Notes under the pieces: model-generated | The model's input: only the letters and a program-made list of their open reading frames with translations | Database searches by the model: none | Told to the model about the DNA's origin: nothing | Made by a program: the position numbers and the translations under genes | Shown: positions 1 through 53,359 of the stretch, piece by piece | How positions within the stretch are numbered: the first letter of the stretch is position 1 | Layout: each line of letters starts with the position of its first letter | Origin: an uncultured Candidatus Hydrogenedens sp. | Lineage (GTDB): Bacteria; Myxococcota; UBA4151 | NCBI GenBank assembly: GCA_902574205.1 | Contig: CACGMS010000004.1 | Span: forward strand, 1-53,359 | DNA length: 53,359 bases | Direction of reading: 5' to 3'

Positions 1-2230
1 AGGATGGTCCTGTTCGTGCGACTCTGTGGTCGTTTGCAATGAATCTGCAGACTGCAACTCGGGTGCGATTTGCATGGAGGGTATCTGTCTTGATGCCTGT
101 AATAACGACTGCGATTGTGGAGACGGTTACACATGCGGTCCGGTAGGTGCATGTATCCCGGGCGTCAGTCAGTGTGTCGCTAACCAAATCCCGCTCTGCG
201 ATGGTGCTGATCTTGATAATGACCCCAGCAACTGCGGTGCTTGTGGTCGACAGTGCGTGTACCCCAACGCCTTTGGTCAGTGCAGCGACCGTGAATGCAG
301 CCTGGCGCGTTGTCGGCCTGGCTTTTACAACATCGATCAACGCAGCAGTAATGGCTGTGAATACAGCTGCACGATTGACATAACGAACCCGGAGGAGACC
401 TGCGACGGGCGAGACAACAATTGCGATGGACAGGTTGATGAGGGGCTGGAGTTGACGTGGTATCGTGACCAAGATCGCGATGGGGTCGGCGCGACCCACA
501 TTGCGGTCCAGTCGTGTCTGCGACCAGAAGGATTTGTTAGTGCCTCGGGTGACTGTGATGATGAGGACCCCACGCGTTTTCCCGGCGGCACCGAAACCTG
601 CGACGGTCAAGACAACGACTGCGACGAAGAAATCGACGAAGATGCGTTACGCCCCTACTACGTCGACAATGATGGTGACGGCTACGGGAATCCGAACAGA
701 AGTACCATTCGCTGTGCAGCGGCAGACGGTGAGGTCGAAATCGGAACCGATTGTGATGATAATGACCCCCAGCGCCACCCCGGTAAACTCGAAGTCTGCG
801 ATGAAATTGATAACAATTGCGAAATTGGTCTGACCGATGAACCTTATCTAAGCTTTTATCTTGATGAGGACGGTGACGGATTTGGGCGAAACGATAGTTT
901 GGTCAAAGCATGCCGTCGACCTGATAACTACGCCCTAGATTCTGGCGACTGCAACGACGCCTCGCCAGATGATCATCCCGATGCTGCAGAGCGTTGTGAC
1001 GGACTCGACAACAATTGCAACCAACAAGTCGATGAAGGACTCGCTCGTCAACCTTTGTATCCCGACCAAGATGGAGATGGGTATGGCGCCATTGGCGGTC
1101 AGATGACCGAAGCCTGTTTCGGAACGCCTTATTTGGCTGAAGGTCAAACCGACTGTGACGATGACGACTCCAGTCGCCACCCCAATGCTCAAGAATGGTG
1201 TGATGGTATCGATCAAAATTGCGACCAAGTTGCGGACAACAACCTCTCAATTCGTTCAGATCATTCGTTTGCAGTATCAACTGTAATTGGATCCGCTAGT
1301 CAGTTGCGTGCCGACGACAATGAGGTTCGTTGGCGTGATCTCCCTGAAGGAGCCAACTCACCAATTATGATGCGCCGCTCACTCGATGCTCAAAACAGTG
1401 AGGAAATAGTCAATGCTGGCGATGTCACTGCGCTGACGCTCAACGACTACGGTCAATCCAGTGGCCTCCTTGATGGTGCAAACAACCGGTGCCGCTTAGC
1501 AATTGCGGGCGGAGCCTGGCAAATCGTCGGGCCCGAGCAGTGCCGTCCGCTCGCAGTCTGCCCACAGCTCGATGTCGGTGCCCAAACCAGTTGGAATGTC
1601 ATCTTAGGCATTAGGCTCAATAACAGCGAAACCGCGGCGCTGTATACGATCGATCATCAAGCCCAAATGGTACTCACTACGAATTTGGTAACGGGTGATG
1701 CGATTAATCATGCGAGTTGCATCATCGACGGATATTTGGCGCTAAGCGTGGAACAAAATGGCCGAGATACGATCTATGCCGGACGACCCGTGCCATCCCA
1801 ACTTAGAGAGTACGATAGCCGAATTATTGCTCTAGACCTTCTCGCCAACGATCAAAATGGCGCATTACTGGCGCTCACTCGAGCAGACGGCGTCGTCGAA
1901 ATCGAAGCGCTCGATCATCGGGGGTCAAGCCAAGCTCGACGTACAGCAGTCGGAGCACCCAAAGTTGGTGGAGCCGCCCGTCTCATCGCAGCACCGAGCG
2001 GTGCAGTACTGACCTACCCTATTCTAGAGCCTGCATTTGAACGCGGTGTGTGGGCGACTCCGATTGCCTATGATACGACTGCGAGAGGGGCTGAACATCG
2101 AGTCAACCAAGATCCAGTCGACCAGACGGTTACGACAGCAACGCACAACCGAACACCGGGTATGGGCTCTTTGTACTATCTCACCGGAACAGGACTGCGC
2201 AGTGTCTATCTCGGGTGCGGGCCACCATGA
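1..2230 (+). CDS. Cys/Asp-rich surface protein with MopE-like putative metal-binding repeats (5'-truncated by window edge)
   Basis: Frame is open from position 2 (GGA TGG TCC TGT...), so the gene starts upstream. Repeated units Y.D.DGDG.G...DCDD.....PG..E.CDG.DN.C (5 E.CD..D..C cores) and a STIG1-like DPSNCGACGRQC motif, followed by a non-repetitive C-terminal domain. Confidence 0.8.
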   Translation, partial: GWSCSCDSVVVCNESADCNSGAICMEGICLDACNNDCDCGDGYTCGPVGACIPGVSQCVANQIPLCDGADLDNDPSNCGACGRQCVYPNAFGQCSDRECSLARCRPGFYNIDQRSSNGCEYSCTIDITNPEETCDGRDNNCDGQVDEGLELTWYRDQDRDGVGATHIAVQSCLRPEGFVSASGDCDDEDPTRFPGGTETCDGQDNDCDEEIDEDALRPYYVDNDGDGYGNPNRSTIRCAAADGEVEIGTDCDDNDPQRHPGKLEVCDEIDNNCEIGLTDEPYLSFYLDEDGDGFGRNDSLVKACRRPDNYALDSGDCNDASPDDHPDAAERCDGLDNNCNQQVDEGLARQPLYPDQDGDGYGAIGGQMTEACFGTPYLAEGQTDCDDDDSSRHPNAQEWCDGIDQNCDQVADNNLSIRSDHSFAVSTVIGSASQLRADDNEVRWRDLPEGANSPIMMRRSLDAQNSEEIVNAGDVTALTLNDYGQSSGLLDGANNRCRLAIAGGAWQIVGPEQCRPLAVCPQLDVGAQTSWNVILGIRLNNSETAALYTIDHQAQMVLTTNLVTGDAINHASCIIDGYLALSVEQNGRDTIYAGRPVPSQLREYDSRIIALDLLANDQNGALLALTRADGVVEIEALDHRGSSQARRTAVGAPKVGGAARLIAAPSGAVLTYPILEPAFERGVWATPIAYDTTARGAEHRVNQDPVDQTVTTATHNRTPGMGSLYYLTGTGLRSVYLGCGPP

Positions 2231-2299
2231 TTGGATTGACAGGTATTTTGCTCGATTTCATAAGCTTGTTAGAATCGAAGTCGTTAGGGGTAATTCCAA

Positions 2300-3112
2300 G
2301 TGGAATTTGAATTTTGGGGCGTTCGCGGTTCCGTTGCAGCAGCAGGAAGCCGTACCTCTAGGTATGGCGGCAATACCACCTGCCTCGAGGTAGACACACC
2401 AGATGGTGTGTTCATTTTCGATGCCGGAACAGGTATTCGAGGCCTCGGTGGGCGATTGCAAGATCGTGGAATCGCCCAATGTCGTCTGTTTTTCACTCAT
2501 ATTCATTGGGACCATATACAAGGCTTACCCTTCTTCACGCCGATGTATGACCCGGACTTCAAAGTCGAGTTGTATAGTGTCCCCCAGGTGACAGGTGCCC
2601 GAGCACTAGAAGAGACACTTCGAGCACAGATGAATGCACCAACATTTCCGGTTCCTTGGGACTACCTACAAGCTCAGCGCTCTTTTCATGATATTCCTGA
2701 AGATGGTGCCGAATTTGATGAAACCCGGATTGAGTGGTGCGAACTCACCCATCCCAATGGTGTGGTTGCCTTTCGCATCGAAAGTGGTAGCCACTGCATC
2801 GTGTTTGCGACCGATGTCGAGCATCCAAGCGAGGGCGCGGACCCCCGTTTGGTTGCCTTTTCACGCAATGCTGATGTCTTAATTTACGATGCGCAATACA
2901 CACCTGAAGAATACGCCACTCGTAAAAACTTTGGTCACAGCACCTGGGAAGTTGGAATCGAAGTGGCGAATAAAGCGGGTGTCGAACAATTATTTCTAAC
3001 TCATCATGACCCTTCGCATGATGATATTTTTCTCGATGAACTGCAGTCTACGGTCGAGCGAGCGCGCCCGGGCACACTGCTAACGCACGAGGGTTTAAGA
3101 GTCAGGCTCTAA
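2300..3112 (+). CDS. MBL-fold metallo-hydrolase (phosphodiesterase-like)
   Basis: FWGVRGS, YGGNTTC, DAGTG, THIHWDHIQG (HxHxDH), GHSTW and THHDP motifs. Confidence 0.9.
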   Translation: MEFEFWGVRGSVAAAGSRTSRYGGNTTCLEVDTPDGVFIFDAGTGIRGLGGRLQDRGIAQCRLFFTHIHWDHIQGLPFFTPMYDPDFKVELYSVPQVTGARALEETLRAQMNAPTFPVPWDYLQAQRSFHDIPEDGAEFDETRIEWCELTHPNGVVAFRIESGSHCIVFATDVEHPSEGADPRLVAFSRNADVLIYDAQYTPEEYATRKNFGHSTWEVGIEVANKAGVEQLFLTHHDPSHDDIFLDELQSTVERARPGTLLTHEGLRVRL

Positions 3113-3123
3113 AGGATTCAGTC

Positions 3124-4308
3124 ATGGATATCCAACAACGCTTAACTGCGATGGAACGTCTCGTCGAGATCGGCATTATGCTGACTGCAGAGACCAAACT
3201 CGACCGTCTGCTTGATAATATCATCAGCGAGGCACGATCTCTGCTGAACGTCGATGGTGCGACCATCTATCTGATCCATAATGATGGTCTGCGCTTCCAA
3301 AACACGCAAAGCGCGAGTTTAGAGACGCGCATGGGCAGCGAAACTTTTCAGTCCAAAGTTGCACCTCATGTCGTGCCACTGACTCGCGATTCCATGGTGG
3401 GCTATGTTGCGCTTGAGGGCGAGGCAGAAGTGGTCAACGATGTTCGGTCAATCGATCCCAAAAAACCCTATCGTTGGTCAGACTCGTTCGATGTGGCCAT
3501 GGGCTACCGAACCAAATGCCTGCTCACGTTACCGCTGAAACTCAATGACGGTAAAATCCTCGGTGTCTTGCAATTGGTTAACGCTGCGTCGGGAGCTTTC
3601 GACGAGGCCATGCTACCGGTAGCTCGCTCCCTTGCTTCGACGGCGTCCGCTGCCCTGGGCAACGCGCAGCTCGCTGATGCGTTGCGTGAGGCACGTTTAG
3701 ACACCGTCATGCGCCTGGGTATGTGTGCCGAGTACCGTGATAAAGAGACCAGCGCACACATTCATCGCATGGCTCATATCTCAGCACTACTTGCTCGCAA
3801 ACTGCTGTTAAGTGAGGTATTTTGTGACAACCTACTGCTCGCTGCGCCCATGCACGATGTTGGTAAAATTGGCATTCCAGACGCGATCTTACAAAAGCCT
3901 GGACCGCTGACTGACGCGGAATGGGAAGTGATGAAAACACACACGCTTATCGGTGGTAAGCTGCTCTCGGGTACCGACGATGTGGTTATGGCGCTCAGTG
4001 TTGAAGTGGCGCTTAGCCACCATGAAAAGTGGAATGGTGCGGGTTACCCGTATGGTAAAAAAGGTGAAGAGATTCCCCTATCGGGTCGTATCGTCGCCGT
4101 TGCTGATGTCTTCGACGCCCTGATGTCCAAACGATGCTACAAAGAGGCGTTCACCCTCTCACAAGTCAAAGAGATCATGTTTGAGGGTCAGGGTCAGCAC
4201 TTTCAACCTGGATTCGTCGATTTGCTCTTCGATAACATCGATGATGTCCTAGCGCTGTACACCAAATACAAAGACACCCACGATGAGCGTGAGTTGTTTA
4301 GCGGCTAG
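3124..4308 (+). CDS. GAF + HD-GYP domain c-di-GMP phosphodiesterase
   Basis: N-terminal GAF (GYRTKCLLTLPL...GVLQLVN); MHDVGKIGIPD, HHEKWNGAGYP and VADVFDAL motifs. Confidence 0.92.
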   Translation: MDIQQRLTAMERLVEIGIMLTAETKLDRLLDNIISEARSLLNVDGATIYLIHNDGLRFQNTQSASLETRMGSETFQSKVAPHVVPLTRDSMVGYVALEGEAEVVNDVRSIDPKKPYRWSDSFDVAMGYRTKCLLTLPLKLNDGKILGVLQLVNAASGAFDEAMLPVARSLASTASAALGNAQLADALREARLDTVMRLGMCAEYRDKETSAHIHRMAHISALLARKLLLSEVFCDNLLLAAPMHDVGKIGIPDAILQKPGPLTDAEWEVMKTHTLIGGKLLSGTDDVVMALSVEVALSHHEKWNGAGYPYGKKGEEIPLSGRIVAVADVFDALMSKRCYKEAFTLSQVKEIMFEGQGQHFQPGFVDLLFDNIDDVLALYTKYKDTHDERELFSG

Positions 4309-4311
4309 ACT

Positions 4312-4875
4312 CTAAAACCACTTGATTGAGCAGCCCTGCACGGGTGTGGTTTGACGCTCTATGGGCTTGCCTTGCACCAACGACTGAAGAGTCGGCAACA
4401 AATAAGCGTTAGTCGCCTCTGCGGCGTTGCGCGGACTGTCATCAATCGTCCCATGCCACGCCAGCTTCCAGTTTGAGTCTGAGCGCGCGAAGATGAAGAA
4501 CTCCGGCGTCACTTGCGCACCGTAAGCACGGGCAGTTTCTTGAGTTGGGTCATGCAAATAGCGATAAGGCAGAGTACTCGCACGCTCCTGCATACGCTCA
4601 TAACTATCCTGCGGATACCGCTCCGCATCGTTCGAACAGATGCCCACCCAGGCGATGCTCTCGCCAGTGAGGGCAGAGACGACCGCTCGAAGTCGTTCAT
4701 CGCTACCTAGAACATAGGGGCAGTGATTGCAGGTGAACTGCACAACTAACCAATCATGATCGGCAAAGCTCTCAAGGGTACAGGTTTCACCCGATGTATC
4801 CAAAAGCTCGAAGGCTGGCGCTGTGGCACCAATCGAAATGCTGTTCGAAAAATCTTCCGTGATCATAAATGACAA
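4312..4875 (-). CDS. Thioredoxin family protein (AhpC/TSA-like)
   Basis: APAFELLD, FTCNHCPYV, AYGAQVTPEFF, GTIDD and GCSIKW motifs. Confidence 0.9.
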   Translation of the reverse strand: MSFMITEDFSNSISIGATAPAFELLDTSGETCTLESFADHDWLVVQFTCNHCPYVLGSDERLRAVVSALTGESIAWVGICSNDAERYPQDSYERMQERASTLPYRYLHDPTQETARAYGAQVTPEFFIFARSDSNWKLAWHGTIDDSPRNAAEATNAYLLPTLQSLVQGKPIERQTTPVQGCSIKWF

Positions 4876-4957
4876 CTCCTCTGGCTATGGATTGGACAGC
4901 TTCGAGCCTGCAAATCAAGGCCTAGATTTTGACAGGTGCCTAACAAAAGTCATTTAA

Positions 4958-6478
4958 TTGCCGGTGGAGCCCCGCGTGAACAAGACGATTAACACCACCA
5001 ATGAAGCCTTGGAGCTTCGATCACACGGGCGCCGAAGTCTTGAGCTCAAGCTCGAGCACCAACTTGGTAAGAAGTCGAACCCTTGGTTTAGTACGCGCAT
5101 CCTCTTTTTCTTTCCTCAGAGCTTAGCGATGTCGGAGGACCGACTCGGTAGAAAGCGCTGGTATACCAATCTTCGAGCCTATCTGCGCCTTCATCCACCA
5201 GCCACTGAACTTCAAGAAATTGGAGACGAGACCCTTTACACCAAAGTGCGAGATGCTGCCTCTTCCGGGTATATTCGCGGCGAGAAGAAATCGAAAAATC
5301 TTCGACGTATGTTTCGACTTCATGCGCAACGATTACGCAATGCGGCGCGTCAGCGCGCGCAAGCGGTTGTGCGAACAATCGAGCACCAGAATCAAAGTTC
5401 AGCTCTTGAAAACGTCAATGAATTCGTCCTTCAACTCAGACATGCGCGTAAACCGCTTCGGCATGCGGGTGCAGAAATTATGGGGTCACCCCAGCGGAGT
5501 AAATTGGTCCGTCTCATCTCACGTTGTGATGAGTGGACCAGTCTCGAAACCAGTCACTATACCCTCCAGATCATGCATGTGCTGCAGAAGCGGAACATGA
5601 CCATACCCAAAGCCTGTCATGACCTGCTCGATACCGAAAACACGCTGCGCGCAGCTCGTGGCTATAGAAGTTCAACGATGAACTTACCCGATGATTCGAG
5701 TGAGTTATTGATGCGAGTCAGTCGCTTGAAGAAGCTTATGGGCTCAGCGCTGTACCTAGATTTAAGTGCGGAAAAGCCGAGCACGCGCGTTCAGGATTTT
5801 GCCTTTGCTGTGGCTGCCTCGGTCGCCATGCTTTGGGCCGTCGGCGCGCAACTTGCGACCTGGTGGTATGTCGGTAACCCCACCCAGCCGGACGCCACGC
5901 CCGGTACGATTTTAGCCTTCGCAGCCACTGCGATCGTGGCTTATGCGCTCAAAGACCGAATCAAAGAGGGGTTGCGCAGATGGTTTCGCAGCCGAATACC
6001 GGCATGGCTTTTCGATCGTAAACAGGTGGGGCGCGATGACGGCGAAGAGCTCGCTACCGCTCAGGAATCAACCACCTTTTTGGAGCTGGCCGAGTTGGAT
6101 TCAAAGGATCTCGAATGGTACCAGAGTAGTCATCCACTCGATATTCCAACGAACGTCATTTCGTACCAACGTACGACACACTTAAAAGCGGACCGCATGC
6201 GCGAGGGGCAACCCGACATGGCTGGGCTGACCGAGATTATCCGGTTTGCAGTCCGCCCATGGCTCACGCATATGGATAATTTACGCCAACCCATTGTGTT
6301 TAGAGATGACCAGCGCGCCATCCAGACAATCAAAGCGGTTCGTATGTACCCAGTCGTCGTGTTGATCGAACTCGATCAACCGGGCGCAACGAAACAATAC
6401 AGCTACCGGCTTTATGTCTCACAACGCGGTCTTGAGCGCATCGACCGACTCGATAAAGAACCTAGAAGCCCTTTGTAG
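4958..6478 (+). CDS. Hypothetical membrane protein (2 central TM segments)
   Basis: 506-aa ORF with two hydrophobic helices (FAFAVAASVAMLWAV; ILAFAATAIVAYALKD); no family recognised. Confidence 0.7.
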   Translation: MPVEPRVNKTINTTNEALELRSHGRRSLELKLEHQLGKKSNPWFSTRILFFFPQSLAMSEDRLGRKRWYTNLRAYLRLHPPATELQEIGDETLYTKVRDAASSGYIRGEKKSKNLRRMFRLHAQRLRNAARQRAQAVVRTIEHQNQSSALENVNEFVLQLRHARKPLRHAGAEIMGSPQRSKLVRLISRCDEWTSLETSHYTLQIMHVLQKRNMTIPKACHDLLDTENTLRAARGYRSSTMNLPDDSSELLMRVSRLKKLMGSALYLDLSAEKPSTRVQDFAFAVAASVAMLWAVGAQLATWWYVGNPTQPDATPGTILAFAATAIVAYALKDRIKEGLRRWFRSRIPAWLFDRKQVGRDDGEELATAQESTTFLELAELDSKDLEWYQSSHPLDIPTNVISYQRTTHLKADRMREGQPDMAGLTEIIRFAVRPWLTHMDNLRQPIVFRDDQRAIQTIKAVRMYPVVVLIELDQPGATKQYSYRLYVSQRGLERIDRLDKEPRSPL

Positions 6479-7133
6479 GTCGTATCCGCCGATCGCGCCT
6501 TTTGAGAATTCGCTTACCCAAGCGGCGGTCACGAGCGTCAATGTAAAAGACCATTTCACCTGGGCGCTCTGGGTTTCCGCTCAAGCGCAAACCGACGTCG
6601 ATCCGACCTTTCTTTCGGGCATACCAGACACTCCAAAAGCCGCCTCGACGCTGCTCAAGTGCACGCAGTTGATCGGCCCCGAAAGCTTTGGGCATTTCTT
6701 CTCGCATCTCATCAGGCTCGCCTAAGCGCTCCTGCATGACTCGACGGATCTCTTTGTAGCGAGGAATATATGGGGCACCCGTCGCCGGGTCCCGCGCTTG
6801 ACCTTCAAAATTCAAATGAATCACCACCCGATGCAGACGACGTCCTTCAAAATGGAGTTCGCGCAAAGCGGCTTCCGGCCAATCTTTATCTCGACACCAG
6901 TACACAGCCGTCTGTGACTTCCCCGTTCTCTGACGCTTGATACGGCGATGGTGCCAGTCAGTCATCCAGTTATGACGTCGTGGCGAAAGCTTTTTACACC
7001 CCTGTTTTCGCAGCCTCTTTTCAACGATTCTGCGTTGGCCGCCCAAGTGAACATCAAGCAAATTAAGGTTCGTATGGGCATCGCTTGCGCTCGGCAAGCC
7101 TAGCAGCACTCCAATGAAAAGCAGACGGTTCAC
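6462..7133 (-). CDS. Hypothetical secreted protein
   Basis: Likely GTG start at 7133 overlapping the upstream stop (GTGA); signal peptide-like VNRLLFIGVLLGLPSASDA. Confidence 0.6.
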   Translation of the reverse strand: MNRLLFIGVLLGLPSASDAHTNLNLLDVHLGGQRRIVEKRLRKQGCKKLSPRRHNWMTDWHHRRIKRQRTGKSQTAVYWCRDKDWPEAALRELHFEGRRLHRVVIHLNFEGQARDPATGAPYIPRYKEIRRVMQERLGEPDEMREEMPKAFGADQLRALEQRRGGFWSVWYARKKGRIDVGLRLSGNPERPGEMVFYIDARDRRLGKRILKRRDRRIRPTKGF

Positions 7134-7927
7134 TGCGCGCCTATTTTCTGACGCGGTTTGAGCATCATTGGGATGGTCGGCCACGTCGCCGGCCAAGTGA
7201 GCCCCTTACGTCGAGCTTGTCCCGGTTCAATATACAACAAACGGTGACCATTAAGGTCGCCGCCGCCGAGCAAGACCGAGAAATAGCCTGGCATTTGAAC
7301 GCCAACCGCTAGGTCGACCCCTTGGTCCAATAGTCTCGGATCAAAGCCCAACACAGGCAACCGCATAGTCTCGCCCGCTCGAACCAGTTCTTCGAGTCCC
7401 TTCGGCGTCGAAGCGGGTCCTTCAAACCAGGCAACCAATCCGTGGCAACCCGCTGGAGCTTTGCCTTGATAACCAACTAAGTTCACACCTCGTCTCGCAA
7501 GCGTCTGCCGAGCGCGGTCGAGACGATCACGCGCCATTGCCGAGTCTTGTGGGAGACACCAAGTGGTGCGTGCGGGTAATAAAGACACAGCCATCACCAA
7601 CGCTTCAGCAGCGGTCGGCGTCGTCGATAAGAGCCGACGATGAGCCGCTTTGAAGAACGGTGCATTCGCGGGCCCTACGCCGCCTATAGTCATCTCTCGA
7701 TTCGGCCATCGAGCGACAGCGGCGGCAGCGGCGGCAGGACCATAAGTCACCATCATCACGCGCTGTGGTACACTTCCAACCAATGCACGGTCAGCTTCTG
7801 GCTTGCCGGTTAAAGTCAACACTTTGGTACAGGGGCGAGCCGAAGCGGCGGCGGCAGCGGCATGCGTTGCGGCAGCTTGCGGATCGAGCAGCAATACCAT
7901 TGTCAAACACAGTTCAGTCAACGCCAT
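7130..7927 (-). CDS. Hypothetical exported protein, weak resemblance to ABC substrate-binding proteins
   Basis: Hydrophobic N-terminus; RLPVLGF...QGVDLAV segment; same orientation as the kinase-like gene upstream. Confidence 0.5.
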   Translation of the reverse strand: MALTELCLTMVLLLDPQAAATHAAAAAASARPCTKVLTLTGKPEADRALVGSVPQRVMMVTYGPAAAAAAVARWPNREMTIGGVGPANAPFFKAAHRRLLSTTPTAAEALVMAVSLLPARTTWCLPQDSAMARDRLDRARQTLARRGVNLVGYQGKAPAGCHGLVAWFEGPASTPKGLEELVRAGETMRLPVLGFDPRLLDQGVDLAVGVQMPGYFSVLLGGGDLNGHRLLYIEPGQARRKGLTWPATWPTIPMMLKPRQKIGAQ

Positions 7928-7965
7928 CCCCCAACGCTCATAAGATGCATAGTATCCTTGGCGAT

Positions 7966-10326
7966 CTACTTGTACGTCGGATCAGCACAGCAGCGAACCC
8001 CGAACTCCGGTTGAGCCACTCTGGGACTTGCCTGCAAACGGCCTCGACACCGCGACTGCGAGCCACCATGAGCGTAACTGCCGCCTTTGAGCGCAAACCC
8101 AGAGCCGTCCTTCGTCCATTCGGCCAGGTTACCGGCCAGCGCATAAATACGAGACGACGAACGGCACTTCTTATACTCGAGCGGAGCAACGGCATCGTCA
8201 CGACCATCTTCAAGAGTATTGCATCGTCCAGCGACGAACCGAGCTCCATAGGGAAAGCTTGAACCTTGAGTTCCCGAGCACGCCGCCACCCATTCGCGCT
8301 CAGTACAAATACGTTTGCCTTTGTTCTTACATAAAGCCTGCGCTTTGTACGCGTTAAAATTACCTTGTGGTGGACTGCGTAGATAGTTGGGATACTCATA
8401 ACGGTCGACACAGCTCACCACCGCCCCGACACGAACCAGCCCCATACCCTTGCGACAACTTGCGCGCCCCTTTGGCGGGACTGACTCTGGCTGGCTAACC
8501 TTTGCAGGCACAGGGACGGGCGCAGGCACAACTGAGGGCTCAGGTTCGGGTTCAGGTTCCCGAACCACAGGCTCCACAGCGACAGGCTGTTCGCCTTTCG
8601 CGGTCGTCTGATCAGCTGTCGAGCGTTCGGTTGCTGACTCATCAGGAGCACCGACAGCAGGAGCTTTGACTTGCCCGTTTGTCTGGTCCTTAGCGTCACG
8701 GGTTGCCTCATCGGCCGGCGGTTTCGCCACCTCTTCTTTAGGGATCACATCCAAAACTACGCCGCTGTCGGGCTTAGATTCCTGGAGCGCAGCAAGGGTT
8801 CGAGCAGCCAAGTCCTCATCGGATTCTTTGGTTGACGAGCTATCATCAATGGTCGCTTCTGCAACATCCGTATCCACAACGACGTCGCCATCATCATCGA
8901 GGTTAAGCGATGGCTCAACAGGCAACATGTCCACTGGCGATTTTGTCTTTGTAACTACCACTTGCGGCATCAATTTTTTCGCAGCAACAAAAGTGATTGC
9001 GCAAGTCAGTGAGGCGAATGCGGCGAACACGAACCACCGAGGCATTCGAGACTTACTAAGCGCCGGCTGCTCTGGATTCGAAAGGCCTTGAACCTGTCTC
9101 GGCGCAGGACGAGCTCGTAACGGCTTAGACGCCCCGGGCGATTTCGGTTGCGCCGGCGTGGCCGCCGTCGACTTTGAGGCAACTGCTGTGGGAGCGATGG
9201 TGGGATGTTTAGGCTCAACAGGATTTTTCGGTTCAATGTCCTTTAGCGGCGCTGTATGGATCGGCGTCGGCTCTTCGATCAGATTCTGAATGCCTAAGAC
9301 GTCTTCCTCACGGATCGACAACTCATCGGAGCTAGTGATCTCTGTCACCTCATCTGGGAACTCGTCGCCAATGACGTCTGCGGCGTCTAATGCGATGTAT
9401 TCGTCACTCGATTCGCTTTGGACACCAGCCAATCGAGCCGCTTCACGGAGGGCGGCTTCAATCGGCATGACCTCAAACAATCGCTCGGATGCTAAATCGG
9501 TATGAGCAGCTGTCAATACACCGGCGACGGCTGGATACTGCTCTCGAACTGCAGACAGCGCCTTGGCGCCAGGCTCAAGACCGCTCAGCAGCCACATGAC
9601 CAAACCCGCAATGCTGTAGACATCAGCACGCCGGTCCAAGTCCTCACGACCCTGAACGACTTCAGGAGCAAGCCATGAGACACCACCAAAGCCTTGACGC
9701 TGTGCTTCAGACCATAACTCCGGTAACATCCCCTCGTAGGTGCACAGGTCCGTCAGAACCACTCGATCCGGACACAACAGTACATTACCCGGATGAAGTC
9801 CACCATGTGGCCGTTCGCTCGGTAAGGTATCCAGTGCAATTCGGAGTTGTGAAACGAGTTCAGCCACATCATGAACGCGAGGAAGCTTGCCGCGCGTCTT
9901 TTGCACCGCTGCTAATGATGGAGCATCGATCAATTCGGTTACTACAAAACTACCGATATGCTCATCACGACCGCTGCGTTGAGGTGCTGCTAATCTCGCA
10001 CTCGTTAATGAGCGCGTCGATTCCATCCAAACTTGGAAGCGGTTGCGATCGCGTTTAGAAAATAGCAGATGGCGAAAAACCATCTTAAGCGCAACTTCGC
10101 GACCAGTATCTAAATCGGTGACGTGATAGGTCACGCCGAGGCGACCCACGCCGAGCGAGCGTTTGATCAAATAACGATCGGCTAGGCGCTGACCTGGTCG
10201 GAGCAAAGAACTCACACCTTGGCCCTCAACACCACTCACCTCGGAGCCCTTCTCTGTAGGCGCACTGCATTGCGGACAGATCTCCGCCTCCGCATCAAGC
10301 TTTGCTCCACACGCTAAACAGATCAC
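7966..10326 (-). CDS. Zinc-ribbon + Ser/Thr kinase-like (probable pseudokinase) + TM + FGE-sulfatase/C-type-lectin-fold domain
   Basis: CxxC..CxxC N-terminus; LGVGRLGVTY, VALK, HGGLHPGN, APE and DVYS motifs; Pro-rich linker; TM; C-terminal DRYEYP...RICTEREW...LAGNLAEW...KGGS...GVRCC. Confidence 0.85.
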   Translation of the reverse strand: MICLACGAKLDAEAEICPQCSAPTEKGSEVSGVEGQGVSSLLRPGQRLADRYLIKRSLGVGRLGVTYHVTDLDTGREVALKMVFRHLLFSKRDRNRFQVWMESTRSLTSARLAAPQRSGRDEHIGSFVVTELIDAPSLAAVQKTRGKLPRVHDVAELVSQLRIALDTLPSERPHGGLHPGNVLLCPDRVVLTDLCTYEGMLPELWSEAQRQGFGGVSWLAPEVVQGREDLDRRADVYSIAGLVMWLLSGLEPGAKALSAVREQYPAVAGVLTAAHTDLASERLFEVMPIEAALREAARLAGVQSESSDEYIALDAADVIGDEFPDEVTEITSSDELSIREEDVLGIQNLIEEPTPIHTAPLKDIEPKNPVEPKHPTIAPTAVASKSTAATPAQPKSPGASKPLRARPAPRQVQGLSNPEQPALSKSRMPRWFVFAAFASLTCAITFVAAKKLMPQVVVTKTKSPVDMLPVEPSLNLDDDGDVVVDTDVAEATIDDSSSTKESDEDLAARTLAALQESKPDSGVVLDVIPKEEVAKPPADEATRDAKDQTNGQVKAPAVGAPDESATERSTADQTTAKGEQPVAVEPVVREPEPEPEPSVVPAPVPVPAKVSQPESVPPKGRASCRKGMGLVRVGAVVSCVDRYEYPNYLRSPPQGNFNAYKAQALCKNKGKRICTEREWVAACSGTQGSSFPYGARFVAGRCNTLEDGRDDAVAPLEYKKCRSSSRIYALAGNLAEWTKDGSGFALKGGSYAHGGSQSRCRGRLQASPRVAQPEFGVRCCADPTYK

Positions 10327-10421
10327 TCGACGGCCTCTCTTCGCCCTGCATCATGTCAGAAGGACCGAGTTGGTGAAACCCGACCGATGACCTACCCGTT
10401 AATCTGCGCTCATCTCAGACG

Positions 10422-10877
10422 CTAGCCTCGACCGGTACTGCCAAATCCACCTGCTCCACGCTGCGTCTGGTCAAGGTCTTCAACGCATCCAAACTGGGCC
10501 TGCACGACGGGCGCAATGACCAGTTGAGCAATTCGGTCACCACGCTCGATCCGCACAACTTCTCGACCACCATTTTGCATAATGACACCGACCTCGCCGC
10601 GATAGTCGCTGTCAATAGTACCCGGGCCATTAGGTAAATAAAGACCATGACGCAGAGCCAAGCCAGAACGCGACCGAACCTGGGCCTCAAAACCCAAAGG
10701 CACCGCAATAGCGATGCCACTTGGGATAAGAACGCGGTCCCCCGGCTTCAGTTCCATGGTCTCATCAATGGCGGCACGAAGATCAGCACCAGCGGCGCCA
10801 ACGCTTCCATAAGTCGGCACGAAGCGATCGTCCCCGCGCGCCGACTCTAACAAAACAATGTTTATATTTGGGCTCAT
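10422..10877 (-). CDS. dut: dUTP diphosphatase
   Basis: AGADLRA, RSRSGLA, PGTIDSDYRGE, GDRIAQLV and RGAGGFGSTG: all five dUTPase motifs. Confidence 0.97.
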   Translation of the reverse strand: MSPNINIVLLESARGDDRFVPTYGSVGAAGADLRAAIDETMELKPGDRVLIPSGIAIAVPLGFEAQVRSRSGLALRHGLYLPNGPGTIDSDYRGEVGVIMQNGGREVVRIERGDRIAQLVIAPVVQAQFGCVEDLDQTQRGAGGFGSTGRG

Positions 10878-10895
10878 AAACGCCCAATGGTCCGA

Positions 10896-11555
10896 TCAGT
10901 AGTCGTCGTCAAGGTCATCGAGTTGAGCAATCAACTCGGGATGGATCGCTATCGCGGTCTGACTCAGATCAACCTCGGGCTCGACCTTGCTAAAAGTGGG
11001 CAACTCTGTCGCTGCAGCAAGTGGACGGACTCGAGGCGGACGAATCACAGGTGGACGAAGTCGAGGAGGCCTCGCCATCGGCGCATCCACTGCGAGGCGC
11101 TCACCAGTATGCCCGTCTCGACTGGGAGCAGGCAAACCGGTCGCTGGCTTCATGACCTCGGTATCGACGGCGCTCGGCACCTGAGTCACCGGCAGCGCCG
11201 CTTGCATCGTCTCAGTCGGACTCGTAGCTGGCTGCGCCACACTCGAGATACCGAATCGCTCGAGCAGTCGCTTACCCACGTACGGGCCAAAATGGAGGTG
11301 CGCCATGATCATGACCACCTGGTGTAAAGCCGCTGGATCTTGAATATCCAATCGCAGACCACGCCCACCCGGATCCAAACCCAGCGAACGACCGCTGACG
11401 ACCAGCGGCTGATCCCCATCAGGCCACACCAATTCGAGGCGCACATCGGTGCCTAGCGGCAACGACGGCGCCCCAGGAATGACGCAGTCGTCCTGGCATA
11501 GATAGGTCAACGCAGTGTGCAGCAATCCGTTGAGACCGCTAAACTCAAGTTTCAT
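10896..11555 (-). CDS. Hypothetical protein, N-terminal PilZ-like beta domain + Pro-rich tail
   Basis: LPLGTDVRLELVWP...V.G....GLRL pattern typical of degenerate PilZ folds. Confidence 0.45.
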   Translation of the reverse strand: MKLEFSGLNGLLHTALTYLCQDDCVIPGAPSLPLGTDVRLELVWPDGDQPLVVSGRSLGLDPGGRGLRLDIQDPAALHQVVMIMAHLHFGPYVGKRLLERFGISSVAQPATSPTETMQAALPVTQVPSAVDTEVMKPATGLPAPSRDGHTGERLAVDAPMARPPRLRPPVIRPPRVRPLAAATELPTFSKVEPEVDLSQTAIAIHPELIAQLDDLDDDY

Positions 11556-11650
11556 GACTTCTCCACTCCTATGGTGACGTAGTCAGCGCTCAGGTCAAGT
11601 TCGGTGCCATAAGGGTTGACGCTACGTGCTGATTTGAGGACGTCAAAGAC

Positions 11651-13810
11651 ATGAAGTTCCTCGGATCCAATCAAAGACTTCTGTTTTGGGGATTGGCTGT
11701 TCTCTTCAGCTTGGTTCTAGTGGCTCAAATTCCGGCGATGAGGCATTTGGGTTATCCGCTCGCTGTGTTGAGCACTGCGCCGGCTTGTCTCTTTGGTTTG
11801 ATCAGCGCTCGCCGTCCGCTTGCGCCATGGCTGGGTGCGCTTAGCGCCTGGATTGTTTTTGCGCTTGTTGTCGAGCCGATCTGGGGCTGTGATACGCTAG
11901 GCGGCTTGGCTTGGAGCGTGTTAGGACCGTTAACTGGCGCCTGTCTCGGCCTCGGTATTGGTCGCTGTTTGCAGCAATTCTTCAACCTGACGTCCTGGCG
12001 CTATGCATCCGCCTGTGTTCTGGTCGTCGCTGCCGATTTAGCCGCCCTGGGTTGGCGATTGTACGATCAACCTCAAGTGATGGTTCTTGACCCCTTTGTG
12101 GGTTATATACACGGACCTATCTACGATCACTGGGTACCGATCGAAGGTCCAGTTATCGTGGGGCGCCTGCTTACACTCGCGCTGGCCGCTGCCTTGATTC
12201 TATTGAGCGCTCGCCACTCCAGGCGACCGCTCGATTTTGCCCTCATCGGCTTGGTTCTTTTCACCTTAACGTACGATGTCTTACCCGACCGCAGCGATTT
12301 GCAGCGAGTCTTATCCCAGACGACAACAGGTAAGGGTGTCCTTATCCACTCGGCTCCCAATCAAGGGCGCCATGCGCAGCGCATTCGCGATGAGGCAGAA
12401 GCCCATATCGCGCACCTTTGTGCGCTCACACTCGGCACACCGACACCACCCATACCCGTCACCATCTGGCTCTATCCAGACGCCGACACCAAACGGAAGC
12501 TGATGGGCGCTGGCCACGTCCTGATCGCAAGGCCCTGGCAAAATGAAATCCACCTTCACCCCACTCGCCGGCCGGATCCTCACCTCCGTCACGAGCTTGT
12601 TCACGCCCTGCTGGCTCATCAGAGTAACAACTTCCTCGGCGTACCGCTCACTCCCCTTCCTCACCCAGCGCTGATCGAAGGTCTCGCCGTCTTTTTAGGT
12701 CCAGGCGACAGTAAACTCAGCGTTCACCAAGCGGCGGCGGCGCTGCATCGAAGGGGTCGTTTGCCGAGCATCGATCAACTCCTCGGCCTTCGCTTTAGTC
12801 TCGCTCAGGGACGAACGGCGTATCGAGCGGCTGGCAGTCTCATGAAATTTATCGCCGAAAAGCACGGACTCGAACGTCTGCTCAAAGCCTATCATGGCGG
12901 TAGTCTAGAGGCTGCTGGACTCGACAAAGCAGCGACGGCTAAGGCTTGGATTAGTCATCTAGAAAATACGCCTGAGCCACCTCATGCGCGCCGTAATCTT
13001 CTGCGTAACTATGCCCGGACACCCTTGATCAAAAAAGCCTGCCCTAACGAAGTTGAGGCGGCCTGGAGGCAGGCACAACGGCCTGGCAAACGAAGCGATC
13101 AAGATGTTGAGGCTGATTACCGCGCGGTCATGGCGCTATCCGGCAATTGTCGTCCCCTCGGCAGCCTCGCCGATCGCTTTCATCGCCAAGGTCAGTTTGA
13201 GGAGCGGCGAAGAATTGAAAATGAAATGCTTGAGCGCGGTATACCGAGCACACTCGCCGCCACTCTTTTTGAACGTCGAGCCGATGAAGCGATCAAAGGC
13301 GCCGACTGGCCGTCAGCCAAAGCGCATCTCAAGCGTGCGTTGGCGGCAGCGCCGGCAGAGCATCGTTACCGTGGTCTGCTCGTCAAAGCGCTCACCATTA
13401 ATCACTCAGAGACCATCGCCTTGATCGCCCCTTATCTCACCCGAGCGGATCACGCGCTGAAGGTACGCGATGGACTCATTAGTTCTTACGCAAGTCTCCC
13501 AGCGCCTGCTGCGGCTGCCGTCGCCTACTTGCTCATGCGCTACTACGGAAACCGCGGTCAGCGTGCGCAGATGGAGTCGTGGGGACTGCGCGCTCAGCCA
13601 CTGCCGCGCACGTTGGCGAAAGAGACCAAACGCTACCTTGCTCAGCAAGCAGAACGACATGGCAAACCATGCCTAGCGGCGACGCGCTGGCGCACGCTGA
13701 GTCAGGAACAAGCGGCGGTCGCCGATCGACTCGACGAACATCTCGCCCGCCTTCGTTTTCGATATCCCCAGTCGGATTGCATCATCCTTGCAAGCCCGCA
13801 GGCTCCGTGA
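11651..13810 (+). CDS. Multi-TM protein with gluzincin (peptidase MA-like) domain and helical/TPR-like C-terminus
   Basis: Several N-terminal TM helices; RHELVH (HExxH) followed by LIEGLA (third ligand E); AYRAAGSL. Confidence 0.75.
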   Translation: MKFLGSNQRLLFWGLAVLFSLVLVAQIPAMRHLGYPLAVLSTAPACLFGLISARRPLAPWLGALSAWIVFALVVEPIWGCDTLGGLAWSVLGPLTGACLGLGIGRCLQQFFNLTSWRYASACVLVVAADLAALGWRLYDQPQVMVLDPFVGYIHGPIYDHWVPIEGPVIVGRLLTLALAAALILLSARHSRRPLDFALIGLVLFTLTYDVLPDRSDLQRVLSQTTTGKGVLIHSAPNQGRHAQRIRDEAEAHIAHLCALTLGTPTPPIPVTIWLYPDADTKRKLMGAGHVLIARPWQNEIHLHPTRRPDPHLRHELVHALLAHQSNNFLGVPLTPLPHPALIEGLAVFLGPGDSKLSVHQAAAALHRRGRLPSIDQLLGLRFSLAQGRTAYRAAGSLMKFIAEKHGLERLLKAYHGGSLEAAGLDKAATAKAWISHLENTPEPPHARRNLLRNYARTPLIKKACPNEVEAAWRQAQRPGKRSDQDVEADYRAVMALSGNCRPLGSLADRFHRQGQFEERRRIENEMLERGIPSTLAATLFERRADEAIKGADWPSAKAHLKRALAAAPAEHRYRGLLVKALTINHSETIALIAPYLTRADHALKVRDGLISSYASLPAPAAAAVAYLLMRYYGNRGQRAQMESWGLRAQPLPRTLAKETKRYLAQQAERHGKPCLAATRWRTLSQEQAAVADRLDEHLARLRFRYPQSDCIILASPQAP

Positions 13811-13843
13811 CAAAGGAGCGCCGCATCAAGAGAGATAGCGGCC

Positions 13844-14311
13844 ATGAGCGAGTCGATCGATAGCCTAAAGCAGATCTTTAGCGACCACCCTGCGGGCCGA
13901 GCAGCTTTTCGCCCTTTGCGCAAAGGTACTCAAGTTGGTCTGCGCATTCACGGTGACGATCAAGAGTATCACTTTGAACGCACACCGGATGGCGCCTCCA
14001 TCAAGGAAGGTGCGGGTCCCCAAACCGACTTTGATCTGATTCTGGGCGTCAAAGCCGTGGAAGCAATTTGTCAGACTCAAGGTGAAAGCATTGGGGACTT
14101 TGGTGTGTCTTTCTTTCGCTGCCTGCTTAAATCAAGCGACGAGGAGCGCGTGCAAGTCAAACTTCACGCGGGCCTGATTGCGCTCACTCGGAACGGCTAC
14201 TTGAAGGTTCTCGCCATGGGTGGGCCTAAGGTGCTAGGATTCCTGTCCAAAGAGGGCTACATCGGGCCCCGTGGAATCGCAAAAGCGATTAGACGTTTAC
14301 GTTCCAAATAA
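13844..14311 (+). CDS. Hypothetical protein, possible SCP2-like fold
   Basis: 155-aa ORF in operon orientation; SIKEGAGPQTDFDLIL resembles SCP2 strands. Confidence 0.5.
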   Translation: MSESIDSLKQIFSDHPAGRAAFRPLRKGTQVGLRIHGDDQEYHFERTPDGASIKEGAGPQTDFDLILGVKAVEAICQTQGESIGDFGVSFFRCLLKSSDEERVQVKLHAGLIALTRNGYLKVLAMGGPKVLGFLSKEGYIGPRGIAKAIRRLRSK

Positions 14312-14334
14312 CCTGCGAACATCACGGAGATCTG

Positions 14335-14793
14335 ATGCGCGCTCTTTGCTCAATAACTCTTCTCGCTGGCCTAGCATGTGCGACGCCCCTCAAAGGTCAT
14401 CAGGTCGATGACAACAAACTCAATCGCGAAGTCGCTGCGGTGATCGATGCCTATATCGGCGCCATGCAAGCGCGTGACGCCGATCGGGTTTTGTCGCTGG
14501 TTTCAGATGATTACTTTGAGGATGGTGGCAACTCGGACACTAAAGACGATTACGGTCGTAAAGAACTCGCCACCAAACTCAAAGAGCGCTTTGAGCGAAC
14601 GACTGAGTTGATCATGAAAATCCAGCTCGTTGAGGTGATCAGTAAAGACAAAGCCCTTTTGGCTCGCATGCGCTTTGATGTTCGCTACCGACTCGACCTA
14701 CCTAGTGGCAGCCGCTGGGAACGGCATAACGACGTCAATGAGATCGTTCTTGTACGAGACGGCACGTCGCTCAAAATCAAGAGCGGTTTATAG
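14335..14793 (+). CDS. Lipoprotein with NTF2/SnoaL-like domain
   Basis: Lipobox LAC; IDAYIGAMQARDADRVLSLVSDDY helix pattern; C-terminal LKIKSGL. Confidence 0.75.
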   Translation: MRALCSITLLAGLACATPLKGHQVDDNKLNREVAAVIDAYIGAMQARDADRVLSLVSDDYFEDGGNSDTKDDYGRKELATKLKERFERTTELIMKIQLVEVISKDKALLARMRFDVRYRLDLPSGSRWERHNDVNEIVLVRDGTSLKIKSGL

Positions 14794-14797
14794 GTCG

Positions 14798-16519
14798 ATG
14801 CGCGCCAGTCGATTCTTGCTCCCGACCGCCAAAGAGGCGCCGGCGGACGCTACGGTTGCATCTCATGTTCTGATGATGCGCGCCGGCATGATTCGGCGCG
14901 TTGCTGCAGGAATTTATACCATCCTCCCGCTCGGTCTGCGCGTCTTACGCAAAGTCGAGCACATCGTGCGTGAAGAACTCGACCGCGTCGGCTGTTTAGA
15001 GGTCACCATGCCGATGGTGATCCCCGCAGAGCTTTGGGAGGAGTCTGGGCGTTGGGAGTTTTATGGTCCTGAGTTGTTGCGAGTCAAAGACCGTAAAGGC
15101 GGCGACTTCTGTTTAGGTCCAACGCATGAAGAGGTGATCACCACCTTGGCGGCGAGTGAGATCAAATCGTACCGACAACTGCCACTCAATCTGTATCAGG
15201 TGCAAACCAAGTTTCGTGACGAGATCAGGCCGCGCTTTGGTCTGATGCGCGGGCGCGAGTTCGTCATGAAAGACGCCTACTCCTTTGACCTCGACCCTGA
15301 CGGTGCTCGCGAGAGCTACTGGCAAATGCACGAAGCCTACAGCCGCATCTTTGCGCGTTGCGGCGTCACCTTTGCCCCGGTCGAGGCGGATACTGGCAAT
15401 ATTGGCGGTAGCTTGTCGCACGAATTCCAAGTGATCGCGGATACGGGTGAGGATGCCCTCGCCACCTGCACCAACTGTGGCTACGCAGCCAACGTTGAGA
15501 AGGCTCAAGTCGCAGGCCCGCCGCTGGCTGGATTGACGAGCGCCGGCGCTCGTCAGACGGTGTCGACGCCGAACGTGGGGACCATCGCTGACGTCAGCGC
15601 CTTGATGGGGGTCGACCCCAAGCAGTTTATCAAGGCTTTGGTCTTTGAGACCGAAGAGGAGCCGGTCATGGCGCTGATGCGCGGGGATCGCGACTTGAAC
15701 GAGCCAAAACTCAGGGTTCTGCTCGGTGTCGATGATCTTCGACCCGCCACGCCCGAAACCATTTTGCGAGTGGCAGGTGCTCCAGCTGGATTTATCGGTC
15801 CTGTAGGCATTGAGGGTACACGGATCATCGCCGATCATGAGGTGTTGGCTTTGAGCGAAGCAGTCTGCGGCGCCAACGCGGTCGATGAGCACCTCAAAGG
15901 CGTCGTGCCAGGACGTGATTTCACTGCAGAAGCTGCAGATCTTCGTATCGCCGAAGAAGGAGACGCCTGCGGGCGCTGCGGCGACAGCACCCTGAGCCTG
16001 CGTCGCGGTATTGAGGTCGGCCATATCTTTTATCTGGGCACCAAGTACTCCGAGGCGATGAAGGCGACTGTCCTTGATACCAACGGCAAAGCAACGCCTC
16101 TAGAGATGGGCTGTTACGGTATTGGCATTGGTCGCACTGCGGCGGCTTGTATTGAGCAAAACCACGACGAGAACGGCATCTGCTGGCCGGTGCCGCTGGC
16201 GCCCTTTGAGGTGCATCTGCTGGCACTGGGCAAACAAGACGAGGTCTTAGACGCCTGCACGGCGCTTTATGACCAGCTGCAAGACGCTGGCCTTGACGTC
16301 CTCTTTGATGACCGACCCGAGCGGCCGGGGTTCAAATTCAAAGACGCCGAGTTGGTGGGCATGCCGTGGCGCGTGGCGCTTGGTAAGCGGGGTCTTGAAA
16401 GCGGCATGGTCGAGGTTATGGAGCGAGCAAGCGGTGAGCGATTTGATGTGGCGAGTGACGAACTCGTCAGCTTTCTTAGCGAGCGTATTGTCCCGGCACG
16501 CCGAGGTGACTTAGCCTAG
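14798..16519 (+). CDS. proS: Proline--tRNA ligase (bacterial type, with INS editing domain)
   Basis: MRASRFLLPT start at 14798; LGPTHEE, FRDEIRPRFGLMRGREF, GIEVGHIF, MGCYGIG and anticodon-binding DDR..RPG.KF motifs. Confidence 0.98.
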   Translation: MRASRFLLPTAKEAPADATVASHVLMMRAGMIRRVAAGIYTILPLGLRVLRKVEHIVREELDRVGCLEVTMPMVIPAELWEESGRWEFYGPELLRVKDRKGGDFCLGPTHEEVITTLAASEIKSYRQLPLNLYQVQTKFRDEIRPRFGLMRGREFVMKDAYSFDLDPDGARESYWQMHEAYSRIFARCGVTFAPVEADTGNIGGSLSHEFQVIADTGEDALATCTNCGYAANVEKAQVAGPPLAGLTSAGARQTVSTPNVGTIADVSALMGVDPKQFIKALVFETEEEPVMALMRGDRDLNEPKLRVLLGVDDLRPATPETILRVAGAPAGFIGPVGIEGTRIIADHEVLALSEAVCGANAVDEHLKGVVPGRDFTAEAADLRIAEEGDACGRCGDSTLSLRRGIEVGHIFYLGTKYSEAMKATVLDTNGKATPLEMGCYGIGIGRTAAACIEQNHDENGICWPVPLAPFEVHLLALGKQDEVLDACTALYDQLQDAGLDVLFDDRPERPGFKFKDAELVGMPWRVALGKRGLESGMVEVMERASGERFDVASDELVSFLSERIVPARRGDLA

Positions 16520-16536
16520 ATCCCGATGAGGATCGT

Positions 16537-16986
16537 ATGAGCGCCGACGACGTCTTACGCACAGCCTTAGTTGTAGCCCTCGCTCTCGGTGCCTTTTATG
16601 CGCTGATCGGCGGTATATTGACGCGCGTCAGCGGGCGCTGGCGTGACGGCGATCGGGTCATCACGTTGCGCCAATTCGGGCCCTTCGTGAGCGGCCGAGC
16701 GACCCGCCCAGGCGGCTGGGAGCGCTACAGCGGCTTTGCCCTGTGGAACCGTGTGCGTATTCGGCGCAGCGACGGCGGGCGCGAGTATTTAGAAAGCTTA
16801 GGTTTTGCCGCCGAGGTGGCACCGCTTGTTGAAAACCAGATCATGGCGTCCTTTGATCTCAAGCTCAAAGGCGCCTTACTCACGGGCACATTCCAAGGAA
16901 GGATCGTTCGCTCCGAGCGACGACCGCCGCGCATTATCTCGGTCAGCCTGACGCCGGCTAAGCCGCGCACCTGGACACGCGCATGA
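16537..16986 (+). CDS. Hypothetical membrane-anchored protein
   Basis: N-terminal TM; ATGA overlap with the next gene. Confidence 0.6.
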   Translation: MSADDVLRTALVVALALGAFYALIGGILTRVSGRWRDGDRVITLRQFGPFVSGRATRPGGWERYSGFALWNRVRIRRSDGGREYLESLGFAAEVAPLVENQIMASFDLKLKGALLTGTFQGRIVRSERRPPRIISVSLTPAKPRTWTRA

Positions 16987-17801
16987 CGCGCTCCATCTTC
17001 TTTGGTATTCCCCACGGTGGCACGCGTATCCCGCCGAGCGTGGCACCCTTACTCCGCCCAGATATCGACGCACAGTTTGTCCTGAGCCAATCGGACGCCT
17101 ATTCCTTTGAACTCTTCTCAAACCTGGGGACCGACTACCATGCCTTGGAGTGGTCAAGGCTGGTGGTCGATGCCAACCGAACGCCGCGTAGTCGCCGCAG
17201 CAGCGGTCCGGTGCCGCTCGTTGATTTTGATAACCAGCCTTTGTTTATCAAGGGCAAGGAGCCGAGCGAGGAGCAGATCCTTGCACGAATCGGACGATGG
17301 CACGCCCCCTACCACGCCGAGGTCGCTCGTCGATTGGAGGAGGGCAACTATCGCTTGTTTATCGATGGTCACTCCATGGCAGCCACAGCGCCGGCGCGCA
17401 GCCCCGACCAACGTGGCGCACGGCCTCTAGCGATCTTGGGTAATGGCGGCGACGAAGACGGAGAGCTCGCCGCTGATGCGCGCACCTTGAGCTGTCCCCC
17501 AGCCTTCGCTCGCCAGGCGCTCAAGTTGCTCAAGCAAGCCTTTGATAATCATCCGGCGCCGCCAGCGCCTCATCTGGTCTCAAGCCATGGCGAGGTGATG
17601 CTCAACCGGATCTTTCGCGGCGGCTATGGCGTGTGCCACCATAGCAAACCAGAAATGGGGCGCTACGGATTGCAGCTCGAGCTCAACCAGGGCCTGTGGT
17701 GCGACCCCCACGATTTTTGCCTCGACTCTAGGCGCCTTGAGTGGATGCGAGAGGTGCTCAAACAATGGCTGAGCGAACTCGATGCGCTGCGCCGTGTATG
17801 A
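16983..17801 (+). CDS. N-formylglutamate amidohydrolase family protein
   Basis: PHGG, SRLVVDANR, PYH, IDGHSM, F.GGY and LQLELN motifs. Confidence 0.88.
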   Translation: MTRSIFFGIPHGGTRIPPSVAPLLRPDIDAQFVLSQSDAYSFELFSNLGTDYHALEWSRLVVDANRTPRSRRSSGPVPLVDFDNQPLFIKGKEPSEEQILARIGRWHAPYHAEVARRLEEGNYRLFIDGHSMAATAPARSPDQRGARPLAILGNGGDEDGELAADARTLSCPPAFARQALKLLKQAFDNHPAPPAPHLVSSHGEVMLNRIFRGGYGVCHHSKPEMGRYGLQLELNQGLWCDPHDFCLDSRRLEWMREVLKQWLSELDALRRV

Positions 17802-17849
17802 TCGCGCTTGCAACGAGCCCTTCTCGGCACTATCCACGCCCCTACTTGG

Positions 17850-17925
17850 GCCAACTTAGCTCAGTTGGCAGAGCAGCTCATTCGTAACGAGCAGGTCATC
17901 GGTTCAAATCCGATAGTTGGCTCCA
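17850..17925 (+). tRNA. tRNA-Thr(CGT)
   Basis: 76-nt cloverleaf: acceptor GCCAACT/AGTTGGC, D arm GCTC/GAGC, anticodon loop TT-CGT-AA, T loop TTCAAAT, encoded CCA. Confidence 0.96.
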
Positions 17926-17983
17926 AGAATAAGAAGGACTTACGGCTTACGCTGTGAGTCCTTTTTGTTTTGGGCTCCCTTTT
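17876..17983 (+). repeat. 108-bp direct repeat copy 1 (attL): tRNA 3' part + terminator + TGGGCTCCC motif
   Basis: Identical to 25253-25360 from GCTCATTCGTAACG to GGGCTCCCTTTT. Confidence 0.95.
17934..17971 (+). terminator. Intrinsic terminator after tRNA-Thr
   Basis: AAGGACTTACGGC-TTAC-GCTGTGAGTCCTT (13-bp stem with 2 G-U pairs) followed by TTTGTTTT; second copy at 25311-25348. Confidence 0.8.
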
Positions 17984-17991
17984 GGGCTCCC
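17971..17991 (+). repeat. Tandem TGGGCTCCC x2, candidate integrase arm-type sites (left end)
   Basis: TGGGCTCCC at 17971-17979 and 17983-17991; the same 9-mer recurs at 25105, 25116 and 25348. Confidence 0.65.
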
Positions 17992-18022
17992 TTTTTGAGG
18001 CGTCACACGATATTTTCTCGAG

Positions 18023-18925
18023 TTATTCGAAGCGCTCGCAAACGGCGTAGTGATCGACATTAATCGTCACGACTTCATATGCATCCATTCTAAAGGCAAA
18101 GCCTCCTGCCCTGCCACCTTCAGGTAGTAACAGTTGGTCACAAAGCACCCGCCTAACGCGATAGGGGGAGCGGGCTGTACGCCCAATTAGAACTGCGCTT
18201 CCAGTTGGGACGTTAGTATTCAAAGGCCGAAACCCGTCGTCACCATCAAACAGAACTTCGAGCCCTGTTTCTTCTTCGTCTTGATGATCGAACTGAATGC
18301 TCCCTTGGGACGCCCATGTCATGTTGAACTCACGCGCCGGTGAACCGCAGGAATTGTGATTACATTGGCTCCCACGGATCATGCCGGAACATTGATGAGA
18401 CACCAAACGGAAGCCTTCAGGGCACTCTAGGGAAAAGTAGTCTCCGCCAACCAAGGGCGGTCGGATACCACATGTTATACCTCCGCAACTCCCGGCTATG
18501 TTTTGACCAGCGCGCACTGCATCAACCAACGCATTATATGCCTGAACCGTTCGATAGCGCCCCGATTGTAATGTTTTTCTGACTACGATCTTTTCTCCCA
18601 CCGCCGGAGGCGGATCTTGTCGCAGTTGTTCAGCGGCCTCGCTAGCTGCAGCGGCTCGGCAATCTTGAGCGTCTATAACTCCGTCATCATTTTGGTCCAC
18701 AAGCCCGTCCCAGCAATTAGCACCTGGTTCTCCAGCGACACCGGGAGATCCTGGAGGACCTGGCTCCCCTTGGGGCCCTGGATCACCGGCTGGCCCCTCT
18801 TTTCCGGCTGGACCCGGTGGTCCGCGCATTCCATCATCACCATTGTTCCCTCCATTTGCCGGGGGAGAGCAAGCAACAGCGCTAAACGCAATTAAGCCAA
18901 GCCAGAACGTGCGATCAATCTTCAT
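18023..18925 (-). CDS. Collagen-like lipoprotein (element cargo)
   Basis: Lipobox AVAC; (Gly-X-Y)n tract GMRGPPGPAGKEGPAGDPGPQGEPGPPGSPGVAGEPG; NCWD..D.NDDGVIDAQDC; Cys-rich C-terminal domain. Confidence 0.8.
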   Translation of the reverse strand: MKIDRTFWLGLIAFSAVACSPPANGGNNGDDGMRGPPGPAGKEGPAGDPGPQGEPGPPGSPGVAGEPGANCWDGLVDQNDDGVIDAQDCRAAAASEAAEQLRQDPPPAVGEKIVVRKTLQSGRYRTVQAYNALVDAVRAGQNIAGSCGGITCGIRPPLVGGDYFSLECPEGFRLVSHQCSGMIRGSQCNHNSCGSPAREFNMTWASQGSIQFDHQDEEETGLEVLFDGDDGFRPLNTNVPTGSAVLIGRTARSPYRVRRVLCDQLLLPEGGRAGGFAFRMDAYEVVTINVDHYAVCERFE

Positions 18926-19008
18926 AAGTAATCACCCTGTCATCCAACAACCGTTACCGAGACATAATGCAATTCAATGGGAACAACCTAGCCCTTAGTA
19001 ATTTCCCA

Positions 19009-19072
19009 GAGCAAAACGGCACCGTGATGGTGCCATGATGCGGTTTGCGCTCGTCCAACTATCAATAGTCAC
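19009..19072 (+). repeat. 64-bp direct repeat copy 1 (copy 2 at 26283-26346)
   Basis: First 42 bp identical (GAGCAAAACGGCACCGTGATGGTGCCATGATGCGGTTTGCGC); 5 mismatches in the last 22 bp. Confidence 0.92.
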
Positions 19073-19153
19073 TGTGACCATCTCGCAGGCGCGTGCGCGC
19101 ACGCGGATCTGCGCCCGCGCGGCCACTATATGAGTTTACGACAGCGACTATCC
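19009..19153. other. Hairpin-rich non-coding segment, candidate rolling-circle origin / oriT
   Basis: GGCACC-5nt-GGTGCC hairpin; 16-bp palindrome CGCGTGCGCGCACGCG (19090-19105) nested in CGCAG/CTGCG; outer inverted repeat ATAGTCACTGT (19065) / ACAGCGACTAT (19141); abuts the rep stop codon. Confidence 0.5.
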
Positions 19154-20416
19154 TTAGTCCTCGTCTTGGTCCTTGGTCCATCGTGCATCGACGAGTAACT
19201 GGATCGACTCTCGCTGAGCACCTGCCTCAAAACAGCGGTCGAGATCCCTAGCTACCCTTCGGAGCGCCAGCTCAAGTTCGCCTCGACGCCGCTCAGATGA
19301 GCTTCGCAAATAGGGCTGTGTACTTACTCCTGCGAGGGTCAACTCGACCCACCGAGCCGTGGCAACCTTTGGCTTACCTGGATCAATGTGACGGTACCGC
19401 CGTACAGCTTCGACCCACAGTTCATGGGCATCGAGTGCCTGAAGGGAAGTACATGCTATTCCGTCGCGCTGGATCGAGCTCAGCACGGTGCTGCCAAATT
19501 CAAACTCACAGCGCCAAACGCTCGCTTTTCCATCCCAACCATTCCTGCGCCAAATCTTTGGTGCAGTAGCCAGTGGCAGTTCGTCACCCAGTTGAGCGGT
19601 TTTGTTGTAGATCCTCGTGCAGACACCCCCACCCCCGCGCTTACCGATATAAATCGTAAGCCCAGACTTTTGTTGAACCTCAGTCGGGGGATGCTTTCCG
19701 TTGATTGAGCGCGCTCGAGTCACCCATCGCGCCGGGTTCGAATCCTCGTGACTCCAGGCTTGATCACGACACTCGTGATCGACGCATACATCAGCGCGCG
19801 TCACCTTATGTTGACCTGGATCAAGTACAGCCTCACGAGCTGCTGAAAGCAGCACGCCTGCAGCTTGCCACCATTCGACCGCAGCCATCACGGCATCCTC
19901 GAGCCGATCAAACCCCCAGATCCATGACGAGTGCAGATCCATCATCACGGGGTGTATTCGGCTGTTTGGATGACTCCGTGATTTGATGACCAAACAACCA
20001 GGTCCATCGGCGTGACTATTGAGGGTCATCAGCTTTTCGCCAGCACTGACCCGCAACCGTGCTCCAACCTCGGATGGTGATAATCCAAAAGGGTTATGCG
20101 GCTCATCGAGCCGCTGCCTCCAGCCAATCGGATGAGGCGGATTACTGCGACCGTCGTCGGGATAGTGCGCACGCCATGGATCAATAAACTGCGGCCAAAG
20201 CGTATCTAAAGCGGCACCCTGAAATTCCTTCGGTCGAGCACGGCGCAACTCCAACAACTGTTCGGCATAGCTAAACACCTTGGGGTCAACAACATGGTAA
20301 GTCAGCATATTGAAGCGAAGCGCATCAAAGCGAGGCCCGGCGAGAATTCGAAGCGCACGAGCAGAAAAGACGGGTCTAATGTAATACCCGTCGGCTGGTG
20401 TTTCAGGGGGTGTCAC
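19154..20416 (-). CDS. Rep_trans-family replication initiator / MOB_T-like relaxase
   Basis: VTRADVCVD, GLTIYIGKR, TRIYNK (catalytic Tyr motif) and VWRCEFEF, in Rep_trans (PF02486-type) order; ATGA-coupled to alpA. Confidence 0.8.
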   Translation of the reverse strand: MTPPETPADGYYIRPVFSARALRILAGPRFDALRFNMLTYHVVDPKVFSYAEQLLELRRARPKEFQGAALDTLWPQFIDPWRAHYPDDGRSNPPHPIGWRQRLDEPHNPFGLSPSEVGARLRVSAGEKLMTLNSHADGPGCLVIKSRSHPNSRIHPVMMDLHSSWIWGFDRLEDAVMAAVEWWQAAGVLLSAAREAVLDPGQHKVTRADVCVDHECRDQAWSHEDSNPARWVTRARSINGKHPPTEVQQKSGLTIYIGKRGGGGVCTRIYNKTAQLGDELPLATAPKIWRRNGWDGKASVWRCEFEFGSTVLSSIQRDGIACTSLQALDAHELWVEAVRRYRHIDPGKPKVATARWVELTLAGVSTQPYLRSSSERRRGELELALRRVARDLDRCFEAGAQRESIQLLVDARWTKDQDED

Positions 20417-20610
20417 GCATCACCTACGCTTCCGAAAGGTTGGCGAGCTTCCATCCAGGCGAGTACCTCGCCGTAATTCCAACCGACCGAGCCCGCACCG
20501 AGCTGGCGGCGCTTGGGGAAATCGCCCCTACCCTCCATGCGGTAGACGGTGCTGCGGCTAAGCCCGGTGAGATGAAGCACCTCGGGTAAGCGAATGAATC
20601 GAGAAGTCAT
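20413..20610 (-). CDS. alpA: AlpA family regulator / excisionase
   Basis: RFIRLPEVLHLTGLSRSTVYRM...FPK..QLG..SVGW...EV.AW is the canonical AlpA pattern. Confidence 0.93.
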   Translation of the reverse strand: MTSRFIRLPEVLHLTGLSRSTVYRMEGRGDFPKRRQLGAGSVGWNYGEVLAWMEARQPFGSVGDA

Positions 20611-20698
20611 AATCTAGTCCTTTCTGTCGCAAATGCGAGCAGATCGGACCATGTCATCTAACTGGGTGTCGTTGTGGTTGCGACCAGTCGAAAACTGG

Positions 20699-21301
20699 TC
20701 ACTGAATCTGTGACCAGCCCTTCGAGAGGCGTGTTCTCAAGCTTTCCGCCTCCATACCATAGCGACCATTAGCCATGGTGCTTAGCTGGTCAGCGATCAC
20801 CTGGAACTTTGGCTTTCCGTCTGAATGGCGGAACCGGTCACCCTTACTCAGCCTAGCCACCACCTCTGTGAGCAAACCGATAGTCTGCTCCAGTGTCGCT
20901 CTTCCTGGAGCTGTAAGGTTGGACTCAGTTGGAGGACAAATCGATGCAGAAACCAGCACATCTTCACGAGTAATAATGGCACGCTGATGCTCAAAGGGCA
21001 CTGCGAGCACCTCATCACCGTCTTGAATCTTTGCGATCCAAGCAAACTTGTCGCGACGTTTCGCCAACCGTGCGCACTCGTCTTTTGTGAGGGTCACCCG
21101 TCCCGACCAGCTCCCGCCGCGCTCAAGCGGACAATCCGAGATCTGCGCTATGAGCTCAATCTTACCCTCAGCGCCAAGCAAAAGCAGGCGCTCCTCATTC
21201 CACTTCAAACACGCTGCTGCATCAGTCAGCAGCAGGTGCTCCAGTTCCATTCGTACCGCCACGACGCGCCCTCCACTTTTTATCGTGATGGATTTATACA
21301 C
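20699..21301 (-). CDS. Hypothetical element protein upstream of alpA, possible C-terminal HTH
   Basis: 200-aa ORF co-oriented with alpA-rep; C-terminal QVIADQL...GMEAESLRTRLSKG; its N-terminal coding sequence has a diverged copy at 22367-22467. Confidence 0.65.
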   Translation of the reverse strand: MYKSITIKSGGRVVAVRMELEHLLLTDAAACLKWNEERLLLLGAEGKIELIAQISDCPLERGGSWSGRVTLTKDECARLAKRRDKFAWIAKIQDGDEVLAVPFEHQRAIITREDVLVSASICPPTESNLTAPGRATLEQTIGLLTEVVARLSKGDRFRHSDGKPKFQVIADQLSTMANGRYGMEAESLRTRLSKGWSQIQ

Positions 21302-21336
21302 CCACGGTACGACATGAACTTTAGTGGATCATAATG
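21201..21336 (+). repeat. 136-bp diverged repeat copy 1 (copy 2 at 22367-22502)
   Basis: Gap-free manual alignment, about 100/136 identical; each copy ends on the ATG of a + strand cargo gene. Confidence 0.88.
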
Positions 21337-22344
21337 AAGCGTATTCTCCTCGCTGCCACGCTATTATGTTTGAGCTGCGAAAATTCCAAACCACGAACTT
21401 TTGACGAGTGCCGTTTGCAAGCAATTAAGCATTCAAATCGCGATGCGATGTTGGTTGCCCTCGCTATATGCGGTCAAATATTTCCCCAACCCATTGATGC
21501 TGGATTGAAAACGCAAGGTTCTGACGCGCAGAAACTACCAAATGGAGTATATTTCTATCCAAGTATGAACGTCCAAAAGCTCTCATGTCAGACACTAAAA
21601 ATTACCAATGGGTTACTGCAGCCAAACAGCTTTAAGAATCGGGTAGCATGGTGCGCTTCGGGGAGTCGGTTTGAAATTGATGGCAAAGGTAAACTGACCT
21701 TCACTTGTATTGATGAAGCTAGCCATAACGGTGAAGAATCTACCTCTGTAGAAAGCGCTAAGATTATCGCAAACGGTATTATAAGCTTACGGCCAGATAC
21801 TAATGCAACCTACCAAGAGACATTTTTTAGTACTCTTGCTGACTGTCAGCGCAGTTTAGACAGCAACGGCTGGCGTGAGACATGGGTCAAAATTAAAGCT
21901 GAGCATGAGCAGAAGCAGAGGCTTGAGACAGAGAAGAAAATTCAGGCAGTCAAAGATGCAGAAGCAAAGGTGCGCGCGCAGGAACGAGAGCGCTTGCAGG
22001 CTGATGCCGAAGCAACCAGGCGAAATCGGCCAAGCTTCATTATGGGACCATACAGCAAAGCGTCACAGCGTTGCTTGTCTGCTGGCGGTGAGCTTAGTAA
22101 CCCCTACCATAGTAAGAATGTTCGCAAGCAAATCTTAGCAGGTAGACGTATGCTGGACCTTAAGGGTTACGATGTACCGGCGCCCGTAGCATTCCTTGGG
22201 AGCCAGTATATATCCGTGATAAATTCACGGACCTATAAAATAGAAACCGTCTGGGTTGAAGGCGTCCCAAATCCCGACCCAGCCGAATTTAGAGCAATCA
22301 TAGACAGTCCACTCTATGCATGGAATTGCTCCAAGACCCCCTAG
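21334..22344 (+). CDS. Cys-rich lipoprotein, two domains joined by a coiled coil (element cargo)
   Basis: Lipobox-like CLSC; N-terminal domain is paralogous to 23382-23954; C-terminal domain resembles the C-terminus of 25452-26312. Confidence 0.8.
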   Translation: MKRILLAATLLCLSCENSKPRTFDECRLQAIKHSNRDAMLVALAICGQIFPQPIDAGLKTQGSDAQKLPNGVYFYPSMNVQKLSCQTLKITNGLLQPNSFKNRVAWCASGSRFEIDGKGKLTFTCIDEASHNGEESTSVESAKIIANGIISLRPDTNATYQETFFSTLADCQRSLDSNGWRETWVKIKAEHEQKQRLETEKKIQAVKDAEAKVRAQERERLQADAEATRRNRPSFIMGPYSKASQRCLSAGGELSNPYHSKNVRKQILAGRRMLDLKGYDVPAPVAFLGSQYISVINSRTYKIETVWVEGVPNPDPAEFRAIIDSPLYAWNCSKTP

Positions 22345-22366
22345 CGGTCTTCGCCATTGACTTTGG

Positions 22367-22502
22367 CACTTCTCACGCGCTGCCGCATTAGTGAGCAGCA
22401 GATACTTCAACTCCATTGGTGCAGCCACGACGCACCCTCCCCTTTTGAGCATGAAGCGCTTATACGCAAGTGGTATGACATGAACTGTTGTGAGGTTTAA
22501 TG
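22367..22502 (+). repeat. 136-bp diverged repeat copy 2; on the - strand a truncated copy of the N-terminus of the 20699-21301 gene
   Basis: YKRFMLKRGGCVVAAPMELKYLLLTNAAA vs YKSITIKSGGRVVAVRMELEHLLLTDAAA. Confidence 0.88.
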
Positions 22503-23354
22503 AACAAACTCGCAAAGCGACACAACGCTTACGACTGCCTGCCAGTTGAACTCATTGACGAGATCAAACGATACTTCCCGGCTGGAACGCTTTACCTACC
22601 GGTCGGGCAAAGGCGAACTGAAGATTTACCTTCTCGCAACCGAGAAATCCGAAAGAAGTATCGACAATATAAACGTTCAAAGCACCGCCGAACCCGGAAA
22701 TCGCCGATCAAAAGATTGGCGAATGAATACCAACTATCCCGACGTCAGATATCAAATATTTTGAAGCAATATTCAGACGAAGACTTAGCAGACAGAGATG
22801 CAGAGATACGACAACGATACGGTTGGTATCAAAACTCCAAAATCGAGCGCAAGCGGACGGATCCAATCGGCGTACTAGCTGCTGAATATGAACTTTCGAC
22901 CAATATGATAGAAAGCATCATAGGAGATGATGACTGTAAAGAGGAGCCTTTTGAAGATGAGAATCTGAACGAGGAAGAACATGAAGATGAAGACTTCGAT
23001 GAAGAAAATATTGAGGATGAGGACTTCGACGAGATTGAACTTACAGACATCACAGCTGCTACTCTAATGGCGCTACTCAAGGGAAAGCCAGATTTACCCA
23101 GATTTTCTAGTTACCATCCTAAAAATATCGTCGCTCATTTCGATCCTCTAGATGACGAGGACGGCGGCAGTTCTTATGAGTTTCTTGTCGAGAAACTTAA
23201 GCATAGTTATCAACTGAATGACTTCCAAACTTATCAAAACCTTTGTGATACTCTTGTCGAGTATGGACAAGGTAATCCGGATGAACATGCGCTAATGCAC
23301 ATCATTGACGAGTACACAGAAGACCCTGTCAAAGTAGACGACTCTGACAGATGA
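22500..23354 (+). CDS. Mor/CD3324-like transcription regulator with duplicated HTH and acidic tail
   Basis: LPVELIDEIKRYF..GTLYLP...RNREIR...IKRLANEYQLS.RQI.NIL; second unit RDAEIR...IGVLAAEYELS.NMI.SII; E/D-rich tract. Confidence 0.75.
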   Translation: MNKLAKRHNAYDCLPVELIDEIKRYFPAGTLYLPVGQRRTEDLPSRNREIRKKYRQYKRSKHRRTRKSPIKRLANEYQLSRRQISNILKQYSDEDLADRDAEIRQRYGWYQNSKIERKRTDPIGVLAAEYELSTNMIESIIGDDDCKEEPFEDENLNEEEHEDEDFDEENIEDEDFDEIELTDITAATLMALLKGKPDLPRFSSYHPKNIVAHFDPLDDEDGGSSYEFLVEKLKHSYQLNDFQTYQNLCDTLVEYGQGNPDEHALMHIIDEYTEDPVKVDDSDR

Positions 23355-23381
23355 AAACTTTTGAATCGATTCGGACTATTG

Positions 23382-23954
23382 TCACTCAAGCGATTTGAGA
23401 CAGCCTACCTCGGTATTGTGCAGAAACGATTCCTCTGGGCTGTTTTCCCAAGCGATCAATACTCCCTTTGGAAGAATTCTCGCATTTCCCAACCGCACAT
23501 GATTTTCATCGCTGTTGTACGCTTTGCATGTAAACATTAAATTCCCCGGAGGGTGCTCTTCAAAGCCGCCGCCTCCATAACAAAAACCCGGCTCATAATC
23601 TGAAATCGCCCCCCGACCTCCAATAAAAAGTAGGCTACACTTTCTACTGCCTTCCTTCCTCCATTTGGAACCGGGACTATAATAGTACTTTCCAGTTGGC
23701 AGGACGACGTTCGAAGCATCGATATTTGGAGGAAACAGCTCCTCACAAATCGTCTTCGCCGCTGAAATAGCTTTCGCTGAATCATTCTCCATCGCCTTCA
23801 ATAAGCAACTTTGGCGGTCTGTAGGCGCCTTGGAACAGGCACCTACCATCGCCAGAATGGCAAGCAAACCAGCAAAAGCTTCAACAAGCTCATGACTATA
23901 TTTTGGTGAGACTAAACCACGGAGTTTATGACTAAATTTTGGAAGTCGGACCAT
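23382..23954 (-). CDS. Cys-rich lipoprotein (element cargo), start uncertain
   Basis: Lipobox VGAC; Cys spacing and motifs match the N-terminal domain of 21334-22344; the ORF-track start overlaps the int 3' end, so the real start may lie further in. Confidence 0.7.
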   Translation of the reverse strand: MVRLPKFSHKLRGLVSPKYSHELVEAFAGLLAILAMVGACSKAPTDRQSCLLKAMENDSAKAISAAKTICEELFPPNIDASNVVLPTGKYYYSPGSKWRKEGSRKCSLLFIGGRGAISDYEPGFCYGGGGFEEHPPGNLMFTCKAYNSDENHVRLGNARILPKGVLIAWENSPEESFLHNTEVGCLKSLE

Positions 23955-25102
23955 TTTGTCAGCGCCTCGGTCTTCTCATCATCATACGTATGCTGATCAT
24001 AGCGCGCTGTCACCCCTTGCTCCTTATGGTTCAGGATCTTCTGAACAACTAGCCTAGGCACCTTGAGGCGCGTCATGTGCGTGGCTGCCGTTCGCCGCAA
24101 ATCGTGTGAAGTAAACTTCTCTACGCCAAAGTGCTCGAGGCTGCGGCTGATGCCATGCGTCAGCGACGTCACCAGGATCGGCTTGTCGGCAGCAATCGAG
24201 AACAGCCACTCATCCGAGGCGGACAGTTCTCGCGCACGCTCGATGATTTTCGCTGCGGTATCGGTGATGGGCACGCGATGCCGCACCCCGTTTTTTGTTC
24301 GCTCTGCAGGGATGGTCCACCACCCCTCTTCTAAGTTGAACTCCCGCCATCTAGCACCGCAGACCTCTCCGGGCCGCTGAGCCGTCATCAGAATCAGACG
24401 AAAGGCTAACTGCAGGGTCTCACTCATCCGAGCACTAGAAAGGCGCTCTAAGACGATTCTGAGCTCCGTCTCGCTGAGCCGTCGATCACGAACTTTGGGA
24501 GGCGTCGGTGCTCGCACCCGATCCGCCGGCGAGACCTCGAGCAACTCCTGTTCAATCGCCCAACTAAAGAGCTTTTTGAGCAGCCCTAAGGTCTTGCGAG
24601 CCTGAGCAGGTGCTCGCCCATCAATACGCTCAATCAACTCCCGCACTTCGCGTCGCTTAATCCCGGCGGCGACGCGGCTACCCCATACCGGAAGTAGATC
24701 GTGATTGAATTGGCGCTGGTCCTCTCGCCAGCTGCGCTTCTTCGGCTTGGCGTGTTTCTCCATGTAGAGTGCAGCAAGCTCTCGAAATTGCAGCCCTTTG
24801 CGTGAGCGTGCATCGACGAAGTGGTGATCAACCTTTGGATCCAGACCTTGAGCGATGAGTAGCCCCGCTTTGGCAAAGGCGGCGTTGGCATCGGCGACGC
24901 TCATTTCGGGGTAACGCCCGAGCGTCAGCCAGCACGATCGACCCTGGCGCTTGTAGCGTACGACAAAGGTCTTCACGCCCTTTGGTGTGATTCGCACGCC
25001 CAAGGTCCCGCGACCATTGGTACGCACAACCATCACGTTCTGACGTTTGGTGCCGGCTTTGAGTTTGCGCACAAAGACATCGGTTAATCGCGTCTGGCTC
25101 AT
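23912..25102 (-). CDS. int: P4-like tyrosine recombinase/integrase with N-terminal arm-binding domain
   Basis: GVRITPKGVKTFVVRY...LTLGRYPEMS (arm-binding domain); catalytic R (TAQRPGE), K (TKNG), HDLRR, LNH and Y (ARYD). Confidence 0.95.
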   Translation of the reverse strand: MSQTRLTDVFVRKLKAGTKRQNVMVVRTNGRGTLGVRITPKGVKTFVVRYKRQGRSCWLTLGRYPEMSVADANAAFAKAGLLIAQGLDPKVDHHFVDARSRKGLQFRELAALYMEKHAKPKKRSWREDQRQFNHDLLPVWGSRVAAGIKRREVRELIERIDGRAPAQARKTLGLLKKLFSWAIEQELLEVSPADRVRAPTPPKVRDRRLSETELRIVLERLSSARMSETLQLAFRLILMTAQRPGEVCGARWREFNLEEGWWTIPAERTKNGVRHRVPITDTAAKIIERARELSASDEWLFSIAADKPILVTSLTHGISRSLEHFGVEKFTSHDLRRTAATHMTRLKVPRLVVQKILNHKEQGVTARYDQHTYDDEKTEALTKWSDFQNLVINSVV

Positions 25103-25104
25103 TC

Positions 25105-25124
25105 TGGGCTCCCCTTGGGCTCCC
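25105..25124 (+). repeat. Tandem TGGGCTCCC x2, candidate arm-type sites overlapping the int RBS
   Basis: At 25105-25113 and 25116-25124; the - strand reads GGGAGCCCAGA-ATG into the int start. Confidence 0.65.
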
Positions 25125-25252
25125 TTTTCAGGGTGCGCTTTGGTGATCTGCCCTAGGACGGCCTGACACGCCGTTTATTCATAAACCCGATATAATAGGG
25201 GCTGTGTAGTCCATTTATGGAATCTGGTGACACACGAAGAAACCAAACTTGC

Positions 25253-25360
25253 GCTCATTCGTAACGAGCAGGTCATCGGTTCAAATCCGATAGTTGGCTC
25301 CAAGAATAAGAAGGACTTACGGCTTACGCTGTGAGTCCTTTTTGTTTTGGGCTCCCTTTT
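25253..25360 (+). repeat. 108-bp direct repeat copy 2 (attR): tRNA-Thr 3' fragment + terminator + one TGGGCTCCC
   Basis: Identical to 17876-17983; lacks the tRNA 5' part. Confidence 0.95.
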
Positions 25361-25451
25361 TGCGCCAACCGATAGGGTGAGGTGGCAATTTGCATAAAAC
25401 CCTAGAGTCATCGATTATACCTGTGGTTGCTTTCCCCAACTGTTGGTTTAA

Positions 25452-26312
25452 ATGCGCTACTGGTTTGTGTCACTGCTCCTGTTTATTTCTCATGGACGAG
25501 CCCTCGCTGAAGACTCAAAAAAACCAACTTTACTCTTGGTACCCGTCGTAGCGCCTAAGCCGCTTGCTAACGATGCTACGACGCTAACCAATCTTATTAG
25601 AGTCGAAATCGGTAAAACCTCAAAACACCGTCTCGTCAGCCCAGAAGAACTTGGAGCTATAGACAAAGAACTAACGCGGCAGTTGTCAGGTGGCTGCGAC
25701 GAGGCAAGCTGTATAACAGAGGTTGGCGGAGCATTAGGTGCCCAGTATTTAGTATCAGGATCGCTAGGAAAGCTGGGTAAAGTATATGTTCTTACGCTAA
25801 AACTCGTCGACATTGAAAAGGTCACAAGTATCGGTAACTCCTCGACTACCGCCTACACCCTGGAAGACTTTATTGGTAAAGTCGAAGAAGCTACATTAGA
25901 CCTGTTCGCGATTTCCAAGTCATCACCCACCGATCCAGAGCCGTCGCCGAAAAGACTCTGGCGCAAGGCGCCTAGCTCGCAAGTTAACAACACAAACCAA
26001 AGTAATGCTCTGCTACCGGGGCCCTTCTCAGATGCCGCGCGCAGATGCCAAGACGCGGGCGGTAAGCTATACAACATCGGCGACGCTCGCTGGGCTAACG
26101 GGCCTGTCCGCCGCAAAACGACTGTGGGCCCTGTAAGTTACCGCACAGGCGGCAATATAATCACTATTATGCCGGACGGTGATCAATTCACTATTTCGGC
26201 CATCGGAATGGAAACCGATTTCAGGAACAAGCTCGAGAGCGAAAATGTTTACTGGCATTGCTCAATCATACCTTATTTACATGAGCAAAACGGCACCGTG
26301 ATGGTGCCATGA
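25452..26312 (+). CDS. Secreted protein: CsgG/TolB_N-like (DUF2380-like) domain + small Cys domain
   Basis: Signal peptide; GCDEASCITEVGGALGAQYLVSGSLGKLGKVYVLTLKLVD; C-terminal GPFSDAARRCQDAGGKL...WHCS; stop codon lies inside the 64-bp repeat. Confidence 0.75.
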   Translation: MRYWFVSLLLFISHGRALAEDSKKPTLLLVPVVAPKPLANDATTLTNLIRVEIGKTSKHRLVSPEELGAIDKELTRQLSGGCDEASCITEVGGALGAQYLVSGSLGKLGKVYVLTLKLVDIEKVTSIGNSSTTAYTLEDFIGKVEEATLDLFAISKSSPTDPEPSPKRLWRKAPSSQVNNTNQSNALLPGPFSDAARRCQDAGGKLYNIGDARWANGPVRRKTTVGPVSYRTGGNIITIMPDGDQFTISAIGMETDFRNKLESENVYWHCSIIPYLHEQNGTVMVP

Positions 26313-26346
26313 TGCGGTTTGCGCCCATCCAGCGATCCATAGTCAC
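26283..26346 (+). repeat. 64-bp direct repeat copy 2
   Basis: 59/64 identical to 19009-19072. Confidence 0.92.
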
Positions 26347-26412
26347 CATTGAGACGGTTTGACCAACGCTGGTCCACTCATCATAAGTTATCAAGCCAGT
26401 GAGGACGTACTT

Positions 26413-27264
26413 ATGAGTTGGTCGACATGTCAAAACGCCGCCGAATTCGTGCGTCAACGCCAGGCAGAGTTGCATCGTCACGAGTCCAAGAATTGCCTGG
26501 CATGGGGCGCAATTGAGCGCTGGGAGTCGACCCCAGCCGACACCCCCAAGGTCCGATTTCTCACCTACAAGGCTGAAGCCGACGTCACCGCTCACGCGCT
26601 GCTCAGCGGCGATGAAGAGCACCTTATCCTCGGTGCCATGCACCCCTACGAAGCAGAGCAACTGATTGAGTTCCTCAACCGAAATGGCGTGCGCCTGCGA
26701 ACCATCGAAGGCCCGCAAGCCATCGCCGCCCAATTCCTATCCGATTGGACAAGCGCTCACGAGCTCAGCGTCGAGCAGCGCATGCGTCAAGGCCTGTACG
26801 AGCTATGCTCGGTGACCTTACCCGACACCCAAGGCGGCACGCTCGTTCAAGCAAGCGAGTCGCATCACAAGGACCTGTATGCCCTCATTCATGGGTTTCT
26901 CAACACCTTCGACGAGCCGTGGATGACGCCAGCGCAAATCGACGCAAGGGCTCAACGCTTTATTGAGGAGCGCCGAGCGTACCTATGGCAAATTCCGAGC
27001 GGTGAGCTGGTCTCGCTCGCAGCGGTCGTTCGAGAGACGCCAAATACCGCAAGTATTTCTTGGGTCTTTACGCCTCCAAAGCGGCGACGAAAGGGCTACG
27101 CTGGCTGTTTGGTGGGATCGCTCTCGCAAGCGCAGCTCGATGCGGGGAAGTCCGCGTGCAACCTGCACACCGACCTCGATAACCCGACCTCGAACGCCAT
27201 CTATCAGCGCCTCGGCTATCGCATAATCGCCCGTTCACTGCGTGCCCAGCTGAACGACAACTAG
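26413..27264 (+). CDS. GNAT family acetyltransferase
   Basis: ISWVFTPPKRRRKGYAG (acetyl-CoA motif A) and LHTDLDNPTSNAIYQRLGY; GAGGA RBS before the ATG at 26413. Confidence 0.9.
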   Translation: MSWSTCQNAAEFVRQRQAELHRHESKNCLAWGAIERWESTPADTPKVRFLTYKAEADVTAHALLSGDEEHLILGAMHPYEAEQLIEFLNRNGVRLRTIEGPQAIAAQFLSDWTSAHELSVEQRMRQGLYELCSVTLPDTQGGTLVQASESHHKDLYALIHGFLNTFDEPWMTPAQIDARAQRFIEERRAYLWQIPSGELVSLAAVVRETPNTASISWVFTPPKRRRKGYAGCLVGSLSQAQLDAGKSACNLHTDLDNPTSNAIYQRLGYRIIARSLRAQLNDN

Positions 27265-27427
27265 GCACCGATGATCCGCTGACAACTCGGTATCTTGAAC
27301 TCCTAAAACGGCGGACCCTCGGTGGAATGGCACCCGCTCTCTACACGTCTTAAGCGCCCTACGCTTTTCGTCGCTGCGATTTGGGTGCACCCTCCTTATC
27401 GACGCATCCCAGCGCAGTACGAGGTTC

Positions 27428-28864
27428 ATGATGAGTGTGCGAATGCTTCTTTCTTTGCTCCTGCCCGTCGCCAGCGCAGCCAGCTGCACCCAAGCGACCA
27501 CCCCACAAAGTCCAACGATCCCCTCGCAGCCCGAGGCGGGTCAGCCGACCGATGCTGCGCTCAAACCACGCGACGCCTCTAGCGCAACACCAGACGCTCG
27601 CGCGGACTCAGGCGCGATCGATACGGCGCGCCCTGCAGATATCGGCTTGGCCGACGCGGGAGCGACAACGGACGCGGGCGACGCCGGCGCAGAGCCCGCC
27701 GAACCGGTCAATCTTATCCTCAACCCAGGCTTTGAGGACGGCGACGCCCATTGGAACGTCTGGGGCGGCGCCCAGATCGTTCAATCGAGAACCCATGAAG
27801 GCGAGCGCTCGCTCCAGGTGACTCGGGTCAACGGCGCCGAACAACGCGTCGAGAACCTCGAGCCAAACACGACCTATCGACTGACCGGCTGGGCGCGCAC
27901 GGACAACCCCGACCACCCCATCAGCATCGGCGCCAAATATCATGGCAACCCTGAGGTCCGAGTCCGTTTCACCGAGGAGGCCTACAGCGAACAGTCGGTT
28001 GAGTTCAGCACCGGCTTTGGGACCACCTCCGCGATCGTCTACGCCTACAAGCACAACGGGGAGTCGCTCGCCCACGCCGACAGCCTCTCGTTGATCCGCG
28101 TGGGTCCAGCCTACGACGCCCCCATCTGGGCTGATGAGTTCAACGAAGAGGGACGCCCAGACCCCACACGATGGGATTTTGAAGAAGGCTTCGTGCGCAA
28201 CGAGGAATTGCAATGGTACCAACCCAATAACGCCTTTCAAGAGGGCGGGCACCTCATCGTCGAAGGCAGGCGTGCGAACCGGCCCAACCCCAACTTTGTC
28301 GCCGGCTCAACCGACTGGCGAACTCGGCGAGCGACCATCGACTACACCTCGGCGAGTCTGCGCACACGCGATCGCTTCGACTGGCAGTACGGACGGCTGG
28401 TGGTGCGAGCAAAAGTCACCAACGCCACAGGAACCTGGCCTGCCATCTGGACACTCGGCGTCGACTGCCCTTGGCCGTCCAACGGCGAGGTGGATGTGAT
28501 GGAAAATTACGGCGGGAACATCCTGGCGAACTTTGCTTGGGGTACCAATCAAAGATGGAGCCCGCGTTGGGACTCGTCGCGCACCCCGGTCTCTTCCTTC
28601 GACCCGAACTGGACCGAACGCTTCCATATCTGGGAGCTCGATTGGACCGAGGACCGCATGGCGATCTACCTCGACGGTCAGCTGCTCAACGATCGGCCCT
28701 TAGACAATACAGTGAATGGATCGGCAGAATGCGCTGGGCAAAACCCGTTTCACCAGCGCCATTACCTGCTGCTCAACCTGGCTTTAGGCTCCAATGGCGG
28801 AAGCGTCGACAACCTCATGTTCCCCACCCGCTACCTGGTCGACTACGTGCGCATCTACCAGTAG
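27428..28864 (+). CDS. Lipoprotein with CBM4/9-like domain + GH16 (beta-1,3-glucanase-like)
   Basis: Lipobox-like AASC; NLILNPGFE; IWADEF, WPAIW, GEVDVME (ExDxxE), LLLNLALG and VDYVRIYQ motifs. Confidence 0.9.
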   Translation: MMSVRMLLSLLLPVASAASCTQATTPQSPTIPSQPEAGQPTDAALKPRDASSATPDARADSGAIDTARPADIGLADAGATTDAGDAGAEPAEPVNLILNPGFEDGDAHWNVWGGAQIVQSRTHEGERSLQVTRVNGAEQRVENLEPNTTYRLTGWARTDNPDHPISIGAKYHGNPEVRVRFTEEAYSEQSVEFSTGFGTTSAIVYAYKHNGESLAHADSLSLIRVGPAYDAPIWADEFNEEGRPDPTRWDFEEGFVRNEELQWYQPNNAFQEGGHLIVEGRRANRPNPNFVAGSTDWRTRRATIDYTSASLRTRDRFDWQYGRLVVRAKVTNATGTWPAIWTLGVDCPWPSNGEVDVMENYGGNILANFAWGTNQRWSPRWDSSRTPVSSFDPNWTERFHIWELDWTEDRMAIYLDGQLLNDRPLDNTVNGSAECAGQNPFHQRHYLLLNLALGSNGGSVDNLMFPTRYLVDYVRIYQ

Positions 28865-29055
28865 CGATCAGCGGTCAAATAGCACATGACGCTTTGCGCT
28901 GCTGCCCAGCACTGGGTGCTTCGCTTCGGCATCGCATCAGCGACGACCAAACTGTATACATCAAGCCGAGATTACATCGCTTTTTATCGGTCATTTTACT
29001 TATTTATATACTCACAAGTAGATTATAAGAACCCTCTTAATCGGGGGATCGATCT

Positions 29056-30675
29056 GTGCGCTTTGTTTCAATCATGGTTCTCATCACTGTTGGTGTCGCA
29101 TGCGGCCCGCCGACAAACGCTCAAAATCGGACGACCGAATGGTCGGGCGAGCGCGCCCAGGGCTGCGTACAAGATTCGGACTGTGCTGCTAATCAGATCT
29201 GCTTAGCGGAGTTTGGTCGGTGTAAGTCAGTAGAGCGTGCTGATTGTAATCTTGAAGCAGGCGAGTTCTGTGCCTGTGCATCGGACGCCGAATGCCCAGA
29301 TGGTGCGTACTGCAATGGCGAAGGACTCTGTGAACTCAACGCAACATCTGCCCCCAATCCAGTCCCCCCGCCTCAAAGGTGCTTGCAAAATGCTGACTGC
29401 GCTGCTGATCAGTTATGTGTCGATGGCGCCTGCGTCGGTCAGGCGACTCCTGAGTGTCGCACGGATCGTCAGTGCCCAGGCGGTCAGCGCTGTGTTGAAG
29501 CGCAGTGTGTCGAGGGCTCTGGGTGTCGCTCCGATCTGGACTGCGATGCCCAGCAAATCTGCCGAGATACCGCCTGTATAACCGTAGCCTGTCGTCAGGA
29601 CAGTGACTGTGCAGGTGAGACTCGGTGCCAGGATAATCAGTGCATCACCCCCCCCGCCGAAGATGATCACGGTGACACGCTTGATACGGCGACGCGCGTG
29701 GAAGACTATAGCACCACACGCGGCGTGCTCAACACCAACGACGATGTCGACGTCTTCGTCTTTCGAAGCTCAATTCGAGGAACTTATCGCGCTGAAACCA
29801 CAGGAGCAAGCGATACCCTGTGTACCTTTCTCGACGCCAACGGTGGAGAGCTCGCCAACAATGACGATGACGGGGACAATCTCAACTGTCGACTCGAAAC
29901 GGTCCTAGAGCGCGGCGTGACTGTCTACCTGAGAGTGGCTGGATTTGAAGGGCGAACCGGCGCGTACACTATGGTCTTGCGCCGCCCAGAGCTTCCGCAA
30001 CCGGATGACCATGGAAATGACTTAGCCAATGCGACGAGCGTCAGCGACAACAGCGTCACCGCGGGTCGGATCGAGCAAGCTGGGGACCGTGACTACTTTG
30101 TATTCGAGACAACCGCATCGACAAACTATACGCTTTACACGACCTCGAACAGAGATACCCACTGCAGCCTATTTGATAGCAACGGGCAGCTTTTGGCGCA
30201 GGACGAAGGAAGTGGTTTGGGCGGCAACTGTCGTATCGCTGAAGCGCTGACGGGCGGACAACGTTATGGCTTCTTGGTGCGTCATAGTTCGCCAGTCGGC
30301 ACCGGCGCCTACACCCTTCGCTTCGAACGCTCGACGCGAGATCAAGATGACCAAAGTGACGAGCGGCGCAACGCGCAGATGGTGCAGTTGCCTGCTCGGA
30401 TTGAAACTCGCCTCGAGACCCGTGACCGAGATTGGTTTAGCTTTACTACGGGTGTAGCCGGAGTGTACCGGATGGAGACGCAATCAGGACTCGATACATT
30501 TTGCCGACTTGAGGATGCTCAGGGTACTCAGCTGGCTACCGATGATGACGACGGTCAGGGGATCAACTGCGGAATCGAGATTCATTTGAGCGCAGCAGAG
30601 ACCTACTTCTTTATGGTGCGAGGCTATACCTCGAATATCACAGGCGACTATGTCGCTTTGATCGAAAAGCGCTGA
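29056..30675 (+). CDS. Lipoprotein with Cys-rich repeats and three PPC-like (pre-peptidase C-terminal) domains
   Basis: Lipobox VAC; several C..D.DC....C....C repeats; three DDHG/DDQS...D.D.F...DT.C...NDD...NC units. Confidence 0.82.
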   Translation: MRFVSIMVLITVGVACGPPTNAQNRTTEWSGERAQGCVQDSDCAANQICLAEFGRCKSVERADCNLEAGEFCACASDAECPDGAYCNGEGLCELNATSAPNPVPPPQRCLQNADCAADQLCVDGACVGQATPECRTDRQCPGGQRCVEAQCVEGSGCRSDLDCDAQQICRDTACITVACRQDSDCAGETRCQDNQCITPPAEDDHGDTLDTATRVEDYSTTRGVLNTNDDVDVFVFRSSIRGTYRAETTGASDTLCTFLDANGGELANNDDDGDNLNCRLETVLERGVTVYLRVAGFEGRTGAYTMVLRRPELPQPDDHGNDLANATSVSDNSVTAGRIEQAGDRDYFVFETTASTNYTLYTTSNRDTHCSLFDSNGQLLAQDEGSGLGGNCRIAEALTGGQRYGFLVRHSSPVGTGAYTLRFERSTRDQDDQSDERRNAQMVQLPARIETRLETRDRDWFSFTTGVAGVYRMETQSGLDTFCRLEDAQGTQLATDDDDGQGINCGIEIHLSAAETYFFMVRGYTSNITGDYVALIEKR

Positions 30676-31166
30676 ACGGGGTCGGCGAATATTCATGACT
30701 CGTCGGCTGGTCAGTGTCCTTGGCTGCAATGCTCGTGGCCCATTTGAGCTCGCCATCAGCGTATGTTAAGTTCGTTAATTGAGTGTCATGAGAACCTTGT
30801 CGCTTACCCTGCTCACCGCCACGGGTTGCGCCGACATCACACCCATTGAAGATGGGAACACCTTCGGTCAAACTGTCACCCTGAAGGACTTGATCACAAG
30901 CTGCTAACTGCTCGCGTCCCAGTGCTCTGAAGGCAGGTCTGGCTAAGCACAACGTGACACCCTACCCCGTTGCCGATGTGTTGATGACCCACGGAGATGC
31001 TGATCAGCTGGTCTCAGCCCACACGAGCTCTGCTGCCGGTCTGCAGCCCCTTCCTGATTTCGCAGCGACAGTAGCCTCGCCTTAGCCTGACCGCTGCAAG
31101 CTATCTTTGATCTCCTAACGATGCAGTGATACGACACGTTGCCTTCGGAGATGAGACGGATCACAC

Positions 31167-32000
31167 GTGGCTAATGCGCTCAAACTCTTCGCTCTGCGAC
31201 AAGCCGCACGGCTCATCTATTGTGTTCGCAAGATTCACGATCTGTTCTGGAAGTCGGTCGCAGACCTCGTTGAACTTACTTTGAGCGAAGAACAAGCCGC
31301 TGCGTGGACTCGTTTTCACTATTCGAGTCGCTCGGGACAATACGTTCACAATGGCTACAACAACAGTGGTCTCTATGATTGGGAGCGGCGGGCGATCGAT
31401 GACTACTTTCCCAAGTCACCTGCTCGCATCCTCCTCACAGCGGCTGGTGGCGGACGAGAAGCGATTGCATTAGCACAGCTTGGCTATGAAGTCGTTGCCC
31501 TCGAGCCTGAGGAGCAGTTCTATTTCGAGCTCACTAAGGCTTGCGCTGGTGACGAGTCCTTGACCGCCATGCAAACGAGCCATGAGCAGTTGATCGCCAC
31601 CCCGCCGACGGATCTCCCCTGCTTTGATGGCGTCGTCATTGGCTGGGGAAGTTTCTCACATTTGCCCAAACGCGACGAGGTGTATGCGTTAATGGAAACG
31701 CTTCAAGGACTCTGTCCCAAGGGTCCGATCCTCACCAGCTTCTTTGTGCGTCAGCCTCCGCACCAACTGAGTCGCTCTCGCCAAAGACTGCGCCAGTTTA
31801 TCAAATCCTGGTCACCGATTAAGCGAACCCTTGATGGCTATTTGCGGTTCGATTATCGATTGGGTTTAGTGCGCACCTATGACCAGCAGTGGCTCGACGA
31901 ACTTGCAGCCCATGTGGATTGCCATGTCACGACCTTTGAGCCTTATCCCTATGGTCATGCGGTTCTTGTACCCAATAAGAATACCGTTGATGACGCCTGA
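31167..32000 (+). CDS. Class I SAM-dependent methyltransferase-like protein
   Basis: RILLTAAGGGREAIALAQLGYEVVALE (motif I/II); FDGVVIGWGSFSH. Confidence 0.75.
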   Translation: MANALKLFALRQAARLIYCVRKIHDLFWKSVADLVELTLSEEQAAAWTRFHYSSRSGQYVHNGYNNSGLYDWERRAIDDYFPKSPARILLTAAGGGREAIALAQLGYEVVALEPEEQFYFELTKACAGDESLTAMQTSHEQLIATPPTDLPCFDGVVIGWGSFSHLPKRDEVYALMETLQGLCPKGPILTSFFVRQPPHQLSRSRQRLRQFIKSWSPIKRTLDGYLRFDYRLGLVRTYDQQWLDELAAHVDCHVTTFEPYPYGHAVLVPNKNTVDDA

Positions 32001-32023
32001 GCGCCTGTTGCTCACGGACTTCT

Positions 32024-32515
32024 TTGGTGATTGAATCGCTCATGCACTATCTGTCTACCGCCTTCGTTGTGCTCCTTCTCGCTAGCCCGACTTTAGCTGA
32101 AGGGCTGGAGCCGTTTCCTGGGGTCGAGTACCGTCGCGTCAAAGCGTTCTATTTCAACGCCAAGATGGGTCGCCCTGAATGCATGACGCCGCTCAATAAA
32201 GATGGCTCGCTCTGCTCGTCGGTTGAAAGACCTGGCAAGCTGCTCTCGAACAAACAGACCACTCGCCTATTCAAAACACTGAACGAACCGACGTCCTTCA
32301 ACCAGTTCTTCGCCAAGTGCTTTATCCCGCATCACGCCTTTGTCCTCTATGACGCTAAAGGCAAAGCCGTCGCCCAAGTCTCAGTCTGCTTTGAGTGCAA
32401 CCGAGTCTCAATCGAACCCAGCCAGCCCAACAAGCGCTCACTGACGCAAGAGGGCCAGCGTCAACTTCAAACCTTATGCAAAGAGCTTGGGTTGAAAGCG
32501 TGCACCGGCTCTTAG
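32024..32515 (+). CDS. Hypothetical secreted protein with CFIPHH...VCFEC motif
   Basis: Signal peptide after MHYL; clustered Cys/His residues. Confidence 0.65.
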   Translation: MVIESLMHYLSTAFVVLLLASPTLAEGLEPFPGVEYRRVKAFYFNAKMGRPECMTPLNKDGSLCSSVERPGKLLSNKQTTRLFKTLNEPTSFNQFFAKCFIPHHAFVLYDAKGKAVAQVSVCFECNRVSIEPSQPNKRSLTQEGQRQLQTLCKELGLKACTGS

Positions 32516-32711
32516 GCTGCTGCGCGCCTCTCGGTGGACTTGACTCGACTCCAGACATCTTCGCACATAGAGCGACAGATTCACGAAACGAGCAACCGTA
32601 GTGAAGAGGCGATGCGAAACACTAGCCGTACGAGTCGCTAAATAATTAAATTTTTATACATTTATCGCCGAGTTCAAGGACGAATTTGTCAATGGTATAC
32701 CGATCAACAAC

Positions 32712-33575
32712 ATGCGAACGCTAACTGATCACGAAATGAGTTCACAATGGACCCATCGTCCGACTCAAACGCACCACCGCATCCATATCGGCAGATTTAA
32801 GCGACCGGTTCTACTCGTATTCGGAATCGAAGGGTTGTTCCTGGCACTGAGTATAGCACTCAATGAACTGACCTATTTTATCGTGGGCGCAGCAGGAGTT
32901 CTTGGCGGCTACTTTCTTTGGGCGCGCACTCGTCGAGCCAAAGATGCGCGCACGAACCTCGAAGCCGTTCGACTTTTAGGCGCTGGCGAATTCGATAGAG
33001 CCATTCGACTGTTTGATGAACTGTGTCAATCTCCGGCTAATGGCAGTACCTTAGCCGTATTCCTCATGAACCGCGGCACGGCAAGCTTGTGTAAAGGTGA
33101 ATTTGAGGTCGCGTTGTCCATCTACCACGAGGTCCTTCGAGCCGAGCGCGGTATCGCCCGCGGTGTCTTTAAGCTGCACGGCGATATCTTTCGCGCTCGA
33201 TGCGCCGAAGGCCTCGCTGTGTATGGTGAACTGGACGCTGCAGAAGCGATGCTCGCCGTACACAAGACGCATGACGCACAAGCTCGGGCTGGAATGCAGC
33301 TCCTGGCACGTTCGGTCATCGCACTACGGCGAGGCGAACGACAGGCCGCTTGGACCCATTTGACCACGCACTGGGCGAGCGCTGAATCCATACAGACCGC
33401 CACTGAACTCAAAGCACTCCTGATCCTTCGTGCCTTTGCCGCCGACCACGCTGACCCCATCTGCAGTTCGATCACTACTCATGATCTCACGCGCAACCGC
33501 TGGCTAGGCACCCACTGGGTTGAAATGGCTGATTTTCTCAGCAACTTTGACTCCCACCAAACAGCGAAAGACTAA
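32712..33575 (+). CDS. Membrane-anchored TPR-like protein
   Basis: Two TM helices, then TPR-like helices (GEFDRAIRLF; GEFEVALSIY). Confidence 0.65.
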   Translation: MRTLTDHEMSSQWTHRPTQTHHRIHIGRFKRPVLLVFGIEGLFLALSIALNELTYFIVGAAGVLGGYFLWARTRRAKDARTNLEAVRLLGAGEFDRAIRLFDELCQSPANGSTLAVFLMNRGTASLCKGEFEVALSIYHEVLRAERGIARGVFKLHGDIFRARCAEGLAVYGELDAAEAMLAVHKTHDAQARAGMQLLARSVIALRRGERQAAWTHLTTHWASAESIQTATELKALLILRAFAADHADPICSSITTHDLTRNRWLGTHWVEMADFLSNFDSHQTAKD

Positions 33576-34744
33576 TGAACAAAGGGATCATCAAAGCCAT
33601 CCTAGTTTTTCTGCTCATTTTCGTTACTGGCTTTGGCTTTGGCTTTGCGCAGCAATCCAGCGAACTCTTGATTGTCATGTGCATCGACCCGCCTGATGTG
33701 CCCGGCGAAGACATCATCGAGCCTGTCATTCCCATCCCTCCTGAGGTCTTTTGCACCTACCTGACAGCCATCCGAAAACCGGATCCAAACGCGCTGGAGA
33801 ACCAATCGCTGTCTCGATCCGCACGACACCAAACGCTGTTTGGCTTTACCCTCGCCGGTCACCGACCGAACAATCCGCGTAGCGCGGCGCTGATCGACGA
33901 CTTTATCGCCCGCGGTATCAACTGGGATGAACCCGCAGATGGAGCGCTCACGCCCTTGCACCTTGCGGTTTTGATTCGCTCTTTAGAGCTGACAAAGAAG
34001 TTCCTCGCCGCGGGCGCCAACCCCAGGACAAAAATCAAAGACCCCGTTCATCCTATGGACCAGCTTGACGCCTTTGACGTGGCGCGCCTGCTGCACTTTA
34101 ACAGCAAAGATCAGATGGAGCACGACGAAGTCGAAGCATGGATCGAACTTGAACAGATGCTCTGCGACGACCCTAAGGTCAACGCGCACGCAGCCAGCGA
34201 GCTCACGCCCGTCGCGATCGACTCAGCGACGCACCAGCTCGAAAGCGCCGACTATTTTGGCGACGATAACCCCTACCCAGCCGACAACTACGATATGCTC
34301 GCCAACGTGATTCAAGGGCCCTTGGGAGACCAAGACCAAGCCAGCATGGGCTTCGCCAGCGTCTGGAATTTTGAACGGGTTGAGGTGCCTTGCGCCGAAC
34401 CCAGCGACTCGCCGGGCAAAGCTTGCGCACGAGCGCCGTACCAAGCTGTTGCGCCCTCAAGGCTGGAGGTGCTGATCTCGACCCCTGCCCGTCCAATCGG
34501 CGTGGACGGGCCTCCACCCGAGGTCAAAGTCACCAAGTTACAGAGCCTACGCGATCGTCCTGGGCGTGAGGCTCGCCTCGTACGCCTTCGCTCAGTCACC
34601 GTGGAGCCCCTCGGCTCCGAGTACGCTGTGCGTGTCGTCGCTGAGTTTGTTCAAGGCTGCCACGGCGAGCGGTATAACGAGGACATCTTACTGACCCTGC
34701 GCGGCAACCAGCCCCAACGCGTGGTCGTCAAGCCCGCTGACTAA
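33575..34744 (+). CDS. Exported protein with an ankyrin-like repeat
   Basis: Signal/TM; LTPLHLAV...KKFLAAGANP ankyrin motif; TAATG coupling to the previous gene. Confidence 0.65.
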   Translation: MNKGIIKAILVFLLIFVTGFGFGFAQQSSELLIVMCIDPPDVPGEDIIEPVIPIPPEVFCTYLTAIRKPDPNALENQSLSRSARHQTLFGFTLAGHRPNNPRSAALIDDFIARGINWDEPADGALTPLHLAVLIRSLELTKKFLAAGANPRTKIKDPVHPMDQLDAFDVARLLHFNSKDQMEHDEVEAWIELEQMLCDDPKVNAHAASELTPVAIDSATHQLESADYFGDDNPYPADNYDMLANVIQGPLGDQDQASMGFASVWNFERVEVPCAEPSDSPGKACARAPYQAVAPSRLEVLISTPARPIGVDGPPPEVKVTKLQSLRDRPGREARLVRLRSVTVEPLGSEYAVRVVAEFVQGCHGERYNEDILLTLRGNQPQRVVVKPAD

Positions 34745-34828
34745 CGCGATTTGATCGTCTCCAATGCAAACCGAGCGCAGGACTTCCTTTTGATCTATGC
34801 TGGCAAACGTAACGCCGATGGAAAGATC

Positions 34829-35821
34829 ATGAACATGTACCGCCTACTCACCTGCACGGTCTTGATCGCTTCATGCAGCCCTGAGACGACTAGTCCGAGC
34901 TTGAACGACACGGGCGTTCGAAACCTCGATATTGGCACGACACCAGCAGATGCTGTCGTTCCGCTCGCAGATGCCATGCCGCCCATAAGCGATGCAGCCG
35001 TTGAGATCACGGACACAGGACCCACGCCACAAGGCGATCGCCCCTTGGTGCGACGGGTGACTGATCACACCATCAATCAAGTGATCAATGGCGAAAATGT
35101 AGGGCGCTCGTTCCATATCATGGCACCCTCGAGGATCGACGAGAACGTCAACTACCCGGTGGTTTTTGCCTTTCACGGTAAAGGCGGTCAGGGGCGTAAC
35201 TTTGTCAGCTCTATGATTCCTTTTGTCGATGCAGGTCGCTTTATCGCCGTGTTACCCAATGGCATCGATCGGGGTTGGAACTTGGGTACAAGCCCTGCCC
35301 GTCCTGACGACCTCGCCTTTGTCGATTCCCTAATTGAATACCTGCGGCAGTTTCGAGGCATCAATCGTGAACGCATGTATGCTCTGGGGTTTTCTAACGG
35401 CGCCGGCTTAGTCCACCTGATCGCAGCCAACCGCCAGCACTTTCGCGCTCATGCTGCTATGGCAACAGCCCTTATTGAAGGCAATGAACCCGATGCTTAT
35501 GTTCATCGTGCTTCCTTCTTATCCGTACACGGAATGGATGACCCAGTCTGTCCTTACGAGGGCGGTCCAGGACGAGTTCGGCTGAACTTTTTAGCTGCCG
35601 AAGCGAGCGCTCAGCTCTGGGCGCGCCAGCTCGGATGTCCGCTCGAACCTTCCGAATCTGGCGAGACAGAAGAGGGCAATCGTCGATTTTTATGGTCACC
35701 CTGCGATGAGGGGCACCGAGTCTTGCATTACGGCGTAGCGGGCTCGGCACACAGCATACCGCGCTCAACCGAGGGCGGCTTGTACTCACTCATCGTCGAT
35801 TTCTTCGAAGCATCGCCCTGA
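34829..35821 (+). CDS. LpqC/PHB-depolymerase-like alpha/beta hydrolase lipoprotein
   Basis: Lipobox IASC; PVVFAFHG, DDLAFV, GFSNG nucleophile elbow, HGMDD, catalytic H (AHS). Confidence 0.85.
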   Translation: MNMYRLLTCTVLIASCSPETTSPSLNDTGVRNLDIGTTPADAVVPLADAMPPISDAAVEITDTGPTPQGDRPLVRRVTDHTINQVINGENVGRSFHIMAPSRIDENVNYPVVFAFHGKGGQGRNFVSSMIPFVDAGRFIAVLPNGIDRGWNLGTSPARPDDLAFVDSLIEYLRQFRGINRERMYALGFSNGAGLVHLIAANRQHFRAHAAMATALIEGNEPDAYVHRASFLSVHGMDDPVCPYEGGPGRVRLNFLAAEASAQLWARQLGCPLEPSESGETEEGNRRFLWSPCDEGHRVLHYGVAGSAHSIPRSTEGGLYSLIVDFFEASP

Positions 35822-36849
35822 CACGCCCCTGACTTTGGCGTCGCCTCAAGCAGTGAAACACCGCGCTCCTTGAGCCGCATCTGTCGATACTTCTCTTTCA
35901 TCTTCTCCAACGCCTTTTTGTATTTCTCACAGGGGTCCTCGTCGTCGAGACGCGGGGTAAACCAGATATAATCGAAGCGCTCTGGAGCATAGTTTGCCGG
36001 ATTAGTCTGGTTCCTTTGGACTTCGATCAGGCCAATACTCAACGTCTTCTGCCGAAGGTGATTCGGCAGGCCGTAATCTCTTCGCACATGACCATTACCG
36101 GCAATGACCACCGCTCGACGCCCTGCTTGTTCTCGCTCGAGCGCTGACGTCATCTGCGACGCCATCCAATGATCTTTAAAAACCTGCGCCCCAACCATCA
36201 TATCGATCATAGCGCCGGCTGCGTTCCCGCAATGTCCTCGATCAATGTCCGCTCGTAGTTTAGCGACTCCTTGTTTCGGCAAACGACTAAGATACTTTGC
36301 GTTCTCCTCTGCAAACTTGTCAGGCTGCCGCGCACGGCTCATGAGGCGCTGACGAGACGGATGAATCGCCAGCGGCGTCATACGCAACCGATTGACCACA
36401 TCAAAAATAGGCCGATAAAGCTCAAAATTTGGCCAGCCGCTTTGCGCCCACTCACTGGCTTTCGCAATCTGATCAGCGCTCATCCCTGCAGTAACGCTGG
36501 ACTCGTCTTGCTCATCGAGCATCTCAAAGCCGACTAATGCTAAGGGGCCGACCTGCTCTAGAATCTGAGCTTGCAGTCGATGGTGGTCGGGATGGTCATG
36601 ACGCTCGCCCAACAGGACCACATCATGAGCTGCTAAGGCTCCGAATAGATCAGTCCTCCCGACAAAGTCGTTCGCTTGCCTCGACCAAATCTTACCCACC
36701 ATGGGGTGCTCGGCATCGAGACTTGCCTTCCATGCGTACATCATCCGTCGATCGTTATCGGGCTTCGAATGCTTTGGCGTGCTGGTGCACGCGTTCCAAA
36801 CGAGCGCAGACAGGCCGATCAATGATAGTCTATTGATTCTTAATCTCAC
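35728..36849 (-). CDS. ChaN family (heme-binding/iron-regulated) lipoprotein
   Basis: Lipobox-like WNAC; VLLGERHDHPDHHRLQ, GFEML, W..SGW..F..YRP and AGNGHVR motifs. Confidence 0.85.
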   Translation of the reverse strand: MRLRINRLSLIGLSALVWNACTSTPKHSKPDNDRRMMYAWKASLDAEHPMVGKIWSRQANDFVGRTDLFGALAAHDVVLLGERHDHPDHHRLQAQILEQVGPLALVGFEMLDEQDESSVTAGMSADQIAKASEWAQSGWPNFELYRPIFDVVNRLRMTPLAIHPSRQRLMSRARQPDKFAEENAKYLSRLPKQGVAKLRADIDRGHCGNAAGAMIDMMVGAQVFKDHWMASQMTSALEREQAGRRAVVIAGNGHVRRDYGLPNHLRQKTLSIGLIEVQRNQTNPANYAPERFDYIWFTPRLDDEDPCEKYKKALEKMKEKYRQMRLKERGVSLLEATPKSGACQGDASKKSTMSEYKPPSVERGMLCAEPATP

Positions 36850-37137
36850 GTTGTACTCCTACCCACCGTAAGCAGATCATCATGCCCGACTCATTCGGTT
36901 GACCTCAAGGATATCGCATCCAAAGATCATAAACGCTATGGTCATATGGGTCGGTACGCCCAACAATCCAATACCGACGACGAAAACAGATCAGAAAACA
37001 CCGACATCACGCTTTACACACGGCAGGTCAGACCCTAGGTAGCTGATACAGATGTCTGGAACGAGTCCGCCGATGGAGTCTCACCCGCATACTGAAATCA
37101 CCTCCATATTTAACTTTACCCGAGTAAGCTTGCATTT

Positions 37138-37156
37138 GATAATGAATATCATTATC
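37138..37156. promoter_or_regulatory. Fur-type box
   Basis: GATAATGAATATCATTATC, 17/19 to the consensus GATAATGATAATCATTATC, between divergent chaN and the metal transporter gene. Confidence 0.8.
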
Positions 37157-37176
37157 GGTAATGCCGCAATGGACTG

Positions 37177-38373
37177 TTGATGAAAAGCGTTTCTACAAAC
37201 ATTCGTAGCAGCCAGCGAACGAGGGCGAAAAACGCAACGTTCGCTCGGCCGAGCTTTGATCATCGGCGCCTTTTGTTCTTCGCCGCATTGGTGCTTTTAC
37301 TCGCGCTGACGGCGACGAGGGAAGCCACGATACAAGTGCTCGCTGATGCCTATTGGCAGGTCTCCTCCTATGTCGCTGCGACCATTTGCGTGGTGTATTG
37401 GCTGCAATCTAAATTCGCAAACACCTCACGATTTTCTGGGCTCATCGCCAACAATACACGATACCAGGTCGTTTTCGCCAGCCTCATGGGTACACTACCT
37501 GGCTGCGGCGGCGCAATTATCGTCATGACCCAGTTCGTCCAGGGGCGCCTGAGCTTTGGCGCGGTCGTGGCGGTACTCACAGCAACCATGGGTGACGCCG
37601 CTTTTCTTTTGCTTGCAGCTCAACCCAGCACCGGTTTCTTCGTGCTCGGGCTGTCGCTCGTAGCTGCACTCGTTTCCGGCTTAGTGGTCGATAAGATCCA
37701 TCGCCATGGCTTTATGATGCCGTCGATAGGCCCTGCTGAAGAACTTAACGAGACCCTGTCAGAAGAACCGCTGCAAACTGAAGCTCAGGGCTATTACTGG
37801 AAGCATGCCCTCCTACCCACCATGGTTGTTGCGGGCATGATTTCGTTTCAAACCGATATGGACGCGGTCTTTGGGTTTAGCGAAGGTACATTTGGATTAC
37901 TCGGCTGCAGCCTTGCATTGTTAGCGATGTTCCTTTGGGCAGTGGCGCCCTCCGGTCAAATCAACCTGGAGAAAATGAGCACCGACGATGTCCCGTTGTT
38001 TCAGCGGGTTGCGCATGAGACGAACACCGTGACGTGCTGGGTCATCCTCGCCTTTCTCGCATTTGAGCTCACCATCTTAGCGACCGGTTGGAACCTATCT
38101 AGTCTCTTCGTCGGCTTACCCGGCGTCGCCATCTTGGCTGCGGTTCTTATTGGCTGGATCCCGGGCTGCGGACCTCAGATTCTCACCACCACGCTTTATC
38201 TGAACGGTGCCATTCCCCTCTCCGCTCAGCTCGGCAATTCGATTAGCAACGATGGCGATGCGCTTTTCCCCGCGCTCGTCATGGCGCCAAAGGCTGCCAT
38301 CCTTGCGACGGCGTACAGCACCGTTCCCGCGCTTATCGTCGCTTACGGTTACGCCTTTCTCTTTGAGCTCTAA
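37177..38373 (+). CDS. Putative manganese/metal transporter (ArsP_2/DUF2899-like permease)
   Basis: Twofold internal repeat: LPGCGGAI...ATMGDAAF and IPGCGPQI...ISNDGDALFP; about 10 TM helices. Confidence 0.85.
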   Translation: MMKSVSTNIRSSQRTRAKNATFARPSFDHRRLLFFAALVLLLALTATREATIQVLADAYWQVSSYVAATICVVYWLQSKFANTSRFSGLIANNTRYQVVFASLMGTLPGCGGAIIVMTQFVQGRLSFGAVVAVLTATMGDAAFLLLAAQPSTGFFVLGLSLVAALVSGLVVDKIHRHGFMMPSIGPAEELNETLSEEPLQTEAQGYYWKHALLPTMVVAGMISFQTDMDAVFGFSEGTFGLLGCSLALLAMFLWAVAPSGQINLEKMSTDDVPLFQRVAHETNTVTCWVILAFLAFELTILATGWNLSSLFVGLPGVAILAAVLIGWIPGCGPQILTTTLYLNGAIPLSAQLGNSISNDGDALFPALVMAPKAAILATAYSTVPALIVAYGYAFLFEL

Positions 38374-38399
38374 AGTAACGACAGATCGGAAACAGGCTC

Positions 38400-38816
38400 G
38401 TGAACACTCCCAACGAATTTCGATTCCTTGGTCTCAACATGGTCAAGCTGACCATCGGCTATGGCTTGCTGCTTATTGTTTGGGCGGCTCTATTCTCGAT
38501 CGGCAGCAAGTCGTTCACTTCATGGATTCCTTCATTTATTGGACTGCCCATTTTGCTCGCAGGCGTCCTCACACACCAGCTACCCGCCAAGCGTAAACTC
38601 TTCATGCACGTTGCCGTTGTCTTCGGTCTCCTGGCGTTCTTGGGTGGGTTTCGCTTCTTCTCGGGTCTCAGTTCAGACGCGGGATTGTTTGCCAAGCCCA
38701 AAGCGGCAAGCTCTCAGTTAATGCTTTTGGTCACGGGTGGTGTGTATACCGTCGCCTGCGTGCGCTCGTTCATTTGGGCGCGTAAAAATGCTGGTCAAGC
38801 TGTAGCGTCCGATTAG
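38400..38816 (+). CDS. Small 4-TM membrane protein
   Basis: TSWIPSFIG, RKLFMHVAV and VRSFI.AR; hydrophobic throughout. Confidence 0.7.
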   Translation: MNTPNEFRFLGLNMVKLTIGYGLLLIVWAALFSIGSKSFTSWIPSFIGLPILLAGVLTHQLPAKRKLFMHVAVVFGLLAFLGGFRFFSGLSSDAGLFAKPKAASSQLMLLVTGGVYTVACVRSFIWARKNAGQAVASD

Positions 38817-38950
38817 ACCAATTGGGCGAGGCGACGACACCTGTGAGCTAGGTTGCGAGTTAGCGGCCTGAGGTGCCCATTCGCTTTTGCTCATCGTGCG
38901 CTTGGAATAGCGGTCATCTAGGATTAAGTTCCCCTAGAAAAGAGGTCTTG

Positions 38951-39532
38951 ATGACGACGTCTCAGCTAAACCTTCGCAGCTATCTTCGCTTGGCACGCAC
39001 CCTTTCGCTCGGTTTTCTGCTCGCTTGTGCGCAGGCCACGTCATTCTCAACCACCGTCGAAGCTCAAACCGAAATTGAGGGTGGCGGGCTCCTTGAGCAG
39101 CTCGCTGGTGATATGGGCTTTGACAGCTTTATCGCTTTTGATGTGACCGCGAATGAGCAGTTTGCTAACCAGGGCGTTGAGCGTCACCAAATCGATTCTG
39201 TTCGCCTGACCGCGCTCCGTCTAAGGGCCTCGGCTGGTGACTTTACCTTCTTGGACCGGCTTGAGTTTTTTGTCGAAGCAGAAGGGCAAGAGCGTGTTCG
39301 GATTGCCCACGGGGGGCCCTTCCCGGCGGGTCAGTCAGCGATTGAACTGGCGCTCGATGATGTCGACCTCGCGCCCTATGCCGCTGCCCCTGCTATGGAC
39401 CTGAAGACCGTAGTTCAAGGGCGCCGACCAGACCAAGATATAACGATTGATGCGGGGGTTGATTTCTTGATCGATGTCAACGTCAGCGGAGCAATCTGTG
39501 GTGCCGTCGAAGACACTCAAGAAGACAGTTAA
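38951..39532 (+). CDS. Hypothetical lipoprotein
   Basis: GAGG RBS before the ATG at 38951; lipobox LLAC; beta-rich body. Confidence 0.65.
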   Translation: MTTSQLNLRSYLRLARTLSLGFLLACAQATSFSTTVEAQTEIEGGGLLEQLAGDMGFDSFIAFDVTANEQFANQGVERHQIDSVRLTALRLRASAGDFTFLDRLEFFVEAEGQERVRIAHGGPFPAGQSAIELALDDVDLAPYAAAPAMDLKTVVQGRRPDQDITIDAGVDFLIDVNVSGAICGAVEDTQEDS

Positions 39533-40860
39533 CGGGTAGCATCTGCCTCCGACAGTTGGCGCACGTGGTTGAGGACGCGAGTGTGAATTCTACCAATGAT
39601 CACATCGCTAAAACGTTTCCAGTACAGTTGCGGTGCCATATCCAGAGAATACCATGTGGTTCCAACCAGCCGCGTTTTGTTCCCGGGAAGTCGCTCAAGC
39701 CGAAACGCTCCTCGACGACTCTTCATTGAACCCGCGAGATGAGGGGCGTGCACATGCTGATAAGGGCTCCACTCATGCATGGGCGGCGGCTGTTTGGTGA
39801 CGTCAAAAGCGAGATGATGAGGAGGGTTCCAAACCGTAATCGGTTCAACGAATGCACCGGTCGTGAATTCGCAATGCCGCACCGCACCCACACCCTCACC
39901 ATCGATACGGGCACGAACCGGGCAGGCAATTCCTGTCTTCATTAACCAATCACTCGGAGGCGGCAGATCGGGAAAGCTAACCACCCGCTCCCAGACCACT
40001 TCAGGCGGTGCGTCAACCACCACCTCCGTTACCGCGCTGTGGACCACATCATCGAGCCCTTGACCTGGCATCGCCATCGTCAAAGGTAGCGCAAAAAATA
40101 GGCTAGCGACCGCGCCGCCCGATTGCGCCTGCGCCATACTTCGACCGACCAGCGCGCCCATCGCTGCAAGCACCGCAGCGAGCGGCGCCGCCATCAGCAA
40201 ACAGATCCCGCCCTCAAGGGCTAACAACACCATCGTACCGCCGCACAACCCGAGCCCAAGCAGCGCGATGCCTACGCTTCGCTTAATACTCGCCTCCCCG
40301 CTTTGTGCCACCAGGTACGCGCTGACCACGCCCATGACGAAGGGCGTACCAGCGAACAGCGCCGAGCCATACTCCTCCAAACCAAAGACGCTGACGAGCA
40401 GCGCCACTAAACCGGTCACAATACCAGCCGCTAACGCCTTGAGCGCTTGCGGTAGAGCCGCAGGCAACTGGTCGCCTCTACGCATCTCTTGAGCCTGGCG
40501 CGTCGGTGCTGCGCACAACGCCACGATCATCAACCAGTTGATCAACGGCACAAAGAACAAGAGACCGACCCAAGGTGAGAGTCCGGCGTTGCGAGCACGC
40601 CTGATGCTCATGCTGACCCCAACCCAGACGAAGGGAAGGCTGAACAGCGCCATCACTAAGAAACTCAGTTTCGCGTTACTGATCCCATCGAGACGCCACG
40701 CCAGCGATGGGCTCAGATAGGTCCACGGCGCCATCAATTGAGCGGTATCGAGGTACAAAACAAGCGAATCAAGAGCGTACTTGACGAGCAACAAGCCGAT
40801 CCCGTGCTTTACGTACTGCGCACGACCTACCGCCACGCGTCCAAACCATAACTGAGTCAC
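39529..40860 (-). CDS. DUF805 + TM + SRPBCC/polyketide-cyclase-like domain protein
   Basis: SIRRARNAGLSPW...FVPLIN (DUF805); VDAPPEVVW...GVGAVRHCEF (SRPBCC). Confidence 0.8.
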   Translation of the reverse strand: MTQLWFGRVAVGRAQYVKHGIGLLLVKYALDSLVLYLDTAQLMAPWTYLSPSLAWRLDGISNAKLSFLVMALFSLPFVWVGVSMSIRRARNAGLSPWVGLLFFVPLINWLMIVALCAAPTRQAQEMRRGDQLPAALPQALKALAAGIVTGLVALLVSVFGLEEYGSALFAGTPFVMGVVSAYLVAQSGEASIKRSVGIALLGLGLCGGTMVLLALEGGICLLMAAPLAAVLAAMGALVGRSMAQAQSGGAVASLFFALPLTMAMPGQGLDDVVHSAVTEVVVDAPPEVVWERVVSFPDLPPPSDWLMKTGIACPVRARIDGEGVGAVRHCEFTTGAFVEPITVWNPPHHLAFDVTKQPPPMHEWSPYQHVHAPHLAGSMKSRRGAFRLERLPGNKTRLVGTTWYSLDMAPQLYWKRFSDVIIGRIHTRVLNHVRQLSEADATR

Positions 40861-40982
40861 AAACGCTCTCCTCGCTGAAAGACCCTCTCGCTAGTTGCTG
40901 TCGCCGACAAGGGACGACGTGGTCTCGAGGTAGAAACCGAAGGCAGCTTGCCAATCCGTTTGACCGCGCCTAGCTCCAAGAC

Positions 40983-41714
40983 ATGAAAGAGCGCATCGAC
41001 ATCTTGTTGGTTCAACGTGGCTTATGCTCAACCCGAAGCCGCGCACAGGCGCGCATCATGGCCGGCCAGGTCATCGTCAACGACCATCGAATCGATAAGG
41101 CAGGCACTAAAGTCTCTATCGATGCGCAGATCCGCCTTAAAGGTAAGGACCTCGCTTATGTCTCCCGAGGCGGACTCAAACTCGAGGGTGCTCTTGAGGC
41201 ATGGCCAATCGAGCTCGACGGTGTCGTCGCTATGGACGTGGGCGCCTCCACAGGAGGGTTCACCGACCTCCTTTTGCAACGAGGTGCAGCGCAGGTCTAC
41301 GCTGTTGATGTCGGACACAACCAATTGGCTTGGAAACTTAGGCAAGATCCGCGCGTAATTAACCTTGAACGCACCCACATCGCTAAGCTTGAGCCCGGGA
41401 GCCTTGAGCCTGCTCCTACCCTCGCCGTCATCGATGTCAGCTTTATCTCGCTACGACGCGTGCTGCCTGCAACAGTGCCTCACCTGGCGGCGGGAGGTCG
41501 CATCTATGCCTTGATCAAGCCTCAGTTTGAAGTGGGTCGAGAACGAATAGGCAAAGGCGGCATCGTACGCGACGCCGAAGCCAGAGGCGATGCGGTCGCT
41601 AAAGTTTTAGCGACTGCGCAGGCGCTCGGACTTGACCTGCTCGGCAACATCGAGAGCCCGATCACCGGTACCGAAGGAAACATCGAATACCTTGCGGGCT
41701 GGCAAATCCGCTAG
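40983..41714 (+). CDS. tlyA: TlyA family rRNA 2'-O-methyltransferase
   Basis: S4 domain, YVSRGGLKL, DVGASTGGFTD, DVSFISL, IKPQFE and G..GNIE. Confidence 0.95.
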   Translation: MKERIDILLVQRGLCSTRSRAQARIMAGQVIVNDHRIDKAGTKVSIDAQIRLKGKDLAYVSRGGLKLEGALEAWPIELDGVVAMDVGASTGGFTDLLLQRGAAQVYAVDVGHNQLAWKLRQDPRVINLERTHIAKLEPGSLEPAPTLAVIDVSFISLRRVLPATVPHLAAGGRIYALIKPQFEVGRERIGKGGIVRDAEARGDAVAKVLATAQALGLDLLGNIESPITGTEGNIEYLAGWQIR

Positions 41715-43030
41715 GAAGAGGCGCTCGTGCACCGAACCCGCCGGTACCAGTCTGGAAGCCCGAGACGCTCACTCATCGCCAGCAAGAGCCGATCACGTAA
41801 GCGAAACAGGTTGACCGTATCCGCTCGGTTATAAGCCACCAAATCAGCGAAGGCCCAGTAGGCTTGATCACCGCCGCTGCTGACACGATCCCATAGGGTG
41901 ATCGCATCACGACCACGCAGATCGGCAATGCGGCTCGCCCGCCGAATGCCGAGTGAGCGCTCAACAGCTTTGAGCCCGCCACGGTATTTGCCCTGACGAG
42001 ACACATCCAAAAGGTCACTATAGCGCTCTGGCACTGGATGCCCATCATACACCTTGCGCAGCATGGCAACGTCGAACTTACGACCACCAAAAACTAAGAT
42101 GAGACCGTCACTAGCGAGTTCAGCCGGCGCCTTATCAAAGGATGCAAAGCGAACCGAGAGCCCATCCAGGAGACCACTCGAAGGGCCAGTCTGTGCCCAG
42201 CGACCTGGCAACTGCTCAGCGGCACCAGCGAGCCACCAGCGCACGACCTCTTCATCGACATAGGCGGTAAACGTCTCTTCATCGTAAGCGACGCCCATAA
42301 CGGTGGGGGCGCCAGTCCGATCGCACTCAAAATCAAGGGCGATGGACTGCGGCGCCCAGCGCTCAAGCAGGCGCCAGCGGTGACGCGCAGGCGCTGCGCT
42401 CCATCGCTCGACCTCGGTCATCTCAACATCGAGGGCTAGCGCTTGACGGACGCGAACGACCTGATCTCGCGCAATCACCGAGTCCCGACTCGGCTCGTGG
42501 CTGAACGTCTCGAGAAAACGTGCGTGATCGATAACGCCATTTGTCCACAGCGCCGTCTCGATGCGCGAACTAATACCGCTCACGAAAGCAAAAGTCTGAT
42601 CCCATAAATCACCCACCGGCTGACTCATTTCAGCGATCAAGCGCTGCCTGAGCTCATCATCCATCGGCGGCATCGGTAAGGTCTTGAGCTGCTCGACATC
42701 AAACCAACCGATGTCTTGATGATCCAAAGGCTGAGGTTCATCATCGCTATCAACCTGAAAGATGCGCATGGATAACCGTAAATCACTGCGCCGCTCGCCG
42801 ACGGTCGCCCATTCCGGCCCGACCCGAACCTTCACCCCGAGTTCTTCTTCAACTTCGCGTGCAAGCGCCACTTTGGCTGTTTCACCCAGTTCCTGCTTAC
42901 CACCAGGAAACTCCCACAAGCTGCCATGATGTTTGTCTTTAGGGCGTTGCGCTAAAAACACCTGGTCATTGCGTCGCCACAAGGCGCCGACCACTCTGAG
43001 CATGGGCAGAGCTTTCCCAGCTTGAGCCAT
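41711..43030 (-). CDS. MutT-like Nudix hydrolase fused to YprB/RNase_H_2-like exonuclease domain
   Basis: Nudix box WEFPGGKQELGETAKVALAREVEEELG; C-terminal LDFE, FGGRKFDV, GGLKAVERSLGI and YNRAD motifs. Confidence 0.82.
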   Translation of the reverse strand: MAQAGKALPMLRVVGALWRRNDQVFLAQRPKDKHHGSLWEFPGGKQELGETAKVALAREVEEELGVKVRVGPEWATVGERRSDLRLSMRIFQVDSDDEPQPLDHQDIGWFDVEQLKTLPMPPMDDELRQRLIAEMSQPVGDLWDQTFAFVSGISSRIETALWTNGVIDHARFLETFSHEPSRDSVIARDQVVRVRQALALDVEMTEVERWSAAPARHRWRLLERWAPQSIALDFECDRTGAPTVMGVAYDEETFTAYVDEEVVRWWLAGAAEQLPGRWAQTGPSSGLLDGLSVRFASFDKAPAELASDGLILVFGGRKFDVAMLRKVYDGHPVPERYSDLLDVSRQGKYRGGLKAVERSLGIRRASRIADLRGRDAITLWDRVSSGGDQAYWAFADLVAYNRADTVNLFRLRDRLLLAMSERLGLPDWYRRVRCTSASS

Positions 43031-43434
43031 CAGTTCGATACGTCTTCAGGTAAGCCAGTCAAATCATCGACCAAGCTTGCGCTTCCTGGGCGTTCGGGGC
43101 GTGCTAAATAGCGCAAAGTCGCAATCAACCTAGCCGGATCCAAGGGTCGCTTTAAGAAGGCTTTAGCGCCCATCTCGAGTGCACGACTGGCGTCTTCGCT
43201 GTCCGCACCTAACACCACCGCGGTAGGAACCTCGTGCGCGACCGTTTCAAGCAGCGTCCAGCCCATCAAATCAGGTAGGTTGAGATCGATGACCGCCGAG
43301 CGATGCAACGAACCAGGCTTGAGATCTCCAGGCCTGAGCGCATCAACCGTCTCGTAGCCATGATCATGAAGCACTTGTCGTAGCCAAGCCGTCAACCATG
43401 GCCCGCTGCCCATAATCAGAACCGGATCGATCAT
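43030..43434 (-). CDS. Atypical single-domain response regulator receiver
   Basis: VIDLNLPDLMG and ALEMGAKAFLKRP motifs; N-terminal acidic pocket absent (LIMGSG). Confidence 0.7.
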   Translation of the reverse strand: MIDPVLIMGSGPWLTAWLRQVLHDHGYETVDALRPGDLKPGSLHRSAVIDLNLPDLMGWTLLETVAHEVPTAVVLGADSEDASRALEMGAKAFLKRPLDPARLIATLRYLARPERPGSASLVDDLTGLPEDVSN

Positions 43435-44579
43435 TGTAAGGCGTCCGCCATCCCCTTAGCCACCAAGTAAAGTACTCCACCATTACTGTACATCACGGCG
43501 AGCTTACTGGCTACAGCCGGCGCCGAGGTAAAGCCTGTTCCGGTGTCCATGACTTGCAAGCGCGCACCATCGTAGGCTCGCAGCAGCGTCATCGGCCCAT
43601 CGTCGCGACCGAACCATAACCGTCCATTGCGAACCACGGGCTGGCTAGGAACGCCCCCCTCAAAGCGATACTTCCAGAGCGTTTTTCCCTTTTGTCTCTC
43701 GAGTCCTGCCAAACGACCACGGGCACCAATATAGACCCGATACTGATCCACTGCGATGCGGTGCACGCCACGAAGTTTCGGACGCTTCCATACCAACCGC
43801 CCATCGGCGACACGCAAGGCAAAAACCCCGCTGTTATAGGCTGCCGTATAGACGATTCCGTCAAGCACCACAGGCCCTGCATCAACGTCCGCAAAGTCTT
43901 CATTCGACTTGCCAAGCTTGCGCTCCCATACGACCTCGCACTCGCCCTCGGCTGGGTCGTCATTGTACGCCGTCAAGTGCCCGGCAGAACTTCCCACTAA
44001 AACCACGCGCTCGGCGTTACTTCGGTCCGCTTTCGGCAGCAAAACAGGCGTTGGTGCCGTATGACCAAAGATCGTGACTTGGTTCGGGCGCCCACCATCC
44101 TCATAACGATCGCATGACCAGATCTCAGACCCATCGCGCAAATCGACCACCAACAGCTGATCGAGACCCGTTTGTAAGTAGATTCGCCCCCGATCAACGA
44201 CCGGTGCGGCAACGGGCTCTGTACCAATAGGTAAGGACCAAACAGGACTGCCGTCCTTCACTTGAAGCGCATGCAAAAATCCATCATCTGCAGTCACTAA
44301 GACTGCTGGTCCCCAAACCACGGGCTGACCACTTACGCGGCCGGGCATTTGACGTTTCCAGCGAACCTTACCGGTGCCCAATTCCAAAGCAGTCAGGACA
44401 CCTTCATCGGTACCAACGAGCACCACTCGCATCGACGGAACAATTGTTGGAGCGCTACGCTGCTCTCGGCTTGAAGACGCATCTTGCAGCCGTTTCGACC
44501 ACTGCACACCCCAGTGATGCGCGCCGACCGCTTCAGGCTCAGCCTGAAGCGTAGCACCGAAAAGCAAGGCAACGAGCAT
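43431..44579 (-). CDS. PQQ-like beta-propeller protein, BamB-like
   Basis: Repeated AL...G...W propeller blades; directly downstream of a YfgM-like gene. Confidence 0.8.
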   Translation of the reverse strand: MLVALLFGATLQAEPEAVGAHHWGVQWSKRLQDASSSREQRSAPTIVPSMRVVLVGTDEGVLTALELGTGKVRWKRQMPGRVSGQPVVWGPAVLVTADDGFLHALQVKDGSPVWSLPIGTEPVAAPVVDRGRIYLQTGLDQLLVVDLRDGSEIWSCDRYEDGGRPNQVTIFGHTAPTPVLLPKADRSNAERVVLVGSSAGHLTAYNDDPAEGECEVVWERKLGKSNEDFADVDAGPVVLDGIVYTAAYNSGVFALRVADGRLVWKRPKLRGVHRIAVDQYRVYIGARGRLAGLERQKGKTLWKYRFEGGVPSQPVVRNGRLWFGRDDGPMTLLRAYDGARLQVMDTGTGFTSAPAVASKLAVMYSNGGVLYLVAKGMADALQ

Positions 44580-45478
44580 CAGCCGGCCTTCTTACCCAGC
44601 AGATTCAAACCTTCGTCAGCACGAAACCGCTCATTACTCTGCTTGAGCTGGTCATCCTTTGTAACCAATTCCAGCAGTTTCGCAGCCTCGTCCGGCTTGC
44701 TCCCACGACGGTACATCGATGCCGCCTCAATAAAGAGACCGACACTGTGATCACGGGCTAACTTAAGCCGCATATCGAGCTCTGTAGACGGCTTGAGTTC
44801 AGCCGATACAGCCAGACGTTTCACTTCCTCGTGATACTCTTGAGCAATCGCCTCTAACTGAGCCGCTCCGTCAACACCTTTACCCTGGGCTTCAAGGGCG
44901 TGCGCTTGCATCTCAAGCGCTCGCCGCCTGAACACCGTGTCCTTCTTCTCAGAAGCTAGAAACCCATCAAGATGCTTCGCCGCAGCCTCACCATCACCGC
45001 TCTGAAGTGCAGTGGCAGCCAATCCGAGCACGGCAAAGTGGGCGGCTCCGCTTGCGGGACCTTGTTTGATGACCTTATTGAAGGCGTCATTCATCGCTTC
45101 GAGTCGCTCTTCTTCTGACTCAAACTGCGGCGGCTGCAAGGGATTGTCAGCATCAGCTTCTTGACCTTGGTTATCATCCGAGTCCTTAACAATACGCCCT
45201 TGCGCCGCCTGAGTACCCTGACGGAATAAATCAGTTAACTCGCCGTCGTTTGCTGCTTGTCGTGATTCTTGGGTGGCATAGAATCCACCCCCCACAAGGA
45301 CGACAGCAATCCCGGCAAGAATTAGGTTTTTGTTTCGCTTGAGGTTGTCTTCGACCTCGAGCGCCAACGCCTGCTCTCGAGCCAACGCATCACGGCTTGC
45401 CTGTGCTTCATTGGCTTCCTTTTGACGTTTCTGATTCTTGTAACTGGTCGTCTTTCGTTCCAATTTACCGATAGACAT
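44579..45478 (-). CDS. YfgM-like TM + TPR protein
   Basis: Charged N-terminus, single TM (LILAGIAVVLVGGGFY), TPR helices; coupled to the propeller gene. Confidence 0.7.
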   Translation of the reverse strand: MSIGKLERKTTSYKNQKRQKEANEAQASRDALAREQALALEVEDNLKRNKNLILAGIAVVLVGGGFYATQESRQAANDGELTDLFRQGTQAAQGRIVKDSDDNQGQEADADNPLQPPQFESEEERLEAMNDAFNKVIKQGPASGAAHFAVLGLAATALQSGDGEAAAKHLDGFLASEKKDTVFRRRALEMQAHALEAQGKGVDGAAQLEAIAQEYHEEVKRLAVSAELKPSTELDMRLKLARDHSVGLFIEAASMYRRGSKPDEAAKLLELVTKDDQLKQSNERFRADEGLNLLGKKAG

Positions 45479-45568
45479 AGATATCCTTCTCCTTCCACCC
45501 TGCCACTACCCTTTAGGGTAGCGTGGGCGATCGAGCCCGCTGATTATGGAGTGCCACCCCCCTTGTCA

Positions 45569-46195
45569 ATGACAGCTTATCTATCGATCGGCAGTGATCT
45601 GACTCAGCCCTGCGTGCTTCACGAGGCGAACGACTATGCCTTGCTTTACAAACCCCCGGGTATGGCGGTCCAAGCCGACGCCCGAGGCGATCTGGATCTC
45701 TTGAGTTGGTACCGATCCGATGCCAGCGTGGTTGGCCGTTTAGATCGGCCTGTCTGCGGCATGGTACTTGTCGCCACCACACCACTCGGTAAAACCAGTC
45801 TTCAAACGGCGCAATCCCAGCAACAACTGCTAAAAATCTATCGCGCCAAAACGATGCTAAACGCACCACGATTGCCTCCCTTAATCGAACACGGCTGGCG
45901 ATTTGAACGCGGCTTGGCGCAAGCGACTTCAGTCGGCGCAAAACGCAGCAAAATCATGCGCACCAAAGTGATTACCCAAGAAGCGGAGTATGTCGAACTG
46001 CAGCTCATCACGGGCCGGCGACACCAACTTCGGGTTCAACTTGCGACTGCTGGCTGTCCGATTGTTGGCGATCGACGCTATGGCGGGATCAAGGCCGATC
46101 GAGTGTATCTCTCCTGCGTTGCGATCGGTCTTCCGAATCGACCAGTCTACCGCCTGAGCGACAAGACACTCCAAGCGCTCAATCTGGCAACCTGA
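45569..46195 (+). CDS. RluA-family pseudouridine synthase
   Basis: KPPG, GRLD..V.G (catalytic Asp) and LITGRRHQLRVQLA..GCPIVGD.RYG motifs. Confidence 0.88.
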   Translation: MTAYLSIGSDLTQPCVLHEANDYALLYKPPGMAVQADARGDLDLLSWYRSDASVVGRLDRPVCGMVLVATTPLGKTSLQTAQSQQQLLKIYRAKTMLNAPRLPPLIEHGWRFERGLAQATSVGAKRSKIMRTKVITQEAEYVELQLITGRRHQLRVQLATAGCPIVGDRRYGGIKADRVYLSCVAIGLPNRPVYRLSDKTLQALNLAT

Positions 46196-46961
46196 ACAGC
46201 TTCTGCGCGTTGCGCGCCGTCTGAAACCGAAATTCAAACAGGTCGACCGCCCTAAGGTCAGCAATCAGTGCAGCAGTGTGAGCCACAAACGCAGGCTCAT
46301 TCTTTTTGCCGCGTTTGGGGACCGGCGCCAAATAAGGACAATCGGTTTCCACCATGATTCGATCCAAAGGCACCGCTTCGGCAACCGTACGCAAATCGCC
46401 AGCACTCTTGAACGTCACGATCCCGGAAAAGCTGACCATCAAGCCACGCGCTAATCCATCCATGGCATTGCTCATGGTCCCAGTAAAACAATGCAAGACA
46501 CCTCCGGCCTCAGGTAATCCCACATCATCGATGATGGGGTAAAAATCCTCGTAGGCATCACGCACATGGAAAACGATCGGTTGATTAAGTTCACCAGCCA
46601 GTTCCAGAAACTGCCGTAGCGCACGCTGCTGTGCCGCTCGCGGGGCATGGTCATAATAATAGTCCAAGCCAGTCTCACCAATACCGACGACCTTCTCGTG
46701 CTCTGCCAAACGACGGACCAAATTCAACACTTCCGTGGCATCAAAACCGTCTCCAACATCGTGGGGATGCACACCAAGCGTACAATAGACCTCGGGGTAT
46801 CGATCAATAAGCTCCATGGCTTCATGACAAGCGGATACATCACCGCCTGCGCCAATATGGATGAGATGCGTCAGTCCTGCGGCTCGCGCCCGCTCCACTA
46901 ATGCGTCCACTTCATCACCGAAATTACTCGGCCCGATGTGACAATGACTATCGATAAACAT
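46179..46961 (-). CDS. tatD: TatD family hydrolase
   Basis: MFIDSHCH, GVHPH, IGETGLDY, HCFTG, ETDCPYLAP and NEP motifs. Confidence 0.93.
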   Translation of the reverse strand: MFIDSHCHIGPSNFGDEVDALVERARAAGLTHLIHIGAGGDVSACHEAMELIDRYPEVYCTLGVHPHDVGDGFDATEVLNLVRRLAEHEKVVGIGETGLDYYYDHAPRAAQQRALRQFLELAGELNQPIVFHVRDAYEDFYPIIDDVGLPEAGGVLHCFTGTMSNAMDGLARGLMVSFSGIVTFKSAGDLRTVAEAVPLDRIMVETDCPYLAPVPKRGKKNEPAFVAHTAALIADLRAVDLFEFRFQTARNAQKLFRLPD

Positions 46962-46987
46962 AGCGGGCTCTCCGAGCCTTCTTTGGC

Positions 46988-48289
46988 TTAAGCGAGCAAA
47001 TCGAGCCAGCGCGGTTGTGCATTGCGACGAGCGCGCGCTCTTCGTGAAGGCGCTTCCCAACTCGGCAACTGATCCTGCGACCACAATCGTGCCGCACCGA
47101 TCAATGCACAATCACCGGGTTGGTTGAGTAACCCACCTAGACCTTCTTGCTTTCTCGGCGTCGCCACTCGAACAGGCACTGACAACGTCTGTTCGGCAAG
47201 CTCACTCAAATGGTTCAAACGAGCACCATTGCCCGCTAAAACCAGCCCCGCACTCAACTGATTTGCCAAACCCGACTGCGCTACTAAAGCAGCAATTCTT
47301 TGCAACAAATCGCACAATGCTGGCTCCATTGCCTCGGCGAACAATCGTGGGCAAAGATGGCGTGGCTCGCGCAACCCAATAGTTTCAACGTGTACAAGTT
47401 CGCCCTGTGCGACGCGCTCGCGACATGCACTACCGTAACGTTGCTTGACGTCTTCTGAGAAACGCTGAGGAACCAAGAGACCTTGAGACAAGGCCTTGGT
47501 CAGCTCACGAGAGCCCCCCCGTTCGGTACGCGCAGTCACCAAAGCTCCCCCGGCAAACACGGCCGAAGTCGTCGTCTCGCCACCGATCTCTAAAAACGCA
47601 ACACCTGCTGTCTTTTCTTCCATGGTCAATGCGCCATGAGCCGCTGCCAGCACATTGGAGCAGACCGCTTCGACCTGAACCTTGGCGTGGCGAACGGCGC
47701 GCACCAAATTATCCAACGTGGCTTCGCACACACTCACATGCTGCACTTCGACTTCCAGTCGCTGTCCCTTGAGCGCGTGCGGGCGCTCGCGATACAATCG
47801 TCCGTCCAGGCGATAATTCTTGATCGCTTCGTGAACCAAGCGCTGTCGACGACGATCAAAACGGTCACGGGCGACGTCCTCAGCTCGACGGCAATCACGT
47901 GGCTGAACCAAGTGTCCAGATACGCTCGCTACACCCGATGCGGCATCAAGCGCTAATGACGGATGAGTGACCATCAGAACCACTCGATTGACACGAATGT
48001 CCGACATCAATTCAAGCTGCTCGAGCAACGCCTGCACCTCGCTAGCAAGCGCATGCAAATCGATCACCGCTCCAGCGCCAATCCCACGAGAGCGACGGCG
48101 AACAAGACCACGAACCTCAAGCGACTGACCATCGATTCCACAATCGAAAATTGCGGCGCGTAAATCATGGCTTCCCAGATCCAGCACACAGACCTGGTCT
48201 CGGTGTTTGTTGGATTTTCGCGTTGGGGACAGCACGCTCAATTTTCTCCGACTCAAGTGATAGGCTAGGCCTTGCTGGCCGGTTGACAA
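46988..48289 (-). CDS. ftsA: Divergent FtsA-like actin-fold protein (start uncertain)
   Basis: VLDLGS, SRGI..GAVID, SHS2 insert (Y.LDG...P..L.G.RLEVEV), L..EEK..GV...EIGGETT, EDVK..YG, GLVLAGNG and PVRVA.P motifs; C-terminal amphipathic WLDLL. Confidence 0.8.
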   Translation of the reverse strand: MSTGQQGLAYHLSRRKLSVLSPTRKSNKHRDQVCVLDLGSHDLRAAIFDCGIDGQSLEVRGLVRRRSRGIGAGAVIDLHALASEVQALLEQLELMSDIRVNRVVLMVTHPSLALDAASGVASVSGHLVQPRDCRRAEDVARDRFDRRRQRLVHEAIKNYRLDGRLYRERPHALKGQRLEVEVQHVSVCEATLDNLVRAVRHAKVQVEAVCSNVLAAAHGALTMEEKTAGVAFLEIGGETTTSAVFAGGALVTARTERGGSRELTKALSQGLLVPQRFSEDVKQRYGSACRERVAQGELVHVETIGLREPRHLCPRLFAEAMEPALCDLLQRIAALVAQSGLANQLSAGLVLAGNGARLNHLSELAEQTLSVPVRVATPRKQEGLGGLLNQPGDCALIGAARLWSQDQLPSWEAPSRRARARRNAQPRWLDLLA

Positions 48290-48426
48290 GCCCCTCCTGC
48301 AAAGGAAACGCGCCTAAAGCCAAAGAATGCTCGCTTTTATAATAAGTTAGACCGCACCATATAAACCAAAAAGGGGGGTTCGACCTCTAGCTGAACTTGA
48401 GCACATGGACATTTGTACAGTATGGA

Positions 48427-50502
48427 TCAGGAGCGTATTTGACCCTGCCCTAGCACCTGAAATTTGTACGTGCAGAGCTCGGCTAAACCCATCGGCCCAC
48501 GAGCGTGCAGGCGGTTGGTACTGATCCCAACTTCGGCGCCTAAGCCAAAGCAACCACCATCGGTGAATCGCGTTGATGCGTTATGGTACACCGCAGCGGA
48601 GTCAACCTCTCCGAGGTAGCGACGTGCCGCAAAGCTGTCTTCAGCGACGACGGCATCCGAATGGGCTGAGCTGTGCCGCTGAGTGAACTCGATCGCCTCG
48701 CTCAGACCATCAACGACGCGAACGGATAAGATCAGGTCCAAGTATTCGGTGTCCCAATCCTCGGCAGTTGCTGGCATACCCGCGGGCAAATGCGGGAGAG
48801 CACGCGGACAACCTCGCAGCTGAACTCCGCGCGCTGCGAGGTCAGAAGCTATGGTGGGCAACATGTCTTCGGCAATGCTTTGATCGATCAACAAATTCTC
48901 GATAGCGTTGCACACGCCCGGGCGCTGAGTTTTAGCGTTCAGGACGATCGATCGAGCCATCTCCAATTTGGCCGACTCGTGAATATAGACCGAGCATAGT
49001 CCCTTATCATGCTTGACAACCGGAATACGGCTTTGAGTGATCACGGCGCGAATCAACCCGGGACCGCCGCGCGGGACCACCAACTGAATACCTTCTTCAT
49101 GCGTCAAGAGGTGCTTGACAAAGCGCCGGTCTTGAATCGGCACCAACTGCACCAAATTAGGATTAAGACCGCTACGTTCAAGCCCTGTACGCATCGCAGA
49201 CACCAATGCGCTACTCGTTCGAATAGCTTCTTTGCCACCCCTCAAAATAACCGCATTACCGCTTCGTAAACATAAGCCTGCGGCGTCAACTGTCACATTG
49301 GGACGGCTCTCATAAATCACCGCGACAACACCTATGGGTACAGCCACTTTGCGAAGCATCAATCCATCTTCGATTCGACGTTCGTCTAAAACTCGACCTA
49401 CAGGGTCATCCAAGCCTCCTACTGCGCGCAAATCAGAAATCACAGCGTCGAGACGATCATGATCGAGTAACAAGCGGTCCATCAGGGCAGTCGACAACTC
49501 AGCGCGCTCACCATCCAATCGATCTTCTCGATTGGCAGCAACGATCAGTGACCGCGCCTCATCAAGAGCAATGGCCATATGCTCGATAGCATCGCTCTTT
49601 TCTTGATCCGATAATCCCGCCGCCTGACGAGCAGCTGGCTGAGCCGAAGCAACCAGTTGCGCCGCCTCTTGCGACAAATCAACAGGATCTTGACCAGCAG
49701 CAAGTTCGGCACCACGTGCTGCTGTCGCCATCAGAACTGAGCGCATCAACCCATTTGGATCACTCTGATCCATGACGCGAAGTCCAGCCTCGGTCATCCC
49801 CGCTTTGCTCGTCACCGCACGCCGCAGTTGGGCCGCATCGCCGCCTTGGTCTTCTAGCAATTCAAGGGCGCCGACAAAGGTCTGGCGCACCATCAACTCA
49901 GCGGCTTGCCTTGAAAAACCTTGCTGCTGAGCGGCTGATTCAAAAGCTTCGATCAAACGGTAGACAAAAGCGGGACCACTGCCGCTCACAGAGGTCAATG
50001 CGTCCATCTGATCTTCATCAATCCAAATGACCTCACCTAAGCGTTCAAGTAAATTATTGAGTAACGCCCGCCCCGAAGGCGCTAGTTGATTACCTACAGC
50101 CGCGCCGAGCACCCCTTTGCCGAGCGCAACCGGCGTATTTGGCATCACGCGAACCAGCGCAATTCCATCAGGAAAATGAGGCGCCAAATCGCCAATCCTC
50201 AGACCGGCAAGTAACGAGACCACAATTTGCCCAGGACGAAAGGCCGACTGAACCGGCAACAAACTCATGGCGGCTTGCTGAGGCTTCATGCCCAAAATAA
50301 CGATATCGCTCTCGGCAATAAGGTACTCGGCGCTTGGTGTGCGCGGTGGCAAGCCTAAGTCGCGAGCGCGCTCCGCCATACGCTCGGTCGGATTATACCA
50401 CTGTATTCGAGCCTGTGAATAACCACTGGCGATAAGCCCCCGGGCGATCGACGAACTCATCGTGCCAAAACCTAAAAATCCGATCGTCGCTTCCATCGCC
50501 AT
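48427..50502 (-). CDS. proC-proA: Fused pyrroline-5-carboxylate reductase (ProC) + gamma-glutamyl phosphate reductase (ProA)
   Basis: N-half: IGFLGFGTM, VRVMPNTP, SGSGPAF, VTS.AG.T. C-half: PIGVVAVIYESRPNVT, LRGGKEA, VPRGG, CNAIE, NASTRFTDG, GISTNRLHARGPMG. One uninterrupted 691-aa ORF. Confidence 0.93.
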   Translation of the reverse strand: MAMEATIGFLGFGTMSSSIARGLIASGYSQARIQWYNPTERMAERARDLGLPPRTPSAEYLIAESDIVILGMKPQQAAMSLLPVQSAFRPGQIVVSLLAGLRIGDLAPHFPDGIALVRVMPNTPVALGKGVLGAAVGNQLAPSGRALLNNLLERLGEVIWIDEDQMDALTSVSGSGPAFVYRLIEAFESAAQQQGFSRQAAELMVRQTFVGALELLEDQGGDAAQLRRAVTSKAGMTEAGLRVMDQSDPNGLMRSVLMATAARGAELAAGQDPVDLSQEAAQLVASAQPAARQAAGLSDQEKSDAIEHMAIALDEARSLIVAANREDRLDGERAELSTALMDRLLLDHDRLDAVISDLRAVGGLDDPVGRVLDERRIEDGLMLRKVAVPIGVVAVIYESRPNVTVDAAGLCLRSGNAVILRGGKEAIRTSSALVSAMRTGLERSGLNPNLVQLVPIQDRRFVKHLLTHEEGIQLVVPRGGPGLIRAVITQSRIPVVKHDKGLCSVYIHESAKLEMARSIVLNAKTQRPGVCNAIENLLIDQSIAEDMLPTIASDLAARGVQLRGCPRALPHLPAGMPATAEDWDTEYLDLILSVRVVDGLSEAIEFTQRHSSAHSDAVVAEDSFAARRYLGEVDSAAVYHNASTRFTDGGCFGLGAEVGISTNRLHARGPMGLAELCTYKFQVLGQGQIRS

Positions 50503-50520
50503 CTCCTCGCAGCGATTTGC

Positions 50521-50889
50521 CTATGCCGTCGACCGACGGCGACGTCGAGCCCAAGAAACAAGCGCTGCGGCAATCCATGCTCCAAGCAGATCGGCCAACC
50601 AATCGAAGCCGTCAGCTGTTCGCCCACGAACCAACGTCCCTTGCATGACTTCGGTAGCACCACCGTGGAGTCCCGAAACAAAGACCGCCCGAACGTAATG
50701 ATCAGGCCAAGCGCTCAAGCACAACAGTGCCATCAACCCCCAACACAAGGCGTGCATCAATTTATCAAGGTGCGGAATTTCGGGTCCTGATGGAGCAGGA
50801 CTTAGCGCCAAATAAAGGAGCACCACCATGTAGGTGATCAGGAGCCCTTTGGCGATGAGCTCACGCCGCATTAATGACGACCTGAGCAC
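50521..50889 (-). CDS. VanZ family protein
   Basis: DKLMH, E..Q..V.GR.AD..DWLAD..GA motifs. Confidence 0.85.
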   Translation of the reverse strand: MLRSSLMRRELIAKGLLITYMVVLLYLALSPAPSGPEIPHLDKLMHALCWGLMALLCLSAWPDHYVRAVFVSGLHGGATEVMQGTLVRGRTADGFDWLADLLGAWIAAALVSWARRRRRSTA

Positions 50890-52213
50890 CTCTCAGCGTA
50901 TGATGACCGGCCTCGAGGATATCGACTTGAACCAAGTCCCCAACCTGCGCCTCACCAACAAAGTTAACCATGCGATGCTCTGGCGTGCGACCTCTAAGCA
51001 TCTGCGGGTCGCGCGCGCTGGGTCCTAAGACCAGCACCTCCTGGGTGAGGCCGACACACTCTCGCAACAAGGCGCGTGTAATTCGATCTTGGACCGCGTT
51101 AAGGTGAACAAGTCGCTTTCGCCGTTCAGCCTGCGGGACAGAGTCGGCAAAGCTTTCGGCACGTGTACCCGGGCGCTCTGAATAGGCGAAGCTAAAGACC
51201 GAATCGTATCGCACTTCCTCCATCAAGCTGATGGTTTGCAGAAAATCGTCTTCGGTTTCGCCCGGAAAGCCGACGATCAAATCACTCGTCAGTGATAATC
51301 CAGGCCGAGCGGCTCGCAGGGCCGCCATCTTTTCTAAGTAGGTAGCGCGGCGATAGCCACGATTCATCATGCGCAAAATTCGATCGGAGCCGCTTTGAAC
51401 CGGCATATGAATGTAAGGCTGGATCTTGTGTTGAATACGAAAAGCCTCAAGCAAATCATCGTGCACGTCCTTCGGGTATCCCGTCATGAAGCGGACGCGG
51501 TGCAAACCCTCAATCTCAGCGACGCGCAACAAGAGCTCAGCAAAGCGTGGTTCGCCCGATTTACCATTCTTCAAATTATAAGAGGTGACCGTCTGACCAA
51601 GCAAGGTCACCTCACGAATACCATGTCGCTCCACTAACAACCGGACCTCGTCCACAATTTCCTTCGCCGGGCGATAGAGTTCTCGACCTTTGACGTAGGG
51701 CACGATGCAATAGGTGCAGAACTTGTTGCAGCCCTTCATGATCTTTACAAAGGCGTGGGTGCCTTCCATGCGTCGCTGCGGTCGAATCGGAAGAAAATCA
51801 AACTCGTCTGCCTTACGCCACTCGGTCGCCGCCACCCGCACGCGATGGGCAGAGATTCGGCTGACCATATCAGGTAACTCAGCCAGCTGATCGGTACCAA
51901 AGACCAAATCCAAATGACGACAACGCTGAAGAAGATCATTGCCCATACCCTGAGCAACGCAGCCGCCAACTGCAAGGATACGGCTAGGGTCTTCTTCCCG
52001 CCACTCACGCAAGCGCCCGAGCTCGGAGAACAACTTTTGGTCCGCTTTCTCGCGGACGGAACAGGTATTCAAAATCACGAGATCAGCCGACAGCTTATCC
52101 GTCGTGCCCTCAAAGCCCAGCGGCTCGAGAAGCTCCAACATCCGATCGGAGTCATGACTGTTCATCTGACAGCCATAGGTCACCACATGTACACGGCGTT
52201 TATCCGAATCCAT
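50861..52213 (-). CDS. miaB: tRNA-2-methylthio-N6-isopentenyladenosine synthase
   Basis: TYGCQMN..DS, NTCSVREKA, GCNKFCTYCIVP (radical SAM), DLIVGFPGET and C-terminal TRAM domain. Confidence 0.95.
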   Translation of the reverse strand: MDSDKRRVHVVTYGCQMNSHDSDRMLELLEPLGFEGTTDKLSADLVILNTCSVREKADQKLFSELGRLREWREEDPSRILAVGGCVAQGMGNDLLQRCRHLDLVFGTDQLAELPDMVSRISAHRVRVAATEWRKADEFDFLPIRPQRRMEGTHAFVKIMKGCNKFCTYCIVPYVKGRELYRPAKEIVDEVRLLVERHGIREVTLLGQTVTSYNLKNGKSGEPRFAELLLRVAEIEGLHRVRFMTGYPKDVHDDLLEAFRIQHKIQPYIHMPVQSGSDRILRMMNRGYRRATYLEKMAALRAARPGLSLTSDLIVGFPGETEDDFLQTISLMEEVRYDSVFSFAYSERPGTRAESFADSVPQAERRKRLVHLNAVQDRITRALLRECVGLTQEVLVLGPSARDPQMLRGRTPEHRMVNFVGEAQVGDLVQVDILEAGHHTLRGAQVVINAA

Positions 52214-52300
52214 GAACCCTCCAGAATCGCTCGCTCACTGCGGCTGCCTACATCAACCTGGCAGACGATGCAGCAAAAACTCGGATACCAACTCAATTGA

Positions 52301-52888
52301 CTATTCCAGGCGCTTTCTAACGGCGCGTAAAATATCAGGAATCGCCCGCTTGTTCCCGAGATGAGCTAACCACAGAGGCACCGAACCGCCCGGGTTCGTC
52401 TTTAATCGATAGGTCGCTTGTGTGGCGCGTCCCCCTTTGATCGACTTCAGCTCCCAAGAACCGGCAACAACGGCTAGCCGCACCACACCAGGTATCGGCG
52501 CCGGCCCAGCCGCATTGTCCTGAGTAAAGTGGATGACCCATGGCTTGGAGTGATCACCTTTCTCGAGGGTAAACCGCAACGTGTAGTCACGATCCGAAAC
52601 GACTGGCGTGTCGGTCCTACAATATTGCCAAATATGTTGAGCGCTTCGTTTCACCACACGACTTTGACGCATATAAGGCATGTAGTCCTGGTACTGATCC
52701 AGCGCCACTAAAGCCGACCATACCTTATCGACAGGTGCTTTGATTAAACCGGTCGCAAGAGTCTCCCCCTGCCCAAGTTCTGGGTCGATTCGCGCTCGAA
52801 CGCGAATTCCGTCTGCGGTGGTGGCCACGTGTTTCAACGGCGGACTATTAAGAACACCAAGAGAAACCATAATTCCAAGCAATATCAC
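52301..52888 (-). CDS. START/SRPBCC domain protein
   Basis: IKAPVDKVW, PVVSDRDY and NPGGSVPLWL motifs. Confidence 0.8.
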   Translation of the reverse strand: MILLGIMVSLGVLNSPPLKHVATTADGIRVRARIDPELGQGETLATGLIKAPVDKVWSALVALDQYQDYMPYMRQSRVVKRSAQHIWQYCRTDTPVVSDRDYTLRFTLEKGDHSKPWVIHFTQDNAAGPAPIPGVVRLAVVAGSWELKSIKGGRATQATYRLKTNPGGSVPLWLAHLGNKRAIPDILRAVRKRLE

Positions 52889-52973
52889 CGTCTAAGACCC
52901 CATACAACGTAAGAATAAAGCCACCACTATCCTCATACTGACCCCTAGCCTAGACTGAGTATTTGATTCCTAC

Positions 52974-53050
52974 GATAATGAGAATGACTTTCACTATTGA
53001 CAACTGTCGCCCCTTAGAGAAGAAGGCGAACGCAATGAGAATGATTCTCA
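52974..53050. promoter_or_regulatory. Two Fur-type boxes
   Basis: GATAATGAGAATGACTTTC (52974-52992, 15/19) and a perfect 7-1-7 TGAGAAT-G-ATTCTCA (53036-53050). Confidence 0.7.
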
Positions 53051-53091
53051 ATATATATGTCTGCTAATCAACACATCACGGGAGCTATGAC

Positions 53092-53359
53092 ATGAACTTT
53101 CTTAATCTCAAACACGCTGTGCTCGGTCTTGCTGCGCTCAGCTTGATCGCATGTGGCGATGATCACGACCATGACGAGACGCCGGATGCTGGTGGAACTC
53201 CAGTGGCGGACGCTGGTCCTGCGCCAGTCGCCGATGCCGGGCGCACTCAGATCGAGGTCCCCGAAACGTACAACTTCGATAGTCGCTTTGAAGATGGCAA
53301 AAGCGCCCTCTCCTACTCAGGTCAAACGGCGCGCCAAGTTTTGTTGTCGGACCTTAAAG
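53092..53359 (+). CDS. DUF4856-like lipoprotein (3'-truncated by window edge; not in the ORF track)
   Basis: Manual translation: MNFLNLKHAVLGLAALSLIAC-GDDHDHDE...VPETYNFDSRF...SYSGQTARQVLLSDLK. Confidence 0.7.
   Translation, partial: MNFLNLKHAVLGLAALSLIACGDDHDHDETPDAGGTPVADAGPAPVADAGRTQIEVPETYNFDSRFEDGKSALSYSGQTARQVLLSDLK

Follow-up and report, generated by a model that had tools for sequence, protein, structure and literature searches.

Accretion, the building up of mobile elements on decayed elements, is described in the sections of PMC5704250 devoted to it, and the part of bioRxiv 2020.12.28.424599 that treats insertion order has new elements pushing older ones outward. The same sections of PMC5704250 define a CIME by its retention of both attL and attR, and record that Rep_trans/MobT proteins occur in small accreting elements and that Rep_trans proteins can act as relaxases. 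For CTX phage, the relevant passages of PMC4439123 describe how free copies are produced between tandem prophages in a rolling-circle-like manner.

The locus considered here lies in the window, by which we mean the whole 53,359-nucleotide stretch of DNA that was analysed. It comprises a 7,377-bp element between two att copies at a tRNA gene, followed by a stub (25253-26346) that begins with the second att copy. Our main reading, to which we assign a probability of roughly 70%, is that this stub is the deletion remnant of a close sibling and was present before the 7,377-bp element integrated in front of it. The features on which the argument draws are, by coordinates and strand:

17850..17925, plus strand: intact target gene for tRNA-Thr(CGT) (ARAGORN), with the same upstream host genes in the related genome G002 and in locus L030
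17876..17983, plus strand: attL, the first att copy, with the tRNA 3' half, the terminator and the start of the P' arm (108-bp repeat)
17971..17994, plus strand: P' arm, two arm units 12 bp apart
18023..18925, minus strand: slot-1 cargo, collagen-repeat lipoprotein of 300 aa (Pfam Collagen, E 1.9e-8; N-terminus lipoprotein-type by eye)
19001..19072, no strand: backbone repeat, copy 1
19058..19158, no strand: GC-rich hairpins enclosed by an imperfect inverted repeat at the rep 3' end, candidate origin region, in copy 1 only
19154..20416, minus strand: rep, predicted Rep_trans-family rolling-circle initiator of 420 aa, uninterrupted (profile matches and model)
20413..20610, minus strand: AlpA-family protein, likely an excisionase or regulator (Pfam Phage_AlpA, E 1.7e-18)
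20699..21301, minus strand: 200-aa backbone protein, an ORF with no Pfam or NCBIfam match
21334..22344, plus strand: slot-2 cargo lipoprotein of 336 aa (blastp)
22294..22492, minus strand: internal sibling stub, in which the 200-aa gene recurs as a 5' fragment with its upstream region
22500..23354, plus strand: cargo gene with a weak Mor/CD3324-like HTH region (matches below cut-off) and an acidic tract
23382..23954, minus strand: cargo, a lipoprotein-like ORF of uncertain start
23912..25102, minus strand: tyrosine integrase (Int) with an arm-binding domain, 396 aa, uninterrupted (PF13356, PF22022, PF00589)
25105..25127, plus strand: P arm, two arm units directly ahead of the integrase start, placed as in the control elements
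25253..25360, plus strand: second att, a junction att with the P arm on its left and the presumed sibling's P' end on its right
25452..26312, plus strand: stub cargo gene for a 286-aa exported protein with a host-family LpoB-like domain and an element-type C-terminal domain
26275..26346, no strand: backbone repeat, copy 2
26413..27264, plus strand: GNAT acetyltransferase gene to the right of the stub, of host-like composition

Judged from its sequence, the interval 17876-25360 is a tRNA-targeting tyrosine-integrase element, with an intact Int, direct repeats of a tRNA 3' end and inner arm doublets. Between the att copies it holds genes for the collagen lipoprotein, Rep, AlpA, the 200-aa protein, three cargo proteins and the integrase, for which an 84% identical relative exists (P0006). 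Among its ORFs we find no genes for primase-type replication or for capsid/terminase interference. The Rep profile, built from a 70-sequence alignment, matches the solved initiators 4CIJ, 4CWE and 4CWC (E 8e-8 to 7e-7), the structure model (pLDDT 80.5) matches the same entries, and both Y270, the tyrosine of the catalytic motif, and K272 are invariant in the 70 sequences. What the element encodes is, by sequence and by model, an intact-looking Rep_trans rolling-circle initiator with the expected fold and tyrosine motif. Only two relatives above 50% identity were found; a search of 301 genomes of the phylum gave a match only in G000, the deep alignment matched in 4 of 401 genomes at E 1e-8, and the alignment run against genome contigs gave no match.

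Viral contigs gave no close relative in three DNA-pattern and four protein scans, the last scan giving three loci at 25-30% identity. A search of one open-access library returned, among the matches listed, no paper that joins Rep_trans and AlpA, a result that speaks for that library and does not imply absence from print. Distant Rep relatives adjoin tRNA-Gly genes in L154 (4189-12250, genome G059) and L155 (G238), and in L154 a 56-bp att repeat occurs in copies about 8 kb apart. Two further islands were seen in passing: one at a tRNA-Asn gene (G000:C28, 8984-20822) combines a P4-type integrase with an att repeat of 24 bp, and in L066 (14458-19124, genome G001) a tRNA-Leu(TAA) gene is followed by an unrelated integrase of P4-like type along with primase/helicase-like genes.

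The direct repeat that bounds the element (17876-17983 and 25253-25360) is 108 bp long and 100% identical, starts at position 27 of tRNA-Thr(CGT), ends 58 bp beyond the CCA and contains a terminator-like hairpin and one arm unit. An earlier note on this DNA had described both the 58-bp extension, with its terminator and arm motif, and the presence of one arm unit fewer at the second copy, and both observations hold: the second att has one perfect arm unit vs. two at the first, with a degenerate second unit 13 bp further on. Within the window the arm 9-mer is confined to five places (17971, 17983, 25105, 25116 and 25348), and the whole 2.0-Mb assembly has eight copies. At L030 (455-495) three perfect arm units stand in a row, and the unit number ranges from 1 to 3 among copies of the site. 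The arm-doublet pattern was also searched in six genomes and was not above its reversed control, the sole exact match being the tRNA site of G003.

To judge these features we use 80 loci of related integrases (33-45% identity) as controls, 15 of which have a tRNA and 10 both att copies, the other 70 being unscorable. In all ten, tRNA position 26-32 marks the start of the identity block. Its strict end is 0-17 bp downstream of the tRNA in these controls vs. 58 bp here; with mismatches allowed, the blocks of L071 and L127 reach about 45 bp at 86-90%. An arm doublet follows the tRNA in 10/10 controls, and 8-mers common to the post-tRNA region and the DNA before the integrase are likewise found in 10/10, so that the reading of the doubled motif as an arm site is supported; in four of the five tRNA-Thr controls the arm motif is close to the window's. 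In L071, an unrelated tRNA-Pro element from a Nitrospinota MAG, nearly the same terminator follows both att copies (0/300 shuffles), which indicates that the terminator travels with elements. These arm and terminator controls support the earlier view that an element's left end follows the second att. Such left ends seem to be common behind attR, as a doublet lies there in five of ten controls (background 8%) and a doublet together with a short post-tRNA motif in four of ten (background 0.5%, with the motif defined post hoc). We label this short motif following the tRNA end IHF-like.

The second component of the stub is a copy of backbone sequence. The backbone repeat is 59/64 identical between 19009-19072 and 26283-26346 (64/72 over the longer span), includes a 42-bp perfect run and gives a BLAST E of 4e-19 against the genome; copy 2 begins 922 bp after the second att, in agreement with the 59/64 copy that the earlier note had placed about 0.92 kb past this site. 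No comparable backbone repeat lies within 2.3-4.9 kb beyond attR in the ten controls, where one 36-bp match in L110 was found, and a stub of this kind is therefore not a routine outcome. The 200-bp repeat region gave chance matches only in five genomes of the family. Readings of the repeat as an integron attC or as the arm cluster of a second integrase were dropped by eye, since the ends do not match.

The single ORF of the stub, which is without Int or Rep, takes its last 9 codons and stop (25452-26312) from the 64-bp repeat, just as had been noticed earlier. Its product had been called CsgG-like, a label that does not survive, as the protein matches LpoB (Pfam E 1.6e-5); the companion statement that it is unrelated to the collagen lipoprotein stands. 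The N-terminal domain has 16 further tblastn matches in the host assembly. The C-terminal domain resembles that of the element's cargo protein 21334-22344 (E 2e-5), and a search for its relatives returned only itself, with Atlas matches below 0.9. The GC3 of the gene is 0.51 vs. 0.66-0.74 in four flanking genes. A 4-base loss that would remove two stops and let the gene enter the repeat fits by eye and was set aside, the gapped extension not being significant (p 0.58).

The most informative relative is G002, a 93%-complete genome of another species in the same genus, with 69% DNA identity in the flank. Its site is empty: the same upstream genes and the tRNA are followed, after a decayed terminator and arm, by a GH16 gene about 120 bp past the tRNA, with no element, stub gene, backbone repeat or GNAT gene at the site and no relative of the integrase in the genome. 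The case of an element-free relative carrying 25303-26346 as normal sequence after the tRNA had been raised in the earlier note, and it divides in two: G002 lacks 25361-26346 at the site, and it keeps the first 58 bp as 51/58, with decayed arms. Since these 58 bp are present there without an element, they are by themselves no proof of a sibling. A terminator and arm-like units are found at the tRNA of G003 and G004 too, and with G002, L029 and L030 this means that the extra 58 bp could have belonged to the site for a long time, with attP sharing them. The remainder of the stub is, by the same comparison, not normal host sequence in G002, the sole relative with a fully assembled site; no conspecific element-free strain was found. 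The GNAT gene (26413-27264), with a host-like GC3 of 0.69, marks the deletion junction and sits at a different locus in G002, so it has been relocated in one lineage.

The retained 51/58 bp of G002 also give some ground to a reading with no sibling at all, in which attP includes 58 bp of host terminator and the gene and the repeat arrived by separate small duplication or capture. Identity blocks are described as reaching into terminators in the part of PMC10111431 that deals with fis, and the N-terminal domain of the stub gene does belong to a multi-copy host family. This account requires three independent coincidences, namely the perfect arm unit, an element-type C-terminal domain combined with low GC3, and a backbone repeat on the same side of the slot, and locus L029 shows the same order with another gene; we regard it as highly improbable.

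L029 is one of two loci, with L030, that a metagenome scan returned. In its 1,321 bp an unrelated gene is directly followed by a decayed att with two arm units. Next comes a gene for a lipoprotein-like protein of 191 aa, after which 29 bp match the repeat's left side (18990-19018; 0/300 resamples) and another exported-protein ORF follows; a P arm and rep are absent from these 1,321 bp. In L030 the tRNA and three arm units are followed by a different lipoprotein-like gene. The defined variable slot proposed earlier is thus supported: from the sequences of these loci, albeit in small numbers, the stretch that separates the P' arm from the backbone repeat is a real slot in which other loci hold other exported-protein genes.

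Retention of the att core and one perfect arm, together with the similar module in L029, might suggest that the stub is a non-autonomous mini-element or CIME moved by Int or Rep in trans or in cis. BLAST of the 60%-complete assembly, following the earlier call for a search, finds two att copies only and no third. In 26347-35000 there is no convincing right att, matches to the P arm are at chance level only, and the best match to the tRNA half is 24 nt long, on the wrong strand and 7.8 kb away (34142-34165; 3/100 resamples); synteny with G002 resumes at the GH16 gene. The stub lacks integration and transfer genes as CIMEs do, but it has neither a third att nor a P arm, and it is not a CIME because a CIME keeps both att sites and the stub has no right att. 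For the same reason, the lack of a right att and P arm, Int is not expected to excise the stub alone. The earlier suggestion of a mini-element using Int in trans is not supported by these results, and the wider class of readings is largely refuted, with very little probability left to it. The deletion product, which the earlier note had offered beside the mini-element, is the part of that proposal which stands as the best reading.

The integrity of the contig bears on all of this. The host genome is a 60%-complete assembly of 141 contigs, and the 100% identity of the 108-bp repeat would allow the contig to merge two forms there, a stub-only chromosome and the element either as a free circle or as carried by another strain. 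Six read runs contain 5-8% of the words and none contains half. Contigs from four of them were compared, all of low depth, so that regions without coverage, for example the host flanks in X4, are uninformative. A contig of run X1 spans the collagen gene, the repeat and rep with 4 differences in 408 bp; X4 covers 214 bp of the stub gene without differences and has other contigs on int and 23680-23815; and a contig of X2 follows 19008-19213 and differs to its left (51 letters, depth 3). In these thinly covering runs no contig crosses the second att (25253-25360) or the 26346 junction, and none shows an att-by-att joint or a repeat-joined form. In run X1 (16636-26786), at low depth and in unlinked contigs, host genes are 85-91% and element genes 96-99% identical. 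A merged contig seems doubtful to us, as the window is one gap-free contig without N and X1 joins the collagen gene to the repeat and rep. The stub is needed in any case, since copy 2 exits into the GNAT gene through unique sequence and must therefore exist in some chromosome even if the contig merges forms.

A different role for the stub, which we consider unlikely, is that of a retained cargo reservoir from which Rep copying from repeat to repeat, or RecA crossing, frees a 7,274-bp circle with swapped cargo. The inter-repeat interval of 7,274 bp contains the full set of backbone genes, three perfect arm units and an att that has both its P and its P' arm, so that such a circle is geometrically possible. 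The Rep_trans fold and invariant catalytic-motif residues predicted for Rep would suit it, as would the X4 contigs on int, 23680-23815 and the stub gene. Copy 2 stops 8 nt inside the left arm of a stem that copy 1 could form beside rep (arms 19058-19075 and 19141-19158, 78%), with 42 bp perfectly kept, and L029 likewise loses similarity near the repeat motif. Replication of CTX phage between tandem copies, in the account of PMC4439123, and the swapping of cassettes that lie between conserved flanks of rolling-circle plasmids, in those of PMC5703833 and PMC5037232, serve as precedents. Against this, the contigs of the four thinly covered runs contain no repeat joint. The core hairpin of copy 1 (19016-19036) has the score of a terminator on the minus strand, placed where it would end the rep operon, which explains it without an origin, and the folding of the candidate origin does not stand out from that of shuffled sequences (z -0.9 to -1.6; for 19058-19158 z -1.57, not significant). 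The five mismatches of the 64-bp repeat all fall within the 22 bp closest to the putative origin, five loci of distant Rep relatives show no conserved DNA in the corresponding repeat and origin region, and in pT181-family plasmids, as PMC5703833 presents them, the origin lies inside rep and not behind it. The sequence had earlier been called "origin-side"; the repeat is real, and the label is best reduced to that of a candidate origin region.

The sharper proposal that the 72-bp repeats are the start and stop sites of Rep, which would free a 7,274-bp circle with the second surface gene as Int frees a 7,377-bp circle with the collagen gene, strikes us as improbable. If it were true, each of two routes out of one locus would carry its own cargo variant, and stubs of the L029 kind would form a library of swappable surface genes across the population. 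A Rep nick site in the repeat would mean a CTX-like route of cargo exchange in an excisable element. The swapping reading predicts two circle junctions, of 7,377 and 7,274 bp, in one strain.

To return to the deletion remnant, a smaller structure of the same kind lies inside the element. The sequence 21201-21326 recurs at 22367-22492 (126 bp, 75% identity), and this internal stub encodes aa 2-57 of the 200-aa protein at 46% identity and sits before another cargo gene. As the internal stub (22294-22492) is the expected leftover of a deletion inside two tandem siblings, a backbone fragment joined to cargo would be found twice here, which suggests that it is a recurring by-product at this locus. 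By eye, a contig of run X2 carries a third variant of this sequence as a loose end at 22425. In the 21334-22344 protein the N-terminal part resembles 23382-23954 (blastp E 1.6e-9) and the C-terminal part 25452-26312 (E 2.5e-5). The three cargo proteins are made from shared modules, 21334-22344 being A+B, 23382-23954 A, and 25452-26312 a host LpoB-like domain plus B; neither module has a family match.

Tandem integration, as first proposed, is the best history for these observations, and the order of events that we infer is as follows. A sibling would have integrated at the anticodon loop of tRNA-Thr(CGT), and a one-ended deletion would then have taken everything from 26347 to its right att. 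The deletion is needed at least once because a crossing between two whole siblings at the repeat leaves a whole hybrid, with exchanged cargo but no stub. The present element would next have entered the att beside the tRNA, with the stub pushed outward. This order agrees with the accretion described in PMC5704250 and bioRxiv 2020.12.28.424599, and with the defective P4 elements of PMC13586616 whose cargo is intact. The position from the P' arm to the repeat holds different exported-protein genes in different copies. Int is predicted to be unable to excise the stub alone, and recombination at the 42-bp perfect match may now and then transfer the cargo of the stub. Retention or a recent origin fits better than long decay, as the stub gene is uninterrupted and its 214 bp in X4 are without differences.

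Read as a remnant, the stub is a clear but ordinary illustration of how an island at a tRNA grows. The evidence supports tandem accretion, which is a known route by which genomic islands grow. It also indicates that small elements of this type deliver and reshuffle genes for exported proteins and lipoproteins, and that the reshuffling has also joined a host envelope domain to one from the element. The X1 contigs, unlinked and of low depth, hint that the element moves between sister species.

Among the described systems closest to this arrangement is the tandem accretion of IMEs and ICEs in the sections of PMC5704250 already cited, where a new element enters the att beside the target gene, a decayed relative lies in tandem and the internal att is chimeric. 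It differs from IME/ICE/CIME accretion in that the stub is without a right att, that no conjugation or coupling protein is present and that the host is marine; neither an oriT nor a helper for conjugative mobilisation was identified. The element resembles tycheposons and PICI-like marine elements, as characterized in the corresponding part of bioRxiv 10.1101/2020.12.28.424599 and, for VEIMEs, of bioRxiv 10.1101/2022.07.26.501625, in being small and tRNA-targeting, with a tyrosine integrase and AlpA, and in the partial tRNA copies and degenerate remnants that accumulate beside the tRNA. Unlike these marine elements, it would replicate by a predicted Rep_trans initiator. Slots between conserved backbone, rapid swapping, chimeric cargo and defective elements with intact cargo recall the P4-like satellite hotspots of PMC13586616, in the passages on their cargo, whereas the cargo here consists of exported-protein and lipoprotein genes, not of recognised defence systems, and no P4 core genes were identified beyond Int and AlpA.

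With CTX phage (PMC4439123, as above) the locus has in common an integrated rolling-circle initiator between two copies of a sequence near a candidate origin; unlike CTX, the element encodes an integrase of its own between two att sites, should excise normally and carries no phage genes. Its swappable gene beside conserved rep-end sequence is similar to the DSO-qacC-SSO cassette of staphylococcal rolling-circle plasmids in the relevant part of PMC5037232, although those are free plasmids with identified origins and one border of the slot here is an integrase arm. There is some chance that the stub lets the element swap cargo. Rep_trans is absent from the 51 ORFs of at least 150 aa in the ten control elements, which carry primase, helicase or DUF927/3631/3987 genes, or nothing recognisable, and it is the combination of a backbone repeat beyond attR with a rolling-circle initiator in the element, neither of them seen in these controls, that makes the locus less common than ordinary accretion.
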